A DNA stretch of 64,000 nucleotides from Candidatus Vogelbacteria bacterium (GTDB taxonomy: Bacteria > Patescibacteriota > Minisyncoccia > Phycocordibacterales > XYD1-FULL-46-19): contig JAIOOX010000002.1 in NCBI GenBank assembly GCA_021414225.1, forward strand, positions 236,597-300,596. Reading direction: 5' to 3'. The number at the start of each line of letters is the position of its first letter. Within the stretch, counting starts at the first letter, position 1. Positions 1 to 64,000 of this stretch are shown here, one piece after another. The notes below the pieces were generated by a model. The model was not told where the DNA came from and ran no database searches. It worked only from the letters and a program-made list of their open reading frames with translations. The position numbers were made by a program, and so were the translations under genes.

Positions 1-1
1 A

Positions 2-1588
2 ATATCTATTTCCTGGGTATATATTTGGTTAATTTTCTGGTTTGTTACCCAACTAAGCATTTATAGTATCGACTCACTCACCAGCCGCAAAAAAAATATC
101 TTAGCCCATAAACTATATGGGGACTATGTCACTCAAGGTTACAATCACTTACTTTTAGTGCCTTTAGAGTTCCACAAGAATAAAAAAATGGGCGCAATTA
201 TGAATGCTATAAACAGGAGTGCTAGTTATCTGCAAGATATTTCATCAAGGGTAGTTGTAGATTTAGCACCTCAATTTATATCTATTATCATCACAGTTAT
301 TTTTACTTTAAGTATCAGTTCTAAGCTGAGTCTAATTATGTTTGTTGGAGTTATTATTTACATCATAGTCCTAACTCAAACAATCGACCAAAGCGCCAAC
401 TTACAACGTAAAATCCAACGAAAATGGAATGTTGCTTGGAGACACGGTTACGATAGTGTTGAAAATATCACCACCGTTAAACAAACAACCTCTGAGGATT
501 ACGCCGAGAAAAAAAATCTCAAAAACTTTTTAATTGGGGCTATTCAGACCAATATAGCCCAAACTCTGCTACTGACTAGAATTTACTGGTATCAAAGAAT
601 GATAATTTTGGGGACACAGTTATCTATTTTTATTATCTCCATCTGGTTGATTAAATCTGGTGGAATGACCCTAGGTCAACTGATTACAATTACCAGCTAC
701 ACTGGGATGATTTTTGCACCCTTTATTGCCCTTGGTGAACAATGGAGAACCATCCAAAACGGCTTTATTTCTCTAGAAGAGTCAGAAAAAACAATGACCT
801 ACCCGGAGGAAAACTACACCCCAGCAGACCATGTGTCATTAGTAAATATTGATGGGAAAATAGAATTTAAAGATGTCAGTTTCGCTTACGAGGCCAACCG
901 GATGGTTCTAAAAAATATAAACTTGCAAATAAACCCCGGTGAAGTAGTGGCTTTAGTGGGTAAGTCCGGTGAAGGGAAAAGCACCCTGATAGATCTCCTG
1001 TCTGGTTACCATTTTGCCAAAAAAGGACAAGTACTAGTTGACGGAATCGATGTTAAAAAACTTGATTTGAAATTTTTACGCTCTCAAATTGGAGTAGTAC
1101 CTCAAGAGGTGGTTCTCTTTAGTGACACTATTGAAACCAATATAAAATACGGTAATTTTAAAGCCACCCAGAAACAAGTAGCTGAAGCCGCTCGAAAAGC
1201 TCACGCTTTAGAATTTATTGAGAAGTTTCCTAAAAAATGGAAACAAGTGGTCGGGGAACGGGGAGTGAAATTGTCCGTGGGCCAAAAGCAACGGGTTGCT
1301 ATCGCTCGGGCCATCCTTAGAAACCCTAGAATCCTAATCTTGGATGAACCTACTTCTGCCCTTGATGCAGAATCAGAAAATTTCATTACCAAATCTTTGG
1401 AGGAACTAATGAGTGGTCGCACCACCTTTATTATTGCTCACCGTCTTAGCACTGTTCGTCGAGCGGATAAAATTTTAGTTTTCAAAGAAGGACAGATAGT
1501 AGAGACTGGTACCCATGACGAATTAGCTGCCAAGGAAAACGGAGTCTATCGCAACCTCTATGAACTTCAAACTGGCCTCCATGCCTAG
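2..1588 (+). CDS. ABC transporter, fused permease/ATP-binding protein (type I exporter, MsbA-like); 5' end lies outside the window
   Basis: The frame is open from base 2 with no start codon in the window. It encodes about 230 aa of hydrophobic TM region followed by an NBD with Walker A GKSGEGKST, ABC signature LSVGQKQRVAIARA, Walker B ILILDEPTSALD and an H-loop (IAHRLS). Confidence 0.85.
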   Translation: MSISWVYIWLIFWFVTQLSIYSIDSLTSRKKNILAHKLYGDYVTQGYNHLLLVPLEFHKNKKMGAIMNAINRSASYLQDISSRVVVDLAPQFISIIITVIFTLSISSKLSLIMFVGVIIYIIVLTQTIDQSANLQRKIQRKWNVAWRHGYDSVENITTVKQTTSEDYAEKKNLKNFLIGAIQTNIAQTLLLTRIYWYQRMIILGTQLSIFIISIWLIKSGGMTLGQLITITSYTGMIFAPFIALGEQWRTIQNGFISLEESEKTMTYPEENYTPADHVSLVNIDGKIEFKDVSFAYEANRMVLKNINLQINPGEVVALVGKSGEGKSTLIDLLSGYHFAKKGQVLVDGIDVKKLDLKFLRSQIGVVPQEVVLFSDTIETNIKYGNFKATQKQVAEAARKAHALEFIEKFPKKWKQVVGERGVKLSVGQKQRVAIARAILRNPRILILDEPTSALDAESENFITKSLEELMSGRTTFIIAHRLSTVRRADKILVFKEGQIVETGTHDELAAKENGVYRNLYELQTGLHA

Positions 1589-1594
1589 CTATTG

Positions 1595-1800
1595 CTTTTC
1601 TGGCTCAACTATTTATACTTTAGTTACACCAGCGATCCGGCTGACACCGGTGAGGTGAAGAAAGAAAACCTGTTAGGTTAGTAGACTCTTCCGGTCCTGC
1701 TCCGACAAGCAGTTCAAAAGTAACAAATCAGGGTGGCACCGCGACGAAGTCGCCCCTGCGAATTTATTAGATTGTTAATAAATTTGGAGGGGCATTTTTG
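1595..1800 (+). promoter_or_regulatory. T-box riboswitch leader upstream of aspS (candidate Asp specifier GAC at ~1643-1645)
   Basis: The conserved T-box 14-mer AGGGUGGCACCGCG (AATCAGGGTGGCACCGCG at ~1726-1743) is followed by a long terminator hairpin (GCCCCT..AATTTATTA/TAATAAATT..AGGGGC) and ATTTTT at ~1752-1799. It lies in the 237-nt gap between the ABC gene stop and the aspS ATG. GAC followed by A in a small loop (ccggCTGACAccgg) fits an Asp specifier. Confidence 0.5.
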
Positions 1801-1825
1801 TTTCTCCAAAAACAAAATATTTATT

Positions 1826-3157
1826 ATGGAAAGAACTTACATAAAAAACTTACAAGGCAAAATTGGCCAGGAGGTTAGTATTTCTGGTTGGGTAGATGTT
1901 CGCCGAGACCAAGGCAAAATGATTTTTATTGACCTCCGCGACGTGACCGGCAAAGTCCAAATGGTCGCTCTCCCAAATCACGAAGAAGCTCTTGCTGTAG
2001 CCAACCAAGTTCGCCCAGAATGGGTGATCCAAGTCACTGGTAAAGTTAACGAACGTCCACCTAAAAATATTAAAGAAGGGGCTCAAAACGGCAATCTAGA
2101 AATTGAAATATTAAACATTGAAATCTTGGGTAAGGCTAAAGAATTACCGTTTGATAAAGATACCGAACTGAATCTAGATACTTACCTAGACAACCTACCC
2201 TTAACTCTACGCACCGACCGATCACGAGCTATTTTTAAAGTTCAATCAGAAATCATCAAAGCCTACAGAGCTTTTCTAAATCAGGAAGGATTTACTGAAT
2301 TTCAAGCTCCAAAACTAATCGGCGATGACGCTGAAGGAAGTGGGGAGGTTTTTGAAGTTAAATATCTCTACGATAAAACAGCTCATCTAGCCACCAGTCC
2401 TCAGTTGTACAAACAGATTATGGTGGGTATTTTCGAGCGAGTTTTCACAACTGGCAACGTCTTTAGAGCAGAAAAACACAGCACCTCTCGCCACTTAAAT
2501 GAGTACACTTCTATCGATATCGAGATGGGCTTTATTAAAGACCACACCGACATCATGTCCATGGAAAACAAATTAATGAAGCATATAACCAACCACCTTC
2601 AAACAACTTGTCAGGCTGAATTTACACTACTAGGAGCAGAGATACCAAACGTGCCTGATAAAATCCCTAGTCTAAAACTACGAGAAGCCCAGGCTTTAAT
2701 TTTAAAAGAAACTGGCAAAGACAAGACTAACGAACCAGACCTTGAACCAGAAGATGAGCGCTGGTTATGTGAGTGGTCTAAAAAAGAACATGACTCTGAC
2801 TTCTGTTTTGTTACTCACTACCCAGTTAGTAAAAGACCTTTTTACACCTTTGAAGATGATCAAGATATCGGCTTCACTAAAAGTTTCGACTTACTGTTCC
2901 GAGGAGTAGAGATAACAACTGGAGGGCAAAGACGCCACGATTACGACAACTTGATCGAGGGGGCCAAAATGAAAGGGCTGAACCCAGACAACTTTTCTTT
3001 TTATTTACAAGCCTTCAAATACGGAATTCCACCGCACGGCGGTTGGGGAATGGGCTTAGAACGTCTAACTGCCAAATTCTTAAACATAGCCAACGTTAAA
3101 GAAGCCACCCTTTTCCCTCGTGATATAAATCGAATCGACACTCTCTTGTCAAAATAA
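1826..3157 (+). CDS. aspS: aspartyl-tRNA synthetase, archaeal/eukaryal-type (class IIb, ~440 aa)
   Basis: An N-terminal OB anticodon-binding fold is followed by class II motif 2 (FRAEKHSTSRHLNEYTSIDIEM) and motif 3 (GGWGMGLERL). The length matches AspRS2/AsnRS-like rather than the ~590-aa bacterial type. The start was chosen at the ATG at 1826 (MERTYIKNLQGK) rather than the ORF-track start at 1733, which would run through the leader. Confidence 0.85.
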   Translation: MERTYIKNLQGKIGQEVSISGWVDVRRDQGKMIFIDLRDVTGKVQMVALPNHEEALAVANQVRPEWVIQVTGKVNERPPKNIKEGAQNGNLEIEILNIEILGKAKELPFDKDTELNLDTYLDNLPLTLRTDRSRAIFKVQSEIIKAYRAFLNQEGFTEFQAPKLIGDDAEGSGEVFEVKYLYDKTAHLATSPQLYKQIMVGIFERVFTTGNVFRAEKHSTSRHLNEYTSIDIEMGFIKDHTDIMSMENKLMKHITNHLQTTCQAEFTLLGAEIPNVPDKIPSLKLREAQALILKETGKDKTNEPDLEPEDERWLCEWSKKEHDSDFCFVTHYPVSKRPFYTFEDDQDIGFTKSFDLLFRGVEITTGGQRRHDYDNLIEGAKMKGLNPDNFSFYLQAFKYGIPPHGGWGMGLERLTAKFLNIANVKEATLFPRDINRIDTLLSK

Positions 3158-3420
3158 ATAAAGGGCGTATTATCAAATAAGTTGAGTTCTTATCGGGTGC
3201 GTGTTCAAAACCAAGCTGGTTTGCGAATTCTGCGTTTGCAAATGAATACGCGCCCGAGATTTACCATCTTCCCCGGTTTACTGCCTCTCTGGGTTGAACT
3301 ACTCAAATTAGCCATTCGGAGCTATGTTGAGCAGACTTCTTGTCTCCTTCCAAACAAGAAACCCTTGAGTGCGGTTTTCCGGGTTTTTCTTTTAACTAAT
3401 AAAAAGTTATTATTACTTCA

Positions 3421-4158
3421 ATGGAACCAGAACCACAATTCACAACTAAAGCTGGCGAATTTGAGGGGCCTTTAGATCTTCTTCTTCAGCTCATCGAAAA
3501 ACGAAAACTGCACATCAGTGAAGTCAGCCTGGCTCAAGTAGCTGATGACTATATTGCCCACCTGAAACAATTTGAACACTTACCTAAACACGAGGTGGCC
3601 AACTTTTTAGTGATCGCTTCTACTTTGATTTTAATTAAATCGATTGCTTTACTGCCTACTCTTGAAACCACCCCGGAAGAAACTCAGGATATTAATGATT
3701 TACAAATTCGCCTAGCCCTTTACGAGAAATTTAAATCGGCTAGCGAACTAATCAAAAACTTGTTTGGTAAAAACAACATCTTTTGGCGGGAAGAAACTAA
3801 ACATACTATTTCTGTTTTTGCACCGTCGACTGATACCAGTTTAGATTCTTTGAGTTTAGCAATGAGAAATGTGCTAGCCAATCTACCAAAACCAGAGAAA
3901 ATTCCCGAAGTGATTGTCAAAAAAGTGATCAGCCTCGAGGAAGTGATCGGTAACCTCACCAAACGTATCCAATCAGCCTTATCAATGAAATTTTCTGACT
4001 TCGCCAAAACGACAGGCGGTGATCGAGTGGGAATTATTGTTAGTTTCTTGGGTATGTTAGAACTCGTCAAACAGGGGATTATTGACGTTAAACAGGATGA
4101 ACTCTACCAGGATATTAATATAGAGAGTTCGAGTACTGGAGTACCTAGATACCAGTAA
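3421..4158 (+). CDS. scpA: segregation and condensation protein A (kleisin)
   Basis: The N-terminus EFEGPLDLLLQLIEKRKLHISEVSLAQVADDYIAHL is a typical ScpA signature. It is immediately followed by scpB. Confidence 0.85.
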   Translation: MEPEPQFTTKAGEFEGPLDLLLQLIEKRKLHISEVSLAQVADDYIAHLKQFEHLPKHEVANFLVIASTLILIKSIALLPTLETTPEETQDINDLQIRLALYEKFKSASELIKNLFGKNNIFWREETKHTISVFAPSTDTSLDSLSLAMRNVLANLPKPEKIPEVIVKKVISLEEVIGNLTKRIQSALSMKFSDFAKTTGGDRVGIIVSFLGMLELVKQGIIDVKQDELYQDINIESSSTGVPRYQ

Positions 4159-4196
4159 TTTGGTGTTAATTTTACAAATTAGCTATACTAAGCAAC

Positions 4197-4745
4197 ATGA
4201 ATTTATCAGCCACCATTGAAGCTATTCTATTTTTTAAAGCTGAGCCGTTGACCATTAAAAAGTTAGCGGAATTAACCAATCAACCAGAAGAAACGATTCA
4301 GCAAGCCCTTGGCGAACTAAAACAAACTCTCCAGGGTAGGGGAATCGCTTTGTTGGAAAAAGATAATACTGTTATTTTAGGGACTGCCCCCGAAGTTAGC
4401 GGGCTAATTGAGTCCATTATCAAAGAAGAATTAAATAAAGATCTTGGTAAAGCTGGGTTGGAAACTCTGGCCATTGTTTTATATAAAGGACCAGTTTCTA
4501 GAGCAGAAATAGACTACATCCGCGGAGTTAATTCTAGTTTTATCCTAAGAAATTTAACTGTCCGAGGCTTAGTAGAAAAAATAAATAAGGAAGGAGATAA
4601 TCGAACCTTCCTATATCGACCCACTTTTGAATTACTAGCTCACCTCGGTTTAACCAGCGTTACTGGCTTGCCAAACTATGATACTTTTCTGGCTGAGTTA
4701 GTTAAAGTCACTAAACCAAGCCAGGATGAAACACCAACCAACTAA
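4197..4745 (+). CDS. scpB: segregation and condensation protein B
   Basis: IEAILFFKAEPLTIKKLAELT is a winged-helix ScpB N-terminus. Size (182 aa) and the operon position after scpA fit. Confidence 0.8.
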   Translation: MNLSATIEAILFFKAEPLTIKKLAELTNQPEETIQQALGELKQTLQGRGIALLEKDNTVILGTAPEVSGLIESIIKEELNKDLGKAGLETLAIVLYKGPVSRAEIDYIRGVNSSFILRNLTVRGLVEKINKEGDNRTFLYRPTFELLAHLGLTSVTGLPNYDTFLAELVKVTKPSQDETPTN

Positions 4746-4751
4746 TCTAGC

Positions 4752-5663
4752 GTGACAATCTCTCCTTTCCAACTTAGACTCGTAGTTTTATTTATTGTTA
4801 TTACAACCCTGTTTGTTGTTTTTGAATATTTACCTTGGGCCAATTTAAAATCATCTATTGATATTATCAATCAGCAACAGCCCGCTTCGACTACTCCACC
4901 AGTTTTTCAAACCCCCAAACTAGAAGCCAAGGGGGTCGTCGTCTATGATTCAAAACAAGACAAAGTTTTATATGGTCAAAATGAAGACAAAGCCCTCCCT
5001 TTAGCTTCGATCACTAAGATAATGACCGCGTTGTTGGGTTATGAATACTTAGACCCTGAACAGAAGATCACTATCACCAATCAAGACCTCATTATGGGTA
5101 GTAATGCGGGACTAGAAGCCAACAAGACTTGGCTCTACCACGATTTGGCCGACTTTATGCTTACCACTTCTTCTAATGGAGCGGCGGTAGCTATAGCCAC
5201 AGCTTTGACATCTAAAACCGGAACATCCTTTGAAACTCTAGCTAACAACAAAGCACGCGAACTTAATCTCAACAGCTTGTCTTATCGCAACCCGACCGGT
5301 TTAGACCAAAACGGTGGACCAGGAGCGATTGGTTCACCCACCGATGTGGCCAAGTTGATGTCTTATGTAGCCACCTACAAAGTAGATTTATTATCGAGCA
5401 CTAAATGGTCTAGCCTCAAAAAAACAACCACCGATGGTTCCACTATTTACGGCACAAACACCAATCTGATAGTAAAAACCATTCCCGGCTTTATTGGTTC
5501 GAAAACCGGTTTTACTGATTTGGCGGGTGGAAATTTAACCACCATCTTTGACGTTAGTATTAATAGACCAGTAGTGGTTGTCGTCTTAGGTTCATCACCA
5601 AACGGGCGATTTACTGACATGCAAAAATTAATTACTGAAACCCTAAATATCTTGGCCAAATAA
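4752..5663 (+). CDS. D-alanyl-D-alanine carboxypeptidase (serine peptidase S11, PBP5/6-like)
   Basis: There is an N-terminal TM/signal segment, an SxxK motif (LASITKIMT), an SxN motif (SSNGAAV) and KTG-like (SKTGFTD). The start codon is GTG directly after the scpB stop. Confidence 0.7.
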   Translation: MTISPFQLRLVVLFIVITTLFVVFEYLPWANLKSSIDIINQQQPASTTPPVFQTPKLEAKGVVVYDSKQDKVLYGQNEDKALPLASITKIMTALLGYEYLDPEQKITITNQDLIMGSNAGLEANKTWLYHDLADFMLTTSSNGAAVAIATALTSKTGTSFETLANNKARELNLNSLSYRNPTGLDQNGGPGAIGSPTDVAKLMSYVATYKVDLLSSTKWSSLKKTTTDGSTIYGTNTNLIVKTIPGFIGSKTGFTDLAGGNLTTIFDVSINRPVVVVVLGSSPNGRFTDMQKLITETLNILAK

Positions 5664-5689
5664 GAGGAATATCGTATACTACAAGTCAT

Positions 5690-6745
5690 ATGTTACTGTC
5701 TGTAATCAAAGTTTTTGCTCCAACAGCCATCGCCTTTTTCGTTGGTATCGCCATGACTCCAGCTTTGACTCATTTTTTATACAAACACAAAATGTGGAAA
5801 AAAAAGGCTGGAAAAATATCACCTGACGGCAAAGAAACACCCATATTTAATCAACTACACAAAGACAAAGAAGTAGGCACTCCTCGCATGGGCGGTATTA
5901 TTATTTGGACTAGTGCTCTATTATCCATTTTAATTATCTCTTTAACGGCCTGGTTATTTCCAACCGATTTAACCACCAAACTAACTTTTGTTAGTCGTAA
6001 TCAAACCTGGCTACCAATTTTTACTCTAATTGTTGCCTCACTGTTAGGCTTACTTGATGATTGGTTACAAATTAGTACCAGTGGCACCCCTCAAGCTGGA
6101 GGCTTATCTTTCTCTAAGAGGTTGGGAGTAGTCTTATTCTTAGGTTTAGCCGGGGGGTGGTGGTTTTATTTTAAACTAGGAGTTGATGCTATTCATATTC
6201 CGTTTTGGGGTGATTTCTTTGTTGGTCTCCTAATCATTCCTATTTTTATGACCGTAATGTTAGCCTTATTCTCCAGTTCCGGTATTGATGGGATAGACGG
6301 TTTATCCGGGGGGATTATGGCTATTATCTTTTCAACTTATGCCGGCATTGCTTTTGTTCAAAATCAAATAGATCTAGCCGCCTTTTGTGCTGTGATTGCT
6401 GGTGGAATTCTCGCTTTTCTATGGTTTAACATTCCGCCAGCCAGATTTTATATGTCTGAGACTGGAATATTAGGTCTAACAACCACCTTGACCGTGGTAG
6501 CCTTCCTAACTGACTCAGTTTTAACGTTACCAATCATCGCTCTGCCTTTAGTTGCTACTTCGGCTTCGGTCGTTATCCAGTTAACTTCTAAAAAAATAAG
6601 GGGTAAAAAAGTGTTCCTTGTCGCCCCACTCCACCACCACTTTGAAGCCCTGGGTTGGCCTCCTTATAAAGTAGTCATGCGTTATTGGGTTATAGGTATT
6701 ATTGTGGCTATTGTAGGTATGATTATAACTATAATCGGAAAATAA
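5690..6745 (+). CDS. mraY: phospho-N-acetylmuramoyl-pentapeptide transferase
   Basis: A polytopic membrane protein with MraY hallmarks (DDxxD-like LLDDWLQ, PLHHHFE). It is followed by ftsW and murG. Confidence 0.9.
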   Translation: MLLSVIKVFAPTAIAFFVGIAMTPALTHFLYKHKMWKKKAGKISPDGKETPIFNQLHKDKEVGTPRMGGIIIWTSALLSILIISLTAWLFPTDLTTKLTFVSRNQTWLPIFTLIVASLLGLLDDWLQISTSGTPQAGGLSFSKRLGVVLFLGLAGGWWFYFKLGVDAIHIPFWGDFFVGLLIIPIFMTVMLALFSSSGIDGIDGLSGGIMAIIFSTYAGIAFVQNQIDLAAFCAVIAGGILAFLWFNIPPARFYMSETGILGLTTTLTVVAFLTDSVLTLPIIALPLVATSASVVIQLTSKKIRGKKVFLVAPLHHHFEALGWPPYKVVMRYWVIGIIVAIVGMIITIIGK

Positions 6746-6747
6746 TT

Positions 6748-7848
6748 ATGTCTGCCCAACATCACCAAAAGCAGGTGAGTCGAGTTTTTTTCTTGATTGT
6801 TCTGTCTTTATTGGTATCTGGTTTTTTTATTTTTAGCTCAGCTTCTTTAGGTAAATTAAATCAAGATGTTAGTATTTTTGCCAAACTGGCTTCAAAACAA
6901 TTAGCTGTCTTACTAACTGGTTTTGTAATCATGTTGGTTGTGAGTAAGATAAATTATAAAAATTGGCGCAAATACGCTTTGCCAATATTAATTACAACAG
7001 TCCTCGTCACTTTGTTGGTTTTTATTCCTGGTATCGGTATTCAATCGGGTGGAGCTAAGCGCTGGATTGATCTATATCTATTTTCACTTCAACCCTCAGA
7101 ATTTTTTAAATTAGGTTTGGTGATTTATTTTGCTGCTTGGATTGCCTCAGTCAAAGATAAAGTGACTACGACCAAATGGGGATTAGTCCCACTTCTAGTT
7201 TTATTAGGTCTATCAGCTGGCGTTTTAATTACTCAACCAGACATTGGAACTTTTCTTGTGGTCGCTATCGCTTTGGTAAGTATGTACTTCGTTAGTGGAG
7301 CTAGTTATCGAGATTTAGCTATTTTAGCCTTAATTGGAGCTATTGGAGCCGGTGGGTTGGCTATTTACAAGCCATACATTAGGGAGCGTATCATAACTTA
7401 TATCCATCCAACCGCCGACACTCTGGCCTCATCCTACCAATTAAACCAATCTCTAATTGCCATCGGTTCAGGCGGTCTATTTGGTCGTGGTTTTGGCCAA
7501 AGTATTCAAAAATTTAGCTTTTTACCAGAACCAATAGGGGATTCAATCTTTGCTGTAGCCTCAGAAGAATTCGGTTTTATTGGTGCTAGTTTACTGATCA
7601 GTCTGTTTTTATTATTTGCTTTGTGGGGTTTCAAAATCGCCGCCAACGCTCCAGACACCTTTGGTAGACTTCTGTCGATGAGTATTGTTATAATGATTTT
7701 AACCCAGTCTTTCATGAATATTTCAGCCATGCTGGGTCTTATACCCCTCACCGGAGATCCTTTGATTTTCGTCAGCCAGGGTGGTAGTTCTTTACTCTTT
7801 GCTCTAACCGGTTCAGGTATTATTCTCAATATTTCAAGATACGCTTAA
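6748..7848 (+). CDS. ftsW: SEDS-family peptidoglycan polymerase (FtsW/RodA)
   Basis: About 10 TM helices with SEDS conserved blocks (PSEFFKLGLVIYFA, DFIFAV-like DSIFAV). The start was moved to the ATG at 6748 (MSAQHHQ), 2 nt after the mraY stop. The ORF-track start at 6685 overlaps mraY. Confidence 0.8.
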   Translation: MSAQHHQKQVSRVFFLIVLSLLVSGFFIFSSASLGKLNQDVSIFAKLASKQLAVLLTGFVIMLVVSKINYKNWRKYALPILITTVLVTLLVFIPGIGIQSGGAKRWIDLYLFSLQPSEFFKLGLVIYFAAWIASVKDKVTTTKWGLVPLLVLLGLSAGVLITQPDIGTFLVVAIALVSMYFVSGASYRDLAILALIGAIGAGGLAIYKPYIRERIITYIHPTADTLASSYQLNQSLIAIGSGGLFGRGFGQSIQKFSFLPEPIGDSIFAVASEEFGFIGASLLISLFLLFALWGFKIAANAPDTFGRLLSMSIVIMILTQSFMNISAMLGLIPLTGDPLIFVSQGGSSLLFALTGSGIILNISRYA

Positions 7849-7853
7849 TTTTT

Positions 7854-8978
7854 ATGAAAATCCTATTTACAGGCGGAGGCACAGGTGGACACTTTTATCC
7901 TATTATTGCTGTTGCTCAAGAAGTAAGAGAGATAGTTTACGAGAAAAAACTCTTAGAACCGGAGTTTTATTTCATGTCAGCTGACATTTATAATGAACGA
8001 GCTTTACTAGAAAATAAAATTACTTTCATTCCAGTTAACGCTGGGAAGATTCGTCGCTACTTTTCAATTGCTAATATCTTTGATGTTGCTAAAACCATCA
8101 TTGGTATTTTCCAAGCGATTATTAAAATCTACAGAATCTATCCTGATGTCATTTTTGCTAAAGGTGGGTACTCGAGTGTACCAGCTTTGTGGGCGGCAAA
8201 AATTCTTAACATTCCAGTTGTTATTCACGAGTCAGACTCCCATCCAGGTCGAGCCAATCTGTGGGCAGCTAAGTTTGCCAAACGGATTGCCGTATCATAT
8301 CCGGAAGCCGTTCAATATTTTCCTAAAGATAAAACCGCTGTCACCGGCAACCCAATTCGTAAAGAAATACTATACCCAATAGCCGAAGGTGCTAAAGAGT
8401 ATTTAAAACTAACCGAGGAATTACCAATCATTTTGGTTTTAGGTGGTTCTCAAGGGGCCGTTCGTATTAATGATCTGGTTTTAGATCTACTCCCAGAATT
8501 AACAAAGCGTTACCAAATAATTCACCAAACAGGTAAAAATAATTTCACTAATGCCGAGATTCGGTCAAAAATTTTACTAGAAGGAACTGGCCGAGAAAAT
8601 CGTTACAAACCCTTTGCATATTTAAACGACCTAGCTTCTCGTATGGCGGCGGGAGCCACCAATCTAGTTGTTTCTAGGGCTGGATCAGCTATTTTTGAAA
8701 TCGCCCAATGGGGAGTACCGTCGATCATTATTCCAATCCCTGAAGCAATCAGTCACGACCAAAGAACCAATGCTTTCACTTACGCCAGATCTGGGGCTTG
8801 TGTAGTTATTGAAGAAAATAACTTATCAGCTTCTGTTTTATTGTCAGAAATCGATCGATTATTTCAAAATCCTAAGTTATTGGAAGATATGAAAAATAAC
8901 GCCAAATCTTTCTCTAGTCCCAACGCCGCCAGAACTATTGCTGATGAGTTAGTTAAAATATCTTTAAGTCATGCCTAA
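7854..8978 (+). CDS. murG: UDP-GlcNAc:undecaprenyl-PP-MurNAc-pentapeptide GlcNAc transferase
   Basis: It carries the N-terminal GGGTGGHFYP motif and GT28 architecture, in dcw context after ftsW. Confidence 0.9.
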   Translation: MKILFTGGGTGGHFYPIIAVAQEVREIVYEKKLLEPEFYFMSADIYNERALLENKITFIPVNAGKIRRYFSIANIFDVAKTIIGIFQAIIKIYRIYPDVIFAKGGYSSVPALWAAKILNIPVVIHESDSHPGRANLWAAKFAKRIAVSYPEAVQYFPKDKTAVTGNPIRKEILYPIAEGAKEYLKLTEELPIILVLGGSQGAVRINDLVLDLLPELTKRYQIIHQTGKNNFTNAEIRSKILLEGTGRENRYKPFAYLNDLASRMAAGATNLVVSRAGSAIFEIAQWGVPSIIIPIPEAISHDQRTNAFTYARSGACVVIEENNLSASVLLSEIDRLFQNPKLLEDMKNNAKSFSSPNAARTIADELVKISLSHA

Positions 8979-10296
8979 TTCTCAACCAGTTATAACTCGC
9001 ATCGCCCCTAGTCCAACCGGCTTCCTACATATTGGTACCGCTAGAGCAGCTTTATTTAATTATCTATTCGCCAAAAAGCATGGCGGGCAATTTATTCTGC
9101 GTATTGATGACACCGATAAAGAACGGTCAACCCAAGAATTTTCTGACAATATTGTCGCCAGTTTAGATTGGTTAAATCTAACTTACGACAATATATATCG
9201 ACAAAGCGAACGGTCAATATTATACCGAGAGAAGCTTGAAGAATTGATCTCCCAAGATAAAGCTTATATTTCCAAAGAAGCCGTACTTAAAGAAGGAGAT
9301 AGGGATGAAGTGATCCGTTTTAGAAATCCAGGCACAATAGTAACTTTTGAAGATTTAGTTCACGGTCCAATCACTTTCGATACTACTGAACTTGGAGACT
9401 TTGTCATTGCAAAAGATCTGGATAATCCGCTCTACCATTTTGCTTCTGTGGTAGATGATATTGATTTAAATATTTCTCACGTAATTCGTGGTGAAGATCA
9501 TATCTCTAATACACCTCGACAGATTTTGATGCTTGAAGCCTTAGGTGGAACACGTCCAACTTATGCCCACATACCGCTCATTTTGGCTCCAGATCGATCC
9601 AAGTTGTCAAAAAGACATGGCGCCGTAGCTGTGACCTCCTATCGCACAGAAGGCTACTTACCAGAAGCCTTTATCAACTTTATGGCCCTACTTGGCTGGT
9701 CACCTCAGGCTAGTACTAGCACCACCGAAGGTACTAATGAAGAAATTTTTAAATTAGATGAACTAGTAAAACGATTTGATATAGCCGCTATTCAAAAAAG
9801 TGGTGCTGTTTTTAATATTGAAAAATTACAATGGCTAAATAGGGAGTATTTAAAACTAAAACCGGCCGCTGAAATGCAAACAGCTATCAAACAATATCTA
9901 CCAATCGGTCGACTGACTGAAGCCCAAATAGGCATCATTAGTAAGATACTACTAGATCGGATCTCAACTATTCACGAAGTAGAACATATTTGGTCTAGTG
10001 GTGAATTTGATTTTCTCTTAACAACACCCCAACCAAGCAAAGAACTTCTAAAGACCACGGAACACCTAACTGGACTGATAGAACTTTTGCAGACTACCGT
10101 AGAAAATAATTTCACTGCCGAAAATATTAAAACAATCGTTTGGGATTTTGCCACCGAGAAGGGGAGGGGTAATGTTTTATGGCCAATGCGAGTCGCCTTA
10201 ACGGGTCAAGAAAAGTCACCAGACCCTTTTACTGTTGCTGAACTGTTAGGTAAAGATGAAACAATCAGCCGTCTAACTTATGCCAACCAACAATAA
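8971..10296 (+). CDS. gltX: glutamyl-tRNA synthetase
   Basis: Class I HIGH motif (PSPTGFLHIGTARAALFNY) and KMSKS (KLSKRHG). It overlaps the murG end by 8 nt. Confidence 0.9.
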   Translation: MPNSQPVITRIAPSPTGFLHIGTARAALFNYLFAKKHGGQFILRIDDTDKERSTQEFSDNIVASLDWLNLTYDNIYRQSERSILYREKLEELISQDKAYISKEAVLKEGDRDEVIRFRNPGTIVTFEDLVHGPITFDTTELGDFVIAKDLDNPLYHFASVVDDIDLNISHVIRGEDHISNTPRQILMLEALGGTRPTYAHIPLILAPDRSKLSKRHGAVAVTSYRTEGYLPEAFINFMALLGWSPQASTSTTEGTNEEIFKLDELVKRFDIAAIQKSGAVFNIEKLQWLNREYLKLKPAAEMQTAIKQYLPIGRLTEAQIGIISKILLDRISTIHEVEHIWSSGEFDFLLTTPQPSKELLKTTEHLTGLIELLQTTVENNFTAENIKTIVWDFATEKGRGNVLWPMRVALTGQEKSPDPFTVAELLGKDETISRLTYANQQ

Positions 10297-10909
10297 AGAA
10301 ATTACTAACGAATCAATAGAACAACATTATGATACTGAAGCGCCTATTTACGATTCTCTCGTTTCTTTTCTGGAAGTTTGGTTTTTAACTCCTTTGCGGA
10401 AAAAATTAATCAGCCAAGCCCAAGGCAAAACTCTGGAAGTAGCGGTTGGGACTGGTATAAATTTTAGCCACTATTCTAGTGGTGTTAATTTAGTTGGGAT
10501 TGATTTAAGTCAGAATATGTTGAAATTGTCTTACAATCGATCCAAAAAACTAGGCTTGGATATTGATTTACAAAAAATGAATAGTGAGAAGTTACTGTTC
10601 GCTGACCACACTTTTGATACAGTGGTATCCACCCTGGCTATGTGCACTTTCGCTGACCCGATTAAAGCTTTGACGGAAATGGCTCGGGTTTTAAAGCCAG
10701 CTGGTCACATCTTACTATTAGAGCATGGTTTAAGTAATTTGAAACCAATAGCTTGGTTTCAAAGACTACGAGCCCCCAAACATCTCCAAAAATACCAATG
10801 CCATCTCAATAGGGACCACCTAGCCACTATTAAACAAGCCGGTTTCACAAATTTTAAATCAACCAAATACTTTTTCGGGATTATTTACTTGATAGATATC
10901 ACCCCATAA
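10280..10909 (+). CDS. class I SAM-dependent methyltransferase
   Basis: Motif I-like LEVAVGTGINF and a Methyltransf_11-like fold. It overlaps the gltX end. Confidence 0.6.
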   Translation: MPTNNKEITNESIEQHYDTEAPIYDSLVSFLEVWFLTPLRKKLISQAQGKTLEVAVGTGINFSHYSSGVNLVGIDLSQNMLKLSYNRSKKLGLDIDLQKMNSEKLLFADHTFDTVVSTLAMCTFADPIKALTEMARVLKPAGHILLLEHGLSNLKPIAWFQRLRAPKHLQKYQCHLNRDHLATIKQAGFTNFKSTKYFFGIIYLIDITP

Positions 10910-10947
10910 ACAGACAAAATAAGTCTTCCAGTGTACAATAAGACTAA

Positions 10948-12240
10948 ATGTTTAATTATCGGCGTTCATTTTGGTCTACCATTGTAACCATTTTAACTTT
11001 GGTTATTTTTTTGAACCCCCATCTGGCCGAAGCCGATCGGGTATCAGACCTGCAAAACCAGATTTCTAATCAGACTAGTGAAATTCAAAAACTTGAGGCG
11101 GAGATAATGAAATATCAAGCCCAGGTTATTTCAACCAACAAGCAAGCCACCACTCTTCAGGGAACCGTCAAACAACTAGAAGCCACCACTAAAAAACTAG
11201 ACGCCGATAGCGCCCTAACGACAAAAAAAATCTCCTCCACTGAGTTACAAATAGAAAAATTAGAACTGGAAATCCAAGCCAGCGCCAAGGGAATTGGTAG
11301 TAATAGGGAAGTCATTGCCGAAACTCTTCGTCGCTTAAAACAAGAAGAAGGGGATACAACACCGCTGACTGCCCTACTACAATGGAAGACAACTGGGGAT
11401 TTTTGGAATAGTCTAGCGTCACTCTCCTCTCTATCCACCAAACTTAAAGATAAGGTTGAGGACCTACGGGATATAAAAACTGAACAGGAAGAAAGAAAAA
11501 AACAAGCCGAAAAAGCGAAAGCGGATTTAATTATTTTAAAAAGTAAATTGGTTGATCAAAAAAAGATTGCTGATGCTAACCGTAAGAGTACAGCGAGTCT
11601 CCTAGCCGAAACCAAAAACCAAGAGGCTAACTACCGCGCTTTGGTTGCCCAAAAACTACAACGAAAACAACAAGTTGAAGCTGAGATTCGTCAGGCCGAG
11701 GAAGCTATCAAGATAACCATCAACCCAAGCAGTGTCCCCAAAACCGGCTCAGGCATCTTACGTTGGCCATTTGATAAGGTGGTAATTACTCAATACTTTG
11801 GCAACACTCCCTTTGCCACAGCCAATGCTCAGGTCTATAAAGGCAATGGCCATAACGCGATAGACTTAGGTGCCCCAGTCGGCACACCTATCAAAGCCCC
11901 ATTGTCTGGTGTCGTAACCGGTGCGGGTGATACCGACCTAGTCTGTAAAGGTGCTTCCTATGGTCGTTGGATCATGATCAAGCACAACAACGGCCTAGCT
12001 ACTATTTACGCCCACCTATCACTAATAAAAGTAGTCGAAGGCCAATCCGTTAATACCGGAGATATTATTGGCTATAGTGGAGCGACTGGTTATGTCACCG
12101 GTCCTCATCTTCATTTTTCTGTCTTAGCTTCAGCTGGAGTTAGTGTTGGCTTTGTGAAGAGTAAAGTCCCGGGTTGTGGTACTTATCGTATCCCTTTATC
12201 ACCACCAAGTGCTTATCTTAATCCACTATCTTATCTTTAA
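10948..12240 (+). CDS. M23 family metallopeptidase with N-terminal signal/TM and long coiled-coil (EnvC-like murein hydrolase activator/peptidase)
   Basis: A coiled-coil of about 250 aa rich in Q/E/K is followed by an M23 domain (HNAIDLGAPVGTPIKAP, GYSGATGYVTGPHLHF). Confidence 0.8.
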   Translation: MFNYRRSFWSTIVTILTLVIFLNPHLAEADRVSDLQNQISNQTSEIQKLEAEIMKYQAQVISTNKQATTLQGTVKQLEATTKKLDADSALTTKKISSTELQIEKLELEIQASAKGIGSNREVIAETLRRLKQEEGDTTPLTALLQWKTTGDFWNSLASLSSLSTKLKDKVEDLRDIKTEQEERKKQAEKAKADLIILKSKLVDQKKIADANRKSTASLLAETKNQEANYRALVAQKLQRKQQVEAEIRQAEEAIKITINPSSVPKTGSGILRWPFDKVVITQYFGNTPFATANAQVYKGNGHNAIDLGAPVGTPIKAPLSGVVTGAGDTDLVCKGASYGRWIMIKHNNGLATIYAHLSLIKVVEGQSVNTGDIIGYSGATGYVTGPHLHFSVLASAGVSVGFVKSKVPGCGTYRIPLSPPSAYLNPLSYL

Positions 12241-12271
12241 AAAACCAGCCTAAGTAAGTTATAATTAAGTC

Positions 12272-12550
12272 ATGTCCACCCAAAAAAACTCTCCAGAACA
12301 AGGCCCTAACGACGGTTTTATTAAGATTATTTTAGCGGTAGTCGTTCTGGTAGTTATTTTGAGTCTATTAAAGATAGATATCCGGTCTTTACTTGAATCT
12401 GAAGCCTTTAAAACTAACTTTGCTTATGTAGGGGATTTAGCCAAGCAAGGCTGGGACTGGTTTTTAGGCTTCTGGAATGACCACCTAAAAGAACCAGCTA
12501 TCTATCTTTGGGACCTAATTCTAACTAATGCTAAAACCACACCACAATAG
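12272..12550 (+). CDS. small hypothetical membrane protein
   Basis: A 92-aa ORF with one TM helix (IKIILAVVVLVVILSLL). There is no recognisable domain. Confidence 0.3.
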   Translation: MSTQKNSPEQGPNDGFIKIILAVVVLVVILSLLKIDIRSLLESEAFKTNFAYVGDLAKQGWDWFLGFWNDHLKEPAIYLWDLILTNAKTTPQ

Positions 12551-12833
12551 TCAACAAAAAGTCCAGTCTGAAATAACCCTTATAATATATAGCTTTTAAA
12601 CCTCTGACCTTGACATTACAATTAGATATATTGCATAGTCATTGACTTTTGATGACAAAACTGCTACTATAAAAAAATTGCAGGGCAAAACGGTGTTATG
12701 GTCAGCCTGCATATTAAGATAACTATTATCAAAAAGATCATTAGCTTGCTGATGATTTTTTTGGTTAAAGCGTATTTTTAAAACTCTACAAATAGGTCTA
12801 GTTGGCCTCATAGCGTTAGGAAATTCATCTCCG

Positions 12834-13241
12834 GTGACTGTTCCTGATTTATCAAACCAAGCTGTAGAAACACCATCAGCTAAAGTGATAGAGCAGGTCA
12901 TCCCAGAACTGATTACTGAACGCGCTGGTACATTTGGAGTTTCTAAAGATCTAGCCTTAGCAATTGCATTCTGTGAGAGTACCAATCGGCAATATGATTC
13001 TACAAAAAAGGCCGAAGATGGTACTCCTGTAGTGCTCCGTGGAGTGCACAATCCTGCCGACGTTGGCGTTTTTCAAATTAATGAAAAATACCACTTAGAG
13101 AAGAGTAAAGAGTTGGGATATGATATTTACACCTCAGAAGGTAATATCGATTACGGCTTATGGCTTCTTAAAAACGAAGGTAGTAAGCACTGGAACTGGA
13201 GCAAACCTTGCTGGAGCCCTAGACTCGATAAAAACGCCTAA
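12834..13241 (+). CDS. lysozyme-like / lytic transglycosylase (GH23-like) small protein
   Basis: An E-S catalytic-type motif (AFCESTNRQYD), a GLMQ-like GVFQINEKYH, and a YD...GNIDYGLWLL block. A hairpin terminator follows at ~13274-13308. Confidence 0.5.
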   Translation: MTVPDLSNQAVETPSAKVIEQVIPELITERAGTFGVSKDLALAIAFCESTNRQYDSTKKAEDGTPVVLRGVHNPADVGVFQINEKYHLEKSKELGYDIYTSEGNIDYGLWLLKNEGSKHWNWSKPCWSPRLDKNA

Positions 13242-13657
13242 GCTCAGATAATGAGAGAGATAGGTACTACGTGAAAAAGCTGACTGGAGTAATCCGTCAG
13301 CTTTTTCCTTTGTTTAATTAAATAGAGAGGAGAATAGAGTTTAGCCAGATTGTTTATAGATATTTAACCTAGGCTTTATTTATAGATCAACGTCGCAAAA
13401 TCTATGTTGTGCGACGTTCTATTGTTCTTACAGCTGGTACTACCCCGGCCTTTAATATCTAAAAAATAGTCTAAACAAAATTGTCCCTGAATTAATTATT
13501 TGTACTCACCTCTACCAAACTCTCAACCTCTCACCCTCTTTAACTCTAATGTGAAACTAATCGATAATTATAAAAAATGACATCAAGCCCTTAACCCCTT
13601 TTTCTCTCCCCCGTTAGGGGAGACTCCCATTTTAAATTTTAGAAAAAATAAAAAAAA

Positions 13658-14137
13658 TTATAACCCAGGGCAGTTAGCGGCGGCGGTGTAGCCAGCCTTC
13701 TGAGCCTCAGCGATAGAATTAAACCAAACTTTGTTTTCCTCTTTAATTCTTTTAGCCCCCGAACACTCTGGTAAATGATACTTGGTGCCATTTTTAGAAA
13801 CTACCACCTTACCAGTATTAGCCAGGGAATTCACGGGTTGTGCCTCCCCTGTTAAATTACCCACCGAGGCAGTCAAATTAACCTTCGGCACCTGATCACT
13901 CACCACCCCCGATCTTTCAGTGGTGACTACCATAGTGGTTTTATCTAAATCCACCTGCTCGATTCGGACCGGTTCTTGAGTGTTAGTTGTGGCCGACAGA
14001 CGTCCCAAACCAAAAGCCCCAACAGCCACCACAATCACCGTCAGGGTCAAAAAGAGGTCTTTTTCGTGTTCTACTAGCTTATTCCAACCCAAAGCCAGAT
14101 AACCCTTGATTTTTTGGCTTAATTCTTTTATACTCAT
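13658..14137 (-). CDS. hypothetical membrane-anchored protein with C-terminal Cys-containing (Ada-like Zn?) motif
   Basis: An N-terminal TM helix (LTLTVIVVAVGAFGLG) is followed by a C-terminal KYHLPECSGAKRIKEENKVWFNSIAEAQKAGYTAAANCP motif. Confidence 0.4.
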   Translation of the reverse strand: MSIKELSQKIKGYLALGWNKLVEHEKDLFLTLTVIVVAVGAFGLGRLSATTNTQEPVRIEQVDLDKTTMVVTTERSGVVSDQVPKVNLTASVGNLTGEAQPVNSLANTGKVVVSKNGTKYHLPECSGAKRIKEENKVWFNSIAEAQKAGYTAAANCPGL

Positions 14138-14177
14138 ACGGTAAATTCAATACGTTAAATTTTAACACTTATAAGCC

Positions 14178-14459
14178 ATGGCAACAAAAAAATCTGGCGG
14201 TACCGCCAAAAACCTACGCGATTCTAACCCTAAGTACCTTGGTACCAAGCTTTATGCTGGCCAGGACGCTAATGCTGGTTCTATTATTGTTCGTCAACGA
14301 GGCACTAAAATCGCTGCTGGTAAAAATGTGAGAGTTGGAAAGGACCACACCCTATACTCAGCTACCGAAGGTCAAGTAAAATTCTCCACTAAACGCAAAA
14401 TGAGTTTTACTGGTAAAGTAAAACGAATCACTGTCGCAAACGTTATTCCAAAGGTTTAA
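14178..14459 (+). CDS. rpmA: 50S ribosomal protein L27
   Basis: [51 protein letters not shown] is a canonical L27 sequence. Confidence 0.9.
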
Positions 14460-14904
14460 TCGAGATATTCAAAGAAGCTTCCAAATGGCGAGTCCCTGAC
14501 TCGCCATTTGTTATTTTAACAGTCACCTCCCCTACTGTTTTTAGTGGTTTGTCTAAAATAATAAACTTGGGATCAATTTTAATACCAGTTTGTTTAGCTA
14601 AGTGTTCAGCTACATCTTTACTGTGTAGACCAGCAAACAAGTGACCTTCTTTACCCACCTTTGCTTCTATAATTAGAACCACCTGTTTAAGACTCTCGGT
14701 TAATTCTTTAAAAACTCTAATATTATGCATATCTGAAGCTTCTTTTTCTTTCTGTAAAGCCTCCACCTTTTTAAGAGCTTCTGGGCTAGCGATCACTGCT
14801 TTATTTTGTTTTAGTAAAACATTACGCGCAAAGCCATCGGCCACCTCTTTCACTTCATATTTTTTACCAACTTTTGGCACATCTTGGAGTAAAACTATTT
14901 TCAT
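14443..14904 (-). CDS. rplI: 50S ribosomal protein L9
   Basis: The N-terminus [31 protein letters not shown] is canonical L9. The size is 153 aa. Confidence 0.85.
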
Positions 14905-14917
14905 ATTTTTATTATAT

Positions 14918-15586
14918 TTATTCGGTCAATTTCTCAATTGCCTCTACTATATCAGCTACCTCATCAAAGGCAATATCACCCCTTCTGCCATATTTATTGA
15001 TTCGTAGATATTCTCCCCAAACGCGCGAAATAGCAACTTCATTTTTAAACCAAGAATCTTCAGTAATAGTAATCCCGTCTTTATATACACCAGGAAATGT
15101 CACTTGTAATAACTCAGTTTTGGGTAATAATTTCTTAAGGGTTAGATAACCTCTTCTGGAATCATGTTTTTTAAAAAGAAATATTATTTTTTTATAGCTA
15201 CTAAAATCTAAAACTTTTAATGCTTCGGTAACATTAGCTAGGGTGTTATCTGAAACAGATTCTATAAAAAACTCTACATCGGGAAACAAGTTAGGGTTAA
15301 TAGAATCCAAAACCAATTGTGATTCTGGCTTAGGGACTATAACACTGTCCTCAAACTTGGGAGTTCCCCCTGTTAGCACCACTTTGGAAACTAATTTCCT
15401 GTTTAAAACTATTTTAGTTAACTCTGCCATTCTCTCAGTCTGACTATTTCCAAACACAAACAACAACTCCGCTGGGGTTAATATATCATCCGGCCTAAAA
15501 CACAACTTCGTAAGTAAGCCTACTACCTCCTTTGTTAATATTGGTGTTTTTGATTGTCTAGAAATTTCCCTCTTTTCTAAAGACAT
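14918..15586 (-). CDS. DUF218 (YdcF/ElyC/SanA-like) family protein
   Basis: ELLFVFGNSQ...VVLTGGT blocks resemble the YdcF Rossmann-like fold. This is a weak call. Confidence 0.4.
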   Translation of the reverse strand: MSLEKREISRQSKTPILTKEVVGLLTKLCFRPDDILTPAELLFVFGNSQTERMAELTKIVLNRKLVSKVVLTGGTPKFEDSVIVPKPESQLVLDSINPNLFPDVEFFIESVSDNTLANVTEALKVLDFSSYKKIIFLFKKHDSRRGYLTLKKLLPKTELLQVTFPGVYKDGITITEDSWFKNEVAISRVWGEYLRINKYGRRGDIAFDEVADIVEAIEKLTE

Positions 15587-15591
15587 AAGAA

Positions 15592-16866
15592 TTATTTAAT
15601 TTTCGGAATACTACTAGTCGCTAACACCTTACCGGTCAATATTTCAATTGCTTTAGCCATTTGGACATCCCGATTAGCTTCTAAATCTTCTTTTGTCATA
15701 GACACTTTGTAATCTGGGTCTAGACCATTACTAGACAAGGAGTGACCACTTGGAGTCAACCAGCGAGCAATAGTCACCTTCAAAGAGGCGTCACCGCCTA
15801 CTGGAATAAGCTCTTGAACCGATCCTTTACCAAAAGACTTCTCACCCACCAAGATAGCTTTGCCCTGCTCTTTCAAGGCGCCCGCTAAAATCTCTGCCGC
15901 TGAAGCACTTCCCTGATCAATTAAAACGACCATCTTTAATCTGTCAGTAAAAATATTGTAACCATGACTACGGTAGGTTTTTTCTGCATCTGTTTTACGA
16001 GTCTCTCTCACAATCACCTTATCAGCCGGTAAAAACCAAGAGGCCATATCGATCGCCGCTTCCATGTAACCGCCAGGATTGCCACGCAAGTCAATAATTA
16101 ACTTGTCACTTTTTGATTCCACAAATTCCCGTAGAGAATTTCTAAATAGATTAGGAGATTGAGCTGAAAAGTTATACAAACTAATCACAAAAACACCATC
16201 TGGTAATTTCTTAGTCGCAATAGTTGGTATCTGGATAATATCTCGAATCAGTGTAAAGTCTTTTAATTCCTTTTCACCTGCTCGGGAAATAGTTAACTTA
16301 ACCACTGTTCCCTCTTTGCCACGAATCTTACTAATCACCTCATCAATAGCTAAACCTGAAATATCTTTATCATCGACTTTAACCACCTTGTCACCAGATT
16401 TTATACCAGCCTTTTTGGCTGGACTATTTGGTAAAGGAGCCACCACGGTAATCTTACCCTCTTTCATTCCCAGTTCCATTCCCACCCCGCCAAAATTACC
16501 AGCAATCTCCTCTTCAAATTTTTTCTTTTCCACTGGAGGCATAAAAACTGTATAAGGGTCCCCCACACTGGCGACCATACCAGAAATAGCTCCCCATACT
16601 CGGTCTTGATCAGTAGCAATTTTGGTTGTTGTCCCATTAGCCCCACCGACAAATTTCTGATCTAATTCTGTCCACACTTCCCAGAAAGGAGAGAAGTCAA
16701 CCTGATCACTAACCGTGTTTTCTTTATTGGTTACCGCCTTCACTTCCTTAATAGCTGATCCGTGATCATAACCATATTGGGCGCCGGCCACAAAACCGAC
16801 ACCAAGAGCTCCAACAATAAGCAAAGCTCCCAAACTACGAGAAAAATTGATGTTCATATGTAACAC
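15592..16866 (-). CDS. ctpA: C-terminal processing peptidase, S41 family (CtpA/Prc-like)
   Basis: An N-terminal TM, a PDZ domain, the catalytic region GNPGGYMEAAIDMASWFL and DQGSASAAEILAGAL (Ser/Lys dyad context). Confidence 0.85.
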   Translation of the reverse strand: MLHMNINFSRSLGALLIVGALGVGFVAGAQYGYDHGSAIKEVKAVTNKENTVSDQVDFSPFWEVWTELDQKFVGGANGTTTKIATDQDRVWGAISGMVASVGDPYTVFMPPVEKKKFEEEIAGNFGGVGMELGMKEGKITVVAPLPNSPAKKAGIKSGDKVVKVDDKDISGLAIDEVISKIRGKEGTVVKLTISRAGEKELKDFTLIRDIIQIPTIATKKLPDGVFVISLYNFSAQSPNLFRNSLREFVESKSDKLIIDLRGNPGGYMEAAIDMASWFLPADKVIVRETRKTDAEKTYRSHGYNIFTDRLKMVVLIDQGSASAAEILAGALKEQGKAILVGEKSFGKGSVQELIPVGGDASLKVTIARWLTPSGHSLSSNGLDPDYKVSMTKEDLEANRDVQMAKAIEILTGKVLATSSIPKIK

Positions 16867-16921
16867 AATTATCGCAAACTATCCACTTGTGGTCAAATAT
16901 TGGCTTAGTATAATAGTCTTA

Positions 16922-17851
16922 ATGATTAAACAACTAAAATACAAAAATATTACTTGGATCGATCTAGAGTCACCAACCAAAGAAGATATTGCTAGTTTAA
17001 CCGACAAATATAAACTTCATTCCTTAGTCGCCGAAGAATTAGTCACTCCTAGTGCTCGTTCTCGGGTCGACTCCTACGAAGACTATATTTATTTAATTCT
17101 CCATTTTCCACCTTGTGCTGTCTGTTATGGACCAAACGAGAAACACACTCTTGATGTAGAAGAAATAGATTTTGTTCTTGGTAAGGATTTTTTAATTACT
17201 ACCCACTACAAGGAAATCCCTCAACTAGAAGAGTTATCCAAGATTTTAGAGGCTCACTTCGGTCCAGAAAAAAATAAAAAAGATATTCACGCTGGTTATT
17301 TGTTTTTCCATATCATGCGGACTATGTACCAACACCTAGAAGAAGGGTTGGAATACATCAATCGCCAACTCCTAGATGTTGAAGGTCATGTTTTTGCTGG
17401 TCGCGAACGAGAAATGGTGTCTCGTTTATCAGACATCAACCGCAGTTTAATCGACTTCCGCTGGTCTCTCAAATCTCACCGCGAAATTCTCGCCTCTCTA
17501 GAGTTGGTAGCTAAAGAGTTTTTTGGCCAAAATTTCAGTTTTCAACTTAGAGTTATCAGTGGTGAATACGAACGTATCTGGAATATGCTCGAAAGCAACC
17601 GAGACACCTTCTACGATATTCGCCAAACCAACGAATCCCTCCTTTCCATTAAAACCAACGAAACTATGCGTGTCTTAACCGCCACCGCTTTTATCTTTTT
17701 CCCTCTAACTTTAATTTCTGGTGTTTTCGGTATGAGTACCACCTTTGTTCCTCTGATGAGTGAGCCTTCTGGCTTCTTTATTGTCTTGGTCTTTATGGCT
17801 GTGGTAGTCTTGGGTATGTACGCCCTAGCCAAGAGAAACCGATGGCTCTAA
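16922..17851 (+). CDS. corA: CorA-like Mg2+/Co2+ transporter
   Basis: A cytoplasmic domain plus two C-terminal TM helices with the GMN-variant loop FGMSTTFVP. The start was moved to the internal ATG at 16922 (MIKQLKYKNITW) to avoid overlapping ctpA on the opposite strand. Confidence 0.7.
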   Translation: MIKQLKYKNITWIDLESPTKEDIASLTDKYKLHSLVAEELVTPSARSRVDSYEDYIYLILHFPPCAVCYGPNEKHTLDVEEIDFVLGKDFLITTHYKEIPQLEELSKILEAHFGPEKNKKDIHAGYLFFHIMRTMYQHLEEGLEYINRQLLDVEGHVFAGREREMVSRLSDINRSLIDFRWSLKSHREILASLELVAKEFFGQNFSFQLRVISGEYERIWNMLESNRDTFYDIRQTNESLLSIKTNETMRVLTATAFIFFPLTLISGVFGMSTTFVPLMSEPSGFFIVLVFMAVVVLGMYALAKRNRWL

Positions 17852-19188
17852 AACTTTACAACACCCTTACTAAAACCAAAACAGACTTTACTCCTCTTCA
17901 AGCTGGAGAAGTGAGGCTATATTCTTGTGGACCAACAGTTTACAACTACGCCCACATTGGCAATTTCCGGGCTTTTATCTTCTCTGATACAGTCCGTCGC
18001 ACTTTTGAGTATTTGGGTTACAAGGTGGACCAAGTCATGAATATTACCGACGTGGATGATAAAACTATTCGCGGTGCTCAAGCGGAAAATTCTTCACTAT
18101 CTGACTTCACTAAAAAATACGAAGCTATTTGGCGGGAAGATCTAAAAAAATTAAACATTCTTGAGCCAACCCACACTCCTCACGCTACTGACTATATTGA
18201 ACAAATGATTACCATGATTGGTAATTTACTAGCCAAAGAGATAGCTTACCAAACCGAAGATGGAATTTATTTCAATATCACTAAGGCTAAAAACTATGGA
18301 CAACTGGTTGATCTAAAACTAGACGCCCACACTCAATCGCGAATTCAAAATGATGAGTATGACAAAACTAATCCTCAAGATTTTGCGTTATGGAAATTTT
18401 ATAAACCTGAAGATGGTGAGGTAGTTTGGGATGCGCCGTTTGGTAAAGGCCGACCAGGTTGGCACATCGAGTGTTCGGCTATGTCCACTTCACTACTAGG
18501 TAATACTATCGATATTCACACCGGAGGTATCGATTTAATGTTTCCCCACCACACTAACGAGATCGCTCAATCCGAAGGGGCGACTGGTGAACACTTTGTG
18601 AATTATTGGTTGCACTCTGGGCATATCAATATCGCCGATGAAAAGATGTCTAAATCCCTCGGTAATATCGTAAATTTGAAAACTCTGGAAGAAGAAAATA
18701 TTTCCCCACTCGCCTTCCGTTATTGGGTCTTAACTTCTCACTATCGCACGACTACTAATTTTACCTTTGAAGCGGTAAACGGGGCTCAAGAAGCTTACAA
18801 AAAATTAGTACGAGTTATGGAAGAATTATCCAATGAACCAACTGGAGAAATAATAGCAACCTATCATGATAAATTTACCCAAAGTTTGGAGGATGATTTA
18901 AATACCGCTCAAACTATCGCTCTCATTTGGGAATTACTATCAGATAGCACTATTTCTAATGCGGATAAAAAAGCGACCTTGCTCGACTTCGACCAAGTCC
19001 TAGGTTTAGGTTTAGTCGACATTAAATCAGAACGAATCCCCGAAAATATCCTAAACCTCATCAACGACCGTGAAGTCGCCCGCCAAGCCCAAAACTGGGC
19101 CGAATCCGACCGCCTCCGGGATGAAATAAGCTCTCTCGGTTTTGAATTAAAAGACACCCCAAATGGGCAGAAAGTTTTCCGCAAATAA
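17842..19188 (+). CDS. cysS: cysteinyl-tRNA synthetase
   Basis: HIGH motif (CGPTVYNYAHIGNFR), a Zn-binding Cys/His set and KMSKS (KMSKSLGN). Confidence 0.9.
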   Translation: MALKLYNTLTKTKTDFTPLQAGEVRLYSCGPTVYNYAHIGNFRAFIFSDTVRRTFEYLGYKVDQVMNITDVDDKTIRGAQAENSSLSDFTKKYEAIWREDLKKLNILEPTHTPHATDYIEQMITMIGNLLAKEIAYQTEDGIYFNITKAKNYGQLVDLKLDAHTQSRIQNDEYDKTNPQDFALWKFYKPEDGEVVWDAPFGKGRPGWHIECSAMSTSLLGNTIDIHTGGIDLMFPHHTNEIAQSEGATGEHFVNYWLHSGHINIADEKMSKSLGNIVNLKTLEEENISPLAFRYWVLTSHYRTTTNFTFEAVNGAQEAYKKLVRVMEELSNEPTGEIIATYHDKFTQSLEDDLNTAQTIALIWELLSDSTISNADKKATLLDFDQVLGLGLVDIKSERIPENILNLINDREVARQAQNWAESDRLRDEISSLGFELKDTPNGQKVFRK

Positions 19189-19217
19189 AAATTCTCCACC
19201 TAGCCACAACACAAAGC

Positions 19218-19469
19218 TTGTTGACTTTTCAATCAAATTATGTTAATATTATAGTTATATACAACCCAGCTGAGAAGCTGACTAATTGGGGAGATCACGA
19301 CATGATTGCCTTACTGTTTTTTATTATTACCAGTTTGTTTATGTATGTCGTCACCGGCAACGAGAGGACCACCTTGGTGGGAATGGTCATGCTTTGGGCT
19401 GGAATGGCATTCATCGAAGAACGGGTAGACCGCATCCTGAAGAAAATCGAAAGTCTTGAGCAGAAGTAA
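19218..19469 (+). CDS. small hypothetical membrane protein
   Basis: An 83-aa ORF with two predicted TM helices. A strong intrinsic terminator follows. Confidence 0.3.
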   Translation: MLTFQSNYVNIIVIYNPAEKLTNWGDHDMIALLFFIITSLFMYVVTGNERTTLVGMVMLWAGMAFIEERVDRILKKIESLEQK

Positions 19470-19484
19470 CCCGCCCACAGCACA

Positions 19485-19521
19485 GCAAACCCGCTGTCAG
19501 TTGTGAGGCGGGTTTGTTGTT
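19485..19521 (+). terminator. rho-independent terminator
   Basis: The stem CAAACCCGC has a 13-nt loop, pairs with GCGGGTTTG, and is followed by TTGTTT. Confidence 0.6.
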
Positions 19522-19604
19522 TATGAAAGTTCTCCACTCCCTATCCCCCTTTCTGTCTCTTTTTCCTAATTCTCCCCCTATATCTAATGTGCTAAAATTG
19601 CTCC

Positions 19605-21026
19605 ATGAGTGACAACAACGACAAACCTTTTGCCTCACCGGGACTAAAGGTACCACCACACGACCTGACTGCTGAACAGGCCTTTTTAGGTTCTGTTATG
19701 CTTCGCCCAGAAGTGATGCACGAGGTGGTCGACGTGGTTTACCCAGACGATATGTATTCCGGTAAACACCGGATTATTTTCAAAACTATTCGCGCTCTTT
19801 ATGACGACCACGATCCGATCGACGCTGTCTCAGTTGGCAACAAGCTAAAAGATAATAAACAACTAGACCAAGCCGGTGGCGCTAGTTATTTGGCGGAATT
19901 AATGAACTCCGTCCCCTCTGCTTCTAACGCCGAGTACTATGGTGAAATTGTCGCCAAGAAATCTGCTCTCCGTCGCCTCATCGCTTCGGCTGATAAAATA
20001 CTGGAACTCGGTTACAACGAACGCGATCACGTTGATAGTATTTTCGACAAAGCCGAACATTTGATTTTCAACCTTGCTAGTTTTACCAAAAAAACTTTTG
20101 CCCCGATTCGCGAAACCTTATCAGAAGTTTGGGAACGATTCGACAAACTCAACGGGACCGATGTCGGTATGCGCGGAGTGCCAACTGGTTACAAAGATAT
20201 CGATAACAAACTTTCTGGTCTCCAAAAATCAGACTTAGTGATTCTCGCCGCTCGACCATCGGTGGGTAAAACTTCTTTTGCTCTCGATATCGCTCGGAAT
20301 GTCTCTTGCCATCAAGGCAAGACAGTCGCTTTCTTCTCATTGGAAATGTCTAAAGATCAATTGGCGGAACGTATGCTCTCTGGTGAAAGTGGTATTGATT
20401 TGTGGCATTTGCGTAATGGCAAAGTTGGCAAAGAAGATGACCTGATTCGCCTGCGCGATGCTTTAGAAACTTTATCTAAAGCTCAACTAATCGTTGATGA
20501 CTCACCTAGTATTAATATTACTCAAATGAAAGCCTCGGCCCGACGTATTAAAGCTGAATTCGGTCTTGATTTAATCATTGTTGATTACTTACAACTAATG
20601 ATTCCAAAACGCGACACGGACTCGATGGTCCAACAGGTAACCGAAATCTCTCGCTCCCTTAAAGCCTTGGCTCGTGAATTAGAGGTCCCGGTTGTGGCTT
20701 TGTCACAACTCTCTCGAGATGTGGAAAAACGTGGCGGTAAGCCTCGTCTATCGGACTTGCGTGACTCTGGTTCGATCGAACAAGACGCCGACGTGGTCAT
20801 GTTTATTCACCGTGAAGACCGTCTCAACGAAGGTTCTGATCGGAAAAATATTGCCGAGATTATTATTGCCAAACACCGCAACGGACCAACTGGTGAAGTA
20901 GAACTCTTCTTCGACGCTGAACGCACTCGCTTCCTAAGTATTGAAAAAGGTGACTTCGGTGGCTTTGGTGGTCCACCAGCCCCAGCTTATACCAACAACA
21001 ACACCAACGGCTTTGGTGGTTTCTAA
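19605..21026 (+). CDS. dnaB: replicative DNA helicase DnaB
   Basis: A DnaB N-terminal domain precedes a RecA-like C-terminal domain with Walker A (ARPSVGKTSFAL) and Walker B (LIIVDYLQLM). There is an unusual Gly/Asn-rich C-terminal tail (GGFGGPPAPAYTNNNTNGFGGF). Confidence 0.9.
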   Translation: MSDNNDKPFASPGLKVPPHDLTAEQAFLGSVMLRPEVMHEVVDVVYPDDMYSGKHRIIFKTIRALYDDHDPIDAVSVGNKLKDNKQLDQAGGASYLAELMNSVPSASNAEYYGEIVAKKSALRRLIASADKILELGYNERDHVDSIFDKAEHLIFNLASFTKKTFAPIRETLSEVWERFDKLNGTDVGMRGVPTGYKDIDNKLSGLQKSDLVILAARPSVGKTSFALDIARNVSCHQGKTVAFFSLEMSKDQLAERMLSGESGIDLWHLRNGKVGKEDDLIRLRDALETLSKAQLIVDDSPSINITQMKASARRIKAEFGLDLIIVDYLQLMIPKRDTDSMVQQVTEISRSLKALARELEVPVVALSQLSRDVEKRGGKPRLSDLRDSGSIEQDADVVMFIHREDRLNEGSDRKNIAEIIIAKHRNGPTGEVELFFDAERTRFLSIEKGDFGGFGGPPAPAYTNNNTNGFGGF

Positions 21027-21029
21027 AAT

Positions 21030-21662
21030 ATGTCCAACCCTATCGTTAAATTATCTGAGTTGTTTGTAAAATTTCCCGGCATTGGTCCTCGCCAAGCTCG
21101 GCGGTTTGTTTACTATTTACTCCACCATGACCGTAAAACAGCCGAAGAAATAATCGAAGCGATTCAAGAATTAAAAGCTTCAACTCTTCAATGCTCTGGT
21201 TGTTTTCGTTTCTTCACCAAAAAGAACTACAACCAAGCTGGGGCTTTGTGTGAGATTTGTAGTGACGAAACCGCTGATCATTCCACTTTAATTATTGTTG
21301 AAAAGGATGCTGATTTAGAAAATGTTCGCAAAGCTGGTAGTTATAACGGCTTGTATTTCGTCCTTGGTGGCTTGGTGCCTATTCTAGACAAAAATCCTGA
21401 AGCTCGGATTCGGATAGGCGCTCTCAAAAAAAGAATCGAGACCTTATTAAAAAACAACCAACTAAAAGAGTTGATTTTAGCCCTCAGTGCTAGCGTTGAG
21501 GGTGACAACACCGCTGACTATGTTCATGCGGAATTGCGGGACCTAGCTACTAAAAATAACCTTACTATTTCCACCCTCGGGCGAGGGTTGTCTACCGGCA
21601 CCGAGCTTGAATACTCTGACCCAGACACGATTCGTGAAGCCCTGCGCGGTCGCAGAGTCTAA
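21030..21662 (+). CDS. recR: recombination protein RecR
   Basis: HhH motif (FPGIGPRQARR), a C4 zinc finger (CSGC...CEIC) and a Toprim domain. Confidence 0.9.
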   Translation: MSNPIVKLSELFVKFPGIGPRQARRFVYYLLHHDRKTAEEIIEAIQELKASTLQCSGCFRFFTKKNYNQAGALCEICSDETADHSTLIIVEKDADLENVRKAGSYNGLYFVLGGLVPILDKNPEARIRIGALKKRIETLLKNNQLKELILALSASVEGDNTADYVHAELRDLATKNNLTISTLGRGLSTGTELEYSDPDTIREALRGRRV

Positions 21663-21664
21663 AG

Positions 21665-21697
21665 AAAAAGCCCCGACTTTACTCAGGGCTTTTTCTT
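21665..21697. terminator. bidirectional intrinsic terminator between recR and rplU
   Basis: AAAAAGCCC-cgactttactca-GGGCTTTTT is a hairpin with an A-run on one side and a T-run on the other. Confidence 0.55.
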
Positions 21698-21704
21698 TAT
21701 TTAA

Positions 21705-22013
21705 TTAAACTTTCTTGATACTAACTTTAGTAAAAGGTTGACGGTGACCTTGCTTTTTACGAGCTCGAGTCTTGTTTTTATATTTAACAATCGTGATTTT
21801 CTTAGCTCGGCCTTCAGCGACAAAATCAGCTTCAATAGTTGCCCCAGCGATAGTCGGAGTACCAACAGTAGTCTTCTTACCATCATCCATCAAAAGCACC
21901 TCAGTAAAGGTAATCTTGCCGTTTTCTGGTTGTGGAAGCTTTTCAATAGTAAGAGCCTCCCCTTCTCGGACCACGTATTGTTTGCCCCCGGTTTTAATAA
22001 CTGCAAATGACAT
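21705..22013 (-). CDS. rplU: 50S ribosomal protein L21
   Basis: The N-terminus MSFAVIKTGGKQYVVREGEAL is canonical L21. Confidence 0.9.
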   Translation of the reverse strand: MSFAVIKTGGKQYVVREGEALTIEKLPQPENGKITFTEVLLMDDGKKTTVGTPTIAGATIEADFVAEGRAKKITIVKYKNKTRARKKQGHRQPFTKVSIKKV

Positions 22014-22055
22014 AATTCCAGTATCCTACCAGAAAAACCCTTTCAAGGCAAGGGA

Positions 22056-23132
22056 TTAATCCTCAATTTGGGGCTTATCAAGCACAATTGGCTCTATTTC
22101 ACCCCCTACCCCTGTCACCCGCAACACATCCTTATCCACCTTCTTAAACTCCTTATAAGCCGTATTATAGTGGCTCACAGTTGTCCCTAAAGCATTCCCT
22201 AGCTTCTTTAAATACTCATCATAGGCCCCAATATGCTTCCCCAGGTCTTCGACTCGCTTCCGGATCTCGACCGCCTGTTCTTCTATCTGGAGGGCTTTTA
22301 GGCCTTGTAGGACGGTCTGTAGATATGCCAAGAAGGAAGTTGGCGAGACAATGATCACGTGTTTTTCTTTAAAAGCATATTCCACCAAATCGCGAGTATT
22401 AACCTTGACCGCCCCCACTTGGGTGACCAGTAAATCATAATAAACCGCTTCGTGAGGAATAAACATGAAAGCAAAGTCCATTGTTTTCTCGTTGGGCTTC
22501 ACATATTTAGCCGTCTCATCAATTCGGTTTTTTAAATCAGTCTTAAATAACTTTTCCAGTCGCTCTCGCTCTAGTGGATCTCGTTCTTCAGCTAACCGGT
22601 TATAATTTTCAAGTGAAAATTTGGAATCAACTGGAATTATTTTATCTTTCACAAACACAACCGCATCCACAATCGTCCCATCAGAAAATGGATACTGCAT
22701 TTGGTAACTACCAGTCGGTAAGACATTTTTTAACAAGGTTTCCAAATAATATTCCCCAATCACTCCACGCTGTTTCGGATTTTTGAAAATATCCTGCATG
22801 TTTTGGAGTTGATCTGCAAAGCCGATCATTTGTTTACCGGTCTCCTCTACTCTGGTCACCTTCTCGGTCATTTTAGTGATCTCCCCCAAAAATTGATTAA
22901 CTAGTTTTTGCGACTCGCCAAATTGCCCCTGCATCGAAGTTTGGATCATGGTCGAAGAATCAGACAATTTTTGATCAACCGTTCTAATCAAATCCTGAAG
23001 TTGATTTTGTAATAAAAGCATGGATTGATCCGCCACCTGACTTCCCTCTTTGGTTTTATTCAACAACAACCAGACCACCACCGCGCCACCCACCACACCA
23101 ACAATAACTCCTAAAGTAATATATAAAATCAT
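22056..23132 (-). CDS. rmuC: DNA recombination protein RmuC
   Basis: An N-terminal TM helix and coiled coil are followed by a RmuC nuclease-like C-terminal domain (VSPTSFLAYLQTVLQGLKALQIEEQ). Confidence 0.8.
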   Translation of the reverse strand: MILYITLGVIVGVVGGAVVVWLLLNKTKEGSQVADQSMLLLQNQLQDLIRTVDQKLSDSSTMIQTSMQGQFGESQKLVNQFLGEITKMTEKVTRVEETGKQMIGFADQLQNMQDIFKNPKQRGVIGEYYLETLLKNVLPTGSYQMQYPFSDGTIVDAVVFVKDKIIPVDSKFSLENYNRLAEERDPLERERLEKLFKTDLKNRIDETAKYVKPNEKTMDFAFMFIPHEAVYYDLLVTQVGAVKVNTRDLVEYAFKEKHVIIVSPTSFLAYLQTVLQGLKALQIEEQAVEIRKRVEDLGKHIGAYDEYLKKLGNALGTTVSHYNTAYKEFKKVDKDVLRVTGVGGEIEPIVLDKPQIED

Positions 23133-23171
23133 GCCAATATCATAACAATAAGCTCCAGTTTAACCAAGATA

Positions 23172-23212
23172 AAAAAAACGGCCGGTCTCGCATTGGAGAC
23201 CAGCCGGTCTAG
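23172..23212 (-). terminator. intrinsic terminator of GC-rich gene 23245-23793
   Basis: On the minus strand, the hairpin CCGGCTGGTCTC-caatgc-GAGACCGGCCG is followed by TTTTTTTT (plus strand aaaaaaaa at 23171-23178). Coordinates are approximate (±2). Confidence 0.55.
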
Positions 23213-23244
23213 ACTACACACAAACAATAGTCAGAGAAAACACC

Positions 23245-23793
23245 TCATAGACACCGAGGGGCGCCTTGATTACGCCGACGACGCCGCGGTTTTGGCGCTT
23301 TTTCTTCCTTAGGTTTCTTCGCCTGACCCCACGGGTAATTCCGCTTATCAGGATTAGAAACCCAAGCAATCACATCAGACAAGAGCTGATTAGCACAGGT
23401 TTTCACCCGAGCCTCTGGCAGAAGATTGCCAATCGCCACAATCCAAGTGTTCCTCGTAGCCCAATCGGGCACCTCCTCCTTTGGTCGGCCATTCCGACGC
23501 CAGGTGAAAGATCTATCCGCCCTTTTAGACTCGTAAACCGCGATCTGGGTGTGGCCAGCAAAACCATTCGCCAGCCCAGATCGAGCATCACCCTCGGACT
23601 CAAACATGGCAACTTCGACTGTCACCTGGTCAGCCAAACCAGACTCCTGGTCATCACGCTCCACCTTACGGGCGATAATCTGATTAAGAACTAACGGCAC
23701 ATTTAAGCCACCACCCCCAACCACGGCAAAAAATAAGACCTTCTTCGACATACCATTCAACCTCCTTAACAAAGACCTAATCAACCCAGACAA
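23245..23793 (-). CDS. hypothetical protein, GC-rich (foreign-looking) gene
   Basis: A 182-aa ORF whose likely start is the internal Met (MSKKVLFFAVVGGGGL...). Local GC is about 55% against about 36% in the flanks. There is a Rossmann-like N-terminal strand-Gly-rich loop and a basic KPKEEKAPKPRRRRR tail. It has its own terminator. Confidence 0.4.
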   Translation of the reverse strand: MSGLIRSLLRRLNGMSKKVLFFAVVGGGGLNVPLVLNQIIARKVERDDQESGLADQVTVEVAMFESEGDARSGLANGFAGHTQIAVYESKRADRSFTWRRNGRPKEEVPDWATRNTWIVAIGNLLPEARVKTCANQLLSDVIAWVSNPDKRNYPWGQAKKPKEEKAPKPRRRRRNQGAPRCL

Positions 23794-24082
23794 TTCTAAA
23801 CTTTGTGTTCAGATGCTGGTATGAGTTCGCCGTCACCATTCTCATATCAGCACCCCAACCAAAAACCTCCCTTGTGGGGAGGCCTGTGCTTGTCTTGATC
23901 TTAAATTATTTTCCTTAAAAATTAGATGAAGTTTTGTACATAGGTATCCCCAATGATTGGCCAAATAGGTGGCGCAAAGTAAAATAGCAAACCTTTGTGA
24001 AGGTTTGTCGTGTGCCAGTCAAAATTTGGGAACCTGTATTACTCATAATTTTAGTGTAACTATTATAAAAAACTTGTCAAAT

Positions 24083-24120
24083 ATAAAAAGAAAGGGCCGT
24101 CCAAACGAATCGGACGGCCC
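24083..24120 (-). terminator. intrinsic terminator of RlpA-like gene
   Basis: GGGCCGTCC-attcgttt-GGACGGCCC followed (minus strand) by a T-rich run (TTTCTTTTTATATTT). Confidence 0.6.
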
Positions 24121-24145
24121 ACATGAGTAACGGTATTGTTGAAGC

Positions 24146-24532
24146 CTAATCGGGTTGAAGGACAACCCTAGACTCCAAACTGGTCACACCCTTGTCTTTA
24201 AAGCCGAGCTTTTCAGCTCCAGCTTCCGACAAGTCAAATGTTCGGCCGCGAGCAAACGGGCCCCGATCTCTAACTTCAACCGTCAAAGTCTGACCGGTTT
24301 CGGGGTTGGTCAGCTCTACGAGCGTCCCAAATGGAAGCTCTTTATGGGCAACTGTCGTTGGATCGCGCTTATCAAAGCGCTCCCCGTTGGCCATAGGGCT
24401 ACCATGTAACTCCTCACCATACCAACTCACCACCACCATCTTGGCCTTTGATTGAGAATCAATTATTGTCTGATCCGAAGAAGCCGGACCTCCGACAAAA
24501 CCAATCCACATCACTAGGAAGAAACTACTCAC
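24146..24532 (-). CDS. RlpA-like double-psi beta-barrel (DPBB) domain lipoprotein, GC-rich gene
   Basis: A signal/TM N-terminus is followed by the DPBB signature VVSWYGEELHGSPMANGERFD...TVAHKELPFGTLVELTNPETGQTLTVEVRDRGPFARGRTFDLSEAGAEKLG. GC is elevated. A near-consensus promoter (TTGACA-17-TAGAAT) lies at about 24656-24684 on the minus strand. Confidence 0.65.
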   Translation of the reverse strand: MSSFFLVMWIGFVGGPASSDQTIIDSQSKAKMVVVSWYGEELHGSPMANGERFDKRDPTTVAHKELPFGTLVELTNPETGQTLTVEVRDRGPFARGRTFDLSEAGAEKLGFKDKGVTSLESRVVLQPD

Positions 24533-24655
24533 GACAAAACACTCCTCAAGACAATCGAGTCGACTATCTTATTTGTTTTTTAACCTGATGAAAAGTTGCG
24601 CGAGACAGTCCGCGACTCTTTTTCTAAGGTCAAATAGGTACTAAGGTCCACTAGT

Positions 24656-24684
24656 ATTCTATAACTAAGTATATCTTTTGTCAA
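24656..24684 (-). promoter_or_regulatory. near-consensus sigma70 promoter for the RlpA-like gene
   Basis: On the minus strand, TTGACA is followed by a 17-nt spacer and TAGAAT, about 120 nt upstream of the start codon. Confidence 0.45.
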
Positions 24685-24743
24685 ATAACAAGAAACCGCC
24701 CTCCAACGGTTCCTTGACGGTTCGTTTGGTTTGAGCGGTTAGT

Positions 24744-25148
24744 TTAGTGCTGAGGAAGTCCGGACTGCCGGACCTCTTCCATAAGGAGATCTTTCGTATT
24801 CCTCGACACGAGCTGCTCGATAACAGCTCGGCCAAGCAGGCCCTCAGCGGCATCAACGGAATCAACCATGATGTCCAGCCGACGGCCACAGCGGCCGTAG
24901 AAATATCCGTAAGTACGGCCGCCCTCCTCCCGCTTTTCAGCCAAGCGGAAAGTATGGTGACCGACATTGGGGGGATTTTCATCCCAAACCATCTGGTCAA
25001 CCAGACGGTTACCCGGCGTGCAACTTGGCGTCGCCAGACGGGGGTCAATCCCTCCAGAGACAAGAACAATATTGTTTCCAACAACGAGAACAATCACGGT
25101 AAACACCCTCCTATCTTGATTCAATACAACAGGATAACTATAGCCCAA
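24744..25148 (-). CDS. hypothetical protein, GC-rich gene (TTG start)
   Basis: The minus-strand frame reads ...VIVLVVGNNIVLVSGGIDP...GHHTFRLAEKREEGGRTYGYF.... The start appears to be TTG, preceded by a GGAGGGGG Shine-Dalgarno and a TTGACT-16-TATAAT promoter. Two alternative overlapping frames (24665-25093 minus, 24747-25214 plus) look less protein-like. Confidence 0.35.
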   Translation of the reverse strand: MGYSYPVVLNQDRRVFTVIVLVVGNNIVLVSGGIDPRLATPSCTPGNRLVDQMVWDENPPNVGHHTFRLAEKREEGGRTYGYFYGRCGRRLDIMVDSVDAAEGLLGRAVIEQLVSRNTKDLLMEEVRQSGLPQH

Positions 25149-25172
25149 TGCTATAGACCCCCTCCACTCTGT

Positions 25173-25200
25173 ATTATAACATTTTATATATTAAAGTCAA
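25173..25200 (-). promoter_or_regulatory. consensus sigma70 promoter for gene 24744-25148
   Basis: On the minus strand, TTGACT is followed by a 16-nt spacer and TATAAT, immediately upstream of the GGAGGGGG RBS and the TTG start. Confidence 0.45.
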
Positions 25201-25236
25201 TAAGTTTGCCCTAATACCCTTTAGCCCGGGCATTTT

Positions 25237-26136
25237 TTACTTCTGAAACTCGCCTACCATATGAACACCTTGTTTGAGTCGGCCGTTGAGACGAAGACCT
25301 AGGTTATAGCTTGTTTGTAAATTTAAACCATACTCCGAGATTAATTTAGTCCAATCTTCCCAAGTCCGGTACTGGCCCGTCCACTGCATGTGTGGATTGT
25401 GGACATTAATTAGCCAGTCGTTAGCAATAATAAATTCCCACCGCTCGGCCGGAGTTAGATCATAAAATCGTCTCGTTAGATCAGCATCTGTTTGCAAACC
25501 AAAATTAGTCACAATATTAGGAATAGTGGAATAATCAAAATCCTTAGTAAATGTTTCTTCCATCAAAACTAACTTCCCACCTGGTTTTAATAAACCACGA
25601 CAAATATTTAACGTATTCCGAATAACTTCTTCATTAGGAAAATGATGAAAGGTATGTTGAATCAAGATCACATCAACGGATCCTGGAGGTATAGGAAACG
25701 AAGTGGCGTCTGGCTCAACCTGATAATATTCTCCCCTATCTGGAAACATGAAATCGCCGTTTTGCGGAATAATATCTACTCCAATAAATTTCACCGCCTC
25801 ATACCGGCGAGCATAGTAGTTAATTGCCGCTAATCGATTGGCTCCGATATCCAAAAAAGTTTCTACACCGTCTAATTTAATTAGGCTAAATTCCTCATTC
25901 TCAGTCACTTTAACTTTAATATCATCCTTTATCTGTAACAACAATTTGGCACATTCTTTCCGTAACACATCAGTATCAATAACCCCCTTTCCTTTCCAGG
26001 CTGTCATCACAAATTCTTCCGCCTGGTCTTTGGGAATCCCCGCCCAAGTGTAGTTAGTCACAAAGAAATCTGCCAGCAGTTTCGTCACAGCTGGACTTTG
26101 CCAAATTTCAAAAGGGTGTTTGTTGAGTATATTCAT
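25237..26136 (-). CDS. class I SAM-dependent methyltransferase-like protein
   Basis: Rossmann-fold MTase blocks (FLDIGANRLAAINYYARRYEAVKFIGVDI; VDVILIQHTFHHF; GLLKPGGKLVLME). It is the first gene of a three-gene minus-strand operon with the P-loop kinase and the HAD hydrolase. Confidence 0.6.
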   Translation of the reverse strand: MNILNKHPFEIWQSPAVTKLLADFFVTNYTWAGIPKDQAEEFVMTAWKGKGVIDTDVLRKECAKLLLQIKDDIKVKVTENEEFSLIKLDGVETFLDIGANRLAAINYYARRYEAVKFIGVDIIPQNGDFMFPDRGEYYQVEPDATSFPIPPGSVDVILIQHTFHHFPNEEVIRNTLNICRGLLKPGGKLVLMEETFTKDFDYSTIPNIVTNFGLQTDADLTRRFYDLTPAERWEFIIANDWLINVHNPHMQWTGQYRTWEDWTKLISEYGLNLQTSYNLGLRLNGRLKQGVHMVGEFQK

Positions 26137-26141
26137 ACCCC

Positions 26142-26747
26142 TTACAAATCCATCTTTTTTATCAGCTTAATAATATCTTCCTTATTTTCAAAATCCATCT
26201 CACTCCGATCAAGGGTAATCAGAGTTGTGGTCGACGGAACAAGATCAAAAACTCTTTCATACTTCTCTTGTAGTGGGACGATAATATCTTTATAAAAGTT
26301 GCCCGTATCAAAATCCCTACCACCCAACTCTATAAATTTTCTAGTTCCTGCTTCATTATTTTTTAAATACAAAATAATATCAGGCCATTGAAGACTTTTT
26401 AAATCTATCTGAGCCATTTCTTGAGCTACACTCTTGTCATAACCTTCCAGTAAGACATCAACATACATTTGGTAATCAATCCAAAATGTATCAAGTAAGA
26501 TTCCTGATTTAGATTCCTGTAGGTCTATTGCTTCTAGAAAATGGTCAATTTGCTTGTTACGAAACCATAAAATCCTTCGTAAGGAATTTTGATTATTTTT
26601 TATATCGTTCTCTATAAAATCTGGGAAAACATCCCCCTGGCCTTCTAAAAATGGGTAGAAATCTAAAGTCTCAGCCAGCTTGTTTACTAAAAATGACTTT
26701 CCACTACGAGGGGCCCCGATGACGGCAACAATCTTACCCTTACTCAT
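26142..26747 (-). CDS. P-loop NTPase, putative (deoxy)nucleoside/nucleotide kinase
   Basis: Walker A IVAVIGAPRSGKSFLVNKL. The size (201 aa) and layout fit the dNK/NMP-kinase fold. Confidence 0.5.
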   Translation of the reverse strand: MSKGKIVAVIGAPRSGKSFLVNKLAETLDFYPFLEGQGDVFPDFIENDIKNNQNSLRRILWFRNKQIDHFLEAIDLQESKSGILLDTFWIDYQMYVDVLLEGYDKSVAQEMAQIDLKSLQWPDIILYLKNNEAGTRKFIELGGRDFDTGNFYKDIIVPLQEKYERVFDLVPSTTTLITLDRSEMDFENKEDIIKLIKKMDL

Positions 26748-27663
26748 GTTCTTCTTCTTGACGTAATTCTTTACTATATGAACGCAAATCTAGTACACCT
26801 TCTAAGTCCTCAACAATATAATCAGGTAGATACATTCCTAATCTTTTATATTCATTGTCTCCTCGAGCTACCGCTATTGTCTTGACCCCTTCAACTCTCT
26901 TGGCATCTTTAATATCACTCGGCAAATCGCCAATCATTACTGTTTTTTCCCGGGTTTCTCCTTTATCCGCAATAATCTGTATCATTCCCGATTTATCATG
27001 ACAGTCTGCATGTATCTCATCAAAATCTTCAGCAATATTCTCTTTCGCTAAAACCTCTTTAATATACTTCTCCGACCCAGCTGAGATTATGTGGATTTTC
27101 AGATTTGGATTATTCTGTTTCGCTTCTTTAAGTTTATTCAAAACATCCTTAACTTCTGGATACAGAGCAGCTGGAGTATGGTGTTCATTATTTACTTGAG
27201 TTTGAACTTCCCGATAGGTATCCTTAAAGTCTGTTAACTCTTCTGGCGTATTTAACGATATACCAAAACGCTTATAGTAATCTTGGAAAGGAGCTTGATA
27301 AGAGTTGGCGATATCCTCAACGCTCGTTGGTGTTGGTATATTTTTATCTGCTTTCTTGTCCAATGTAAGCTCTAAAGCTCGATAAACTGAATATGTACTG
27401 TCATACAAAACGCCGTCAAAATCAAAAATTATATCATTAAAAAGTGTCGTGATTGATCCCTCACGTTCTTGGTGTTCGGAAAAAGATTCTACAGTATCTC
27501 GATATGTAATAGCGTCCTGATAGTCTAAAGGTTGGGTCACCCCTACTGCTCTTTGTTTATCCATAATTGACAGGAGATACAAAAAGTCTTCACGATCTTT
27601 TCGATCTTCTTCTGTTAATTCTGATTGAATTTCATTATCTAATCTTTCCATTTTGTATATCAA
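26740..27663 (-). CDS. HAD-superfamily hydrolase (phosphatase) with ~100-aa N-terminal extension
   Basis: HAD motif I IIFDFDGVLYDS, motif III K (HIISAGSEK) and motif IV MIGDLPSDIKDA. Confidence 0.7.
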   Translation of the reverse strand: MIYKMERLDNEIQSELTEEDRKDREDFLYLLSIMDKQRAVGVTQPLDYQDAITYRDTVESFSEHQEREGSITTLFNDIIFDFDGVLYDSTYSVYRALELTLDKKADKNIPTPTSVEDIANSYQAPFQDYYKRFGISLNTPEELTDFKDTYREVQTQVNNEHHTPAALYPEVKDVLNKLKEAKQNNPNLKIHIISAGSEKYIKEVLAKENIAEDFDEIHADCHDKSGMIQIIADKGETREKTVMIGDLPSDIKDAKRVEGVKTIAVARGDNEYKRLGMYLPDYIVEDLEGVLDLRSYSKELRQEEEHE

Positions 27664-27718
27664 AATACTACCAGGTTACAGCTAAAAATGACAGTCTGAG
27701 GGCAAGGCTCCCTATATA

Positions 27719-28171
27719 CTATATTTGTATTATATACCAAACCAACAAGGCCAGACCACTCCACCAGCCTAGATCAGAAACCACTAAACCAACCATTATT
27801 TTCATCTGCCAACTGTTGGGTAGTAACTCCGCTGATCTACCCTCTTTTTCTCGTTTTAGCAAAAACGGACTAACTATAAAAGACAAAAGCACTCCATTTA
27901 AAATCAATACCACCGCAATCAAAGCATGCAATTGCGGAATTAGTTCACCATAAGATCCGCGATAAAAAATAAACCCGCCAACCACCGCCAAGAAAATACC
28001 CAACCAAATTAATGGTTTGGTCACTTTATGAGTTCTAGTGGTCGCTTCGGTCCAATAAGTAGACTTTCGGCCCAAAAAACCATGCAAATCGATAACTGTG
28101 ACCGCCCCTAAGCCGATAATAAAACCAGCTAATAATGAAAATAGACCAATAAAATCTAAAAGATTAATCAT
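27719..28171 (-). CDS. hypothetical integral membrane protein
   Basis: A 150-aa ORF with 4 predicted TM helices. Confidence 0.4.
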   Translation of the reverse strand: MINLLDFIGLFSLLAGFIIGLGAVTVIDLHGFLGRKSTYWTEATTRTHKVTKPLIWLGIFLAVVGGFIFYRGSYGELIPQLHALIAVVLILNGVLLSFIVSPFLLKREKEGRSAELLPNSWQMKIMVGLVVSDLGWWSGLALLVWYIIQI

Positions 28172-28327
28172 TATTTAATTATAAAATACTTTAGATTATT
28201 AAAACAGTATTTCCTTGTATACCATGATTTTAGTATCCCTGTCGAGCTCTAATAAAAATCAAAAAACAGGGGCGACAGTCCTGTTTTAAAATGGTAGTAT
28301 TTTTAGATTAAAGGAAATAGTTCTCAA

Positions 28328-29356
28328 ATGATGGCGTTCACAAAAATTAATAAAAACTACTTTCGAATTATTTTTGAAGTCCTTATTTTGTGTGCAGGAA
28401 TCACTTTGGGTTTGATTATTAATAAACCAGACGAACCTCAAACAATAGAAAGTGTTCGGGAAACTTCATCAAGTTACAAGTTTATCAATCCCCTCCTGTT
28501 TGTAAAAGTCCCCGAAGATCCAGCTGACTCTGAGTACTCATCACTTAAAAAAATAATCGGCCAGTACGTAGAAAATGTAATTGATCAAAAAAAGGTTAGT
28601 GAAATGTCAGTATATTACCGCAACCTAAACACAAGCCAATGGATCTCCATCAACCCAGAAGAAACTTTCTACCCAGCCAGCATGCTTAAAGTGGCAACTC
28701 TAATTTCTGTTCTTCGAGTGGCCGAATCAGATCCCCACCTTCTTTCTCGCACCGTTAGCTTAAATGGTGATGATAGTTTCCTTAAGGAAGGTCAAACAAA
28801 GTACCAGTCAGAAAACCCAGTAAAAAGCGGTTATTCATACACCATCAAAGAACTAGTTGACCGCCTCGCAATAGACTCAGACAACGCCGCGGACAATGCT
28901 CTTCAAAACATTGTTGGAGAAAATAAAATTTTAAAGACCTATCATGATCTTAAGCTTCCGGAACCAGGACCACGCTCTCAAGGTAATACCTACACCGCCC
29001 GAGAATATTCCCATCTTTGGAGAGCTCTCTATAACGGCACATACCTGTCACGCACTCTTTCAGAACAAGTTTTAGAGCTTCTTAGCCGAACAAAATTTAC
29101 ACAAGGCCTTGTGGCGGGAGTACCAGCTGACATAGTTGTTTCTCACAAATTTGGTGTACGCACTGTCCTGACTGACAACTCTTCAACTTCTCCTTTATAT
29201 CGAGAGCTCCATGATTGCGGTATCGTCTATAATAAAAATGCACCCTATTTTATTTGCGTTATGACTCGCGGAAATGATTTCGACACACTTGAATCAGTCA
29301 TCAAGGATATTTCTAAAATAACCTGGGATCATATTTCAAATCTTAACTCGCAATAA
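28328..29356 (+). CDS. class A beta-lactamase-like serine hydrolase (membrane-anchored)
   Basis: An N-terminal TM, SxxK (PASMLKVAT), SDN (IDSDNAADN) and a KTG-equivalent (SHKFGVRT). Confidence 0.55.
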   Translation: MMAFTKINKNYFRIIFEVLILCAGITLGLIINKPDEPQTIESVRETSSSYKFINPLLFVKVPEDPADSEYSSLKKIIGQYVENVIDQKKVSEMSVYYRNLNTSQWISINPEETFYPASMLKVATLISVLRVAESDPHLLSRTVSLNGDDSFLKEGQTKYQSENPVKSGYSYTIKELVDRLAIDSDNAADNALQNIVGENKILKTYHDLKLPEPGPRSQGNTYTAREYSHLWRALYNGTYLSRTLSEQVLELLSRTKFTQGLVAGVPADIVVSHKFGVRTVLTDNSSTSPLYRELHDCGIVYNKNAPYFICVMTRGNDFDTLESVIKDISKITWDHISNLNSQ

Positions 29357-29396
29357 AAAACACCAAAAAACATAGTCAATAAAATAGGCGGTCAAT

Positions 29397-30161
29397 TTAT
29401 TTTCTAGGCAAAGGAATAAACATACTCGTCTTTTTTTTGTACTCTACAAACTCAGGATTCTCAGCCATCTTTTTCTCTAACATTGGTATGCCAGAAACTT
29501 TTAAAATCAAGGTAGTAATAGTTAGAGGTCCTATTATAGCAAAAGCACCATTTGGGACAGACAACGCGACCAGCCAAATACCCCACCATTGTACCACTTC
29601 CCCAAAATAATTTGGATGGCGTGTGTAAGCCCATAAACCACCTTGCATTAACTTACCCTTGTTTGCTGGGTTTTTAATAAATCGAACCAACTGAGCATCA
29701 CCTACAACTTCAAAATAAAAACCAAGTAACCAGACCAGCACCCCCAAAAAATCCAACACACCTAGGGTTGGTTCTGAATTTTTATTTATCACCAGCACTG
29801 GTAAAACAATCAAGAATAGTAACAGGCCCTGCAAAAGATAAACCTGTAGAAACGAACGTAGATAAAACCACTGACCCCACTCTTTGCGCCACGCCAAATA
29901 GCGATAATCCTCACTCTTTCCCTTATTGCGAGTGTGGATATGCCAAGCGAGGCGCAACCCCCAAATAGTTACTAAGATATTTATTAGAATCTCTCGCGGT
30001 CCAGAATAATCAACAAGAAAAAATGATATCCAACTTATAAGTACAAAACCTAAGCCCCAAGCCACATCAGCCACATCGTTTCTTTTTTTCACTAAAGAAA
30101 CTACGAACCAAAGGCTCATGTAGACAAACAGGATTAGACCAAGGGTTAAATAATAGTTCAT
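29397..30161 (-). CDS. DUF1295 / steroid 5-alpha-reductase-ICMT-like membrane protein
   Basis: A polytopic protein with C-terminal NPANKGKLMQGGLWAYTRHPNYFGEVVQWWG, typical of the DUF1295/ICMT/PEMT superfamily. Confidence 0.6.
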   Translation of the reverse strand: MNYYLTLGLILFVYMSLWFVVSLVKKRNDVADVAWGLGFVLISWISFFLVDYSGPREILINILVTIWGLRLAWHIHTRNKGKSEDYRYLAWRKEWGQWFYLRSFLQVYLLQGLLLFLIVLPVLVINKNSEPTLGVLDFLGVLVWLLGFYFEVVGDAQLVRFIKNPANKGKLMQGGLWAYTRHPNYFGEVVQWWGIWLVALSVPNGAFAIIGPLTITTLILKVSGIPMLEKKMAENPEFVEYKKKTSMFIPLPRK

Positions 30162-30286
30162 TGTTCAATCTTACTAGGGACCAAAGTAGGCACTAGTTGA
30201 AACCGAGTCTATAGTAATAAACACCGGTAAGGCTATTGCCAGTAGTATACAAAAGCCTAACTGATAATTATGTAATTATAGCACAA

Positions 30287-30874
30287 TCATATTTTCATAC
30301 CCCACGAGTTTGCATTTGGATTTCGTTCTTTACGAGAAAGCAGAAACTGCCACATCGAAAACAGAATGAAAGCAAGCAAGGTCACCATCTTGTAGTTAAC
30401 CCACTGCTCCGTCGTAAAATACCACAACGCCAGCTGATTAGAGAAAGCCAATAGAAAAGCAAACACCATCCATCTTATAGAGACAATCCTCCACCCATTA
30501 TCTGTAATATCGAAGATACTAATAAAAAGTTTTTTCAATATCAGAACCCCTTTAAGATAGTATCCAAGTATAATCAGAAATAATAAACCCCAGAATAATG
30601 TGTCTTTAAAGATCAGATAGGTAGGGTTTGATGAGAAAACAGTCACTCCCCCAAAAATAATAATTAAACCAGATGAAAAAAGAGAGAAAATGGCGATTCT
30701 TTTTTCGACATATGTTGATAAAAGAAAAGCAATCAAAACAACAACTACCAGGGCGATAGTTGCGTTTACAAAATCAACCAAATTAAAAATAATAAAGAAA
30801 AGTACTATTGGTCCAAATTCTATAAATAAATTTAGTGCTAATTTGAGTGAGAAGTTTTTTGTCTTGTTTTCCAT
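30287..30874 (-). CDS. intracellular septation protein A family (YciB/IspZ-like) membrane protein
   Basis: A 195-aa, 5-TM protein whose N-terminal LNLFIEFGPIVLFFIIFNLVDFVNATIALVV and IFGGVTVFSSN blocks resemble YciB. Confidence 0.45.
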   Translation of the reverse strand: MENKTKNFSLKLALNLFIEFGPIVLFFIIFNLVDFVNATIALVVVVLIAFLLSTYVEKRIAIFSLFSSGLIIIFGGVTVFSSNPTYLIFKDTLFWGLLFLIILGYYLKGVLILKKLFISIFDITDNGWRIVSIRWMVFAFLLAFSNQLALWYFTTEQWVNYKMVTLLAFILFSMWQFLLSRKERNPNANSWGMKI

Positions 30875-30898
30875 TTTTTGCTCCAGTGAGTCGTAAAT

Positions 30899-31186
30899 CT
30901 ACTTTTTCTTATCAAACCACTTTTGAGCTTTGGGTTTTCGATGAGGACAGCCGGGCCAGCAACAAGGCCGTCTTTTTCCTCTTCGTAAGTCCTCACTTAG
31001 CCTAGCTAAGTGTTCTGTCCGGGTTGCCTCTTTTTTGACTATTGTTACCCAACAAATCCATTCATTACGAGCCAGTGGTGTTAACCCATTCCACAACTCT
31101 AAAATATCTTTATTTGATTGAAGTACTGCTGTGAGATCTTTTGGAACTCGGTGGATAGTATCAGAGTTTGTCGTCTTTTTGGTCAT
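30899..31186 (-). CDS. YdeI/OmpD-associated family (DUF1801-like) small protein
   Basis: LTPLARNEWICWVTIVKKEATRTEHLARL matches the YdeI_or_OmpD-assoc pattern. It has a Cys-rich basic tail. Confidence 0.45.
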   Translation of the reverse strand: MTKKTTNSDTIHRVPKDLTAVLQSNKDILELWNGLTPLARNEWICWVTIVKKEATRTEHLARLSEDLRRGKRRPCCWPGCPHRKPKAQKWFDKKK

Positions 31187-31301
31187 ACTAGTAAGTGTAA
31201 CAAAACATTACAAACTCATCTATTCTACTTACACCACTCTAAAAAGACAGCTCCCAAGAGCATAATAAAATTAATAACACCGGAATAGTAATTATTATAT
31301 A

Positions 31302-31670
31302 TTACTGTCGTAGAATCTTCTCCATCACTTTTCCTTTAGCCAACTCATCAATCAGCTTATCCAAATATCGAATTTCTCTCATCGTTGGTTCTTTAATCTC
31401 TTCTATTCGCACACCGCAAATCACCCCTTTAACCAAAGTCCGTAAAGGATTGAGTTTTGGTGCCTTGGCAAAGAAAGTTTCAAAATCTGTCCGTTTTTTT
31501 AGCTGTTCCTCTAATCCTTTCTGGCTGTAACCTGTCAGCCAGCAGATGATCTCATCGACTTCTTTTTTAGTCCGACCTTTTTTCTCTGCTTTAGCAACAT
31601 AATGGGGGTAGACACTGACAAAACTGGTTGTATAAATACGGTGTTTTTTGGTGGGAGCTTCTGGTTTCAT
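31302..31670 (-). CDS. DUF2200 family protein
   Basis: [39 protein letters not shown] matches my recollection of DUF2200 proteins (~120 aa). Confidence 0.45.
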
Positions 31671-31758
31671 ATTTATTTTATTTTAACAAAATTACAGATA
31701 GACCCGCATCCAGAACTCTTTTCAGGAAACACAAAAAGTGACAAAAGTGACAGAAATT

Positions 31759-32175
31759 TTATAATCCGAAAAAACCAATAAGAACAGACGCCACCCAACC
31801 GCCTCCAGATAGCATCCCTGATAACAACAATAGTCTCCTCTCCTCCTTAGAAAGCTCTATATATGGAGTGATAGTGGCTTTGCGCATCAGCTGGCTAATA
31901 AAAATACCATTAATTAAGAGCGTAGAAACAAAGGCAAGTTTTGCATAAAATAAAGGCTTGGTAAGGATAACCGCCCACATTGGTACCATTACCGCAACAC
32001 CTGTGATAATTAACAAACTTATTCCTAGCATAACCAACCAATGAGACCATTCTACTTTTTTTCGATCGAGAACTAGTTTGCGTCCAGTAAAATACTGAAA
32101 ACCCATATGATCGGCATATAGAATTACCGGAACCGTGATAATAAGAGAGACTAGATGAAGAAAGCCAAAGTCCAT
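31759..32175 (-). CDS. hypothetical integral membrane protein
   Basis: A 138-aa ORF with 4 TM helices. Confidence 0.4.
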   Translation of the reverse strand: MDFGFLHLVSLIITVPVILYADHMGFQYFTGRKLVLDRKKVEWSHWLVMLGISLLIITGVAVMVPMWAVILTKPLFYAKLAFVSTLLINGIFISQLMRKATITPYIELSKEERRLLLLSGMLSGGGWVASVLIGFFGL

Positions 32176-32183
32176 ATTTTTAT

Positions 32184-32696
32184 TTATTGTAATTTTCCTA
32201 TTTTATAATTTTCTAAAATCGCTTCTGGTTTTGACTCACCCCCATGTTGACCTTCAAATAGAGATGACCCGTCTTTACCACAAATTTTTAGAATCTTACC
32301 TGAACCACCTGGATGCTTGGGAATATAAGCGGTTAGATCGTACACATTTCCAGCAATCACGGACCAGCACGAGTCAGCCGAAGCATGAGCCTCTACTTCT
32401 ACCATAGTATAACCAGAAGCAACCACCGGCGACGCAGGGGTGTCAGTACTAGTATTAACCGGAACGACTAGTGGAGCTGTAACAGAAACAGGGCTAGGCG
32501 CCTTTGAAGGCTCTTTGTCTACAGGTTTTTTCTCCAACACTTTTTCAACAACCATAGTGGTTGGAGTACTAGAAGCTTCCTGTTCTACTACCGGACCATC
32601 AAGCTCCTGCTTAGCTATTGGGGATAAAATAAAATAGGCTCCACCAAAAAAAGCAAAAACTAGCACAACAGTAAAGATGAGTATTTTTGTATTCAT
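32184..32696 (-). CDS. membrane-anchored cytochrome b5-like heme-binding domain protein
   Basis: An N-terminal TM and a P/T/V-rich linker are followed by a C-terminal cyt-b5 signature (...VYDLTAYIPKHPGGSGKILKICGKDGSSLFEG, HPGG motif). Confidence 0.6.
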   Translation of the reverse strand: MNTKILIFTVVLVFAFFGGAYFILSPIAKQELDGPVVEQEASSTPTTMVVEKVLEKKPVDKEPSKAPSPVSVTAPLVVPVNTSTDTPASPVVASGYTMVEVEAHASADSCWSVIAGNVYDLTAYIPKHPGGSGKILKICGKDGSSLFEGQHGGESKPEAILENYKIGKLQ

Positions 32697-32741
32697 ACCT
32701 ACTATTTTATACCTAAATTAATAATATAAAAAGAAGTAGTT

Positions 32742-32772
32742 CAGCCTTTTTACAGGCGCGCTTTTGTGACCC
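32742..32772 (+). repeat. direct repeat DR-A (32 bp, 2 mismatches to DR-B at 36236-36267)
   Basis: CAGCCTTTTTACAGGCGCGCTTTTGTGACCC here versus CAGCCTTTTTAAAGGCGCGCTTTTGTGAGCCC at 36236. They are in the same orientation and bracket a ~3.5-kb segment. Confidence 0.6.
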
Positions 32773-32881
32773 TAATTAGACGGAACTGGGACCAACTTAC
32801 CAGAGAACTGGTTGGGTGGTATGGGTTATTGAGGGAGTTTGGAGGTGTGAAGGATTCTAAATGTAACAGCTTAAGATACCA

Positions 32882-32910
32882 TTGACTAAATAGATATTAT
32901 TGTATATAAT
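32882..32910 (+). promoter_or_regulatory. perfect-consensus sigma70 promoter (TTGACT-17-TATAAT) for GC-rich gene 32900-33286
   Basis: TTGACT at 32882-32887, a 17-nt spacer and TATAAT at 32905-32910. If the TSS is just downstream, translation probably starts at the internal Met (MGTIYCLMNHG) rather than at the ORF-track start. Confidence 0.5.
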
Positions 32911-33286
32911 ACTGGTCAGGATTTTTGGTGATTACGTTACTAACTCCATAACAGAAAGGGACGACATGGGTACCATTTATTGCTTGATGAATCATGGTCC
33001 TGGTTTAACAGACTTGATTCGCCAGATCCTCTTCGATACTGCTCAGGAAATGGTCCGCCGTGACCTGAAACGGAAGCTGGTCAGAAATGACGACTTCGAG
33101 GGGGTGGTTACCACGAAGAAAGACTGGGCCCGAATGGGAGGAGTCAGTGGATACGTCTTCAGCGCCGTCGTTGAATCCGAGGCGGGGGTGAAAAACAACG
33201 TCTCCTACCTGGTACGACCGGCCGATCTCGAAGACCTTGAGGGTGGACGTGTCAGTAGTGTAAATTACCACTCGATGCTTAATTGA
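32900..33286 (+). CDS. hypothetical protein, GC-rich gene
   Basis: The ORF is clearly GC-richer than its flanks (...GTIYCLMNHGPGLTDLIRQILFDTAQEMVRRDLKRKLVRNDDFEGVV...). Its own promoter and terminator bracket it, and the true start is probably the internal ATG near 32966. Confidence 0.4.
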   Translation: MYIILVRIFGDYVTNSITERDDMGTIYCLMNHGPGLTDLIRQILFDTAQEMVRRDLKRKLVRNDDFEGVVTTKKDWARMGGVSGYVFSAVVESEAGVKNNVSYLVRPADLEDLEGGRVSSVNYHSMLN

Positions 33287-33321
33287 ACTTTACAATCTGT
33301 GACCCCCGCCCCTCCCGAGAA

Positions 33322-33358
33322 CCGCCCCGCGCAATTCCAGGTGGGGCGGTTTTTCTTT
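33322..33358 (+). terminator. intrinsic terminator
   Basis: CCGCCCC-gcgcaattccaggt-GGGGCGG followed by TTTTTCTTTT. Confidence 0.65.
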
Positions 33359-33511
33359 TACTTTTTTATTATCAAACCTTTTTAGCTTCAGGTTTTTAAT
33401 AGATATTTTGACGAGTGAACCTTTTCGAGATAGAACCCAGCCGATGTGTTACCAAATAAGGTCATTTCGACTATAAATCTAGAGATCCCAATGAGCCTTT
33501 TAGAGCGTTAG

Positions 33512-33811
33512 TTATTCAAGTAGCCTTTTAAAGACTTCTTCATATCCTGTATAGCCACGATTACCACGGTTCCCAGGATTTCCTGGTGAACCGGGACTTC
33601 CTGGGTTCCCTGGATTTCCAATATTCCCATAATTTCCGAGCCTCTTATCTAAAACCATATCTCCTTCGAGTTCACCAACGTATTGACCAGTTAATTTGTG
33701 CACATGGGTACCATTAATTTGACCCACAGGATTACCCTTCATGTCGTAAATGAATTTATCCCTGTAGAAACCTATAGCACTCCCCGATTGTTCATATAAA
33801 TAATTTGTCAT
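33512..33811 (-). CDS. small hypothetical protein with short collagen-like G-N/S-P-G repeat tail
   Basis: The ORF (ORF-track 33512-33856) was trimmed to the Met 7 nt downstream of the RloC-like stop. It contains GNPGNPGSPGSPGNPGNRGNRG. Confidence 0.3.
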   Translation of the reverse strand: MTNYLYEQSGSAIGFYRDKFIYDMKGNPVGQINGTHVHKLTGQYVGELEGDMVLDKRLGNYGNIGNPGNPGSPGSPGNPGNRGNRGYTGYEEVFKRLLE

Positions 33812-33818
33812 AGATAGA

Positions 33819-36029
33819 TTAAATATTATAGGTTGCATAATGGTCTTTATCAACACTTTTTATCACTTCAAAGAAATTTTTAATTCTTTGTGAACTTGCC
33901 TGCAAGACAGTTACATCATATTTATCAAACCCTAAAAATTCATGTGAACCATGATTTATAAATCGATACATCACTTTCTCTTCTTGAGCGACTTCTTGTT
34001 CTATAACATCCTTGTCTGCGGGATTTGAGTTGTCTAGTCTATATTTTTTGTATTTGGCGTACAGCTGAGCAAGTTTGCTTTTCAGGTCGCCGTGTCCATA
34101 CTTAAAGTGTAGAAATGTTTCCAAAGCTCGTCTGAGTAAGTTTGCGGCCAAAATAGCATCGTCTAAGTCTATACTGTCCTTCACTTCATTCAATTTTGTT
34201 ATTGAATATAAATAGTCAGATCTATATTTTTTAAGGTTGTCATCCAACTCTTGAATTGTTGAGCCGGTATTCTTTAGTGAGATTTGAAAAAATTTAACTA
34301 AATCGTCTCTAATTTTTCCGTCTTTTCTGTAACTTTGGAGAAGGTGGCCAAAAATATCTAAATTGTGAGAAAGAATGAAATATTGTCTGTCAGGACGACT
34401 TTCAATTTCTCCCGATAGTATTGCAAACACCTGAAAAAGTGAGTCAGAATCAAGACTTGAAACAGGATCATCAATGACTATAACGGAATTCTTATCAATC
34501 TGATTATCTTCATCATTGATACTTAAAAGAAAATATGCCAAAGCTAAGAAGTTTCTCTCTCCCTCACTCAAGGAACTGAGTTCACACTTAGCACCATCAC
34601 GTTTGAGCACATAACCAACTTCTCCATCTGAATCATCCAAAGATATTTCTTTATATGGGAAAGTCGATTTGAGTAGTCTGTTTATTCTATCTGCAGGAAT
34701 TTGAACATTTTTAGCCACCTTTTTAAGCTCTTTTAAATCTTCTTCAATTAGTTTTATATCTCCTTCGTGCTTTGACTTTTCTGCTTGACAGTCTTCATAC
34801 TCCTTCTTCTTTGAGGTGTATTTTATATATGCCCTTGCGACATAATCTTTTTCGATACTCCAAGCAATTGAACCAACGTCGAAAGTTTCTTCTTCGACAA
34901 AAAGATCATCAAAGGTTATTTTTTCGACTATTTTTTTTATGTCTTTTCTCTTTTTTTCCACTCTAGATCGTAATGTGAGAAATAGAGTCTCTAAGGTTTC
35001 CTTTTTAGTAACGTAAAAACTCTCGCATATTCCAATCTCACTTATTGCGCTCTCAGTTTTTGCACTTATTCCATCCAAGGCGTTACTGAGTTCCATTACA
35101 TCTTCAGAAAAATGTTTCAATAACTCGTCTTCGTTGGTAATTTCTGACTCACAAAAAAGACAGTGGTTTAACTTTTCGGTTTCGTTTAGTTTATGAATAC
35201 CAATTCCTTCCCTTACCCATTTTTCTTCTAGACTTCCGTCAGAATATTTTGCTAGTCTTTTTGATTCTTTGTAAACAGGAATAAAAGTGAGGTATTTATT
35301 AATTTTATCTGTTTTTTCAACCACCCAATCATTCCATTTTTTCAAAGTCTTATACTCTCTCTCCTTTACAGATAGATTAGATAAAGTAGATATTCTTTGT
35401 TTTAGTTCAGATTCCTCACTTATAAAGTCATCAACTTGTTTTCCTTCGATGATTGCTTTTGATAGCCACTCTATTCTTTTTTCAAAAGAAGATTTGATAT
35501 AAGAATTATATAAACCATTACTTTCTACCACAGGATCTTTCCTTAAATGTCCAATTCCACTTATTTTTCGTATGTTTTCAGAAACTTCTTTTGATATGTC
35601 ATCGTACTCGTTCTTGCAGGCCTTTAGTTTACTTAGCTTTTCCTTTGCACCTTCAAGTTCCTTTTCTTTTTTTGAAAAATCAACACCAGCGGAACCAATT
35701 GCTACAACATATGGGAGATGGGTTTGGTCAATTGCCTCTTTTATATAGTCTTCATTAAAAACGCGAATCTTATCAGTGAAACCTGAAAGTTCACTGTGTT
35801 TCTTAGCGCCGGTATCAAATTGAGTAGTAAATTGTGCACCGTTAATTTTATCTTCAGAATTAATTATCCCTTTTTCATATGACCTAATTATTCTAGAAAC
35901 TATTGTTTTTCCAGAACCATTCCATCCCAAAATAATATTTACCTTGTCGTGAAAATCTCCAACGGTCGCATCCCAGATGAAGTTCTTAAATGCACCACAT
36001 TTGATATTTTGGATTTTCTTTATTTTCAC
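33819..36029 (-). CDS. RloC/PrrC-like ABC-type ATPase (AAA_13-like) with coiled-coil CxxC hook and C-terminal candidate anticodon-nuclease motif
   Basis: An N-terminal P-loop (ILGWNGSGKTIVSRI) is followed by a long coiled coil containing HCLFCESE (CxxC, Rad50/RloC-like zinc hook). The ABC signature LSEGERNFLALAYFL, Walker B/D-loop VIVIDDPVSSLDSDS and an H-loop (FILSHN) follow. The C-terminal ~170 aa contains LLRRALETFLHFKYGH...FINHGSHEF, an R-x3-E...H arrangement like the PrrC/RloC ACNase triad. Confidence 0.6.
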   Translation of the reverse strand: MKIKKIQNIKCGAFKNFIWDATVGDFHDKVNIILGWNGSGKTIVSRIIRSYEKGIINSEDKINGAQFTTQFDTGAKKHSELSGFTDKIRVFNEDYIKEAIDQTHLPYVVAIGSAGVDFSKKEKELEGAKEKLSKLKACKNEYDDISKEVSENIRKISGIGHLRKDPVVESNGLYNSYIKSSFEKRIEWLSKAIIEGKQVDDFISEESELKQRISTLSNLSVKEREYKTLKKWNDWVVEKTDKINKYLTFIPVYKESKRLAKYSDGSLEEKWVREGIGIHKLNETEKLNHCLFCESEITNEDELLKHFSEDVMELSNALDGISAKTESAISEIGICESFYVTKKETLETLFLTLRSRVEKKRKDIKKIVEKITFDDLFVEEETFDVGSIAWSIEKDYVARAYIKYTSKKKEYEDCQAEKSKHEGDIKLIEEDLKELKKVAKNVQIPADRINRLLKSTFPYKEISLDDSDGEVGYVLKRDGAKCELSSLSEGERNFLALAYFLLSINDEDNQIDKNSVIVIDDPVSSLDSDSLFQVFAILSGEIESRPDRQYFILSHNLDIFGHLLQSYRKDGKIRDDLVKFFQISLKNTGSTIQELDDNLKKYRSDYLYSITKLNEVKDSIDLDDAILAANLLRRALETFLHFKYGHGDLKSKLAQLYAKYKKYRLDNSNPADKDVIEQEVAQEEKVMYRFINHGSHEFLGFDKYDVTVLQASSQRIKNFFEVIKSVDKDHYATYNI

Positions 36030-36235
36030 ATTTATATTCTAACAAAAATAACCTCAAATGAAGTATATTTTGCATACTTCTCGTGCTAGCTGTTGTTGGT
36101 GATTTTCTATTTGTTGTGGTCCACAATAATTTGTTTTTCGTCAAAAACAAATTTTCCAGACCCGGCCTCGACTTTTTTGTTGCTACAAAAACATGTCTCC
36201 GGCTTCACAAAAGCGAAAAAGCCTGAGGCAGTCCA

Positions 36236-36267
36236 GCCTTTTTAAAGGCGCGCTTTTGTGAGCCCAT
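36236..36267 (+). repeat. direct repeat DR-B (partner of DR-A); embedded in a larger inverted repeat CACAAAAGCG...CGCTTTTGTG
   Basis: See DR-A. The 10-bp arms CACAAAAGCG (36209-36218) and CGCTTTTGTG (36252-36261) flank it. Confidence 0.6.
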
Positions 36268-36443
36268 TGTACTTTGAATGGAACACCATGAAAAGCACCG
36301 TCCTTAGATGGGAGGAGGTTTTCGGAAGCTTGGGTAATTTGCGAGAATTAGTCCTTACTTAGAGGGATTTTCAAGCTTTCGGAATCATTTGAACTTACCC
36401 AAGTGGTATTAGAACAAGAAAGCACGTATCTATGCTTGATTAC

Positions 36444-36464
36444 GTATACCCCCTAGGGGTATAC
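36444..36464 (+). promoter_or_regulatory. candidate CsoR operator (GC-rich palindrome) overlapping csoR promoter
   Basis: GTATACCCCCTAGGGGTATAC is a perfect 21-bp palindrome 9 nt upstream of the csoR ATG. It resembles known CsoR operators (ATACCC-N-GGGGTAT type). Confidence 0.5.
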
Positions 36465-36472
36465 TAGTAGAT

Positions 36473-36745
36473 ATGAGACAAGATATTAAAACAAAAGCCG
36501 CCCGCCGCTTAAAAATCGTTGAGGGTCAGGTGCGGGGACTACAGAAAATGGTTGAGGAGGAAAAATATTGTATAGACATCATCACCCAAGCTTCTGCTAT
36601 TAAGGAAGCATTGACTGGTGTGGAAGATTTAATACTTGAAAATCACCTCACTACCCACGTTATACATCAAATAAAACACGGTAAGGAGCAACAGGCCGCA
36701 ACCGAAATACTTAAAGTTTATAAGCTAGCCCAACGCAAAAAATAA
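36473..36745 (+). CDS. csoR: CsoR/RcnR-family metal-sensing transcriptional repressor
   Basis: A DUF156 four-helix fold (RLKIVEGQVRGLQKMVEEEKYCIDIITQASAIKEAL) with conserved Cys/His ligand positions (C-x...H-x3-C pattern). Confidence 0.8.
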   Translation: MRQDIKTKAARRLKIVEGQVRGLQKMVEEEKYCIDIITQASAIKEALTGVEDLILENHLTTHVIHQIKHGKEQQAATEILKVYKLAQRKK

Positions 36746-36748
36746 TTT

Positions 36749-37372
36749 ATGTATACATGCCCCATGCACCCAGAAGTAGTGAGCGATAAACCGGGCAAAT
36801 GCCCGAAGTGTCATATGGACCTCGTACCGCAAAACTCAACGCCAAAAGTCCACCATATGACCGACGACAAAGGCCTTGGAAATCTCACGTGGAAAAGCTA
36901 CATGCCCCTTATTGCTATTGGAGCCGTTCTTCTCCTTGCATCTGTTACCATTTCAATTCACGATGCTAATTTAGGTGTCTTTGCAATTGAAAAGAGCATG
37001 TCCTATTTCATGATTGGGTTCTTCCTTACGTTTGCCACTTTCAAACTGATGGACCTACCCGGTTTTGCACACGGGTATCAAACCTATGACCTCTTGGCGA
37101 CAAAAGCGCCGTGGTATGGATATGTCTATCCGTTTATAGAATTATTCTTTGGGCTAGCAATGATACTTATACCGTTCTCTCGTGAACTCTTAGTCGCAGA
37201 GTTCGTTGTAATGGCATTTAGTGGTCTTGGGGTAGCAATCAAAATTGCTAAGAAAGAGGAGTTTATGTGTGCGTGTCTCGGTACGTTCCTAAAAGTTCCT
37301 CTCACGAAAGTAACTTTGATTGAAGATTTTGGAATGGCGGCACTTGCAGGGATAATGTTTTTCTTAATGTAG
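36749..37372 (+). CDS. membrane protein with N-terminal heavy-metal-binding motif (MYTCPMHPE...CPKCHMDL), putative Cu-handling protein
   Basis: The YTCPMHPEV...GKCPKCHM motif is typical of the Cu/Ag-efflux-associated heavy-metal-binding domain. Four TM helices follow (DoxX/MauE-like). It sits directly downstream of csoR. Confidence 0.5.
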   Translation: MYTCPMHPEVVSDKPGKCPKCHMDLVPQNSTPKVHHMTDDKGLGNLTWKSYMPLIAIGAVLLLASVTISIHDANLGVFAIEKSMSYFMIGFFLTFATFKLMDLPGFAHGYQTYDLLATKAPWYGYVYPFIELFFGLAMILIPFSRELLVAEFVVMAFSGLGVAIKIAKKEEFMCACLGTFLKVPLTKVTLIEDFGMAALAGIMFFLM

Positions 37373-37373
37373 T

Positions 37374-37745
37374 ATGCAATTTCTAAAACAAACAATTTTA
37401 ACTCTCGCACTCGTTGCCTTTGTAGGAATGGCGGGTTTTGGAATGTTTGCAATGACCGGACATCACCACGAGCCGGGGTGTCCATTCATGCCGGGAGAGC
37501 AAGCAATATGCGAGATGAATATCTTTGACCATATTTCCGCTTGGCAAAGTGCGTTTACAGGAGTTTTGCCGTCCATTTTTATACTTGTTCTTATAGCCGC
37601 TTTATTCTTTGTACATTGGTTTAACTACGACAAACCGCCCGACTTGCGAGGCAAGGTTGGTCCTAGGAGTAGTCCCGGTTTAAACAGACCTAATCTATAC
37701 CAAGAACTATTCTCTAGCGGCATACTTAACCCAAAAGCACCCTAG
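37374..37745 (+). CDS. small membrane protein with His/Cys/Met-rich segment
   Basis: GHHHEPGCPFMPGEQAICEM lies between two TM helices, inside the copper cluster. Confidence 0.35.
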   Translation: MQFLKQTILTLALVAFVGMAGFGMFAMTGHHHEPGCPFMPGEQAICEMNIFDHISAWQSAFTGVLPSIFILVLIAALFFVHWFNYDKPPDLRGKVGPRSSPGLNRPNLYQELFSSGILNPKAP

Positions 37746-37783
37746 CCACTTGTAATCTCTCTTATTAATTAATCTTAAAATAC

Positions 37784-38203
37784 ATGCAAAAAAATACAGG
37801 AATTATTATCGCAATTGTTACTCTCATTGTAGGTCTCGGACTTGGTTATGTCGTAGGTACAAACAAAGCTCCTACGGCCCCACAAAGCGCCGCAGGGGGT
37901 CATATGATGCCTGACGGCTCAATGATGGGTAATGGCGGTGGCTCTATGAGCATGGCCGAAATGATGGCTTCAATGAACGCTGAACTGAACGGTAAGACAG
38001 GCGACGAGTTCGATAAGGCATTTATCAGTGAAATGATAATGCACCATCAGGGGGCGGTAGAGATGGCGCAATTGGCTTTGAAGAACGCTAAGCACGCCGA
38101 GATTAAAACTCTGGCAAACGCAATTATCTCTGCACAAAATAAAGAAATTGCAGATATGAAAGCGTGGCAAGAAGCATGGTATGGGAGCGAGACCAACAAC
38201 TAA
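37784..38203 (+). CDS. DUF305 family protein with Met-rich N-terminal segment (copper-resistance associated)
   Basis: DUF305 blocks (FDKAFISEMIMHHQGAVEMAQLAL; KTLANAIISAQNKEIADMKAWQ) follow an MMPDGSMMGNGGGSMSMAEMMASM Met-rich motif of the kind seen in Cu(I)-binding periplasmic proteins. Confidence 0.7.
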   Translation: MQKNTGIIIAIVTLIVGLGLGYVVGTNKAPTAPQSAAGGHMMPDGSMMGNGGGSMSMAEMMASMNAELNGKTGDEFDKAFISEMIMHHQGAVEMAQLALKNAKHAEIKTLANAIISAQNKEIADMKAWQEAWYGSETNN

Positions 38204-38276
38204 TTAAAAGTAGATAAGGTAAAAATGGCCCTGCAAATTGCGGGGTCATTTTGTTTATTGGGCTAATCCGAGAACA

Positions 38277-39272
38277 CTAAAGCGATGGGTGTTGCCCGTC
38301 TGGCATATCTAATCCCATTTCTCGGACGTAATCGCGGAGTTTTCGATTTTTATGAACGATATCTTTTTCAAACTTATCAATTTTTTCTATCAAGCGATTA
38401 TCAGTTGCCGGATTGGCAATGGCCCTTGCTTCAACAAGAAGTTTATTTGCTCGACGAAAACGCTGGAATGAGGGCATTTTTGTCGCAAGGTTGTAAATAG
38501 TATGTGCTTGTTCCGATGGCTTATTCGCAAGTTTGAACTCTACAATTGCTTTCTCAAAATACTGAATACATTTGTCGCGAGACAGGTTAATTTTTTTGCG
38601 CTCTTCGCGACGATAAAGATAAAGGTCTAGGTTCCACCGACGAACGAAATGTGTATTTGCAATCTTGGCTTTAAATTTTCCGCCTTTCTGAAAATCGAGT
38701 TTATCAGTCAGATATTTGTGGCTGTATACATCTCCAATCGTGGAGAATGCATGACCTCGAAACTCGTGGTCCAGTCCCTGTTCTGCTCTTTCAATAACAA
38801 GTGCAAGGGTCGTGTCTGCCTCACGTTCAAGCTCTTTACGCTTTTCGCCTAACGCTTCATATTCTTTCTTATCTTTCTCGGTCGAAAAACCTATCCATCC
38901 AAAGACCTCTGAAGCAAGCATCAAGTTTTTTTGCCTGTAGATTGCATCAGATAATTTAAGTCCAAGAAAGAAACATTTTTTACCCAACAGGTAGCTTTGT
39001 ACACTTTCGTTTCCCGTCCGCTTAGCAATTTCTATCCCCTCATTTGCGACAGCGAGTAGTTTGTCTCCCTCGGTGACATGGTCTAAAACTCCTAGCATTG
39101 CAAGGAGTACATTAATCCGAACAGAGGGGTCTTGCGTTGTTATTGTCTCAAGCAAGCTTCTCGCTTCATCATATTCGCCGAGGTTATACAGCTCGACTGC
39201 TTTTTTCAGTTTATTTTGGTCTGGCATAGTATTCACGTTGTCGAAATCGCGCGATACGAGCTGGAATTTCAT
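38277..39272 (-). CDS. hypothetical protein with N-terminal TPR-like helical repeat; overlaps upstream DUF4238 gene by 62 nt
   Basis: A 331-aa ORF (...AVELYNLGEYDEARSLLETIT...) with no recognisable catalytic motif. It is co-directional with and overlaps the DUF4238 gene in a different frame. Confidence 0.4.
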   Translation of the reverse strand: MKFQLVSRDFDNVNTMPDQNKLKKAVELYNLGEYDEARSLLETITTQDPSVRINVLLAMLGVLDHVTEGDKLLAVANEGIEIAKRTGNESVQSYLLGKKCFFLGLKLSDAIYRQKNLMLASEVFGWIGFSTEKDKKEYEALGEKRKELEREADTTLALVIERAEQGLDHEFRGHAFSTIGDVYSHKYLTDKLDFQKGGKFKAKIANTHFVRRWNLDLYLYRREERKKINLSRDKCIQYFEKAIVEFKLANKPSEQAHTIYNLATKMPSFQRFRRANKLLVEARAIANPATDNRLIEKIDKFEKDIVHKNRKLRDYVREMGLDMPDGQHPSL

Positions 39273-40128
39273 GCCTTAAAAAGCGTAGTAGGAAAACGGG
39301 GTCAAGTGGCAATCTTCGGAACCAGCGCCTCTTCAACTTTGGCGAGTTTGCAATGAAGTATTGATGTGAGTATCCGTAGACCATTCGATTGTCATTGTGC
39401 ACCATATCTTCGGTAGCAAACAAATATCCACGAACATTGTTTATCCAACTGAAACAAACAGAGATTTCAGGTGAGAGTGGCATTCGCACTTCGACCCCTC
39501 TCTGTCCAAACGCAGGAGGGAAAAAACGTTGAAATTGCATCTGACTGTTGAATAGGTATGCGGGTGCATCTGACGTAATGAAAGACACGCGTTTATTTTT
39601 CGTGCAGAGAAATGCAACATTCATTTTAGATAGGATTTCCGCAATTTTAGGGGCCATTTCTATTACGCTCATTTTGTGAGCATCTTTCTTTGCTTCCTCC
39701 CATTCCTTAGAAGATTTTGCCGGTGCTCCGTGCACTGTTTCGAGTTGCTTTGCCCAACCAATCATTTGGTCCATTTGGTTCTCAACGTGTTCTTTCTGCT
39801 TCAAGGTTCGCTGGAGCATGGCGGCGACAAACGCACAAAAAATAGCGTGCTCGTAAGGTGTAAGCGGGAGCTTGTGCTTAATCTTTTTTTCAAATATGTC
39901 GGCATACTCACTTTCAAGTTGCGCCAACGACTTTTCAATAGAATAGTCACCTTGGAATGTATAAACATCTGTTTCCGTGAGCACGCTACGGATATTCTGC
40001 CTTTTGCCTCGCTTACTTTTACGCTCAAAAATCCAAACACACGGCCCGAAGTTGCTCGGTACTTTTGGGTCTACAAACTGCTTTAAATAACATTTCGGAA
40101 TGGTGTGCTGGTTCTTCGGGTTTGACAT
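39211..40128 (-). CDS. DUF4238 family protein (Rst_DUF4238-like anti-phage candidate)
   Basis: The N-terminal hallmark H-T-I-P-x-x-Y-L-x-x-F (NQHTIPKCYLKQF) and an internal FITSDAP block are characteristic of DUF4238. Confidence 0.6.
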   Translation of the reverse strand: MSNPKNQHTIPKCYLKQFVDPKVPSNFGPCVWIFERKSKRGKRQNIRSVLTETDVYTFQGDYSIEKSLAQLESEYADIFEKKIKHKLPLTPYEHAIFCAFVAAMLQRTLKQKEHVENQMDQMIGWAKQLETVHGAPAKSSKEWEEAKKDAHKMSVIEMAPKIAEILSKMNVAFLCTKNKRVSFITSDAPAYLFNSQMQFQRFFPPAFGQRGVEVRMPLSPEISVCFSWINNVRGYLFATEDMVHNDNRMVYGYSHQYFIANSPKLKRRWFRRLPLDPVFLLRFLRHEIPARIARFRQREYYARPK

Positions 40129-40183
40129 TGTCTCTATATCATAGGGTATTTGCAGAATAATAGATATTTGGCGTTAATTGGAG

Positions 40184-40320
40184 TTAGGCATTTTCAAAAA
40201 ACCTATATCTTTCAATGTATTTTCGACTTTTACGATTTTCTAAAGCCAATAAATCAAGGGTTTTGCATAAATAAAGAGATTTTAAGGTTAGGCATTTTTA
40301 CAAAACCTATATTCTGCAAG
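40184..40320. repeat. two ~30-bp imperfect direct repeats (40184-40216 and 40288-40320) in divergent intergenic region
   Basis: TTAGGCATTTTCAAAAAACCTATATCTTTCAATG versus TTAGGCATTTTTACAAAACCTATATTCTGCAAGC, 104 bp apart. They may be regulator binding sites or iterons. Confidence 0.4.
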
Positions 40321-40371
40321 CTCTTTTAGGAAAGATGCTTTTTCTAACCGTAAGAAAATGGTATAGTAATC

Positions 40372-40496
40372 ATGCGTCCCACAGTAGTCGAATAATGTAC
40401 GAGGTCTTTTGCTTCCTATGGAAGCCCAATTGCGGGCTGAAAGGGGGGCATTCGACCGCCACAATTGGTTGCCTCGTGCAATTCAGTACTGTGGGA
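40372..40496 (+). ncRNA. candidate structured non-coding RNA of unknown class (multi-helix, closed by a 12-bp long-range helix)
   Basis: P1 is CGTCCCACAGTA (40372-40383) paired with TACTGTGGGACG (40485-40496). P2 is GTACGAGG paired with CCTCGTGC, including a G-U that favours the plus strand. P3 is the hairpin GCTTCC-tat-GGAAGC. P4 is CCAATTG(CGG)...(CCG)CCACAATTGG enclosing a purine-rich CUGAAAGGGGGG loop. Only short ORFs without coding character overlap it. Confidence 0.35.
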
Positions 40497-40576
40497 CGCC
40501 GGCTCCGAGTGTCTCCCTTTTTGTATTGTCGAACAGAAAAGGGGTTGGGCTGATTACCCACCTAGTTTTATAAATT

Positions 40577-40831
40577 ATGCTCGTAGTAATTATTGTTCTG
40601 CTCTTACTACTTCTTGCAATCGCCGCCCCTGTGCAAATAATGGCGAACAAAAAGAAGTTGAAGCAAATGGACACGCTAATTGAAGCGTTCGAGGCACAAA
40701 GCTTCGAGACGCCGGAGGCAAAAGAAAATGCCAAGCGTGTGTTAAAGAAAAAGCTCGTTGGATTGAAAGCAAAGATACTTGCTGACAAGAAATCAACGGA
40801 AATCGCGGACGACAAACTCAATATTCTTTAA
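40577..40831 (+). CDS. small hypothetical membrane-anchored Lys-rich protein
   Basis: An 84-aa ORF with an N-terminal TM (LVVIIVLLLLLLAIAA) and a K/E-rich tail. Confidence 0.3.
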   Translation: MLVVIIVLLLLLLAIAAPVQIMANKKKLKQMDTLIEAFEAQSFETPEAKENAKRVLKKKLVGLKAKILADKKSTEIADDKLNIL

Positions 40832-40856
40832 GCTTAGAATAAGCTAGAATTAGAGA

Positions 40857-41525
40857 ATGATAGCGTCCCATAGTCAAAACAAGACCCTTAATCGTCTTGC
40901 AAAAATCTTAGAGTTTGTAGAGACGCAATACAGGTCACACGCGGACAAGGAAACATTCTTTTTGGGTGCCAGTGAGATTTTCCGCTTCGACCCACTTCTA
41001 AGCGATATGGATTTGCTAAAAATGGGTTTTGAGAAAATCACTGACGACACAGGGGGAAATGTAAAGATTGAGTTTCGGCAAGGATTACCCGAACGAAACA
41101 CAGCTGACCCGACCCATGTTAGTTACGAACTTTATGTTTGGTTCTATGTTGAGGACCAAAATAAGTTCAGGGACTATCAAAGCTCTGTGAGGTCAAGAAT
41201 TGAGAGAGAAACCAAGGCGGTCCAATTCATTCTCGACAGTCAGGGCTTCTTCTACCCAGAGGGTACGGGGCCAGAGAATAGGCACTCACTCAAAAGAAAT
41301 AGCAACCGTTACCAGTTGCTTTACTTGTTAGCTAAGGAAAACAGATACATTGCAACAAAGGAACTTGCGGAAAAGCTGAATGTCTCGGCTCCAATAGTGA
41401 GAAAAAGGATAGGTGAGATTAGAAACATTATCGCCAAAAAGTGGGAGTTGTCGCGTGAAGCATTGTTTGAAAGTGACAATGCTTCCGGTTACCGAGTAAC
41501 GAATGTCACTCTCCAAGAAAGCTAA
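40857..41525 (+). CDS. hypothetical protein with C-terminal winged-helix/HTH DNA-binding domain
   Basis: The C-terminus NRYIATKELAEKLNVSAPIVRKRIGEIRNII is HTH-like (DeoR/MarR-type recognition helix). The N-terminal domain is unknown. It lies upstream of the recombinase. Confidence 0.4.
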   Translation: MIASHSQNKTLNRLAKILEFVETQYRSHADKETFFLGASEIFRFDPLLSDMDLLKMGFEKITDDTGGNVKIEFRQGLPERNTADPTHVSYELYVWFYVEDQNKFRDYQSSVRSRIERETKAVQFILDSQGFFYPEGTGPENRHSLKRNSNRYQLLYLLAKENRYIATKELAEKLNVSAPIVRKRIGEIRNIIAKKWELSREALFESDNASGYRVTNVTLQES

Positions 41526-41668
41526 AGAGGTATACCTCACCGAAACTACTACGGCTATAGCTGTTAACAACTTCGCAGAGAACTAAGCAAACAAGGGATT
41601 TTAGGTTTTCTCGTTCCGTACGCACGAGGGATTGCGGAGGTACGGGGTGGCTTCAATAGAGTTAGGGC

Positions 41669-41866
41669 ATGGTATCGTTGCCCGATTTTAAAAAAGCACT
41701 TGGACCTCTTGGCGACAAACTCACAGAAAAAGAGATTGAGCGTCTCAATATTCTTTCAGCTCAACTTGCTGGTTCTCTTTTCAATATGTGGAGCCGAAAA
41801 CTAAAAGAGAGTAGGCAGAATGAGAAACCAATAATTTATGGAAACGACCAAATACGCAATAATTGA
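41669..41866 (+). CDS. small hypothetical protein overlapping recombinase start (possible directionality factor)
   Basis: A 65-aa ORF ending 29 nt inside the recombinase ORF. It has no known domain. Confidence 0.25.
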   Translation: MVSLPDFKKALGPLGDKLTEKEIERLNILSAQLAGSLFNMWSRKLKESRQNEKPIIYGNDQIRNN

Positions 41867-43547
41867 CTGTCGCGTTAGTGACCCGCAACAGTTGAAAGGT
41901 GGAAGCTTGGAAGACCAAGAGGTTATTGGTCGTGCAACAGCAATGCGCTACAACGCAACAGTTGCGCATGTTTTTAGAAAACCACATTCAGCAACAACTA
42001 CAGAAAGAGATGATTTGGATGAAGTCATAGATTTTATTAAGAAATATCCTCATCAAATTCATTACTATATTTTTAAATGCATTGACCGATTTACCCGTGC
42101 CGGCTATCCCGAATACGAAAGAAGAAAAGCAGAATTAGAAAAACTAGGAGTTCAAATTATTGACTCCTACGGCGTAATTCAGCCGATACAAAACACACTC
42201 GACCACCTTGGTCAAAAATATAAATGGAGCATGTATTCTCCAAGTGAAATTGCTGAAATGATTTCGGCATATCAAGGAAAAGCAGAAGCAAGAGAGATTT
42301 TAACTCGAATGGTAGGTGCCGAAATCCGTCTTGTGCAAGAGGGGTTTGCTGTAAGACGCGCACCTGATGGATTACATAACAAGCGTATTTTTATTAATGG
42401 AAAAGATAGGGTCATTAGAGAAGCCGGAGAAAAAGCTCATTATTTTCAAAAGATGTATGAACTCCGAGCAGATGGTATTGATGATACGCAAATCGTCAAC
42501 ATTTTAAATGCCACAGGTTTCAAAACAAATATCTATACACGGTGGGATAGGAGTGACCCAGAACATCCTCGAAAAATTGGAACCAGAGGCGGTAAGGTTC
42601 TTACTGTAAAGCAGATGCAACGATATTTACTCCAAACAGAGTATGCCGGTGTAAGTTGTGAGAAGTGGAATAAACACAAGCCGGTCAGAACGCAGTACTT
42701 TGACGGCATTGTTTCTATAGACACTTTCAATCGAGCCAATCGTGGAAAAGTTTACATAAAAGTATCAGAGGGTGACGAGATTGAAGTGCTCTACAACTAC
42801 TCTCCTTGGGGCCGTGTAAAGCGTCTAAGAGACAATCCGATGTACCCATGGAAATGTATAGCGTGTCCTTTCTGCAATAAATCAATGCTCGGTAGTCCGT
42901 CTACTGGAAAGTCGGGTGCTAAGTTCCATGGGTATCATTGTGGTGGTTCAAAATCAGGCGACAGAGCACATGAATATTTCCGTCTTGATAAGAAAACTTT
43001 TGAGAGTAATGTGAAAAATTACTTAGACAGTTTGAAATTCGAGGATGGATTTTTAGCAGGATTGGAATTGCACCTACTTAGCGAATATCGAGAAAGAGAA
43101 AAAGAAGTTGTACTCGAATCTTCTGCAATAAGCCGAACGGTATCTGATTTAAAAGCAGAGTTGGCCCAAAAGTTGGAAGCATTCGGTTTTGCTGAAAGTC
43201 CAATCACTAGGAAAATGATTGAACAGCAAATTGCTGAACTGGATGAACAGATAAAGGGAGCAGAGAGCCAACGAATGGAAATTGAAGTAAATGAGAAGAG
43301 TATCCGTGTCTTTGTACGCTATGCAAAATACGTAATGGAACACCCGGCGGAAATCCTTACAGAAGCTTGTGATTTACAGGGTCGCCGTGCTCTTTTGGGT
43401 CTGTTCTTTGAACAAACCCCGACCTATAACGAAATACTTAATGGAACACCAAAATTAACGGCTCTTTTCAAGCTTTCTGAAGAGTTTAAGGGTAATAAAA
43501 CCCAACTGGTGACCCTACGGGGAATCGAACCCCGATTTAAGCCTTGA
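41838..43547 (+). CDS. large serine recombinase (phage-integrase type resolvase/invertase family)
   Basis: An N-terminal resolvase catalytic domain (YAIIDCRVSDPQQ...) is followed by a recombinase domain, a zinc ribbon (CIACPFCNKSMLGS...HGYHCGG) and a C-terminal coiled coil. The last 41 nt are antisense to tRNA-Glu. Confidence 0.85.
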   Translation: METTKYAIIDCRVSDPQQLKGGSLEDQEVIGRATAMRYNATVAHVFRKPHSATTTERDDLDEVIDFIKKYPHQIHYYIFKCIDRFTRAGYPEYERRKAELEKLGVQIIDSYGVIQPIQNTLDHLGQKYKWSMYSPSEIAEMISAYQGKAEAREILTRMVGAEIRLVQEGFAVRRAPDGLHNKRIFINGKDRVIREAGEKAHYFQKMYELRADGIDDTQIVNILNATGFKTNIYTRWDRSDPEHPRKIGTRGGKVLTVKQMQRYLLQTEYAGVSCEKWNKHKPVRTQYFDGIVSIDTFNRANRGKVYIKVSEGDEIEVLYNYSPWGRVKRLRDNPMYPWKCIACPFCNKSMLGSPSTGKSGAKFHGYHCGGSKSGDRAHEYFRLDKKTFESNVKNYLDSLKFEDGFLAGLELHLLSEYREREKEVVLESSAISRTVSDLKAELAQKLEAFGFAESPITRKMIEQQIAELDEQIKGAESQRMEIEVNEKSIRVFVRYAKYVMEHPAEILTEACDLQGRRALLGLFFEQTPTYNEILNGTPKLTALFKLSEEFKGNKTQLVTLRGIEPRFKP

Positions 43548-43581
43548 GAAGGCTCCGTCCTAACCGTTAGACGATAGGGCC
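43507..43581 (-). tRNA. tRNA-Glu (anticodon CUC)
   Basis: Reverse complement: GGCCCTA-TC-GTCT-AACGGTTA-GGAC-G-GAGCC-TTCTCAA-GGCTT-AAAT-CGGGG-TTCGATT-CCCCG-TAGGGTC-A-CCA. It folds into a cloverleaf with a 7-bp acceptor stem, GTTCGATTC T-loop, anticodon CTC and encoded CCA. Confidence 0.8.
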
Positions 43582-43637
43582 AAATTGACTTTAACCCTTA
43601 CAAAATAACACATTATTTTATTGACTTCCAGTCAGTA

Positions 43638-43666
43638 TTGACTTTTTATATTATATATGCTATTAT
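43638..43666 (+). promoter_or_regulatory. near-consensus sigma70 promoter (TTGACT-17-TATTAT) for GC-rich gene 43719-44207
   Basis: TTGACT at 43638-43643, a 17-nt spacer and TATTAT at 43661-43666. Confidence 0.4.
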
Positions 43667-43718
43667 TAATATTAGACAACCGGACGACTAGTATAACTAG
43701 CGTCTATAGGAGCGAACA

Positions 43719-44207
43719 TTGTATTACAAAGCCAACCTCGTTACCGGCCAGGTAGAGCCCATCGGGCGCGATCACCAGAGCGTCTGGGATTACCCTGGAG
43801 TCAAGGGCAACGGCCAGCACTTCCAGTTGCCCGGGCACGCCCTGGTCGAGTGGACTGGCGATGATCGCATGAAGCTCTGGCATCCCGAAACCGACCAAAC
43901 CAGCGGCCATGTCGACATTTGGTACGAACACGAGCGCCGCGACGGCAAGAACGGTATCCGGATCGCAAATTACGGCGATCACGAACTGACCTTTTCGTCA
44001 GAAGGGCAGCTGAAGTACAGCTGGCCGTCCGGAGGCTGGAGTTTGATTCGCGTCATCGACGCAGTCGAGTCCCATCTCCAAGAAACGCTTGGTGGCAACC
44101 AACTGCATCTTCGCATGTGGATCGAGCTCAACTTCTACCCGGCCGGCGCGCCGAGCCTGAAGGAGTTGCAGGAAATCCAGCAGCGAAACGAGCAGGCCGC
44201 TGCCTAA
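43719..44207 (+). CDS. hypothetical protein, GC-rich gene
   Basis: A 162-aa ORF that is clearly GC-richer than the flanking AT-rich DNA (MYYKANLVTGQVEPIGRDHQSVWDYPGVKGNGQHFQLPGH...). Its own promoter and a GC-rich terminator bracket it. Confidence 0.4.
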   Translation: MYYKANLVTGQVEPIGRDHQSVWDYPGVKGNGQHFQLPGHALVEWTGDDRMKLWHPETDQTSGHVDIWYEHERRDGKNGIRIANYGDHELTFSSEGQLKYSWPSGGWSLIRVIDAVESHLQETLGGNQLHLRMWIELNFYPAGAPSLKELQEIQQRNEQAAA

Positions 44208-44238
44208 GTCCAACATCGACTTCACCAGCCAACCACAC

Positions 44239-44290
44239 ACCCCGCCCAGCGACACGAGTCGCCGGGCGGGGTAAATTGTTTCTATTTTTT
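44239..44290 (+). terminator. intrinsic terminator
   Basis: CCCCGCCC-agcgacacgagtcgcc-GGGCGGGG followed by a T-rich run (TAAATTGTTTCTATTTTTTT). Confidence 0.5.
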
Positions 44291-44296
44291 TAAAAC

Positions 44297-44650
44297 CTAT
44301 TTAGCTGGTAGGGCTAGAGTGGTGGAGTTTATTATTTTATTAGTTGATGGACGATAAATAATCAACTTTTGTGACTGAATGAAGACCAAAATCTTGTCAC
44401 CATTTTTGGTGCCAGCAAAGAAAGGTTCATTCATTATTTTAGTTTCATCCACAATCGTAGCCACAGCTGGTATTTCAGCTGGCAATTCCATAATCAAACT
44501 AACTCGTTCAACCAGATCGGTCGCTTCTTTGGCGATTAAAGCCTCAGCATTATTGACGTCTTGCTTGGAAGAACCAAAGTAGTATCCCCCACCAATCAAG
44601 ATCAGGATTGCAACCACCACAATAATTATTTTTTTATTTTTTGGACTCAT
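44297..44650 (-). CDS. small hypothetical membrane protein
   Basis: A 117-aa ORF with an N-terminal TM (KIIIVVVAILILIGGGYYF). Confidence 0.35.
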   Translation of the reverse strand: MSPKNKKIIIVVVAILILIGGGYYFGSSKQDVNNAEALIAKEATDLVERVSLIMELPAEIPAVATIVDETKIMNEPFFAGTKNGDKILVFIQSQKLIIYRPSTNKIINSTTLALPAK

Positions 44651-44731
44651 ATAACAATATTCTTATTAATTTTAATTAATCTAATTTTAACACCTCCCCA
44701 CCAAGACTCAAGCTTGACCAAACACCCCACC

Positions 44732-46471
44732 CTAATCTGGGTTTTCGATCACTTTTATTTTCTCGGCCAAGTATTTCTCAGCTTCATCTAGATTCTCGGT
44801 CATTTCAGCCATGATTTTACTCTCTTCTTTGGTTAATTTACGTTTGGTACTAGCTCTTTCAAGCATCTTCAAGTGACGCTTGGTATCACCCTTAAGAATT
44901 TGGAATACTTTATGGACTTCTTGTTCGGTGTGAACCAAGTCACGTCTTAATTTTCGTTTCAGTGAATTTAATTTTTTGATGCCAAGATAAATCATCAGCA
45001 ACAATAGGAAGAGTAGTACCAAGAAGGTGATCGCGATAGAAATTATTTGGATAGCTCTAGTACCTAGAGACATAACCTCAGATTGTTTGACGGTGATGTA
45101 GACCTTACCTGTTGGCAGACTCTTAGCTCCTGAACCACGAACCGTCTCAGCCCAAACATTCAAGATACCGACTGTTTCTATTGAATCACTACTATAGAAG
45201 AAGATTTTATCTTCGTCTGGTCTCACTAAATAACTTTTAGCTTCTTGATCTTCTGCTTGGAACCATAAGACTATCTCGCCATCAGCATAAGGAGACTTAC
45301 CCCTAATCTCTACCGAAGAGCCTACCTTAACAGCTTCTGGGTAATGTGTAATCTTAGGCGCTTGAACTTCTGGTGAGTCGACTAGGACATCTGTACTGTC
45401 ATAATTTCCAGCTCGGTCATAAACTCGCAATTCTAACTTATAACTACCAGCCGCTAGTGGTGGTAAGTTAAACTTGGTTGGTCCATTAGCAGTGGCTGGA
45501 ACCTCGATCAGTTTATCTTCGTTGTTATAAACTACATAACTCTTAACACCGGACAAAGTGTCCTTTGCCCAAGCTTCCAAAGAAATCAAGTCCTCTTCAG
45601 TCTTCTCAGCCTTAACGGTAATGTTTTCCGGAGCGTTAGTATCAATCTTTATTTTACGACTAGTGATCTTGCCCCAACCAGCCTCATTCTTTAATCGGGC
45701 ATTGAGATAGAAGGTTCCCTCAGTTAGGCCGGTCAGTATTTTTTTCTTAATCGGTGGATCATAAGTGACTGTTGGTAAGGTGCTAGCTGATTTTGCCAAC
45801 ACTAGTTGTACCGCGGTGACACCTGAAGATAATTCCCAACTAAAAGTGCCTTCTGTATTGTTATACCAACTATTTTGATCCGACATATCATCAGAAGTGA
45901 TGACTGGAGCACCAGGTACCGCCCCTTGAGAAACAACCGGTAGTGGAACTGGTGTTGTTGGCACAACTACTGGCGGTGGTACCACTACTGGAGTCACACC
46001 AGTAATCGTTACGGAAGAATCTCTAGTTTGCGATAGTACATTGGTACCATTGCCATCATCAGCCCTGATCGCCGAAGAACCAAAAGAGAGCTTAGCCACC
46101 CCCGCTTTTTTGGCTCTAAAATTTATTCGCAATGAATTACCAGCTTGACCAGAGTAACCAGGTGTTGGTAAACCACCATTGAAGTTAACGGTGCCACTGG
46201 TATTAGAAAAAGTTGGCTGTTCGACCCAAATGTTAAAGATAGAGCCAGTGTTGCTAACCGAATCAACACTGACTAAATCGGTTGGGAAATGAATCGTTCC
46301 TTCAGCACTATTGATAGCAACACCGCCAGTCGAGAGATAAACTGTTCCAGAAAAAGTTCCATTTTCAGCTACCTGGGTCTTATCTAAAATAAAATACATA
46401 TCAGCCGCCCAAACTAAACCAGGGGCTAATATTAATCCTAAAGTTAAAATTAAGTTAATTAATTTCCTCAT
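44732..46471 (-). CDS. large cell-surface protein: signal peptide, beta-rich/Ig-like extracellular region, C-terminal TM anchor and cytoplasmic coiled-coil tail
   Basis: The start was trimmed to the Met giving a signal peptide (MRKLINLILTLGLILAPGLVWA). A P/V-rich linker (PVVVPPPVVVPTTPVPLPVV) and a C-terminal TM (IQIISIAITFLVLLFLLLLMIYLGI) are followed by a K/E-rich tail. Confidence 0.55.
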   Translation of the reverse strand: MRKLINLILTLGLILAPGLVWAADMYFILDKTQVAENGTFSGTVYLSTGGVAINSAEGTIHFPTDLVSVDSVSNTGSIFNIWVEQPTFSNTSGTVNFNGGLPTPGYSGQAGNSLRINFRAKKAGVAKLSFGSSAIRADDGNGTNVLSQTRDSSVTITGVTPVVVPPPVVVPTTPVPLPVVSQGAVPGAPVITSDDMSDQNSWYNNTEGTFSWELSSGVTAVQLVLAKSASTLPTVTYDPPIKKKILTGLTEGTFYLNARLKNEAGWGKITSRKIKIDTNAPENITVKAEKTEEDLISLEAWAKDTLSGVKSYVVYNNEDKLIEVPATANGPTKFNLPPLAAGSYKLELRVYDRAGNYDSTDVLVDSPEVQAPKITHYPEAVKVGSSVEIRGKSPYADGEIVLWFQAEDQEAKSYLVRPDEDKIFFYSSDSIETVGILNVWAETVRGSGAKSLPTGKVYITVKQSEVMSLGTRAIQIISIAITFLVLLFLLLLMIYLGIKKLNSLKRKLRRDLVHTEQEVHKVFQILKGDTKRHLKMLERASTKRKLTKEESKIMAEMTENLDEAEKYLAEKIKVIENPD

Positions 46472-47346
46472 GATTTTCGACGTTTTATTTTGATGATCAG
46501 ATATCCGACTAAACCAGCAACTATAACCAAGACTACAAAGATAATTGTTTTTAACCAATTAGAACCACTATTCAGTTTGATTGTTTTAATTCGTTCATTA
46601 CCAGCATTATCAATCGCTTTGACTTTAACTGTGCTGGTTAATTTTTGATTTTGTAAAACGTAAACATTACCCGACTTAACCGTCTCAAATCCACTTTCGG
46701 TCACTTCATAATCTTTTATTCCCGACTCATTGTCCGAACTATAAAAACTAATAAAATATTTACCATCGTAAAGAGTTAGGTCCTTACCTAAATCAATATT
46801 AAAACTCTGAGGAGCCAAGTCATCAGACGATACCAAAGTCGATAACTCGTCATCGTTGTTTGGAGTTTTTAGAACTGATAACTTAACCGGCAAACCCGCC
46901 ACCACCACTTTAGTCCCAAGACCATCATTTAGATAAGCACTGACCCCCTCAAAATCCAACTGAATAGCTTCCGTTGTTTTTGGTTTAATCGCGATCGTAA
47001 AAACATTTAAGGCTCCCCCAAAAACCCCAGATTGAGTACCACCAGCAAAAGCAATTATATTTTTATCTAGAGACGGTTTAATTGGCCACAGATTAAAAAT
47101 TGAGCCACCGGTAATAATAGAGACAACATCATCAGAAGAACTTATTTTTATCTTTCCTTCTAGAGCATTAATTTCTCTAGTTTTATCTTTATTCTCTAAT
47201 AAAATTTTGACCAAACTAGTTTTACCAACTTGTAGTGGTTGTTGAGGTGGTTGAACAGTGATAGTTAGAGCTTGAAGATAAAAAACAGGCAACAAGAAAA
47301 CAGCCAGTAAGCTAGTGAGGTACAAAGTTTTGTTTTTAATATCCAT
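46468..47346 (-). CDS. cell-surface protein with signal peptide and C-terminal TM anchor
   Basis: A 292-aa ORF with an N-terminal signal (LYLTSLLAVFLLPVFYLQALT) and a C-terminal TM plus basic stop-transfer (IIFVVLVIVAGLVGYLIIKIKRRKS). Confidence 0.5.
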   Translation of the reverse strand: MDIKNKTLYLTSLLAVFLLPVFYLQALTITVQPPQQPLQVGKTSLVKILLENKDKTREINALEGKIKISSSDDVVSIITGGSIFNLWPIKPSLDKNIIAFAGGTQSGVFGGALNVFTIAIKPKTTEAIQLDFEGVSAYLNDGLGTKVVVAGLPVKLSVLKTPNNDDELSTLVSSDDLAPQSFNIDLGKDLTLYDGKYFISFYSSDNESGIKDYEVTESGFETVKSGNVYVLQNQKLTSTVKVKAIDNAGNERIKTIKLNSGSNWLKTIIFVVLVIVAGLVGYLIIKIKRRKS

Positions 47347-47358
47347 ATAATTTAAGTA

Positions 47359-49839
47359 TTAAATAGCTCGGCCAGCCGTCCCCCATTGCGACAACAAGAT
47401 AGAGAAGTCGATCGAGTTAACAATATTGTCACGATTAATATCGACACAAGTGTTTTTAAATGGCGCTGGTTTTTTCCAGAACGATAGCAGAATAGAAAAG
47501 TCGACCGAATTAACTTTACTATCACCGTTAAAATCGGCTCCTTTACATGTTCCAGGGGTCACAGTACCACCAGATGGGCCTCCACCACCACCTCCTCCTC
47601 CACCGCCACCAGAACCACCACCTCCCCCACTAGTTGGAGCGGTGGCTGTAAAACTACGTGAAGCTCCAGAACTTTCTGTTCCGAAGTAAACAATCATCTT
47701 GAAGTAATAATTACCAGCGGTCGGCACATCAGCTGTCAAAGTGGTATTGAAGTCTTCACCAGCATTTATGTATTTAGCTGCCACCCCGTGGAAGATGTCA
47801 TCTCCTCCGCCACAGACGTCGCTAGCACCAGAAACTACACACCATTCATATTGATATTCATATCCAGTCGAACCTTCGTTCGTAATAGTGACATTGGCTG
47901 CTACCTGAGGAGTAACAGAATCAGAGATACTATTAATGATCACCTGGGCTGGAGCGGTTACGACAGTCCAATAATCATTACCTGGCAAAGTTTTACCGGT
48001 TTCAACATTGGCTGAGAAGACACTCTCCCATGTACCAGCCGGAGCGTTACCAGCGGTGGTGTAAGAATAACTATAAGTACCAGTCGCTGTTCTGGTCATG
48101 GCTACCGCATTAGCAATCACGTTACGACTAGGATCATAGATAGTAACAGTCGGCACGACGAGTGAGTCTGTTAATGTGCCGTTATAGATAGTAGTAATAG
48201 TTGCTAAGTAATTACTGCCGGCAGTGATACTACCAAAGTCAGAAGTAGAAACTGTCCACGGTGATTGAGATGACAATGTCAGTGAAGTTAGAGTTCTGGT
48301 TGTGGCGTTCCAAACATCTGTAGCTAAAGCACCAAATGAACTTAATGTTCGACTAGAATAACCCCAAACTGAACCTGGTAGGGTCGCCAATAGTGACGAT
48401 GAGGCATTACCTACCACTGTGTTGGTATTAGAATTTACAGATGAAATAACAGAAGCAGTTTGAGTATTGGTATTACTATTTACAACCGCAGCAACACTGG
48501 TCGACGCCGTTAAGATTGAACTGTTAGTGTTGGTATTAATGTTTGATTCACTAGTAGTGATGGCGGCGGCGAGTGATGATGAAGCGGAGTTAACATCAGA
48601 CAAAGTAGCGAGTGATCCAGAAGTTAGACCAGCCCCAGTGAGAAACGGTGTCAGTATTAGCATTCACTGCTGAAGTGACAGCCGCTGTTTGAGAGTTAGT
48701 GTTAGCGTTGATGATGGCCGCTAATGATGAAGACGCAGTTAGGATACCACTGTTAGTGTTGGAGTTGATTGCTGATTGACTGGTAGTGATGGCGGCGGCG
48801 AGTGATGATGAAGCGGAATCGATAGCACTTAGTACCCCACTGTTGTCACCGGCCGCAATTAATGAACCAATTGAAGAAGATGAAGTTAGGATAACTGAGT
48901 TAAGCATCGCGTAGATTGATGACGACGCTGAAGTGACGGTTGGCAAGATAGCAGCTGGAATGGTAGCAAGCAGTGATGACGAAGCGGTTGTGATTTGAGT
49001 AGTGATCACCCCTTGAGAAGTGGTAAGAGCGCCATTTAAGATCGCCACCACACTAGATGAAGCGGAAGCGATAGCTCCATCAACTGTGGTGAAGCGAGTA
49101 CCGAGAGTTGAAGCGAGTGATGATGACGCCGTTAAGATTGAACTGTTAGTGTTGGTATTAATGTTTGATTCACTAGTAGTGATGGCGGCGGCGAGTGATG
49201 ATGAAGCGGAGTTAACATCAGACAAAGTAGCGAGTGATCCAGAAGTTAGACCAGCCCCAGTGAGAAGATAGATCCCGGTAAAGTAGCAAAGAGTGAGGAG
49301 GAAGCGTTATTAATAGTGTCATAAAGAATATTATCATTACTATTTAATTCATCTGTCGTCGCCAATGATCCACCGTTAATAGTGGCGTCAGTCAAAGTAC
49401 GGGTTGAACTCGCCCATACAGCCGAAGAAATTGTACTACTGGATACAATCACCGCCCCTACTGAAAATGTTTTATCAACTTTGACCAATTCCCCACCAGT
49501 ACCACAACTCATACTGGCTGGCCAAATACCTTCCGGACCGATCGCGGGAATAGAATAATCATACCAATGCCATCCACTTGCCGCCTCACTCATCGCCCCG
49601 TTAGTCACAACAGCACCCCCACTTGGATCATAAATATTAGCGACACAATCTTCAGTCGAAGGCGTAAAATCATCTTCATAGACAAACTCCCCTATTGTCG
49701 CAGTGGTACCAGGAGCAAATCTCTCATAAGCCGCATAAACGGTAGTAGAAAAACCAACAATTAAAAATAGAAAAAATATTCCTAGAAAAAATCTGGTTGA
49801 AAAAAGATAACGCAGTTTATTAAATTTTCGGTGAGACAT
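47359..49839 (-). pseudogene. repeat-rich secreted protein with C-terminal dockerin-like domain, interrupted by two frameshifts (three ORFs: 49839-49246, 49225-48596, 48663-47359)
   Basis: The ORF 49246-49839 carries the signal peptide (MSHRKFNKLRYLFSTRFFLGIFFLFLIVGFSTTVYA). The middle and 3' ORFs carry tandem repeats of SASSSLAAAITTS(E/Q)S.INTNTNS.ILTAS. The 3' ORF ends with a Gly linker (GGGGGSGGGGGGGGGGGPSGG) and a type-I dockerin duplicated motif (DFNGDSKVNSVDFSILLS ... DINRDNIVNSIDFSILLS). The frame breaks lie just outside two 142-bp perfect direct repeats. Confidence 0.5.
48503..49266. repeat. two 142-bp perfect direct repeats (48503-48644 and 49125-49266) inside the dockerin-protein gene
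   Basis: The 142 nt gacgccgttaagattgaactgtt...ccagccccagtgagaa are identical at both positions, about 620 bp apart. A further diverged copy lies near 48720-48800. Confidence 0.7.
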
Positions 49840-49956
49840 TTAAATTAGAAATTTAATTACTCATAATAATACTTTATATTGAGTTTGTTATCAACATATT
49901 TTATGTACGAAAATCAAAAAAGTTGGGTATAATTTAAACATTGAATTAATCCCCAG

Positions 49957-50613
49957 ATGCTTAAAAAAATTCCGGAAAAATATTCCTTCAAATTAGTCTC
50001 TCTATCGGAGCTAAAGAATCTTTCTAGTTCGAAAGATTCTTTAGCTGTAAGCAGTGGCCTTGAAATTTCTCCAGAAACAATTCCAGCGACTAGTTCTCCC
50101 GATCAAGAAATAGACAATAATAAAAGAAACTTTCTAAAAATTGCTGGTATTGCTGGTCTTGGTCTAGTTGCCTCACAAATTCTACCCAAAAAAGCTGATG
50201 CACTCATCATGGGTAGCACCCCGTCATCAAGTGTGGTTGGTATCAAAGATGACACCAATACTCGAATTAATCCGGCCACTGAAGAAACTCTGACTTCCCT
50301 ACTCACCGGACAAGGAGTGACCAAATTAACAACCAGTCTCGCCGCTTCCGGCAACGTGCGCACTCCAGCCTCGGGCAAAAAGATTCGCGTCTATGCCTCA
50401 CGCTTCTCCCTCACCGCCGACGCCACTTCAGTTTCTTTTCGCTTCACCGCTGGTGGCACAGATTATGAAAAATATTTAGCCCCAAAAACTGGCGGACTGT
50501 ACGGATCAAATAATCATCCTAATTATGTCGAGGGTGGGGTGGATGAAGTGTTATACTGCAATATTGCAGGAACAACAACCGTGCAGATTAATATTGATTA
50601 TTTAGAAGTTTAG
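49957..50613 (+). CDS. hypothetical protein with internal Tat-like motif (KRNFLKIAGIAGLGLVASQ)
   Basis: A 218-aa ORF. A K-R-x-F-L-K motif followed by a hydrophobic stretch and AxA-like ADA resembles a twin-arginine signal, but it lies about 55 aa from the annotated start. Confidence 0.35.
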   Translation: MLKKIPEKYSFKLVSLSELKNLSSSKDSLAVSSGLEISPETIPATSSPDQEIDNNKRNFLKIAGIAGLGLVASQILPKKADALIMGSTPSSSVVGIKDDTNTRINPATEETLTSLLTGQGVTKLTTSLAASGNVRTPASGKKIRVYASRFSLTADATSVSFRFTAGGTDYEKYLAPKTGGLYGSNNHPNYVEGGVDEVLYCNIAGTTTVQINIDYLEV

Positions 50614-50627
50614 TTTTGTAAATTATT

Positions 50628-53276
50628 ATGGCTATACGCGCTGTTGAACACATCTTTAACGGAGACACGACCCCAATCGCTTCTTACGATTCAACCAAAA
50701 CCAATTTGGGTACTTTGATGATTCAAAAGAGTGGCCCCAACCCAGAAGATAATTTCGTGGGGCCACTACCCGTGGCAGTAGCGAGACCAATGGAAGAATC
50801 AACTGGTGTTGCAATGGTGTTTCCTCATGCTATCACCTACAGTGATACGATAGACTGGGTTTTTCTACTCGAGAACGGTGTTGCCGCCGCGAAACGTATC
50901 TTCCTTTACGAATACAACAAATCACTGGCGACATACAATTGGAAGGGATTTATTACCATGACCACTCCCACAGCTACCAACGTCAACCGTGGCTTCCGCG
51001 CCCTTCGCTACCAACACACCACCGGCACAGTAGCTGTCGCTGCTCCAGTCTCTGTTTATGCTACTGGTACAGTCACAGTTTCTCTCGCGGGCTTGGTCAC
51101 TCACTCTGCTACTGGTTTTTTAGCTACGTACGTTGGTAAAATGATTGGTTTTGGCAGTACCAACGTGGCTCAGATTAATTGTTGGTATCCAATTATTTCT
51201 TTTGCCACCACAGCTACCATGAACATCTTGGGTGCCTCGAGTGCGTATGCCGCTGGTACTGCGTTTGTGATTGCGGATTGTATTGTGACTGGAACCGGAA
51301 CCCTGTTTCAGACAGATGGTATTGCTGCAGGAACCGCTACCACCGCCATCGCCGGTGGTCTCGGGCCACGCATTGGCTTTGGCTCAACTGATCCAACCCA
51401 AATCACACAGTGGTACCATATTGGACAGATTAACAGTGACACTTCAATTGGCCTCACCACTTCACCAGGCGTCATTCCTGCCGGTACCGCTTATGTTATC
51501 GAAGAGCTTCGTTTTGCTCTCACATTAACCAACACCACTGTCGCCAACGGCGGACTCTATCTCCTTAAAGGTGCTGGCTACCATGACTTCACCACTGCCG
51601 GTTCGACTTTTCCTTCAATTACAAGTTCGGTCAATGACCAGAGAGGTGTGTATTGGCTCTCCGACGCCGGCACCACTGGTAACGTTGTTACCAACCAAGC
51701 GGCCTGTGGTCTCGCTATTGATACTGAGCTCAATAAAGGCTTACATTATGCGTACGTTCTGGATGGTATTGGTTCTACATTTATGCGCTGTTTCCGCTAT
51801 AACTTGCGCGCGACTGGTACCATCACCTCAGGTAAAATGTTAATGAGCATTGCTTATACGACCTCGACTTCATCAGCCACAACCGTAACCGTATCAGGCA
51901 CAGGTGTAACTGCTTCAGGCGCCGTCTTTACAGCATCAATGGTAGGCATGCAAATAGGTTTTAGCACCACTAGCCCTGCCAACGTAACCACGTGGTACAC
52001 AATTGCCTCATTTACTTCTTCTACTGTTGTCACCCTTTCTTCTTCTGCCGGAAGTATTGGACCAGGAGCGGCTTTTATTATCGACTCAGCCGACGTGATT
52101 TCGACCGCCCCTCAATTAGTGACTGGTACTGTCGTCGGCGTAAATAATGGTCGTGTTGGGACCCTTACTCATGGCCCAGGCGCCAATGAAAAATCATTGT
52201 ATTTTTTGACCGTAACTCGTATTTATCGAGCGGCAATTTCTAAAATATTTTCCGGCAATTTGGGCTGGATCTCTGACAATCGACCAGAAATTCCACCGGG
52301 CTCAGTGAGCACGTTTGCTGCCACATCTTTACTTAACGTAATTGAAATTTCAGATGCTATTGATCGACTGATTGTGCTTACTACAGGAGCTGCAGGTATA
52401 AAACACTATGTCACTCGCTATCCGGCAGTAGCAGGAGACCAGTTTGACCGGTTTTTTGGACTTGATGATAAACAACAAGACCAATCACTCGCTGATCCTA
52501 ATGCTCCGATTCATTTTAATACCGCCTCTCAAGTAACTTCCATTTGGAGTGAAAATGGCATCGCCCATATCGTAAAACATGGTGCGACAGCAGCCCTCTG
52601 TCAGATGTATGCCCTACCACTTGGTGCTCACTGGTTTTATGCAGAATCAACTAACCAGCGAGTAATAACACCTGAGATATTTACTCCTGATTGTAGCTCA
52701 TTCAGAAGAATGCTAACTTCGGTTGTCGACCACTTAGGGAGCGAGGAATTCCGTATTCCAACAGCGTCAACCTTCTCCTTTTATAGAACGAGTGGAATCA
52801 CCGACAACACTGGTTCTTGGACTCGGTTACCAGAAGATGGCGATTTATCAGGCCTCTCACCTTCAAGTAGTATTCAATTTATGTTTGAATTTACCACCAT
52901 TAGCCTGCTCTGTGTTCCTGGTAGAATTATGTCTCTGGCACTGCTCTATGATGATTACTCAACCGATTCTCATTACCAGCCATCAAGCGGTAAGACGGTC
53001 GAGGCTGATAAACAATTTGCGTGGCGTTTCTCCACTGCTTTTGGTTCAGCCGTACCAACATTACGAATCCGCCTCTTCGACGCAGTTACTGGTGGACTAC
53101 TTGTCGATGACGATTCAGTCACTCAGGCCGGTGATTGGGAAAAAACAGTCGATGGTGGCACTAATTGGATATCGTATGATGCTACCGATAAAGGCAATGA
53201 GATCACCTATATCCGCTACACACCAGCAACTTTGCCAGATAACATTAAAGTCAGATCCTTGCTGACACAGAATTAG
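50628..53276 (+). CDS. large paralog 1 of a tandem triplet (882 aa), novel ~75-aa internal repeats, no signal peptide
   Basis: A conserved N-terminal head (MAIRAVEHIFNGDTTPIASYDSTKTNLGTLMIQKSGPNPEDNFVGPLPVAVARPMEE) is followed by repeated GT.xV.GTAVTG...IGFGST.P..IT.WY.I......I.L.SS.G.I..G.AYVI units. The C-terminal module (HYVTRYP...DDKQQDQS...IQFMFEF...DSHYQ...YIRYTP...VR.LLTQN) is conserved in all three. Confidence 0.6.
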   Translation: MAIRAVEHIFNGDTTPIASYDSTKTNLGTLMIQKSGPNPEDNFVGPLPVAVARPMEESTGVAMVFPHAITYSDTIDWVFLLENGVAAAKRIFLYEYNKSLATYNWKGFITMTTPTATNVNRGFRALRYQHTTGTVAVAAPVSVYATGTVTVSLAGLVTHSATGFLATYVGKMIGFGSTNVAQINCWYPIISFATTATMNILGASSAYAAGTAFVIADCIVTGTGTLFQTDGIAAGTATTAIAGGLGPRIGFGSTDPTQITQWYHIGQINSDTSIGLTTSPGVIPAGTAYVIEELRFALTLTNTTVANGGLYLLKGAGYHDFTTAGSTFPSITSSVNDQRGVYWLSDAGTTGNVVTNQAACGLAIDTELNKGLHYAYVLDGIGSTFMRCFRYNLRATGTITSGKMLMSIAYTTSTSSATTVTVSGTGVTASGAVFTASMVGMQIGFSTTSPANVTTWYTIASFTSSTVVTLSSSAGSIGPGAAFIIDSADVISTAPQLVTGTVVGVNNGRVGTLTHGPGANEKSLYFLTVTRIYRAAISKIFSGNLGWISDNRPEIPPGSVSTFAATSLLNVIEISDAIDRLIVLTTGAAGIKHYVTRYPAVAGDQFDRFFGLDDKQQDQSLADPNAPIHFNTASQVTSIWSENGIAHIVKHGATAALCQMYALPLGAHWFYAESTNQRVITPEIFTPDCSSFRRMLTSVVDHLGSEEFRIPTASTFSFYRTSGITDNTGSWTRLPEDGDLSGLSPSSSIQFMFEFTTISLLCVPGRIMSLALLYDDYSTDSHYQPSSGKTVEADKQFAWRFSTAFGSAVPTLRIRLFDAVTGGLLVDDDSVTQAGDWEKTVDGGTNWISYDATDKGNEITYIRYTPATLPDNIKVRSLLTQN

Positions 53277-53279
53277 TCC

Positions 53280-55706
53280 ATGTCGCTACGCGCTGTCGAA
53301 CACATTTTTAACGGAGATACGACCCCAATCGCTTCTTACGATTCTACCAAAACAAATTTGGGTACTTTGATGATTCAAAAGAGTGGCCCCAACCCAGAAG
53401 ATAATTTCGTGGGGCCACTACCCGTGGCAGTAGCGAGACCAATGGAAGAATCGACAGCGGTGACAATGATTTTCCCATCAGTAATTACTTTTAGCTCAAC
53501 GGTGGACTGGGTTTTTTTGATAGAAAACGTTGCATCAGCAGCAAAACGTATCTTCCTTTACGAATACAATAAATCACTCGCGACCTACAATTGGAAGGGT
53601 TTTATCACAGCTACCACGCCAGCCGCTACCAACGTTGCTCGTGGTTTCCGCGCCCTAAGATACCAACACACGACCGGCACCGTCGCTGTCGCTGCTCCTG
53701 TTTCAGTCTACGCAACTGGAACAGTAACAGTCACGATCGCTGGACTAGTAACTCACTCTGCTACCGGCTTTCTTGCGACGTATGTGGGAAAAATGATCGG
53801 CTTTGGAAGCACGAACGTCGCTCAGATCAATTGTTGGTACCCAATCATCTCTTTTGCTACTACTGCTACAATGAACATCTTGGGCGCCTCGAGCGCGTAT
53901 GCAGCTGGTACCGCGTTTGTGATTGCTGACTGTATTGTGACGGGGACAAGCACTTTATTTACGACTGACTTGGTAGCCGCCGGCACCGGCGCTACCGCAG
54001 TTGCTGGCGGTCTCGGACCGCGTATTGGGTTTGGCTCAACTAACCCCGAGTTGATTACTCAGTGGTATCACATCGGGCAAATTAACAGCGACACCTCCAT
54101 TGGTCTCACCACTTCACCGGGCGTGATACCTGCAGGCACACCCTATGTGATTGAGGAACTTCGCTTTGCTATTGCCCTCACCAACACGACTCCTGCCAAC
54201 GGTGGCCTCTTCCTACTTAAGGGTGCCGGGTATCATGATTTCACTACTGCTGGATCAACATTTCCGTCGATCGCCACCTCAGTCACCAATCAACGTGGCG
54301 TATATTGGCTTTGTGATGCCGGAGCTGGAGCCGTCACCAACACCGCCGCCAACGGACTTGCTGTCGCTACTGAAGTAGATAAGCAAACCCATTTTGCTTA
54401 TGTCTTGAATGGCACCAACACATCAAATGCAGTTATATACAAATATAATCTACGCGCCAACAACACTGTAGCCACTGGAAAAATGCAACTCGCTGGTGCC
54501 AACATTGTTATCAGTGGTACCCAAGCGATAACCGGTACTATCCCCAACCAATCAGCGCAAAACTTGGAAATTGCTACTACGTCGCATGGTCCGGGGTCTG
54601 GCTCATCGTATTTATATTTTGTTACCACCACCCGCCTATACTGCGCCGCAGTCTCTGCCATCACTGCCGGCAACACCCCTTTTGCTGTAGCAGCTGCCGC
54701 TCGACAAGAAATCCCTCCAGGAGGGGTGGCTACTTTCCCCGCCACCGCAACAATGACCAACATCGCCTATCTCAACACTATTGATCGTTTTGTGATTACC
54801 AATTATACCGCCAACACATCACTTCGCCATTACGTTACAAGATACCCCGAGACCGATACAACACCATTTGATCATATTTTTGGTATCGACGACAAACAAC
54901 AAGACCAATCACTTTCTGATCCTCGATTGGCAATTCATTTCAATACTGGCGCTCAACTCTTATCGGTAGCAAGCAGTGAAGGAGTTATGCATATCGTGAG
55001 AATGGGTGCTACCGCCTTATTAAACCAATTATACGCACTGCCATTTGGAGCTCATTGGACATACGCTTCAGCAACTAGCCAGAGAATTATCACCCCATCA
55101 ATTACTACTACGGATTGTGTTAAATTTGATCAAGTACTTACCTACGACATTCATCATCTTGGCGAGGATGTCTTCGGATTACCTCCTGAAACATATCGAA
55201 TATATTATCGCACAGCCGACATCGGGAGCGACGCCACCAGCTCATGGGCACTTGTTGGTGAGGGCGGAGATTTATCGGCCGTGACTCCAGCCAACGCCAT
55301 TCAGTTTATGTTTGAGTTTTTCACCATTGGCGCCCTTTGCTTGCCATCACGCATCATGAAAGTGGCAGTCACCTATGAAGATGGCTCAACCGATTCGCAT
55401 TACCAATTATCAGCTGGCCTATCAGATATCACCAATGAGCACTTCACGTGGAGGTTCGCTCAACCTTTTGGTGGCACGGTGCCGGAATTAAAAATTGAGC
55501 TATTCAACGCCGCTACTAACGCTTCTATTTTTACCGATCCCACCGTCGGGCCAACCAATGGTGCTTGGACAAAATCAATTGATGGTGGCAGCAACTGGAT
55601 AGGCTACAATGATACAGACAAGACCAACGAGATCACTTACATACGCTATACCCCTAACTCCACCCTTGGGAGCATAACTGTCAGGGCACTGCTAACTCAA
55701 AATTAA
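53280..55706 (+). CDS. large paralog 2 of the tandem triplet (808 aa)
   Basis: It has the same head, repeats and C-terminal module. Its first ~170 nt are nearly identical to paralog 1, including a 97-nt block with 100% identity. Confidence 0.6.
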   Translation: MSLRAVEHIFNGDTTPIASYDSTKTNLGTLMIQKSGPNPEDNFVGPLPVAVARPMEESTAVTMIFPSVITFSSTVDWVFLIENVASAAKRIFLYEYNKSLATYNWKGFITATTPAATNVARGFRALRYQHTTGTVAVAAPVSVYATGTVTVTIAGLVTHSATGFLATYVGKMIGFGSTNVAQINCWYPIISFATTATMNILGASSAYAAGTAFVIADCIVTGTSTLFTTDLVAAGTGATAVAGGLGPRIGFGSTNPELITQWYHIGQINSDTSIGLTTSPGVIPAGTPYVIEELRFAIALTNTTPANGGLFLLKGAGYHDFTTAGSTFPSIATSVTNQRGVYWLCDAGAGAVTNTAANGLAVATEVDKQTHFAYVLNGTNTSNAVIYKYNLRANNTVATGKMQLAGANIVISGTQAITGTIPNQSAQNLEIATTSHGPGSGSSYLYFVTTTRLYCAAVSAITAGNTPFAVAAAARQEIPPGGVATFPATATMTNIAYLNTIDRFVITNYTANTSLRHYVTRYPETDTTPFDHIFGIDDKQQDQSLSDPRLAIHFNTGAQLLSVASSEGVMHIVRMGATALLNQLYALPFGAHWTYASATSQRIITPSITTTDCVKFDQVLTYDIHHLGEDVFGLPPETYRIYYRTADIGSDATSSWALVGEGGDLSAVTPANAIQFMFEFFTIGALCLPSRIMKVAVTYEDGSTDSHYQLSAGLSDITNEHFTWRFAQPFGGTVPELKIELFNAATNASIFTDPTVGPTNGAWTKSIDGGSNWIGYNDTDKTNEITYIRYTPNSTLGSITVRALLTQN

Positions 55707-55709
55707 TCC

Positions 55710-58547
55710 ATGCCATACCGCGCCGTAAAACATACATTCACCGGAAGCACCACTCCTATTACTTCCTACGATTACACCAAAACCAATTTGGGAACATTAA
55801 TGGTGCAAAATACTGGATCGCTCGCAACTGACAAATACGTCGGGCCAATTCCAATGGCCGTTGCAACTCCAATGCAAGAAGTAGTCGATACTGTGGGCAC
55901 TGTTTCTGTATCTGGTACAGCAGTTACCGGCAATAGCACCAATTTTCAAACGTCCATGATCGGTATGGCGATCGGATTCGGCTCAACAGACCCTGCAAAA
56001 GTAACAGCGTGGTACAGCATCTCAGCTCGAGCATCAACTACCGGCATCACTCTGGGTTCTTCAGCGGGAACTATCGGCGCCACTACGCCGTATGTTGTCG
56101 TCTATAACACACCCATGATGTATCCCCATGTCATGACATATAGCTCGACTATTGACTGGGTGTTTATGATTGAGAACTTGGCCACCTCTGTTGCACCAAG
56201 AAAGATTTGTCTGTATGAATACAATAAAACTACTTCGGTCTACACTTGGAAAGGTTTCGTTGTCGCAACCCTACTGACCTCAGCCGCAGCGCACACTTTG
56301 CGTGGCTTTCGAGCACTGAGATATCTACACACCACCGGCACCGTTGAAGTCTCAGGCACTGCCGTTACCGGATCAGGCACCGCATGGCTCGACGAAGGTA
56401 TTGCTGTCGGTGCGCGTATTGGTTTTGGATCGACCGACCCAACAGCTATTGTTAGTTGGTATGTTATCTCAGCCATTGGCGGTGAGACAGGAATCACTCT
56501 TGCAAGTTCTGCCGGCACTCTTGCCACTGGCACCGCATACGTAATCGAGGAACTCCGTTTTGCGATCACCTCCACCAACGCCACCGTCGCCAATGGCGGA
56601 TTACACCTCGTCAAAGGAGTAAATTATGATGATTTCGTGCCTACAGGCACCACGATTGCCGTCGCAACGACGACTGACAATATCAAAGCGACGTATTGGC
56701 TCTCTGACGCCGGCACTGCCGGTAACGTCGTTACCAACCAATCAGCGTGTGGACTCACCGTCGCTCCTGAAGTGAGCAAGGGCTTGCACTATGCGTATGT
56801 CCTTGATGGTTTTGGTTCGACTTTTGCGCGCGTCTACCGCTACAACCTCCGCGCCACCGGTACTATCGCTTCAGGCAAAATGACCATGTCGATTGCCTAT
56901 TATACAACTGGCACCGTGCAAGTAGCCGGCACCGCAGTCACTGGATCGGGCACAACATTCACTTCAAGCATGGTTGGAATGAAAATTGGCTTTAATGCGA
57001 CAAGCCCGGCCACGGTCACAACCTGGTATACGATCGCCTCTTTTACTGATGCGGCAAACATTACCCTGACAACATCAGCAGGAACAATTGGTGCTGGCGC
57101 GGTATATATTATTGATACAGCTGATGTTGTCTCTACCGCCCCCCAACTGGTAACCGGTACGTTATCAGGAGTAAATAACGGCCGATACGGCACTCTCAAT
57201 CATGGCCCATGGGCAGGAGAAGCGTCCTTGTTTTTTGTCACTACCACCCGTATTTATCGCGCCAATGTCGCCAAAATATTTGCCGGCAATTTGGGCTGGA
57301 TTTCTGATAACCGCCCAGAAATTCCACCAGGATCAGCAAGCACCTTCCCGGCGACATCACTTTTGAGTAGTGTCGAGATCGCAGACAATATGGATCGACT
57401 TATTGTCGCCACTACTGGCGCTACTGGGGTCAGACACTATATCACCAAATACCCCACTGCAGCCGGAGATCCTTTTGACCACATCTGGGGTGTAGATGAT
57501 AAACAACAAGACCAAGCGTCGTCTCTGGGCAATGCCTACATCTCTTCTGGCACTGTTGCCGTGTCAGGCACGGCAGTCACCGGCACCAACACCTTCTTTG
57601 TCGCCGCCATGGTGGGCTATCGTATCGGATTCGGATCAACCAATCCAACCGCGATTTCTACTTGGTATACCATTTCCGCTTTTACCTCTCTGACATCTAT
57701 TACCCTTTCATCGGGCGCCGGCACAATCGGTGCAGGCTCGGCCTATGTCATTGATTGGAATAGCTATACGGTGCCTCATTTTAATACCGCTTCTCAAATC
57801 ATTTCTCTATGGAGTGAAAATGGTATTGCTCATATCGTCAAACATGGCACCACCACCGCCCTATCACAAATGTATTCATTACCGCTTTCTGCACATTGGA
57901 CATACGCAGCATCGACTAACCAGCGAGTAATCACTCCTGCCTTATATACCCCCGACTGTACTCAGTTTCGTAATGTGGCAGTTACTCATGATGATAGACT
58001 TGGAACAGGAGAATTTGCCATCAATACCGAACCATATCGTATTTATTTTAGAACAAAGGGCATTATCAACAACGCTGGTGAATGGACTCTCATCGATCCT
58101 GATGGTGACTTGACTGGCCTTGTCGGAGCGCCACGCATCCAATTCATGTTTGAATTTTCAACTGTTGGTACGTTCTGCATTCCGGCTCGCATCATGAGTC
58201 TCACGGTCGTCTATGATGATACCGGCACCACCACCGATTCTCATTATCAACCATCACCAGGATTATCAAATGCGAGCAGTAAACAATTTGTGTGGCGCTT
58301 TGCGACGGCTTTTGGTGGAACCGTACCAACCTTAAGAATTAGACTATACAATGCCGTGACTAATGATCTGCTTGTCGACGACTACACTACTTCTACCAAC
58401 AGTGGCACCTGGGCAAAGTCGACCAACAGTGGTGGCGCGTGGGGATCGTACAATACGACCGATAAAGGTAATGAAACCACCTATATTCGCTACACACCAG
58501 CGTCATTAGGTGATAATATAAAAGTAAGAGCAGTATTAACCCAATAA
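55710..58547 (+). CDS. large paralog 3 of the tandem triplet (945 aa) with four clear copies of the ~75-aa repeat
   Basis: The head is MPYRAVKHTFTGSTTPITSYDYTKTNLGTLMVQ. Repeat starts include GTVSVSGTAVTGNSTNF, GTVEVSGTAVTGSGTAW, GTVQVAGTAVTGSGTTF and GTVAVSGTAVTGTNTFF. The C-terminal module is conserved. Confidence 0.6.
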   Translation: MPYRAVKHTFTGSTTPITSYDYTKTNLGTLMVQNTGSLATDKYVGPIPMAVATPMQEVVDTVGTVSVSGTAVTGNSTNFQTSMIGMAIGFGSTDPAKVTAWYSISARASTTGITLGSSAGTIGATTPYVVVYNTPMMYPHVMTYSSTIDWVFMIENLATSVAPRKICLYEYNKTTSVYTWKGFVVATLLTSAAAHTLRGFRALRYLHTTGTVEVSGTAVTGSGTAWLDEGIAVGARIGFGSTDPTAIVSWYVISAIGGETGITLASSAGTLATGTAYVIEELRFAITSTNATVANGGLHLVKGVNYDDFVPTGTTIAVATTTDNIKATYWLSDAGTAGNVVTNQSACGLTVAPEVSKGLHYAYVLDGFGSTFARVYRYNLRATGTIASGKMTMSIAYYTTGTVQVAGTAVTGSGTTFTSSMVGMKIGFNATSPATVTTWYTIASFTDAANITLTTSAGTIGAGAVYIIDTADVVSTAPQLVTGTLSGVNNGRYGTLNHGPWAGEASLFFVTTTRIYRANVAKIFAGNLGWISDNRPEIPPGSASTFPATSLLSSVEIADNMDRLIVATTGATGVRHYITKYPTAAGDPFDHIWGVDDKQQDQASSLGNAYISSGTVAVSGTAVTGTNTFFVAAMVGYRIGFGSTNPTAISTWYTISAFTSLTSITLSSGAGTIGAGSAYVIDWNSYTVPHFNTASQIISLWSENGIAHIVKHGTTTALSQMYSLPLSAHWTYAASTNQRVITPALYTPDCTQFRNVAVTHDDRLGTGEFAINTEPYRIYFRTKGIINNAGEWTLIDPDGDLTGLVGAPRIQFMFEFSTVGTFCIPARIMSLTVVYDDTGTTTDSHYQPSPGLSNASSKQFVWRFATAFGGTVPTLRIRLYNAVTNDLLVDDYTTSTNSGTWAKSTNSGGAWGSYNTTDKGNETTYIRYTPASLGDNIKVRAVLTQ

Positions 58548-58562
58548 TTTTTTTAACTTTTT

Positions 58563-59150
58563 ATGATTTATTTAACTAAAGGTCAGCCATTACTAGATAA
58601 CCCAAACTTGGTAGTTTATGATCCAACTGGTTATTATAACGATGGAGATTCCGTGATCTGTGCCTCAATCGGGTTACCAGAAGAGCCAGTTTGTCGTTAT
58701 GAAGCCAAATATGTTCTTTATGGCGGAATGGTCTATTCTATCTCTAACCCGGATGATTTAATGACTGAAATAATAAAAATAGATCCGGCTAGTTTGTTTG
58801 GTAAGGACAGTCAACAAGTCGCCGTCGACAAAATGGTGGAAAAAATAGTACCCCAAGAACCCGGTGAAGTAGTTGAAGAAGCAACAACAGAGGAGGTTGA
58901 TCCAACAGATACTTTAACCGAAGAAGAAATCATCAATGACCCTTTGATTGAAACTGAAGATAGTGAGATTACCGACCCCACTTCAACTACCACACCAGAT
59001 GCTATTATCCCAGAAGTTATTACTCCTTTAGAGACCACTTCAACCACTTCTCCAACCAACGTAATAGAAGCTACCCAAACCGCAACCACTGACCCAGTCA
59101 CTATTGATTCTGTTGTAGGTACATCGACCGACACCACTAGTAATTTATAA
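58563..59150 (+). CDS. hypothetical protein with acidic T/S/P/E-rich low-complexity C-terminal half
   Basis: A 195-aa ORF. It may be a partner of the triplet locus. Confidence 0.35.
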   Translation: MIYLTKGQPLLDNPNLVVYDPTGYYNDGDSVICASIGLPEEPVCRYEAKYVLYGGMVYSISNPDDLMTEIIKIDPASLFGKDSQQVAVDKMVEKIVPQEPGEVVEEATTEEVDPTDTLTEEEIINDPLIETEDSEITDPTSTTTPDAIIPEVITPLETTSTTSPTNVIEATQTATTDPVTIDSVVGTSTDTTSNL

Positions 59151-59157
59151 ATAACCT

Positions 59158-59340
59158 ATGGCGATTATTGATATTGTTGGACAATCAGGAGACGCTCAGG
59201 ATTTTATTCTAGAAATTCCCACCGGCAATGCTAGTTATGTTCCCGCTGACACCCTCGTTGAAGACGATGGCTCTTTGCTTTGTGTCGAAATACCAGAAGT
59301 GACTGGAGGTGGTGGAAATATCTTTATCATGTCAGAATAA
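59158..59340 (+). CDS. small hypothetical acidic protein
   Basis: A 60-aa ORF immediately upstream of tatC. Confidence 0.25.
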   Translation: MAIIDIVGQSGDAQDFILEIPTGNASYVPADTLVEDDGSLLCVEIPEVTGGGGNIFIMSE

Positions 59341-59343
59341 CTA

Positions 59344-60087
59344 TTGTGTCTGACTGAAGTAATTTCGCCAATGGATGAATTTGAAGAAAAATTAAAAGAA
59401 TACAGTCCCTATCTCGAGGATTTATTCCGCCGAATCTACATCATAACTATTGCTTTTATTGGTTTTTTTGTCGTTGGTTTTTTTCTAGCTGGACCAATCA
59501 TTAAGTTGTTGACCAGTTTTTTTGACTTCAAAGACGTCACCCTAGCCACCACTTCCCCTTTTCAATTTGTCGGACTAGCTATGGATGCCGGTTTGTTTTT
59601 TGCGATGATTTTTTGTATCCCATTATGTGTTTATCATCTCTATAAATTCACTGGGACTGGCTTAAGAAAAAAGGAGCGGACTATGATTTTACTCATCCTA
59701 CCTCTCAGCCTAATACTCTTTTTACTTGGCTTTGCTTATTGTTTCTCTATGCTCTACTTTACAATGCAAACCCTCGCCACCATTAATGTTGGTTTCGGTT
59801 TTACCAATCTCTGGGATATTAGTATGTTTTTATCACAAATAATCTCCACCTCAGTCTTACTTGGCCTCCTCTTTGAATTCCCTATTTTGATGACAGTTTT
59901 GGTTAAATTTGAGATGTTTAATGTTAATTTTTTAAAAGAAAAGAGGCGTCATGTTTTTTTTGTGATGTTTATTTTAACTTCTTTACTTCCCCCAACTGAT
60001 GGTATATCATTATTATTAATGGTATTACCACTTATTGTTATGTATGAAGCAACAATCATTTATAACATGCTTAATACCGGGCGTTAA
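59344..60087 (+). CDS. tatC: twin-arginine translocase subunit TatC
   Basis: A six-TM protein with TatC family blocks (RRIYIITIAFIGFFVVGFFLA...; LSLILFLLGFAYCFSML; PPTDGISLLLM). Confidence 0.8.
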   Translation: MCLTEVISPMDEFEEKLKEYSPYLEDLFRRIYIITIAFIGFFVVGFFLAGPIIKLLTSFFDFKDVTLATTSPFQFVGLAMDAGLFFAMIFCIPLCVYHLYKFTGTGLRKKERTMILLILPLSLILFLLGFAYCFSMLYFTMQTLATINVGFGFTNLWDISMFLSQIISTSVLLGLLFEFPILMTVLVKFEMFNVNFLKEKRRHVFFVMFILTSLLPPTDGISLLLMVLPLIVMYEATIIYNMLNTGR

Positions 60088-60121
60088 AGAAAATTTATAA
60101 ATTAAAACCCATTTAAATAAT

Positions 60122-60298
60122 ATGTTTGGACTTGGAACAAAAGAATTAATTATTATAGCAGTCATTTTTATTTTATTGTTTGGTGCCAAAAGAATTCCGG
60201 AATTAGCTAAAAGTTTAGTTGATGCAATTAAACACATTAGAGGAGCCTTCAAAGATTTAGATGAACCTAAATCAGACACTGATAACAAGAAAAAATAA
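60122..60298 (+). CDS. tatA: twin-arginine translocase subunit TatA/E (58 aa; not in ORF track because <60 aa)
   Basis: MFGLGTKELIIIAVIFILLFGAKRIPELAKSLVDAIKHIRGAFKDL has the classic TatA TM plus amphipathic helix with the FG..K.PE hinge. It is found by manual translation from the ATG at 60122. Confidence 0.75.
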   Translation: MFGLGTKELIIIAVIFILLFGAKRIPELAKSLVDAIKHIRGAFKDLDEPKSDTDNKKK

Positions 60299-60310
60299 TA
60301 ACTCTCTATT

Positions 60311-60351
60311 AAAAAAACAGCCTTAAGTGATCACTTAAGGCTGTTTTTTTT
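60311..60351. terminator. bidirectional intrinsic terminator between tatA and murF
   Basis: AAAAAAA-CAGCCTTAAGTGATCACTTAAGGCTG-TTTTTTTT. The 26-bp palindrome folds as an 11-bp stem with a gatc loop, flanked by an A-run and a T-run. Confidence 0.7.
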
Positions 60352-60362
60352 AATAAAGCACA

Positions 60363-61670
60363 TTATTTATCCTGCCAGATAGTTTCTTGCCGACATAATA
60401 ATTCTTCTCTTCGATTTGGTTCTAACATTACCTCGGCCACCACCTTTTCCATTCTCATACTCTGCGAACCCTTAACAAAAACCAAGTCACCCACTTTTAA
60501 TAATTCTTGGAGTTTTCGACCAGCTTGAACCGAATCATCAAAACTAAAAATTTGATTATCTTTCATCCCTCTTTCTTTGGCACCCTCAATTACAAATTTG
60601 GATCGTAGACCAACCGTCAGCAATAAGTCACAAATGGTGCCGACATGCTCACCAACAGACCGATGGGCTTCGATGGTCCTATCTCCTAACTCCAACATAT
60701 CAGCCAAAACAGCAATTCGACGGCCTTTAGTTTTAATTTTGGACATAGCCATCAACCCAGCTTCCATCGCCGCTGGCGAGGCATTATAGGTATCATCAAT
60801 GATAGTTGTTTCTTTGATCCCTGGAATAACCCGTAATCGCCCAGCTGGGCCAACAAAATTAGCCAAGGCCTGCACTCCTTGCTCAGGACTAATACCATTT
60901 AACTCCCCCACTGCTAAAGCGGTTAAAATAGCATAAATCTGATGCCCCCCTATTAAACCAGGTAAGTGAACTTGGTAACTTTCATTATTATGTTTAATAG
61001 TAAAACCAATTCCTCTGACTGTGTTATTTTGATTATATTCAATTACTTCCGACGACGATTGCCAATCATTATTTTTACCAAAACCAACAGTCGTTATCAC
61101 ACCTTTAAGGTTTGGTAAATATTTCAAAATATTTTTATCATCACCATTGGCTACTGTCTGACCAGAAGTATTTAATTTATAAGCCAACTGAAGGTCCTCT
61201 TCAAACAAAGCCGAGTCTGATGAAAAAAATTCAACGTGGACTGGGTTATCGGGAAAGGCAGTTAGGACTGCTATATTGCAAGGCAACCATTTAGCAATGG
61301 CTTTAATTTCACCTGGCTTATCAGCTCCCACTTCTAACACTAACCATTCAGGAAAATTTCGAGAAAAAACAACTTCATAAGCCCCCCAAATAATATTATT
61401 TAACCATAAACCAAAATTAGACCATCCAGTTTTTAAATTTAAAATAGTCAGCGGAACCCCAAAATCACTATTGTAACTTTTGGCACTCTTTCGTATTTGG
61501 TACTGAGAAGCCATCACAACCGCAATCGCTTCTTTAGTACTAGTTTTACCTACACTCCCAGAGACGCCGATAACCTTCGGTCGATGACGTCTGAGCATTA
61601 ATTTGGCTTCAAAAGTAATAACCCCAATAATTAACGGCTTCAGGAAGTTTTTAAGATATAATTTTATCAT
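60363..61670 (-). CDS. murF: UDP-N-acetylmuramoyl-tripeptide--D-alanyl-D-alanine ligase
   Basis: The Mur ligase ATP-binding P-loop GVSGSVGKTSTKE and central and C-terminal Mur ligase domains. It follows ftsI in dcw order. Confidence 0.85.
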   Translation of the reverse strand: MIKLYLKNFLKPLIIGVITFEAKLMLRRHRPKVIGVSGSVGKTSTKEAIAVVMASQYQIRKSAKSYNSDFGVPLTILNLKTGWSNFGLWLNNIIWGAYEVVFSRNFPEWLVLEVGADKPGEIKAIAKWLPCNIAVLTAFPDNPVHVEFFSSDSALFEEDLQLAYKLNTSGQTVANGDDKNILKYLPNLKGVITTVGFGKNNDWQSSSEVIEYNQNNTVRGIGFTIKHNNESYQVHLPGLIGGHQIYAILTALAVGELNGISPEQGVQALANFVGPAGRLRVIPGIKETTIIDDTYNASPAAMEAGLMAMSKIKTKGRRIAVLADMLELGDRTIEAHRSVGEHVGTICDLLLTVGLRSKFVIEGAKERGMKDNQIFSFDDSVQAGRKLQELLKVGDLVFVKGSQSMRMEKVVAEVMLEPNRREELLCRQETIWQDK

Positions 61671-61672
61671 TG

Positions 61673-63421
61673 TTAAATTGTCGCTGATACTTTATCTCGA
61701 CTAACAGTTTCTCGATCGGGAGGTAATTCATAATAGTTAATCATAAATTTAGCAATATTCATAAATGGATCCGTCAAAGTATCAGAGGCAAATCTGGCCC
61801 CATTTTTAGGATAAACCATGTAAATTAAAGTAACAAATCGGGGTTGATAAGCTGGATAGTAACCAACAAAAGAATGCAAAAAACGATCATCATAATATTT
61901 GCCCCCAGGACCTGCCATTTGAGCAGTTCCGGTCTTAGCCGCTATCGCGTAACGCTCCATCCGCTTAGTCCCATTAAGCAAAGCGTGGTCAACAGCATTA
62001 ACCATTATTTGAGTCATATCATCGGTCGCCTGACGACCAAGCACCTCCCTAGTCACCTTAGGTTGGACAATATAGTTTCCACCATCATTGTATCTAATTT
62101 CCTTAACAACATGGGGTTCAATCAATTTACCCCCGTTAGCTAGTGACGCAAAAGCCTTGATGGTAGCAATAGGAGTTAGAGCGATTCCTTGACCAAAGGA
62201 AACAGTAGCGTAGTTCACTTCTTCCTTACTATTTAAATTCCGTGTCAGGCCTGGAATTTCATCTGGTAGATCAATCCCTGTTTTTTCACCTAAACCATAA
62301 GCCAACATATATTTACGGAAAGTATCTCGACCCAACCTTTGTTCAATAAAAACCGCCCCTGTGTTCATAGATTGATCAATAATAGTTTGCATCGGCACCA
62401 CCCCACGCACTTTTTTGTCGTGGTTCATGATTGTTTTACCATTTAATTTAACAAAACCTTTATCTTCAAAAGTAGTCTCTGGTTTGATCACTCCCGCATC
62501 AAAACCAGCCGCCATCGTCAACGGTTTAATGACTGAACCCATCTCAAATACCCTCTCCACAATTGGGTTTGGTAAGTTTGTGATATCTTTTTGTTTTTCG
62601 TTCGGATTAAAGTTCGGATAAGAAGCCATAGCCACAATAGCGCCAGTATTAGGATCCATCACAATCACCCCGCCAGAATCAGCTTGCCATTTATCTAAAA
62701 CCCCCTTCAATTCTCTTTCAACTGTATTTTGAACGACTGGCTCAATCGATAAGACTAAATCACCTTCCCTGGTAGTTGGCGAATCGCTCAATATACTTTT
62801 TCCTAAACCCATAAAAATCTCAGCAAAAAAACTAGCAAACGATCCTGTCTCTTTGTGATCCAAAACTGGTTGATAATATTTTTCTAGTCCGTAACGACCA
62901 ACATAATCTTCCTCTTTAAAAGCCATAAAACCGAGCACATGCGACGCTGTTGGTCCCGCTGGATAAAAACGAATCTTTTCTTTAATCAAATAAACACCAG
63001 CTAACTCTAAACCTCTAATGGCAGTCGCTTCTTCTTGATTTAAACTATCTTTAATTTCTTCATACAAACTACCTGGCCGATTCAATTTATCCATAAACAG
63101 ATCCTTATCTACAGCGGTTACTTTATTCAGTTCAGTGTAAACCTGTTCTTTGTCTTTAATCATCTTAGGATTTACTGTCAGCAAAAATTCTTGTTTTAAA
63201 GTAGCCGCCGATACTATATCTCCTTTTCTATTTTGAAAATAAATTGACCCTCGATTAAAAAAAGTGGTGGCTGATTTTAAATATTGACGGTCAGATTGTT
63301 CAGCATAATAATCACCCTTAATTACTTGCAGAAAAAACAACCTCACCATAAAAAGACCTCCCATTAAGAGGACTAGACCTAAAACTAGCCTAATTCTGAT
63401 TCTACCTTTTTGTTGTGACAT
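61673..63421 (-). CDS. ftsI: penicillin-binding protein 2x/FtsI-type transpeptidase
   Basis: An N-terminal TM and PBP dimerisation domain are followed by a transpeptidase with SxxK (GSVIKPLT), SxN (SMNTG) and KTG (AKTGTAQ). Confidence 0.85.
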   Translation of the reverse strand: MSQQKGRIRIRLVLGLVLLMGGLFMVRLFFLQVIKGDYYAEQSDRQYLKSATTFFNRGSIYFQNRKGDIVSAATLKQEFLLTVNPKMIKDKEQVYTELNKVTAVDKDLFMDKLNRPGSLYEEIKDSLNQEEATAIRGLELAGVYLIKEKIRFYPAGPTASHVLGFMAFKEEDYVGRYGLEKYYQPVLDHKETGSFASFFAEIFMGLGKSILSDSPTTREGDLVLSIEPVVQNTVERELKGVLDKWQADSGGVIVMDPNTGAIVAMASYPNFNPNEKQKDITNLPNPIVERVFEMGSVIKPLTMAAGFDAGVIKPETTFEDKGFVKLNGKTIMNHDKKVRGVVPMQTIIDQSMNTGAVFIEQRLGRDTFRKYMLAYGLGEKTGIDLPDEIPGLTRNLNSKEEVNYATVSFGQGIALTPIATIKAFASLANGGKLIEPHVVKEIRYNDGGNYIVQPKVTREVLGRQATDDMTQIMVNAVDHALLNGTKRMERYAIAAKTGTAQMAGPGGKYYDDRFLHSFVGYYPAYQPRFVTLIYMVYPKNGARFASDTLTDPFMNIAKFMINYYELPPDRETVSRDKVSATI

Positions 63422-63426
63422 GAAAA

Positions 63427-63759
63427 CTAACGTTGAAGTGAGAGAGTCAAAGTTGTATCAGTGTTACGAGTCGCAAAGTGAGCATTGTCACCAGTTTCCA
63501 TAAAACCCATTTCTTTAGCTCTCTCTAGGTTTATTGTAGCGGAAATTGCCATATAGTCACTAACTAAAGCGGTAATATCCGTCTCAACAGTAGCTATCTT
63601 TTCTTCTGATTCTTTGCGAGCAGCCACATGAAAAATAGAGTCATTTATTAAGTAAACATAACCAAAACCCATCAATACTACTAGCACCCCCAAAACTCCT
63701 ACTATTTTTTGTTCGATATTTTCAACAGCGGCCAAATGATTAAGAGTTTTAGTGTACAT
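63427..63759 (-). CDS. ftsL: FtsL-like small bitopic cell-division protein
   Basis: A 110-aa ORF with a single TM (IVGVLGVLVVLMGFGYVYLI). It sits between rsmH and ftsI. Confidence 0.4.
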   Translation of the reverse strand: MYTKTLNHLAAVENIEQKIVGVLGVLVVLMGFGYVYLINDSIFHVAARKESEEKIATVETDITALVSDYMAISATINLERAKEMGFMETGDNAHFATRNTDTTLTLSLQR

Positions 63760-63780
63760 GGTAATAAAGTTATTAATAAA

Positions 63781-64000
63781 TTATATTTTTTGGATAATCC
63801 GTAATTGAGCACTCCGGGACCGAGGATTACTGAGTTGTTCCTCGCGAGTTGACTTGATGGCTTTTTTGGTAATGATTTGACCAACTTCTTGAGTGTGTAA
63901 TTCTTTGAAAAATTCTTTAACAATTCTAGCCTCAAGACTATGGAAACTGATCACCGCCAACCGACCCCCTTGATCTAATAGTTTAAAACTACCAGCCAAA
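63781..64000 (-). CDS. rsmH: 16S rRNA (cytosine1402-N4)-methyltransferase RsmH/MraW, C-terminal part (N-terminus lies beyond the window end)
   Basis: [23 protein letters not shown] matches the conserved [18 protein letters not shown] block of RsmH. The frame stays open to base 64000. Confidence 0.7.

What the first reader, a model, noticed from the sequence alone, without database searches (positions are those of the whole stretch)
38277..40128. DUF4238 gene and overlapping TPR-like gene form a possible two-gene defence unit
The DUF4238 ORF (HTIPKCYLKQF hallmark) overlaps the following 331-aa TPR-like ORF by 62 nt in a different frame, on the same strand, so the two look translationally coupled. 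DUF4238 is known to me as a single-gene anti-phage system (Rst_DUF4238) from satellite hotspots. A conserved overlapping partner would be a variant architecture. The pair sits in an island next to a recombinase and a structured RNA candidate.
Basis: partly seen in the sequence, partly recalled or inferred. Interest (0 to 1): 0.5.

Follow-up and report, generated by a model that had tools for sequence, protein, structure and literature searches.

The report
Conserved DUF4238 plus TPR-like gene pair
A gene of the DUF4238 family, one distant member of which protects E. coli against phage T7 on its own, is here always followed by an overlapping gene for a helical-repeat (TPR-like) protein; this fixed two-gene unit travels on mobile islands, mostly in Patescibacteria, and is probably an untested two-part variant of that defence.

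Summary
A 305-aa DUF4238 gene (39211-40128, minus strand; Pfam E=1.2e-29) is followed on the same strand by an overlapping gene. One correction: all homologues of the second protein start at its Met16, so the likely gene is 38277-39227 (316 aa) and the overlap is 17 nt, not 62.

The pairing is strictly conserved:
- All 10 genome loci found through the partner have DUF4238 directly upstream.
- 73 of 81 loci found through DUF4238 have the partner directly downstream. The other 8 reach a contig end within about 220 nt.
- The stop/start overlap recurs, usually 8, 17 or 26 nt.
- The two proteins co-diverge (r=0.89), and both are under purifying selection.

Neighbours elsewhere are restriction-modification genes, serine recombinases, Prim-Pol elements and BrxL. 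Here the pair lies beside a large serine recombinase that abuts tRNA-Glu.

The defence role and the mechanism are inferred, not shown. The match to the Rst_DUF4238 model is weak and partial, and the DUF4238 fold could not be modelled. Verdict: a new two-gene variant of a known kind, of moderate interest.

The parts
39211..40128 (-). DUF4238 gene (305 aa), first gene of the pair and the presumed enzyme or effector
   Evidence: ORF. Pfam PF14022 E=1.2e-29, full length. Residues invariant across the family are kept: H8, R107, P189 and N247, plus Q7, D20, E65, E72 and S186-D187. dN/dS is 0.039 against L104.
38277..39227 (-). Partner gene (316 aa from the conserved Met; the longest ORF runs up to 39272 and gives 331 aa). 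It encodes a TPR-like alpha-solenoid with a conserved C-terminal GLDMP tail.
39211..39227 (-). Stop/start overlap: ATG of the partner to TAA of DUF4238, 17 nt, frames offset. No Shine-Dalgarno-like sequence lies ahead of this ATG.
   Evidence: Sequence read. Across 57 non-redundant junctions the overlap is 8 nt in 23, 17 nt in 13, 26 nt in 12, and other values in 9. The start codon is always ATG.
38222..38252 (.). Terminator-like hairpin (14 pairs) with T-runs on both sides, between the partner stop codon and the convergent DUF305 gene. It marks the end of the two-gene operon.
41838..43547 (+). Context: large serine recombinase of the island
   Evidence: Pfam Resolvase E=1.2e-5. phrog_95 integrase E=1.6e-21. 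It is 41% identical over its full length to the recombinase beside the pair in the IMG/VR contig L091.
43507..43581 (-). Context: tRNA-Glu(CUC). Its 3' end overlaps the 3' end of the recombinase gene by 41 nt, so it is the probable integration site.

Best explanation
The two genes form one translationally coupled operon that is inherited and moved as a unit, as cargo of integrative elements and defence islands. They most likely act together as a two-component anti-phage (abortive-infection type) module.

**Proposed mechanism (inferred).**
- DUF4238 is the effector, an enzyme of unknown chemistry whose family-wide invariant polar residues (His8, Arg107, Ser186-Asp187, Asn247) are all intact here.
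- The TPR-like protein is made in fixed proportion from the same mRNA. It binds DUF4238 and controls it.
- It either holds DUF4238 inactive until a phage protein or peptide occupies the TPR groove, or it recruits DUF4238 to a target.
- Possible contact surfaces are the basic C-terminal tail found only in partner-linked DUF4238 proteins and the conserved GLDMP end of the partner.

**Shown:** that both genes are real, the conserved adjacency and overlap, co-divergence, the TPR-like fold, restriction to one clade, and the mobile and defence-rich neighbourhoods.

**Inferred:** physical interaction, the sensor or regulator role, and anti-phage activity.
For: **Family.** The first gene is a full-length DUF4238 match. 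A DUF4238 protein alone gives strong resistance to T7 (PMC9122126).

**Pairing.**
- 10 of 10 loci found through the partner carry DUF4238 upstream.
- 73 of 81 loci found through DUF4238 carry the partner downstream. The other 8 reach a contig end within about 220 nt.
- The pairing holds in a representative only 34% identical to the window protein (L095).
- At least 28 homologues in each of the two independent protein searches share the same longest-contig length.

**Coupling.** An ATG start overlaps the upstream stop codon in 54 of 57 non-redundant junctions. No terminator-like site lies between the genes on their strand, and a terminator-like hairpin follows the second gene.

**Co-inheritance.** Pairwise distances of the two proteins correlate: r=0.89, with 0 of 999 Mantel permutations reaching that value. 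The partner diverges about 1.5 times faster (mean p-distance 0.57 against 0.38).

**Selection.** dN/dS is 0.039 for DUF4238 and 0.069 for the partner.

**Neighbourhood (148 neighbour ORFs from 29 non-redundant loci).** N6/N4 methylase 8, MvaI/BcnI 4, C5 methylase 2, LlaMI and TdeIII endonucleases, BrxL, a GajB-like helicase, serine recombinases 4-5. L106 carries Prim-Pol plus a serine recombinase, L105 a C5 methylase plus Vsr, and L096 an EcoRI methylase plus GmrSD.

**Window context.** A serine recombinase abuts tRNA-Glu, and an AAA_13 protein matching PADLOC PDC-S06 (E=5e-82) lies 2.2 kb away.

**Patchy spread and decay.** The pair occurs in Patescibacteria, Saccharibacteria, Gammaproteobacteria, Syntrophorhabdus, Binataceae and Terriglobia. 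Several copies are broken by stops or frameshifts (L013/L014, L024, L029, L036, L051, L088). This is expected of dispensable, horizontally moved genes.
Against: - There is no experimental or direct computational evidence of anti-phage activity for this clade.
- The match to the validated system's model is weak and partial (33.5 bits). The relationship to the T7-resistance protein is therefore only at Pfam-family level.
- No relative of the DUF4238 protein is in the phage collection. Only one pair is in IMG/VR.
- The DUF4238 fold could not be modelled (pLDDT 45) and no solved relative exists. 'Enzyme' rests on conserved polar residues only.
- TPR is a generic scaffold, so the fold does not say what it binds.
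- Co-divergence is expected for any two adjacent co-inherited genes and does not prove contact.
- The neighbour survey has no background control. Restriction-modification genes are common in Patescibacteria islands.
Confidence: 0.5

Rival explanations
1. The pair is a toxin-antitoxin-like addiction module that stabilises the mobile element carrying it. DUF4238 is the toxin and the TPR-like protein is its protein antitoxin. There is no dedicated anti-phage role.
For: The two-gene operon is tightly overlapping, co-inherited and carried on serine-recombinase and Prim-Pol elements. The second protein evolves faster. Copies decay in several loci.
Against: Both proteins are about 300 aa and the putative toxin gene comes first, which is unusual for type II systems. 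The partner shows no DNA-binding domain for autoregulation. The distinction from abortive infection is partly semantic, because many such modules do both.
Confidence: 0.2
2. The pair serves ordinary cell physiology. DUF4238 would be an enzyme and the TPR-like protein its dedicated chaperone or adaptor, and the pair is simply often found in variable regions.
For: Strong purifying selection. DUF4238 has no known chemistry. Some loci lie among housekeeping genes (L097, for a partner-less relative; L105 has Obg and pyrophosphatase a few kb away).
Against: The distribution across unrelated phyla is patchy, synteny breaks immediately at both ends of the pair, pseudogenised copies occur, and restriction-modification and recombinase genes recur as neighbours.
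Confidence: 0.12
3. The partner is a Rap/NprR/AimR-like peptide receptor that regulates the life cycle of the mobile element. DUF4238 would be its output or a passenger.
Confidence: 0.06
4. DUF4238 works alone, as in Rst_DUF4238. The downstream ORF is an unrelated neighbour or an over-called ORF.
For: The published system is a single gene. DUF4238 genes at 25-31% identity have no such partner.
Against: Adjacency holds in every evaluable locus in both directions. The overlap is conserved. The partner has dN/dS of 0.069 and co-diverges with DUF4238 (r=0.89). Its structure model is confident.
Confidence: 0.03

Closest known systems
Rst_DUF4238 (single-gene anti-phage system from the P2 prophage hotspot of E. 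coli; Rousset et al. 2022, PMC9122126)
   Same: Both belong to the same Pfam family, PF14022, with a full-length match. The family-wide invariant residues are retained. Both sit in variable regions carried by mobile elements.
   Different: Similarity to the system's own model is weak and partial (PADLOC DUF4238-Pers 33.5 bits; phrog_29785 29.5 bits). Here there is an obligate overlapping second gene, whereas the published system is one protein. The hosts are mostly Patescibacteria, and the elements are serine-recombinase elements rather than P2/P4 hotspots. The phage collection gave no tblastn hit. Partner-linked proteins also carry a basic C-terminal tail that the other DUF4238 proteins lack.
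Defence systems that use TPR or other helical-repeat modules as sensors or regulators (Avs/STAND sensors, Detocs DtcA, TPR-CHAT of type III-E CRISPR). Recalled from my own knowledge, not tested here.
   Same: A TPR-like protein-binding scaffold is coupled to an effector, and the repeat component evolves faster than the effector.
   Different: Here the scaffold is a separate 316-aa protein with no NTPase, kinase or protease domain. The effector family is different. No homology to any of those systems was detected in PADLOC.
RRNPP peptide receptors (Rap, NprR, PlcR, AimR)
   Different: The partner has no HTH or three-helix effector domain and no linked peptide gene. Non-RRNPP TPR proteins match equally well.

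Membership tests
Pfam PF14022 (DUF4238) | Full-length match to the family HMM above the gathering score | tested here: met
   104.1 bits against a cut-off of 27, E=1.2e-29, profile positions 1-279 of 281.
Pfam PF14022 (DUF4238) | N-terminal Q-H-x-[IV]-P-x-x-Y-L motif and the other family-wide conserved residues | tested here: met
   In an alignment with 41 representatives at 23-43% identity, H8, R107, P189 and N247 are invariant. Q7, P11, Y14, L15, D20, E65, E72, T185, S186 and D187 are at least 90% conserved. All are present in the window protein.
Rst_DUF4238 defence system | Confident, near full-length match to the system's own HMM (DUF4238-Pers) | tested here: not met
   PADLOC PDLC03000 scores 33.5 bits, E=7.3e-9. 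The best stretch covers residues 157-224 against profile positions 185-253 of 309. The tool's own score and coverage cut-offs were not available.
Rst_DUF4238 defence system | Single-gene architecture | tested here: not met
   The published system is a single protein. In this clade the partner is present in every evaluable locus.
Rst_DUF4238 defence system | Location in P2/P4-type phage or satellite hotspots | tested here: not met
   tblastn against 50,697 phage records found nothing. The context here is a serine recombinase at tRNA-Glu.
Rst_DUF4238 defence system | Protection against phage infection | not testable with these tools
   This needs a phage challenge of cells expressing one gene or both.
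TPR repeat proteins | Sequence match to a TPR repeat model above threshold | tested here: not met
   TPR_2 scores 18.8 bits against a cut-off of 27. The PDB profile search gave only E of about 0.05 to LapB. Precomputed Pfam hits to TPR_12, TPR_2 and TPR_10 are on record for a few homologues.
TPR repeat proteins | Right-handed superhelix of paired antiparallel helices (fold level) | tested here: met
RRNPP peptide receptors | N-terminal HTH or three-helix effector domain, plus a cognate small peptide gene next to the receptor gene | tested here: not met
   The partner has no HTH hit. Downstream genes differ among loci, and no conserved small ORF is seen.
Type II toxin-antitoxin modules | Toxicity of one product, neutralised by direct binding of the other | not testable with these tools
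   Only the operon shape is compatible (overlap and co-inheritance).

The most novel reading that the evidence does not exclude
The pair is a previously undescribed two-component anti-phage system that is widespread in Patescibacteria, organisms with few recognised defences. A stand-alone TPR protein directly recognises a phage protein or peptide and releases the DUF4238 enzyme. Through its obligate partner, this gives the first handle on how the uncharacterised DUF4238 effector is controlled.
Probability: 0.35. Interest if true: 0.6.

Novelty: new variant of a known kind. Interest (0 to 1): 0.45.

Why it matters
- **A mechanistic handle on DUF4238.** DUF4238 is listed as a defence protein, but its chemistry and trigger are unknown. 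A branch of the family with an obligate, co-evolving protein-binding partner gives a concrete way to study its control through pull-downs, complex structures and escape mutants.
- **A gap in current tools.** Single-gene models probably miss this branch, given the weak match to the DUF4238-Pers model.
- **Patescibacteria.** Most carriers are Patescibacteria, whose tiny genomes have few recognised defence systems. A mobile two-gene module that recurs there beside restriction-modification genes would add to their known immune repertoire.

If the pair proves to be only an addiction module or a housekeeping enzyme with an adaptor, the finding is of local interest only.

Tried and rejected
2. **PDB sequence and profile searches.** There is no relative of DUF4238 (best E=0.92). 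The partner gave only sub-threshold TPR and designed-helix hits.
3. **Phage and viral searches.** The phage collection gave no tblastn hit for DUF4238. BFVD gave no significant structural match for the partner. afdb50 was not available.
4. **NCBIfam and PHROGs.** They gave nothing informative for either protein.
5. **Attachment sites.** Only a 17-nt near-repeat was found (36368-36384 / 43465-43481). It does not extend on alignment, so the island borders remain undefined. Large serine recombinases need no long repeats.
6. **Rfam on the upstream region.** There was no hit at E up to 1. The region is conserved only in the closest relative, so it was rejected as part of the conserved unit.
7. **Sigma-70 promoter scan.** It found no candidate upstream of DUF4238 on the minus strand.
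8. **The overlapping 283-aa ORF in L096.** hhalign against the partner profile gave probability 6%. Only the VFxW..S.E motif aligns, so homology is undecided.
9. **Look-ups of P0219, P0222 and P0224.** These fell on contigs too short to judge.

Full report
**1. Observation**

- The upstream ORF, 39211..40128 on the minus strand, encodes 305 aa beginning MSNPKNQHTIPKCYLKQF. It matches Pfam DUF4238 over the whole model: 104.1 bits against a cut-off of 27, E=1.2e-29.
- The longest downstream ORF, 38277..39272, encodes 331 aa in another frame and shares 62 nt with the first.

The 62 nt is probably an over-call. A search of 5.8 billion proteins found 76 homologues of the second protein, most of them 309-316 aa. 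In alignments of 24 and of 40 of them, the residue equivalent to Met16 is invariant and is the first residue of nearly all. The likely gene is therefore 38277..39227 (316 aa). Its ATG overlaps the DUF4238 stop codon (TAA at 39213-39211) by 17 nt.

A 14-pair hairpin flanked by T-runs lies at 38222-38252, between the partner stop codon and the convergent DUF305 gene. The scan found no terminator-like site between the two genes on their own strand. The anatomy is a two-gene operon.

**2. Both genes are real, and the pairing is not chance**

- Against the closest relative (contig L104; 84% DNA identity over 1,851 nt) dS is about 1. dN/dS is 0.039 for DUF4238 and 0.069 for the partner.
- From the partner side: a scan of one genome per species with the partner alignment returned 10 loci, and all 10 carry a DUF4238 homologue directly upstream on the same strand.
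- From the DUF4238 side: scans of metagenome and viral contigs with the DUF4238 alignment alone returned 81 loci. A partner HMM found the partner directly downstream in 73. In the other 8, the contig ends within about 220 nt of the DUF4238 stop codon.
- Independently, at least 28 homologues in each of the two protein searches share identical longest-contig lengths.
- Across 57 non-redundant junctions the partner always starts with ATG. Its start overlaps the upstream stop codon by 8 nt in 23, 17 nt in 13 and 26 nt in 12, with other values in the remaining 9. Varying lengths of the DUF4238 C-terminal tail account for the steps of 9 nt.
- Pairwise distances of the two proteins across 50 non-redundant pairs correlate with r=0.89, and 0 of 999 Mantel permutations reach that value. 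The partner diverges about 1.5 times faster (mean p-distance 0.57 against 0.38).

**3. How far the pairing reaches**

An exhaustive HMMER search of 1.84 billion cluster representatives found 1,363 DUF4238 relatives at E up to 1e-3, but only 29 at E up to 1e-30. Scores fall smoothly, without a gap. Contig look-ups of representatives gave the following.

| DUF4238 relative | Identity to window protein | What lies downstream |
|---|---|---|
| L095 | 34% | True partner homologue overlapping by 17 nt (E=2e-31) |
| L096 | 32% | Overlapping 283-aa helical ORF. Only the invariant VFxW..S.E motif aligns (hhalign probability 6%), so homology is undecided |
| P0220, P0228, P0254 | 29-31% | No partner. 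P0228 is followed by a membrane protein |
| Plasmid copies | 25-28% | No overlapping TPR gene. The partner has no tblastn hit in 72,556 plasmids |

The pair therefore marks a small branch of the family, roughly 2% of the 50% clusters. Proteins of that branch also carry a basic C-terminal tail (KLKRRWFRRLPLDPVFL...) that the other DUF4238 proteins lack.

**4. What the proteins are**

**5. Context**

In the window, the surroundings of the pair are as follows.
- On one side is a structured non-coding region, then a small coiled-coil ORF, an HTH protein (HTH_11, E=9e-6) and a large serine recombinase.
- The 3' end of the recombinase gene overlaps tRNA-Glu by 41 nt.
- On the other side is a metal-resistance cassette: a CsoR-like repressor, an HMBD/MauE protein and DUF305.
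- Beyond that is an AAA_13 protein matching the PADLOC candidate system PDC-S06 (E=5e-82), followed by a beta-flower protein.

Elsewhere, 148 neighbour ORFs from 29 non-redundant loci include:
- N6/N4 methylases (8), MvaI/BcnI endonucleases (4) and C5 methylases (2);
- LlaMI and TdeIII endonucleases, BrxL and a GajB-like helicase;
- serine recombinases (4-5).

Individual loci show the same picture.
- In L106 the pair follows a Prim-Pol/AAA_25 gene and a serine recombinase.
- In L105 it lies beside a C5 methylase and Vsr.
- In L096 it lies between an EcoRI-type methylase and GmrSD.
- The window recombinase is 41% identical over its full length to the one beside the pair in an IMG/VR contig.

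Synteny with the closest relative breaks immediately after the partner stop codon. Carriers span Patescibacteria, Saccharibacteria, Gammaproteobacteria, Syntrophorhabdus, Binataceae and Terriglobia. Several copies are broken by stops or frameshifts. All of this fits a dispensable cassette that moves horizontally. The neighbour survey has no background control.

**6. Most likely mechanism**

My best reading (confidence about 0.5) is a two-component defence module of the abortive-infection type. DUF4238 is the effector. The TPR-like protein is made by coupled translation from the same mRNA, and it binds and gates DUF4238, sensing a phage protein or peptide in its groove.
- Shown: the operon, the coupling geometry, co-inheritance, the fold of the partner, restriction to one clade, and the neighbourhoods.
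- Inferred: contact between the two proteins, the sensor role, and anti-phage activity.

The rivals are listed below. The first two remain open, the third is weakly supported, and the fourth is contradicted by the data.
- An addiction or toxin-antitoxin module of the mobile element (0.2).
- A housekeeping enzyme with an adaptor (0.12).
- A Rap-like regulator of the element (0.06).
- DUF4238 acting alone with an unrelated neighbour (0.03).

**7. Comparison with known systems**

The closest known system is Rst_DUF4238, a single DUF4238 protein from the P2 hotspot that gives strong resistance to T7 (PMC9122126).
- Membership in Pfam DUF4238 is met.
- Membership in the Rst_DUF4238 system is not. 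The match to its own model is weak and partial (33.5 bits). The architecture is two genes, not one. The setting is not a P2/P4 hotspot.
- A full-text search found 18 papers that mention DUF4238, of which 13 were listed. Neither the listed titles and abstracts nor the two passages read describe a TPR partner or a mechanism.
- PADLOC v2.0.0 has no model for the partner.

I therefore rate the pair as a new variant of a known kind.

**8. Verdict**

The overlap should be read as 17 nt. The defence label is plausible but unproven. Interest is moderate (0.45). The finding offers a testable route into an uncharacterised defence family and a candidate system for Patescibacteria, but nothing here is mechanistically surprising yet.

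Noticed in passing
window 40360-40570 (wider conserved stretch 40177-40538): A GC-richer non-coding region between the DUF4238 start and the divergent small ORF folds far better than shuffles on both strands (z=-5.7 and -6.0). It has no Rfam match even at E up to 1. It is 72% identical to the region upstream of the pair in L104 only. A long-range 12-bp stem is kept there with one compensatory change (only two sequences). The strand and the function are unknown.
   Followed up: partly
window 40183-40223 and 40287-40327: A 41-nt direct repeat (80% identity, 104 nt apart) lies just upstream of the DUF4238 start codon. It is also detectable in L104. It may be an operator or promoter element.
   Followed up: no
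window 32733-32772 and 36225-36264; genes 33512-36029 (minus strand): A 40-nt direct repeat (88% identity) brackets a cassette of two overlapping genes. One is an AAA_13 ATPase with a DUF4145-like end that matches the PADLOC candidate system PDC-S06 (E=5e-82). The other is a 114-aa beta-flower protein with a collagen-like tail. This looks like a second inserted defence-type cassette.
   Followed up: partly
window 43507-43581 and 41838-43547: tRNA-Glu(CUC) on the minus strand overlaps the last 41 nt of the serine recombinase gene on the plus strand. No extended attachment repeat was found. There is only a 17-nt near-match at 36368-36384 / 43465-43481, which does not extend.
   Followed up: partly
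window 36473-38203 (plus strand): A metal-resistance-like cassette sits between the two defence-type cassettes and converges on the partner gene. It comprises a CsoR-type repressor, an HMBD plus MauE membrane protein, a 123-aa membrane ORF and DUF305.
   Followed up: partly
L006:5527-6174, L025:3324-3947, L070:2629-3285, L019:1090-3018, L022:2066-3931: The gene directly upstream of the pair is a complete LexA (DNA-binding domain plus S24 peptidase) in three loci. In two more it is an ORF of about 620-640 aa that joins LexA domains to part of an N6/N4 methylase, beside an MvaI/BcnI endonuclease. Either lexA is a recurrent insertion neighbourhood, or these cassettes are under SOS-type control.
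   Followed up: partly
L013/L014, L024, L029, L036, L051, L088: Copies of the pair occur in which DUF4238 or the partner is split into two or more ORFs by a stop or a frameshift. These are either decaying copies or assembly errors.
   Followed up: no
L001:3697-4098, L002:8948-9349, L005:3540-3941, L091:9099-9530: A 134-144-aa hydrophobic ORF follows the partner on the same strand in four loci. It is absent from the window and from most loci, so it is not part of the core unit.
   Followed up: no
L104:2750-3547: In the closest relative, the gene right after the partner is different from the one in the window. It is an ORF of more than 266 aa, cut by the contig end, whose last residues (ERSEFVHG) contain an R-x4-H spacing like that of HEPN nucleases. 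It has no NCBIfam hit.
   Followed up: no

Follow-up and report, generated by a model that had tools for sequence, protein, structure and literature searches.

This locus raises the question of whether a densely self-complementary stretch, lying between a DUF4238 gene and a small ORF that diverges from it, is a genuine RNA and, if so, to which of its neighbours it belongs and what it might do there. The host is a CPR (Patescibacteria) bacterium, Candidatus Vogelbacteria, and by 'the window' we mean the whole stretch of 64,000 nucleotides that was analysed. The features on which the argument depends are as follows, in window coordinates.

38277-39272, minus strand: gene of 331 aa, with a TPR_2 match below threshold only
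39211-40128, minus strand: DUF4238 gene, to the left of the RNA
40359-40367, plus strand: extended -10 box, TGGTATAGT, 6 nt before the first base of P1
40374 to about 40523, plus strand: the structured RNA, the 3' boundary being at least 40523
40374-40386, plus strand: P1 5' arm ('a'), GCGTCCCACAGTA, half of a 13-bp perfect inverted repeat
40397-40405, plus strand: P1b 5' strand, GTACGAGGT, partner of 40471-40479
40411-40425, plus strand: P2 hairpin, GCTTCC-TAT-GGAAGC, read from the sequence
40426-40435, plus strand: P3 5' strand, CCAATTGCGG, partner of 40459-40468 with one C.A mismatch
40436-40458, plus strand: P3 loop ('g1'), GCTGAAAGGGGGGCATTCGACCG, about 22 nt, 5' strand of the loop-tail helix
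40459-40468, plus strand: P3 3' strand, CCACAATTGG, from a repeat search and homologue pair counts
40471-40479, plus strand: P1b 3' strand, GCCTCGTGC, from homologue pair counts
40487-40499, plus strand: P1 3' arm ('a-prime'), TACTGTGGGACGC, complementary to 'a' (40374-40386) and also to 'a2' (40863-40874)
40500-40523, plus strand: tail ('c'), CGGCTCCGAGTGTCTCCCTTTTTG, 3' strand of the loop-tail helix, ending in a U-run at 40518-40522
40524-40576, plus strand: remaining leader up to the ATG of the 84-aa ORF, from RNAfold of the full leader
40577-40831, plus strand: first gene after the RNA, an 84-aa ORF whose N-terminus is hydrophobic and whose tail is charged and rich in lysine
40857-41525, plus strand: 222-aa protein with a C-terminal winged-helix HTH_11 domain (Pfam, 9e-06)
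40863-40874, plus strand: 'a2', GCGTCCCATAGT, third copy of the P1 5' arm, in codons 3-6 of the HTH ORF, +6 to +17 from the A of the ATG
41669-41866, plus strand: 65-aa ORF, its end overlapping the beginning of the recombinase gene
41838-43547, plus strand: large serine recombinase (LSR), 569 aa, with Resolvase and Recombinase Pfam domains
43507-43581, minus strand: tRNA-Glu(CUC), from ARAGORN and Rfam

The flagged element is a real, conserved and tightly folded RNA of about 150 nt. The original prediction had given it about 125 nt (40372-40496), and while the element itself stands, its 3' end reaches at least 40523. All four of the nested helices first described are present, and P1, P1b, P2 and P3 form a three-way junction, with some correction to their lengths: the closing helix P1, put at 12 bp, pairs GCGTCCCACAGTA with TACTGTGGGACGC over 13 nt at 100% complementarity in an inverted-repeat search, and P1b, put at 8 bp with a G-U, has 9 bp with U.G ends. 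P2 is the predicted 6-bp hairpin GCTTCC/GGAAGC (40411-40416 with 40420-40425); the homologue in L084 lacks it, and most homologues have a hairpin of other sequence at its position (AAGGG-UUU-CCCUU in L025). The pyrimidine arm of P2 may alternatively pair with the G-run in the P3 loop, which is the arrangement in the RNAfold minimum free energy structure. P3 is an uninterrupted helix of 10 bp in family 2 (CCAAUCGUAG/CUAUGAUUGG), and it does enclose the purine-rich loop that had been noticed, but this loop is not free, since it complements 40500-40523. So much pairing was rightly judged unlikely by chance: the plus strand folds at -57.2 kcal/mol (z = -5.1) and none of 200 dinucleotide shuffles did as well. 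The minus strand folds well too (-51.7 kcal/mol, z = -6.1), so folding energy alone cannot decide the strand. The short overlapping ORFs within the element lack coding character, as first stated, and indels of 1-2 nt between homologues argue against coding.

The element matches no known family. A search of the whole window with Rfam 15 (4227 models) returned only tRNA, and even at E <= 10 there was no match between 40100 and 40900, in keeping with the first reading, which had assigned it to no known riboswitch class. At the gathering threshold, Rfam found nothing at the homologous positions of 11 related loci that carry the RNA, the only locus scanned with them that gave another RNA being L015, with LOOT (RF03000), and our literature search found no description of such an RNA.

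At least 20 loci conserve the RNA, in CPR (Patescibacteria) MAGs and in metagenomes. Homologues occur in L082-L089 at the same place before the HTH/LSR module. A covariance model (R1) built from eight sequences (alignment A2) found distant copies before other CPR LSR genes in L025, L012 and L021; a metagenome scan with a conserved pattern added L097-L101, and a second model (R2) confirmed L012, L021, L025 and L097-L101. Our own structure descriptor, which asks for a long closing helix and complementarity between an inner segment and the tail, recovered the same architecture in unrelated sequence 40-160 nt before the LSR ATG in L040, L044, L045, L049, L050 and L063, and a second copy of the RNA in L098. 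Combined with the -10 box, it gave strong matches in 9 of 80 related LSR loci from species-representative genomes, all on the plus strand and 40-820 nt upstream of the recombinase. Because only about nine of these 80 loci carry a detectable copy, the RNA is not essential to this recombinase family. Descriptor matches in L015 and L018 were removed, the L015 region being LOOT RNA (RF03000) on the other strand. Sequence similarity was a poor guide, blastn and nhmmer of the element against the 80 recombinase loci giving one weak match, so that covariance models and the descriptor were needed. The element had no blastn match in plasmid and phage collections, and scans of viral contigs with the HTH protein and the RNA pattern also gave no match. 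A genome scan with the single recombinase protein found nothing; one with a recombinase alignment succeeded.

Where enough upstream sequence is available, the loci of the HTH homologues share an order: variable cargo, intergenic RNA, small ORF, HTH gene, an ORF of about 60 aa (in most) and the recombinase. Every locus with an HTH homologue that reaches far enough upstream has the RNA. The cargo varies by locus, being DUF4238 here and elsewhere a UvrD-type helicase with a deaminase, KAP NTPases, or an nSTAND3 ATPase with an S8 peptidase and a TIR protein; since the cargo differs while the RNA stays, the RNA belongs to the HTH/recombinase module and not to DUF4238. In families 1 and 2 it stands ahead of an operon of small ORF, regulator, 60-aa ORF and LSR gene; in families 3 and 4 it lies between the ~60-aa ORF and the LSR gene, directly abutting the LSR start. 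Families 1 and 2 share the sequence of the P3 loop, whereas families 3 and 4 share the architecture only, with differing loop, tail and P1. The constant partner of the RNA across loci is the downstream LSR gene on the same strand.

These neighbourhoods bear directly on the suggestion, made when the element was first noticed, that it might be an RNA partner of a DUF4238/TPR defence pair, as a type III antitoxin or a system-associated ncRNA. What recommends this is adjacency and divergent orientation, seen in this one window only. At least 15 other loci have the RNA without DUF4238 and with other cargo; tblastn matched DUF4238 to the window's own contig only, and in L070, where a DUF4238 gene is present, neither R1 nor R2 finds a match. 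The RNA is moreover transcribed away from DUF4238 and contains no tandem repeat array, so we consider the chance that it serves the defence pair to be practically negligible. A ToxI-like RNA was dropped as a candidate on the same grounds, the ~36-nt tandem array being absent and the RNA being divergent from, and unlinked to, DUF4238.

The module to which the RNA belongs comprises the small ORF, the HTH protein, the 65-aa ORF and the LSR. The 84-aa ORF has no significant Pfam family and is kept in L082, L083, L085 and L087. For the HTH protein, 9-10 homologues were found, none assigned outside CPR and most lacking a named source, and the LSR has 157, those with a named source being CPR (Parcubacteria-type) MAG proteins. 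By tblastn, about 35-40 loci have the 65-aa ORF immediately before the LSR gene; it is a candidate accessory or directionality factor. At its 3' end the LSR gene overlaps tRNA-Glu(CUC) on the opposite strand by 41 nt, and the overlap of tRNA and LSR recurs in L012, L015, L021, L040, L045, L049 and L084; the tRNA gene, partly antisense to the recombinase C-terminus, is thus the probable integration target. When the window was searched for a direct repeat of the tRNA end that could serve as att, chance 11-mers alone turned up, and the search gave no left end for the island.

Evidence that the element acts as RNA comes from homologues. In a covariation alignment (A5) of 12 sequences aligned to the model, counting P1, P1b, the 10-bp P3 and the loop-tail helix, standard pairs occupied 94.9% of pair cells, against 38.6-48.7% when partners were slid by 1-3 columns. 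Both-sided changes were seen in 28 of 46 pairs, and none of 500 shuffles equalled any observed measure. All 13 pairs of P1 changed on both sides, with compensatory changes in eight of nine pairs of P1b and five of ten of P3, although these counts for P1, P1b and part of P3 lean towards structure because the fitted model already contained them. The loop-tail helix lay outside the covariance model and still paired in 94.5% of cells. The P1 arms differ wholly among families and are always perfectly paired (GCGUCCCACAGUA, GUUCAACUAUAACGG, GUCCACCUAUAACG, GUGAACACAACUU, UUGAACCCAAC; those at other loci being GTTCAACTATAACGG, GTCCACCTATAACG, GTGAACACAACTT and TTGAACCCAAC). Compensatory changes occur in every helix of the RNA, so that the structured RNA first proposed is upheld by covariation.

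Evidence other than folding energy points to the plus strand. About 50 pair cells of A5 are G.U on the plus strand and would be A.C mismatches on the other, and at every locus the RNA has the orientation of the downstream genes. A TGnTAnAAT-like box stands 5-7 nt before P1 in all subfamilies (TGGTATAAT, TGCTATAAT, TGTTATAAT, TAGTATAAT, TGCTACAAT, GGTACAAT); its conservation implies that P1 probably opens the 5' end of the transcript, and transcription would start at about 40374. The start, the 3' end and the termination of the RNA are all read here from sequence features. A scan between the tail and the ATG of the 84-aa ORF found no promoter-like site. At every locus, then, the element has the position of a 5'-UTR, on the same strand, after a -10 box and upstream of the operon, and the suggestion that it might be a leader for the small ORF at 40577 holds in so far as it lies in the 5' leader of that operon.

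The same patterns weigh on a different idea, that the sequence acts as DNA, its three 12-13-nt copies (two inverted and one direct) serving the HTH protein or the recombinase as binding sites, whether operators or the ends of an invertible segment, or the single-stranded DNA itself folding. The three copies do covary, one of them stands at the transcription start, both strands fold well, and the adjacent genes encode a DNA-binding protein and a recombinase. Binding sites would leave unexplained the compensatory changes in P1b, P3 and the loop-tail helix, and the frequency of G.U pairs on the plus strand only; families 3 and 4 keep P1 without an HTH gene and without a2, 100 bp is very short for an invertible segment, and similarity of the RNA to att and tRNA sequence does not exceed chance. 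Action at the level of DNA is accordingly very unlikely in our estimation. A bridge or guide RNA was set aside on related evidence: across 10 loci the longest words common to the RNA and the att/tRNA sequence are of 6-9 nt, within chance, and so a guide role is unsupported. A retron msr-msd was also dropped, because an inverted repeat is present but the neighbouring ORFs have no reverse transcriptase domain.

A new feature of the RNA is the second pairing of the P3 loop, which complements the tail after P1 over 16-23 nt. In the window RNAduplex gives -32.6 kcal/mol for this pairing and in the other 15 representatives -22 to -39 kcal/mol; against shuffled tails z ranges from -1.7 (L084) to -8.9 and is below -2.9 in 15 of 16 representatives. 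Pairing begins 0-1 nt past P1 in every family. Changes on the two strands correspond closely. In the window's subfamily the loop has a GG insertion (GGGGGG against GGGG) and the tail a corresponding UC insertion (GUCUCCC against GUCCC), and UUCG/CGAG in the window becomes UCCG/CGGG in L083; loop and tail are AAGGGGCGG/CCGUCCCUU in L084, AGAAAAGGAAGCAA/UUGCUUCCUUUUUU plus CCUGCU/AGCAGG in L021, and GGGAGCAGUA/UACUGCUCCC in L044, while the second copy in L098 has 23 continuous loop-tail pairs. For families 3 and 4 RNAalifold itself picks this helix, with compensatory changes in 14 of 22 pairs.

In all families the loop-tail helix ends in GGG/CCC followed by U3-6, so that a G/C-rich helix stands directly before a U-tract, as in an intrinsic terminator, and the tail may act as one. 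A simple consensus scan of 40000-41000 found no terminator sites, and the two strands are 45-60 nt apart where a terminator has a short loop of 3-8 nt; a stem closing a structured 'loop' of this size departs from the canonical intrinsic terminator. A local hairpin terminator, GGGACGCC/GGGTGTCCC with the U-run, sharing the P1 3' arm, was also considered and dropped, as it is lost in L084 and in family 2, where the tail is unchanged although the P1 arm differs. By established pseudoknot geometry, a hairpin loop of 22 nt cannot hold a helix of 16-20 bp with a 10-bp stem closed, and P3 and the full loop-tail helix, both backed by covariation, are for this reason probably alternative states, unless only part of the complementarity is used at once. 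Constrained folding favours the nested junction by 3-15 kcal/mol over a fold with the loop-tail helix in place of P1. Folding the full leader with RNAfold adds two further pairings beyond these, GAAAAGGGG (about 40535-40543), which can pair with CCCTTTTT of the tail, and a second leader hairpin, GGGTTGGG...CCCACC, followed by TAGTTTTAT.

A three-way junction with a pseudoknot, in a 5'-UTR, naturally suggests a classical riboswitch that binds a small molecule or ion, as one of the first proposals had it. The loop-tail pseudoknot and alternative pairings resembling an expression platform are in keeping with this, as are some unpaired or junction nucleotides conserved within families 1-2. Riboswitch classes keep an invariant pocket, though, and here no core nucleotide is invariant across subfamilies, the core sequence varying between them, which makes a small-molecule riboswitch unlikely. 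Nearly all nucleotides are engaged in long Watson-Crick helices (P1 of 13-17 bp, loop-tail of 16-23 bp), the genes downstream serve neither metabolism nor transport, and no Rfam riboswitch model matches even at E <= 10; on balance we think a classical riboswitch quite doubtful. A catalytic RNA that cleaves itself and so processes the 5' end of the recombinase mRNA would likewise be a compact pseudoknotted fold in a 5' leader, a general resemblance only. We consider it extremely unlikely, as no Rfam family matches, ribozyme families included, and as the subfamilies have no invariant core nucleotides in common.

The P1 3' arm has another potential partner downstream. It can pair for 8-12 bp with positions +6 to +17 of the HTH ORF, at the same position in all family-1 loci, and in L084 a T-to-A change is common to all three copies (GCGACCC/GGGTCGC/GCGACCC). 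In family 2 the third copy (GTTCAACTATG or TCCACCTATG, 10-11 bp) overlaps the AUG of the first small ORF. Thus a2 covaries with both arms of P1 and in two subfamilies always lies at an ORF start, and in families 1 and 2 the RNA includes a segment complementary to a translation start region of the same operon, as a c4-type RNA would. When the 5' arm is omitted from the family 2 leader of L098, RNAfold predicts a long hairpin that places the P1 3' arm over the AUG. Pairing of the segment from a-prime through the tail with downstream sequence was above chance in family 2, with z between -3.2 and -4.3 for four leaders of the five; the fifth, that of L098, had -1.6. Neither a2 nor the downstream pairing was detected in families 3 and 4, where a conserved CUUCAAC beside the loop offers part of the P1 3' arm a partner instead. 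In the window's family a2 lies 360 nt from the P1 3' arm and, being inside a coding region, owes part of its conservation to protein constraint; since the 150 nt that follow pair no better than chance there (z about 0), only this distant site backs pairing at an ORF start in that family.

These pairings bear on the strongest rival, an independent small RNA, about 150 nt long and ending at the U-run, which would act, in trans or once processed out of the leader, as an antisense to the downstream ORF start, in the manner of c4 of phage P1, an RNA co-transcribed with its target. In its favour are the promoter proper to the RNA, the compact fold and the U-run closing the last helix, and its antisense segment would be the one complementary to a2, 12 nt at the HTH start and over the AUG in family 2. 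There is a precedent in the immI operon of P1, which itself encodes c4 and in which c4 is required for full repression of icd/ant (PMC8198154). The putative antisense segment of the window RNA is, however, buried in a helix of 13 bp, unlike the exposed loops of known antisense RNAs; families 3 and 4 have no a2, no separate promoter is evident for the downstream genes, and no Rfam model matches at E <= 10. We therefore regard a terminated, c4-like small RNA as unlikely, while taking it more seriously than any other rival.

The explanation that we favour, with slightly better than even confidence, is that the element serves as 5' leader RNA to the recombination module of a genomic island that inserts at a tRNA gene, and that it acts on that module in cis, a conformational switch or attenuator limiting recombinase expression. 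We read it as cis-acting because the RNA always precedes the LSR gene and no separate promoter stands before the first ORF. The RNA would be transcribed from its own extended -10 promoter, the junction would fold first, and the emerging tail would then invade the P3 loop. This would produce a long G/C-rich helix beside the U-run, which would halt or lock the majority of transcripts and hold recombinase expression at a low level. In families 1 and 2 the choice of partner for the P1 3' arm, between the 5' end and the ORF start, would further couple the fold to translation of the first regulator. Spontaneous switching is not obvious, given that P1 is very long (13-17 bp) and the junction the more stable state; the trigger might be a ligand, one of the module's own proteins, temperature or processing of the RNA. 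A more ambitious version, which we consider rather improbable, makes the RNA a sensor or cofactor that times the movement of CPR defence and cargo islands, either as a gate on the LSR responsive to a ligand or protein, or with a direct role in recombination or its directionality; were it true, no earlier structured RNA would have had such a functional tie to a large serine recombinase.

The regulation of LSRs in integrated elements is poorly understood, while LSRs are also being developed as genome-writing tools, and CPR/Patescibacteria have few characterised regulatory RNAs. If the leader works as we propose, it would represent a new design of RNA switch, combining a terminator-like helix of pseudoknot type with a strand that has three partners (the 5' end, an internal arm and an ORF start), and it would offer an experimental handle on the control of island excision and integration in bacteria with small genomes. 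The covariation is strong enough to support a new RNA family entry and direct biochemical tests.

Several known systems resemble this RNA in part. One is c4 of the P1/P7 immI operon, likewise a small structured RNA on a mobile element that heads the operon it controls, with short stretches complementary to the ribosome-binding region of a downstream gene; it reportedly has the arrangement a1/b1-a2/b2, with related copies upstream, as Citron and Schuster are said to have described in 1990. The two have no similarity by sequence or model, the C4 family, which we take to be RF01695 and to have been among the models searched, giving no match. Besides the 13-bp helix that encloses the complementary segment where c4 has exposed loops, the window RNA differs in that complementarity to an ORF start is confined to two subfamilies and in that RNase P processing is not indicated.

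In form, our preferred reading resembles pseudoknotted leaders such as the preQ1, ZTP, fluoride and SAM-II riboswitches, and classical attenuators, which occupy a 5'-UTR behind their own promoter and pair a loop with a 3' tail. They also share exclusive helices that compete for a strand, a U-run after the last helix and an ORF start that can be sequestered. The window RNA matches no such model; its helices are far longer (13-23 bp), it has no conserved ligand pocket, it controls recombination and regulatory genes of an island, and its terminator-like helix closes a structured segment of 45-60 nt, so that this helix must be a pseudoknot or an alternative state.

Two further comparisons concern RNAs found beside recombinases. 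LOOT is a structured RNA of unknown function that in L015 lies about 450 nt upstream of a related CPR LSR gene (3431-3551, 71.6 bits, the only match to its model, the window having none). It is, however, on the strand opposite to the recombinase and has another fold with GNRA-capped hairpins; its model misses the window element just as R1 and R2 miss L015. The bridge RNAs and seekRNAs of IS110/IS1111 elements are, like the RNA described here, structured non-coding RNAs directly upstream of a mobile-element recombinase and on its strand, but the recombinase of the window is a serine and not a DEDD enzyme, and the variable segments of its RNA are all taken up by intramolecular helices instead of open guide loops. 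Set against these systems, the RNA appears to be an undescribed family of a known kind, the structured regulatory leader, in which the design and the link to large serine recombinases of CPR islands appear to be new.

At its 3' end the recombinase ORF runs into the tRNA-Glu gene, the inferred integration site of the island, and at its start it is overlapped by a small, unannotated ORF:

41669-41866: 65-aa ORF overlapping the recombinase start
41838-43547, + strand: large serine recombinase ORF
43507-43581, - strand: tRNA-Glu(CUC), overlapping the recombinase ORF 3' end

The final 41 nt of the recombinase ORF, coding for ...LVTLRGIEPRFKP, run antisense to the 3' half of tRNA-Glu(CUC), and the G-I-E-P motif at the recombinase C-terminus is conserved throughout the recombinase family. 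The overlap is also present in the related loci L012, L015, L021, L040, L045, L049 and L084, and it seems that the island supplies the tRNA 3' end from within its own recombinase gene. The 65-aa ORF is kept beside the recombinase gene in some 35-40 of the loci retrieved, and its product may be a recombination directionality factor or an accessory protein.

Neighbouring genes in the window (33819-38203) look like island cargo; a search of the window did not locate the island's left end:

33819-36029: AAA_13/AbiEii-like ATPase
36473-36745: CsoR-type metal repressor
36749-37372: HMBD-MauE protein
37784-38203: DUF305 protein

Between the DUF4238 gene and the promoter of the structured leader RNA lies a pair of direct repeats of 41 nt each, with the sequence GTTAGGCATTTT.ACAAAACCTATAT..., 80% identity and a spacing of 104 nt:

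40183-40223: first repeat
40287-40327: second repeat

Relatives of these repeats (GGCGTTGGGCTTTTTTAAGAAA.CCTTATTTTGCAAGC) are kept in L082-L087, and the repeats are candidate operators or promoters. Four of these loci also carry a conserved block of ~75 nt (GGACATGGGCACATTTTACCATGTTTTCCCATCAAAATTAAGCAACGAATGT...):

L082, 846-930
L083, about 3935-4010
L084, 3907-3990
L085, 4113-4200

This block, immediately 5' of differing cargo genes (helicase, KAP NTPases), looks like a common promoter or leader of a cargo 'slot'; the window lacks it.

The metagenome contig L098, besides its copy of the RNA belonging to the family 2 homologues, carries another RNA of this class (10548-10660, - strand), which has a separate TGCTATAAT box and a complementarity of 23 bp between the P3 loop and the tail that follows the closing helix P1. 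Among known RNAs, a LOOT RNA (Rfam RF03000, 71.6 bits; L015 3431-3551, - strand) is found ~450 nt 5' of the gene for a related large serine recombinase from the CPR, in divergent orientation, and L018 contains a region near-identical to that of the L015 LOOT RNA.

What the first reader, a model, noticed from the sequence alone, without database searches (positions are those of the whole stretch)
41838..43581. Large serine recombinase whose last 41 nt are antisense to tRNA-Glu(CUC); recombinase stop codon lies in the tRNA anticodon position
The LSR ORF ends at 43545-43547. The tRNA-Glu occupies 43507-43581 on the opposite strand, so the recombinase C-terminus (…LVTLRGIEPRFKP) is encoded by the complement of tRNA positions 35-75. 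An integrase abutting a tRNA 3' half is the classic geometry of a tRNA-targeted integrative element. It is unusual for a serine recombinase, as opposed to a tyrosine one. The element would extend toward lower coordinates, carrying the HTH protein, the DUF4238 pair and the copper module.
Basis: seen in the sequence. Interest (0 to 1): 0.6.

Follow-up and report, generated by a model that had tools for sequence, protein, structure and literature searches.

The report
tRNA-targeting serine integrase mobile element
A 7.25-kb mobile element is inserted at the very end of a tRNA-Glu gene by a large serine integrase whose attachment site lies inside its own gene, so insertion replaces the enzyme's last helix with a peptide read from the tRNA's opposite strand; hundreds of related, apparently undescribed integrases in Patescibacteria do the same.

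Summary
The 569-aa serine recombinase ORF (41838-43547, +) overlaps the 3' 41 nt of tRNA-Glu(CUC) (43507-43581, -), and its TGA is the complement of tRNA positions 35-37.

It is not chance. In 79 species-representative genomes carrying a homolog, 61 of 80 copies run antisense into a tRNA gene, mostly Glu but also Lys, His, Trp, Arg, Gly, Gln and Tyr.

The cause is an attP site inside the integrase ORF. Free forms, including a 6,107-bp circle assembled independently from two samples, encode about 30 further residues (…QLVSPLYxEWNT…W..VF). In the window this orphaned tail lies at 36258-36362. Joining it to the integrase body restores the native ORF and an attP nearly identical to the circle's.

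The two junctions share only GTGA (tRNA positions 71-74), as expected for a serine integrase. A close relative (97.6% identical flank) has the same tRNA with no insertion.

The element spans 36262-43512. It carries the copper module, the DUF4238 pair, the HTH protein and a conserved small ORF next to the integrase.

A second, older attL-like junction at 32733-32885 remains unexplained. I found no published description. The effect of the tail swap on integrase activity is untested.

The parts
41838..43547 (+). Large serine recombinase gene in its integrated (truncated-tail) form, 569 aa. Bases 41838-43512 are element DNA. Bases 43513-43547 (…TLRGIEPRFKP*) are host tRNA DNA read antisense.
   Evidence: ORF. 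Pfam Resolvase 25.8 bits against a 23.3 cutoff. PHROG phrog_95 integrase, 1.6e-21. The AF2 model of native homolog P0023 matches full-length serine integrase structures 9y66_A, 9dxd_A and Bxb1 9iu2_A at E about 1e-12.
43507..43581 (-). tRNA-Glu(CUC), the integration target. It stays intact after insertion. Only nucleotides 3' of about position 72-73 (the CCA end) come from the element.
   Evidence: ARAGORN. Rfam RF00005 61.5 bits. The empty-site relative L091 has the tRNA ending …GGGTCAC|ACGAG with no LSR.
43509..43512 (+). attR core GTGA, the reverse complement of tRNA positions 71-74. The crossover lies inside it. The family minimum is TGA, and the dyad centre suggests the dinucleotide GA.
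   Evidence: attL/attR comparison in the window and in 24 tRNA-Glu elements.
36258..36261 (+). attL core GTGA.
   Evidence: Sequence. The base before the core is host-type here (T) and element-type at attR (G). The base after it is element-type here (G) and host-type at attR (C).
36262..36362 (+). Orphaned native C-terminal coding piece of the integrase ((V)SPLYFEWNTMKSTVLRWEEVFGSLGNLRELVLT*), the element's left end. Joined to 41838-43512 it restores a 590-aa ORF ending …NKTQLVSPLYFEWNT….
   Evidence: tblastn with native tails of homologs, E = 4e-9. Tail HMM 31.1 bits. Reconstruction. The attP of the circular relative L081 is nearly identical.
36150..36261 (.). Host flank downstream of the tRNA (the left arm of attB), including repeat copy D2 (36225-36264).
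   Evidence: Aligns at a visually estimated 65-70% identity (not computed) with the sequence directly downstream of the uninterrupted tRNA-Glu in L091.
41669..41866 (+). 65-aa ORF overlapping the LSR start. It is the only gene besides the LSR conserved across elements. It is a candidate recombination directionality factor or regulator (inference).
   Evidence: Homologs of 52-99 aa lie 0-47 nt upstream of the LSR in at least 18 of 31 delimited elements, including the circular forms. No Pfam or PHROG hit.
36464..38203 (+). Cargo, metal/copper module: CsoR-type repressor (36464-36745), HMBD+MauE membrane protein (36749-37372), 123-aa ORF (37374-37745), DUF305 (37784-38203).
   Evidence: Pfam PF02583 1.5e-24; PF19335 and PF07291; PF03713 2e-20.
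38277..40128 (-). Cargo: 331-aa ORF plus a DUF4238 protein (PADLOC DUF4238-Pers, a candidate defence gene).
   Evidence: Pfam PF14022 1.2e-29. PADLOC PDLC03000 7e-9.
40577..41525 (+). 84-aa ORF and a 222-aa HTH_11 protein (likely the element's regulator, by inference).
   Evidence: Pfam PF08279 9e-6.
32733..32885 (+). Second, older attL-like junction. Repeat copy D1 (32733-32772, 88% identical to D2) contains GTGA (32766-32769) plus 5 further tRNA-identical bases. It is followed in frame by a degenerate tail-like ORF, FVTLIRRNWDQLTRELVGWYGLL…* (32763-32885).
   Evidence: Repeat (0 of 100 shuffles). Tail similarity is weak: E 0.2-0.7 to P0048/P0051 tails and to a second tail in L008, with the same W-x10-W spacing.

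Best explanation
Window 36262-43512 is a 7,251-bp integrative mobile element inserted at the 3' end of the host tRNA-Glu(CUC) gene by its own large serine recombinase (LSR).

In the free circular form the LSR gene is about 590 codons and ends in a linker plus an amphipathic helix (…QLVSPLYFEWNTMKSTVLRWEEVF…). The element's attachment site attP lies inside this gene, centred on the codons L-V-S (CTG GTG AGC), about 30 codons before the native stop. The host site attB is centred on the antisense TGA of tRNA positions 71-73 (end of the acceptor stem plus discriminator). Its right arm is the conserved tRNA acceptor/T-arm. Its left arm is the variable sequence downstream of the tRNA.

The crossover occurred within a 3-4-nt shared core, with no long homology. 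By family membership, the chemistry is inferred to be conservative serine-recombinase exchange at a 2-bp central dinucleotide (TG or GA, GA favoured). This has three consequences:
1. The tRNA stays intact. In this element it gains an encoded CCA.
2. The LSR body becomes fused to antisense tRNA sequence. It gets a 13-aa host-encoded tail and terminates at the TGA formed by U35-C36-A37.
3. The native tail exon is left 7.25 kb away at attL.

Excision would rebuild both the full-length LSR gene and the native tRNA downstream region.

Shown: anatomy, junctions, an empty site in a relative, a circular form of a relative, and family-wide recurrence. Inferred: the catalytic mechanism; the small upstream ORF as directionality factor; and a regulatory effect of the tail swap and of antisense tRNA read-through on the integrated LSR.
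For: - Orphan native tail at 36258-36362 on the same strand. Joining it to the LSR body restores the consensus native C-terminus.
- attL and attR share only GTGA, with host-type and element-type bases switching exactly at the core.
- Empty site: L091 has a flank 97.6% identical to window 44231-45713, and a tRNA-Glu(CUC) followed directly by non-LSR sequence that aligns with window 36150-36261.
- Free form: L081 and L082 carry the native-tailed homolog P0023. They are circular permutations of one 6,107-bp circle with a 30-nt terminal overlap and 0 mismatches, from two samples. Their attP (AAATCCCAAATGGTGAGCCCATTGTACCTAAAATGGAAC) closely matches the window's reconstructed attP.
- Family-wide: 61 of 80 LSR copies in 79 genomes run antisense into a tRNA. 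An orphan tail lies 4-11 kb upstream on the same strand of a tRNA-fused LSR in 28 other genome loci (29 delimited elements with the window). Of the 120 closest database proteins, 72 have tRNA-type tails and 37 have native tails.
- Cargo differs between elements. Only the LSR and a small upstream ORF are shared.
- LSR identity: Pfam, PHROG and a full-length fold match to serine integrases.
- Target tRNA varies with LSR clade (Glu, Lys, Trp, His…), as expected for site-specific integrases.
Against: - No circular form or empty site was recovered for this exact element and strain. Two metagenome scans found nothing.
- In L091 the tRNA is only 93% identical and its downstream flank about 65-70% (visual estimate), although neighbouring genes are 97.6% identical. 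The whole tRNA neighbourhood therefore differs between the strains, and the 'empty site' is orthologous in position rather than near-identical.
- A second attL-like junction with a duplicated host-type arm (32733-32885) is not predicted by a single simple insertion.
- No recombination activity was measured. The central dinucleotide, the directionality factor and any effect of the tail swap are inferences.
- A sister clade in contigs not labelled as Patescibacteria keeps the native tail on long contigs with no adjacent tRNA (L044, L048, L063, L079), so an intragenic attP is not universal in the wider family.
Confidence: 0.88

Rival explanations
1. Classical tRNA-island model. The element carries its own copy of the tRNA 3' half inside the end of the integrase gene. 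It recombines within a long identity segment, so the last 41 nt of the LSR are element DNA and a displaced tRNA fragment marks the other end.
For: This is the standard geometry for tyrosine-integrase islands (Islander/TIGER literature, PMC4383910). Native tails of some homologs partly mimic the tRNA-encoded peptide, for example P0106 …EVTLRGIKWNT.
Against: The window holds no second copy of 12 nt or more of the tRNA 3' half. attL and attR share only GTGA. Free and circular forms encode a non-tRNA tail. Across elements the right-hand arm is tRNA sequence, while element-type sequence ends at the core.
Confidence: 0.03
2. Fixed, non-mobile arrangement. A domesticated or decaying recombinase gene simply abuts a tRNA gene in compact Patescibacteria genomes, and the overlap is inherited vertically.
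For: The same juxtaposition is seen in many genomes. Patescibacteria genomes are compact.
Against: Cargo differs in every genome and only the LSR and a small ORF are shared. Orphan tails delimit units of 4-11 kb. There is an empty site in a 97.6%-identical strain and a circular free form. The LSR ORFs are intact with catalytic residues conserved.
Confidence: 0.03
3. The unit that last moved was a larger composite, 32770-43512 (about 10.7 kb). It would be bounded by the outer junction D1|tail_old and carry the AAA_13 defence gene plus a piece of a former host's tRNA flank (D2). It would have formed when an old attL recombined with the current attR in an earlier host.
For: The outer junction has the host-type arm, GTGA plus 5 more tRNA-identical bases, and a tail-like ORF in frame. 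The inner flank is only about 65-70% identical (visual estimate) to L091's flank although nearby genes are 97.6% identical. The region between D1 and D2 is cargo-like: PDC-S06 candidate defence ATPase and a beta-flower protein. L008, the closest relative, also has a second weak tail 1.3 kb outside its main attL.
Against: tail_old matches family tails only weakly (E 0.2-0.7). The D1 context is not like L091's flank either. In L008 the second tail is not preceded by a repeat of the host arm. No composite circle was observed.
Confidence: 0.15
4. Artefact. A sequencing or assembly error removes the true LSR stop or mis-joins the LSR to a tRNA.
For: The source is a metagenome-assembled genome.
Against: An independent Logan assembly of SRR15633504 gives the same arrangement. 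Dozens of independent assemblies show the same reading frame running into tRNAs.
Confidence: 0.01

Closest known systems
Myxophage Mx8 integrase (IntP/IntX)
   Same: attP lies within the integrase coding sequence, so integration creates a recombinant gene with a new 3' end and an altered integrase (PMC6070905). From my own recollection, not checked here, Mx8's two neighbouring attB sites lie at tRNA-Asp genes. The two attB sites themselves are stated in PMC6070905 and recall the two host-type arms seen here.
   Different: Mx8 Int is a tyrosine recombinase on a roughly 50-kb phage. Here the enzyme is a large serine recombinase, with a 3-4-nt core instead of an extended identity segment, and the elements are 4-11 kb with no phage genes.
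SSV1-type archaeal integrases
   Same: The att site lies inside the int gene and the gene is disrupted on integration (PMC5861418). That they target tRNA genes is from my own knowledge.
   Different: They are tyrosine recombinases of archaeal viruses, and the int gene is split into two large parts and inactivated. Here only the last 30 or so codons are exchanged, and the catalytic and DNA-binding domains stay in one ORF.
Canonical phage large serine integrases (Bxb1, phiC31, TP901-1, A118 group)
   Same: Domain order by predicted fold: N-terminal catalytic domain, recombinase domain, zinc ribbon and coiled coil. Short att sites have minimal attP/attB identity around a central dinucleotide.
   Different: From established knowledge, their attP sites lie outside the int ORF and their attB sites are usually in protein-coding genes or intergenic DNA. 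This family has an extra helical C-terminal domain plus the swappable terminal helix (residues 489-585 of P0023). Its attB is the tRNA 3' end, with a left arm that shows almost no conservation.
Computationally predicted serine-integrase islands at t(m)RNA genes (TIGER) and LSR-bearing tycheposons
   Same: These are serine integrases associated with tRNA-adjacent islands. TIGER found 14 of 297 S-Int elements at t(m)RNA genes (PMC7192596). 27 of 937 Prochlorococcus elements carry an LSR (bioRxiv 10.1101/2020.12.28.424599).
   Different: [quoted passage not shown] No intragenic attP or tail swap was described. Here tRNA targeting is the rule for a whole clade (582 clusters at 50% identity reach E<=1e-30).

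Membership tests
Large serine recombinase (serine integrase) | N-terminal resolvase-type catalytic domain with the catalytic serine | tested here: met
   Pfam PF00239 25.8 bits against a 23.3 cutoff, residues 8-108. The family profile hits the TP901-1 integrase catalytic domain 3bvp at 1.2e-8. C11-R12-V13-S14 are nearly invariant, and R57, D83, R84 and R87 are invariant in 40 sequences.
Large serine recombinase (serine integrase) | Recombinase domain following the long alpha-E helix | tested here: met
   Pfam PF07508 is below cutoff for the window protein (16.5 against 21.1), but it is precomputed as a hit in many homologs. The AF2 model (pLDDT 86.6) aligns over 506-587 columns with full-length integrases 9y66_A, 9dxd_A and 9iu2_A, and with phiC31 NTD+RD 4bqq at 1e-6.
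Large serine recombinase (serine integrase) | Zinc-ribbon domain with an embedded coiled coil | tested here: met
   C343, C346, C368 and H367/H378 are invariant. A beta-rich segment at 308-387 is followed by long helices at 408-485 in the model. PF13408 is precomputed in P0046 and P0073. This rests on prediction only.
Large serine recombinase (serine integrase) | Recombination between dissimilar attP and attB at a short central core, without long homology | tested here: met
   attL and attR share GTGA in the window and a minimum of TGA across 24 tRNA-Glu elements. The arms switch type exactly at the core. This is in-silico evidence only.
Large serine recombinase (serine integrase) | Catalysis through a phosphoserine intermediate and subunit rotation; directionality set by an RDF | not testable with these tools
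   Needs biochemistry. A conserved small ORF upstream of the LSR is only a candidate RDF.
tRNA-targeted integrative genetic element (genomic island) | Integrase gene at the element end adjacent to an intact tRNA gene | tested here: met
tRNA-targeted integrative genetic element (genomic island) | A displaced tRNA fragment (long direct repeat) marks the distal end | tested here: not met
   There is no copy of 12 nt or more. The distal end is marked by a 4-nt core plus the orphan integrase tail instead.
tRNA-targeted integrative genetic element (genomic island) | An uninterrupted target exists in related genomes | tested here: met
   L091 has tRNA-Glu(CUC) with no LSR, and its flank is homologous to window 36150-36261. 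Caveat: the tRNA region itself has diverged (93%).
tRNA-targeted integrative genetic element (genomic island) | An excised circular form with attP | tested here: inconclusive
   Shown for a relative at 60% protein identity (the 6,107-bp circle L081/L082). Not found for this element.
attP-within-int elements (Mx8 / SSV1 type) | attP inside the integrase ORF, so integration alters the gene | tested here: met
   Reconstruction and the circular attP; tail statistics.
attP-within-int elements (Mx8 / SSV1 type) | The integrase is a tyrosine recombinase | tested here: not met
   It has a serine recombinase fold and domains. The resemblance is in how it works, not in ancestry.
Prophage | Virion structural and packaging genes | tested here: not met
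   PHROGs hits only the integrase and two families of unknown function. Only 2 relatives exist among 2.9 million IMG/VR contigs.
Integrative conjugative or mobilizable element | Relaxase, coupling protein or type IV secretion genes, or an oriT | tested here: not met
   Pfam finds none in the window element. Larger native-tailed relatives do carry TraG/TrwB-like coupling proteins and ArdC (L083, L094, L098). An oriT cannot be assessed.

The most novel reading that the evidence does not exclude
The intragenic attP acts as a built-in state switch. Only the free element makes the full-length integrase with the terminal WNT helix, which would be competent for integration. Once inserted, the element can only make a tail-swapped isoform. 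That gene is also read antisense by transcripts running on from the tRNA promoter, because the tRNA's own terminator has been moved 7 kb away. Directionality and stable maintenance would then be encoded in the recombination product itself, with or without the small upstream ORF. In addition, attB recognition may rest essentially on the tRNA-side half-site. That would explain the unconserved left arm, insertion into an already occupied junction (the L043 tandem), and accretion of successive elements and orphan tails at one tRNA, as seen in the window.
Probability: 0.25. Interest if true: 0.8.

Novelty: new variant of a known kind. Interest (0 to 1): 0.72.

Why it matters
Serine integrases are generally held not to use tRNA genes. 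The one large survey that saw a few cases called them unreported and in need of proof (PMC7192596). Here a whole clade does so as a rule: 582 clusters at 50% identity, mostly from Patescibacteria, a group whose mobile elements are poorly known.

The clade also places attP inside the integrase gene, an arrangement known so far from tyrosine integrases (Mx8, SSV1). This gives a natural system to test three questions:
- whether a C-terminal helix controls the activity or directionality of a serine integrase;
- how an attB with only one conserved half-site is recognised;
- how small elements move defence and metal-resistance genes between ultra-small bacteria.

For annotation, it explains a recurrent 'GIEPRF/GIEPGF' C-terminus and offers a simple rule, the orphan 'EWNT…W..VF' exon, for delimiting these elements. 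Integrases whose natural target is a highly conserved tRNA sequence could also interest genome engineers.

Tried and rejected
1. I searched the window for a second partial tRNA copy with blastn-short. Nothing of 12 nt or more turned up, so I rejected the long-repeat model.

3. I looked for synteny through the right-flank 608-aa protein. L084 and L085 (88% nt) end before any tRNA, and L087 and L088 are rearranged. An exact look-up of the 117-aa flank protein finally gave the empty-site contig L091.

4. Pfam shows it is an AAA_13 ATPase, and the copper module is inside the element.

5. I searched 32760-33560 and 36030-36262 for LSR remnants or other family proteins. None were found.

6. I tried to explain the duplicated host arm (D1/D2) by looking for the same pattern elsewhere. 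L067 has a repeated arm with no tail, L032 has an intact attB copy beside the occupied one, and L008 has a second tail with no repeated arm. No single mechanism fits all of them, so I left it open.

7. A single-sequence PDB search gave no hit. The profile search hit only the catalytic domain. The fold search was needed to see the full LSR architecture.

8. Seven literature searches found no description of this family. This covers the held library only.
Full report
**1. The observation**

The window contains one tRNA gene, tRNA-Glu(CUC) at 43507-43581 on the minus strand. Rfam RF00005 scores it at 61.5 bits. The ORF at 41838-43547 (+, 569 aa) ends …NKTQLVTLRGIEPRFKP.

Read from the sequence, the two overlap by 41 nt (43507-43547). 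The TGA stop (43545-43547) is the reverse complement of tRNA positions 35-37, which are the last two anticodon bases plus A37.

**2. The protein is a large serine recombinase**

- Pfam Resolvase is above its cutoff, and Recombinase is just below.
- PHROG phrog_95 'integrase' scores 1.6e-21.
- A profile of 40 homologs hits the TP901-1 integrase catalytic domain.
- An AlphaFold model of the native-tailed homolog P0023 (pLDDT 86.6) shows, in order: catalytic domain, long helix E, recombinase domain, a beta-rich zinc ribbon with invariant Cys/His, a coiled coil, an additional helical domain (489-556), a linker (557-567) and a terminal helix (568-585).
- Foldseek aligns that model over its full length with cryo-EM structures of serine integrases (9y66_A, 9dxd_A, Bxb1 9iu2_A; E about 1e-12).

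**3. The overlap is a property of a whole family**

The 120 closest database proteins are all about 570-600 aa and mostly come from Patescibacteria. The window's own protein is labelled Candidatus Vogelbacteria.

Of these, 72 end in peptides that are antisense translations of a tRNA 3' half: LVTLRGIEPRFxP, LVTLPGIEPGFxA, LVTLQRIEL, GFEPATISLKGCCSTS. Another 37 end in a different, conserved tail: LVSPLSLEWNTxExxxxxWxxVF….

A scan of one genome per species returned 79 loci holding 80 LSR copies:
- 55 stop inside a tRNA gene on the opposite strand.
- 6 read through one.
- 10 lie at a contig end.
- 5 have the native tail.

The tRNAs are Glu-UUC (27), Glu-CUC (13-14), Lys, His, Trp, Arg, Gly, Gln and Tyr. 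The target changes with LSR clade.

A search of 1.84 billion cluster representatives finds 582 clusters at E<=1e-30. Many of their tails are tRNA-antisense peptides in other frames, such as GIRT…, DSNP… and ESNR….

**4. Why: attP lies inside the gene**

Searching the window with native tails finds one strong match on the same strand, 7.25 kb upstream, at 36258-36362: VSPLYFEWNTMKSTVLRWEEVFGSLGNLRELVLT* (E = 4e-9; tail HMM 31.1 bits).

- The distal junction reads …GGCGCGCTTTT-GTGA-GCCCATTGTAC….
- The tRNA-proximal junction reads …AAAACCCAACTG-GTGA-CCCTACGGGG….
- They share only GTGA, which is the reverse complement of tRNA positions 71-74.
- The bases on either side switch between host type and element type exactly at that core.

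Joining 41838-43512 to 36262-36362 gives a 590-aa ORF ending …NKTQLVSPLYFEWNT…, which is the native consensus.

A tail HMM finds an orphan tail on the LSR strand in about 30 of the other genome loci. In 28 of them it lies 4.1-10.9 kb upstream of a tRNA-fused LSR, which with the window gives 29 delimited elements. For 24 tRNA-Glu elements the minimal shared core is TGA. The attP arms are conserved because they are coding sequence. The attB right arm is the tRNA. The attB left arm is unconserved apart from TTTG next to the core. The imperfect dyad of attP centres on GA, so I favour GA as the crossover dinucleotide. This is an inference.

**5. Free form and empty site**

Free form. The native-tailed homolog P0023 sits on two 6,137-bp contigs from different samples. 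They are circular permutations of one 6,107-bp circle, with a 30-nt terminal overlap and 0 mismatches. Its attP (…AAATCCCAAATGGTGAGCCCATTGTACCTAAAATGGAAC…) closely matches the window's reconstructed attP. Other native-tailed members sit on larger contigs with TraG/TrwB-like coupling proteins and ArdC, which look like unintegrated conjugative-type elements.

Empty site. Contig L091 shares 97.6% nucleotide identity with window 44231-45713. It has a tRNA-Glu(CUC) followed directly by …GGGTCAC|ACGAGTTTAAAG… and no LSR. That downstream flank aligns with window 36150-36261, at what I estimate by eye to be about 65-70% identity.

So 36262-43512 (7,251 bp) is an insertion relative to a close relative, and the tRNA body is host DNA.

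Caveat: the tRNA is only 93% identical between the two strains, and synteny breaks at 44230. The whole tRNA neighbourhood is therefore a variable region.

**6. Content of the element**

- Orphan tail piece.
- CsoR-type repressor, HMBD/MauE membrane protein, a 123-aa ORF and DUF305.
- A 331-aa ORF and a DUF4238 protein (PADLOC DUF4238-Pers).
- An 84-aa ORF and an HTH_11 protein.
- A 65-aa ORF overlapping the LSR start.
- The LSR.

Across 31 delimited elements only the LSR (31 of 31) and the small upstream ORF (at least 18 of 31) are shared. Everything else is variable cargo. No phage structural, replication or conjugation genes were recognised in this element.

**7. Consequences and inferred regulation**

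The tRNA remains intact. The reconstructed attB and L091 both lack an encoded CCA, and this element supplies one (TGG at 43507-43509). Several relatives do not supply it.

The integrated LSR loses the terminal helix and gains 13 host-encoded residues. The stop in the anticodon loop follows automatically from the reading frame and U35-C36-A37 of tRNA-Glu.

A promoter-like site lies upstream of the tRNA (43679-43650, -). No terminator-like site follows on that strand until about 42240. tRNA read-through could therefore be antisense to the LSR. This point, and any functional effect of the tail swap, are hypotheses.

**8. What remains unexplained**

A 40-nt copy of the host-type arm (32733-32772, 88% identical to 36225-36264) is followed by GTGA plus five more tRNA-identical bases. 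After that comes an in-frame, tail-like ORF: FVTLIRRNWDQLTRELVGWYGLL… (32763-32885; weak similarity, same W-x10-W spacing).

Between the two copies lie a 128-aa ORF, a beta-flower protein and an AAA_13 ATPase (PADLOC PDC-S06).

Comparable patterns in other loci:
- L008, the closest relative, has a similar second tail.
- L067 repeats its host arm, and L032 keeps an intact attB copy beside the occupied one.
- L043 has two elements in tandem, with the upstream LSR carrying an intact native-type tail.

Candidate explanations are an older decayed occupant, two former attB sites, or a composite that last moved as a 10.7-kb unit. I could not discriminate among them.

**9. Comparison with known systems and novelty**

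Functionally the closest parallel is phage Mx8, where attP lies within int and integration creates a new 3' end and an altered integrase (PMC6070905). SSV1-type integrases, whose gene is interrupted by its own att site, are the next closest (PMC5861418). Both are tyrosine recombinases.

[quoted passage not shown] A minority of Prochlorococcus tycheposons carry an LSR (bioRxiv 10.1101/2020.12.28.424599).

Searches combining serine recombinase or integrase with tRNA, Patescibacteria or CPR found no description of this family.

I classify it as a new variant of a known kind. It is a site-specific integrative element with a bona fide LSR, but with systematic tRNA targeting, an intragenic attP with C-terminal exchange, and an attB conserved on only one side.

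**10. Verdict**

Confidence in the integrative-element model with an intragenic attP is about 0.88. Confidence that the tail swap is regulatory is about 0.25. Interest is 0.72.

Noticed in passing
window 43719-44207 (+), boundary at 44230: A 162-aa ORF at 58% GC sits in a roughly 40% GC genome and has no Pfam, PHROG or PADLOC hit. It lies between the tRNA's 5' side and a conserved 117-aa gene. Synteny with close relatives breaks exactly at 44230, and each relative has a different GC-rich ORF in that slot (227 aa in L084, 209 aa in L091).
   Followed up: partly
window 40374-40499, with repeats at 40183-40223 / 40287-40327: A structure of about 125 nt is closed by a perfect 13-bp stem (GCGTCCCACAGTA…TACTGTGGGACGC). 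RNA fold z is -5.25 on the plus strand and -4.0 on the minus strand, with no Rfam match. It lies in the element's 450-nt intergenic region beside a 41-nt direct repeat. It is not conserved in the other loci held. It could be a small RNA, an origin or a regulatory site.
   Followed up: partly
window 33512-36029 (-): An AAA_13 ATPase with a DUF4145 C-terminus (PADLOC candidate defence PDC-S06, 5e-82) overlaps a 4-fold beta-flower protein gene. The pair sits between the two attL-like junctions.
   Followed up: partly
L032 11600-11890: An occupied but degenerate tRNA copy at the LSR end is followed 100 nt later by an intact attB. That attB has the same 38-nt left arm (100% identical to the one at attL) joined to a complete tRNA-Ile(UAU). 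The att region is therefore locally duplicated.
   Followed up: partly
L043 2115-3902 and 10001-11734: Two family elements lie in tandem. The upstream LSR has an intact native-type tail that doubles as the left end of the downstream element, which sits at tRNA-Lys. This suggests insertion into an already occupied junction.
   Followed up: partly
L044, L048, L063, L079: A sister clade (35-42% identity) keeps the native tail on long contigs labelled Verrucomicrobiia, Alphaproteobacteria, Gemmatimonadaceae and Saprospiraceae, with no adjacent tRNA. Either these use a different attP position or the contigs are mis-binned.
   Followed up: no
L083, L094-L096, L098: Native-tailed family members sit on contigs of 13-28 kb together with TraG/TrwB-like coupling proteins, ArdC, radical-SAM genes and restriction-type genes. 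The same integrase family therefore also serves larger, possibly conjugative, elements.
   Followed up: no
window 50628-58547 (+): Three consecutive very large ORFs (882, 808 and 945 aa) lie in a stretch of raised GC (45-52%). They were not examined.
   Followed up: no
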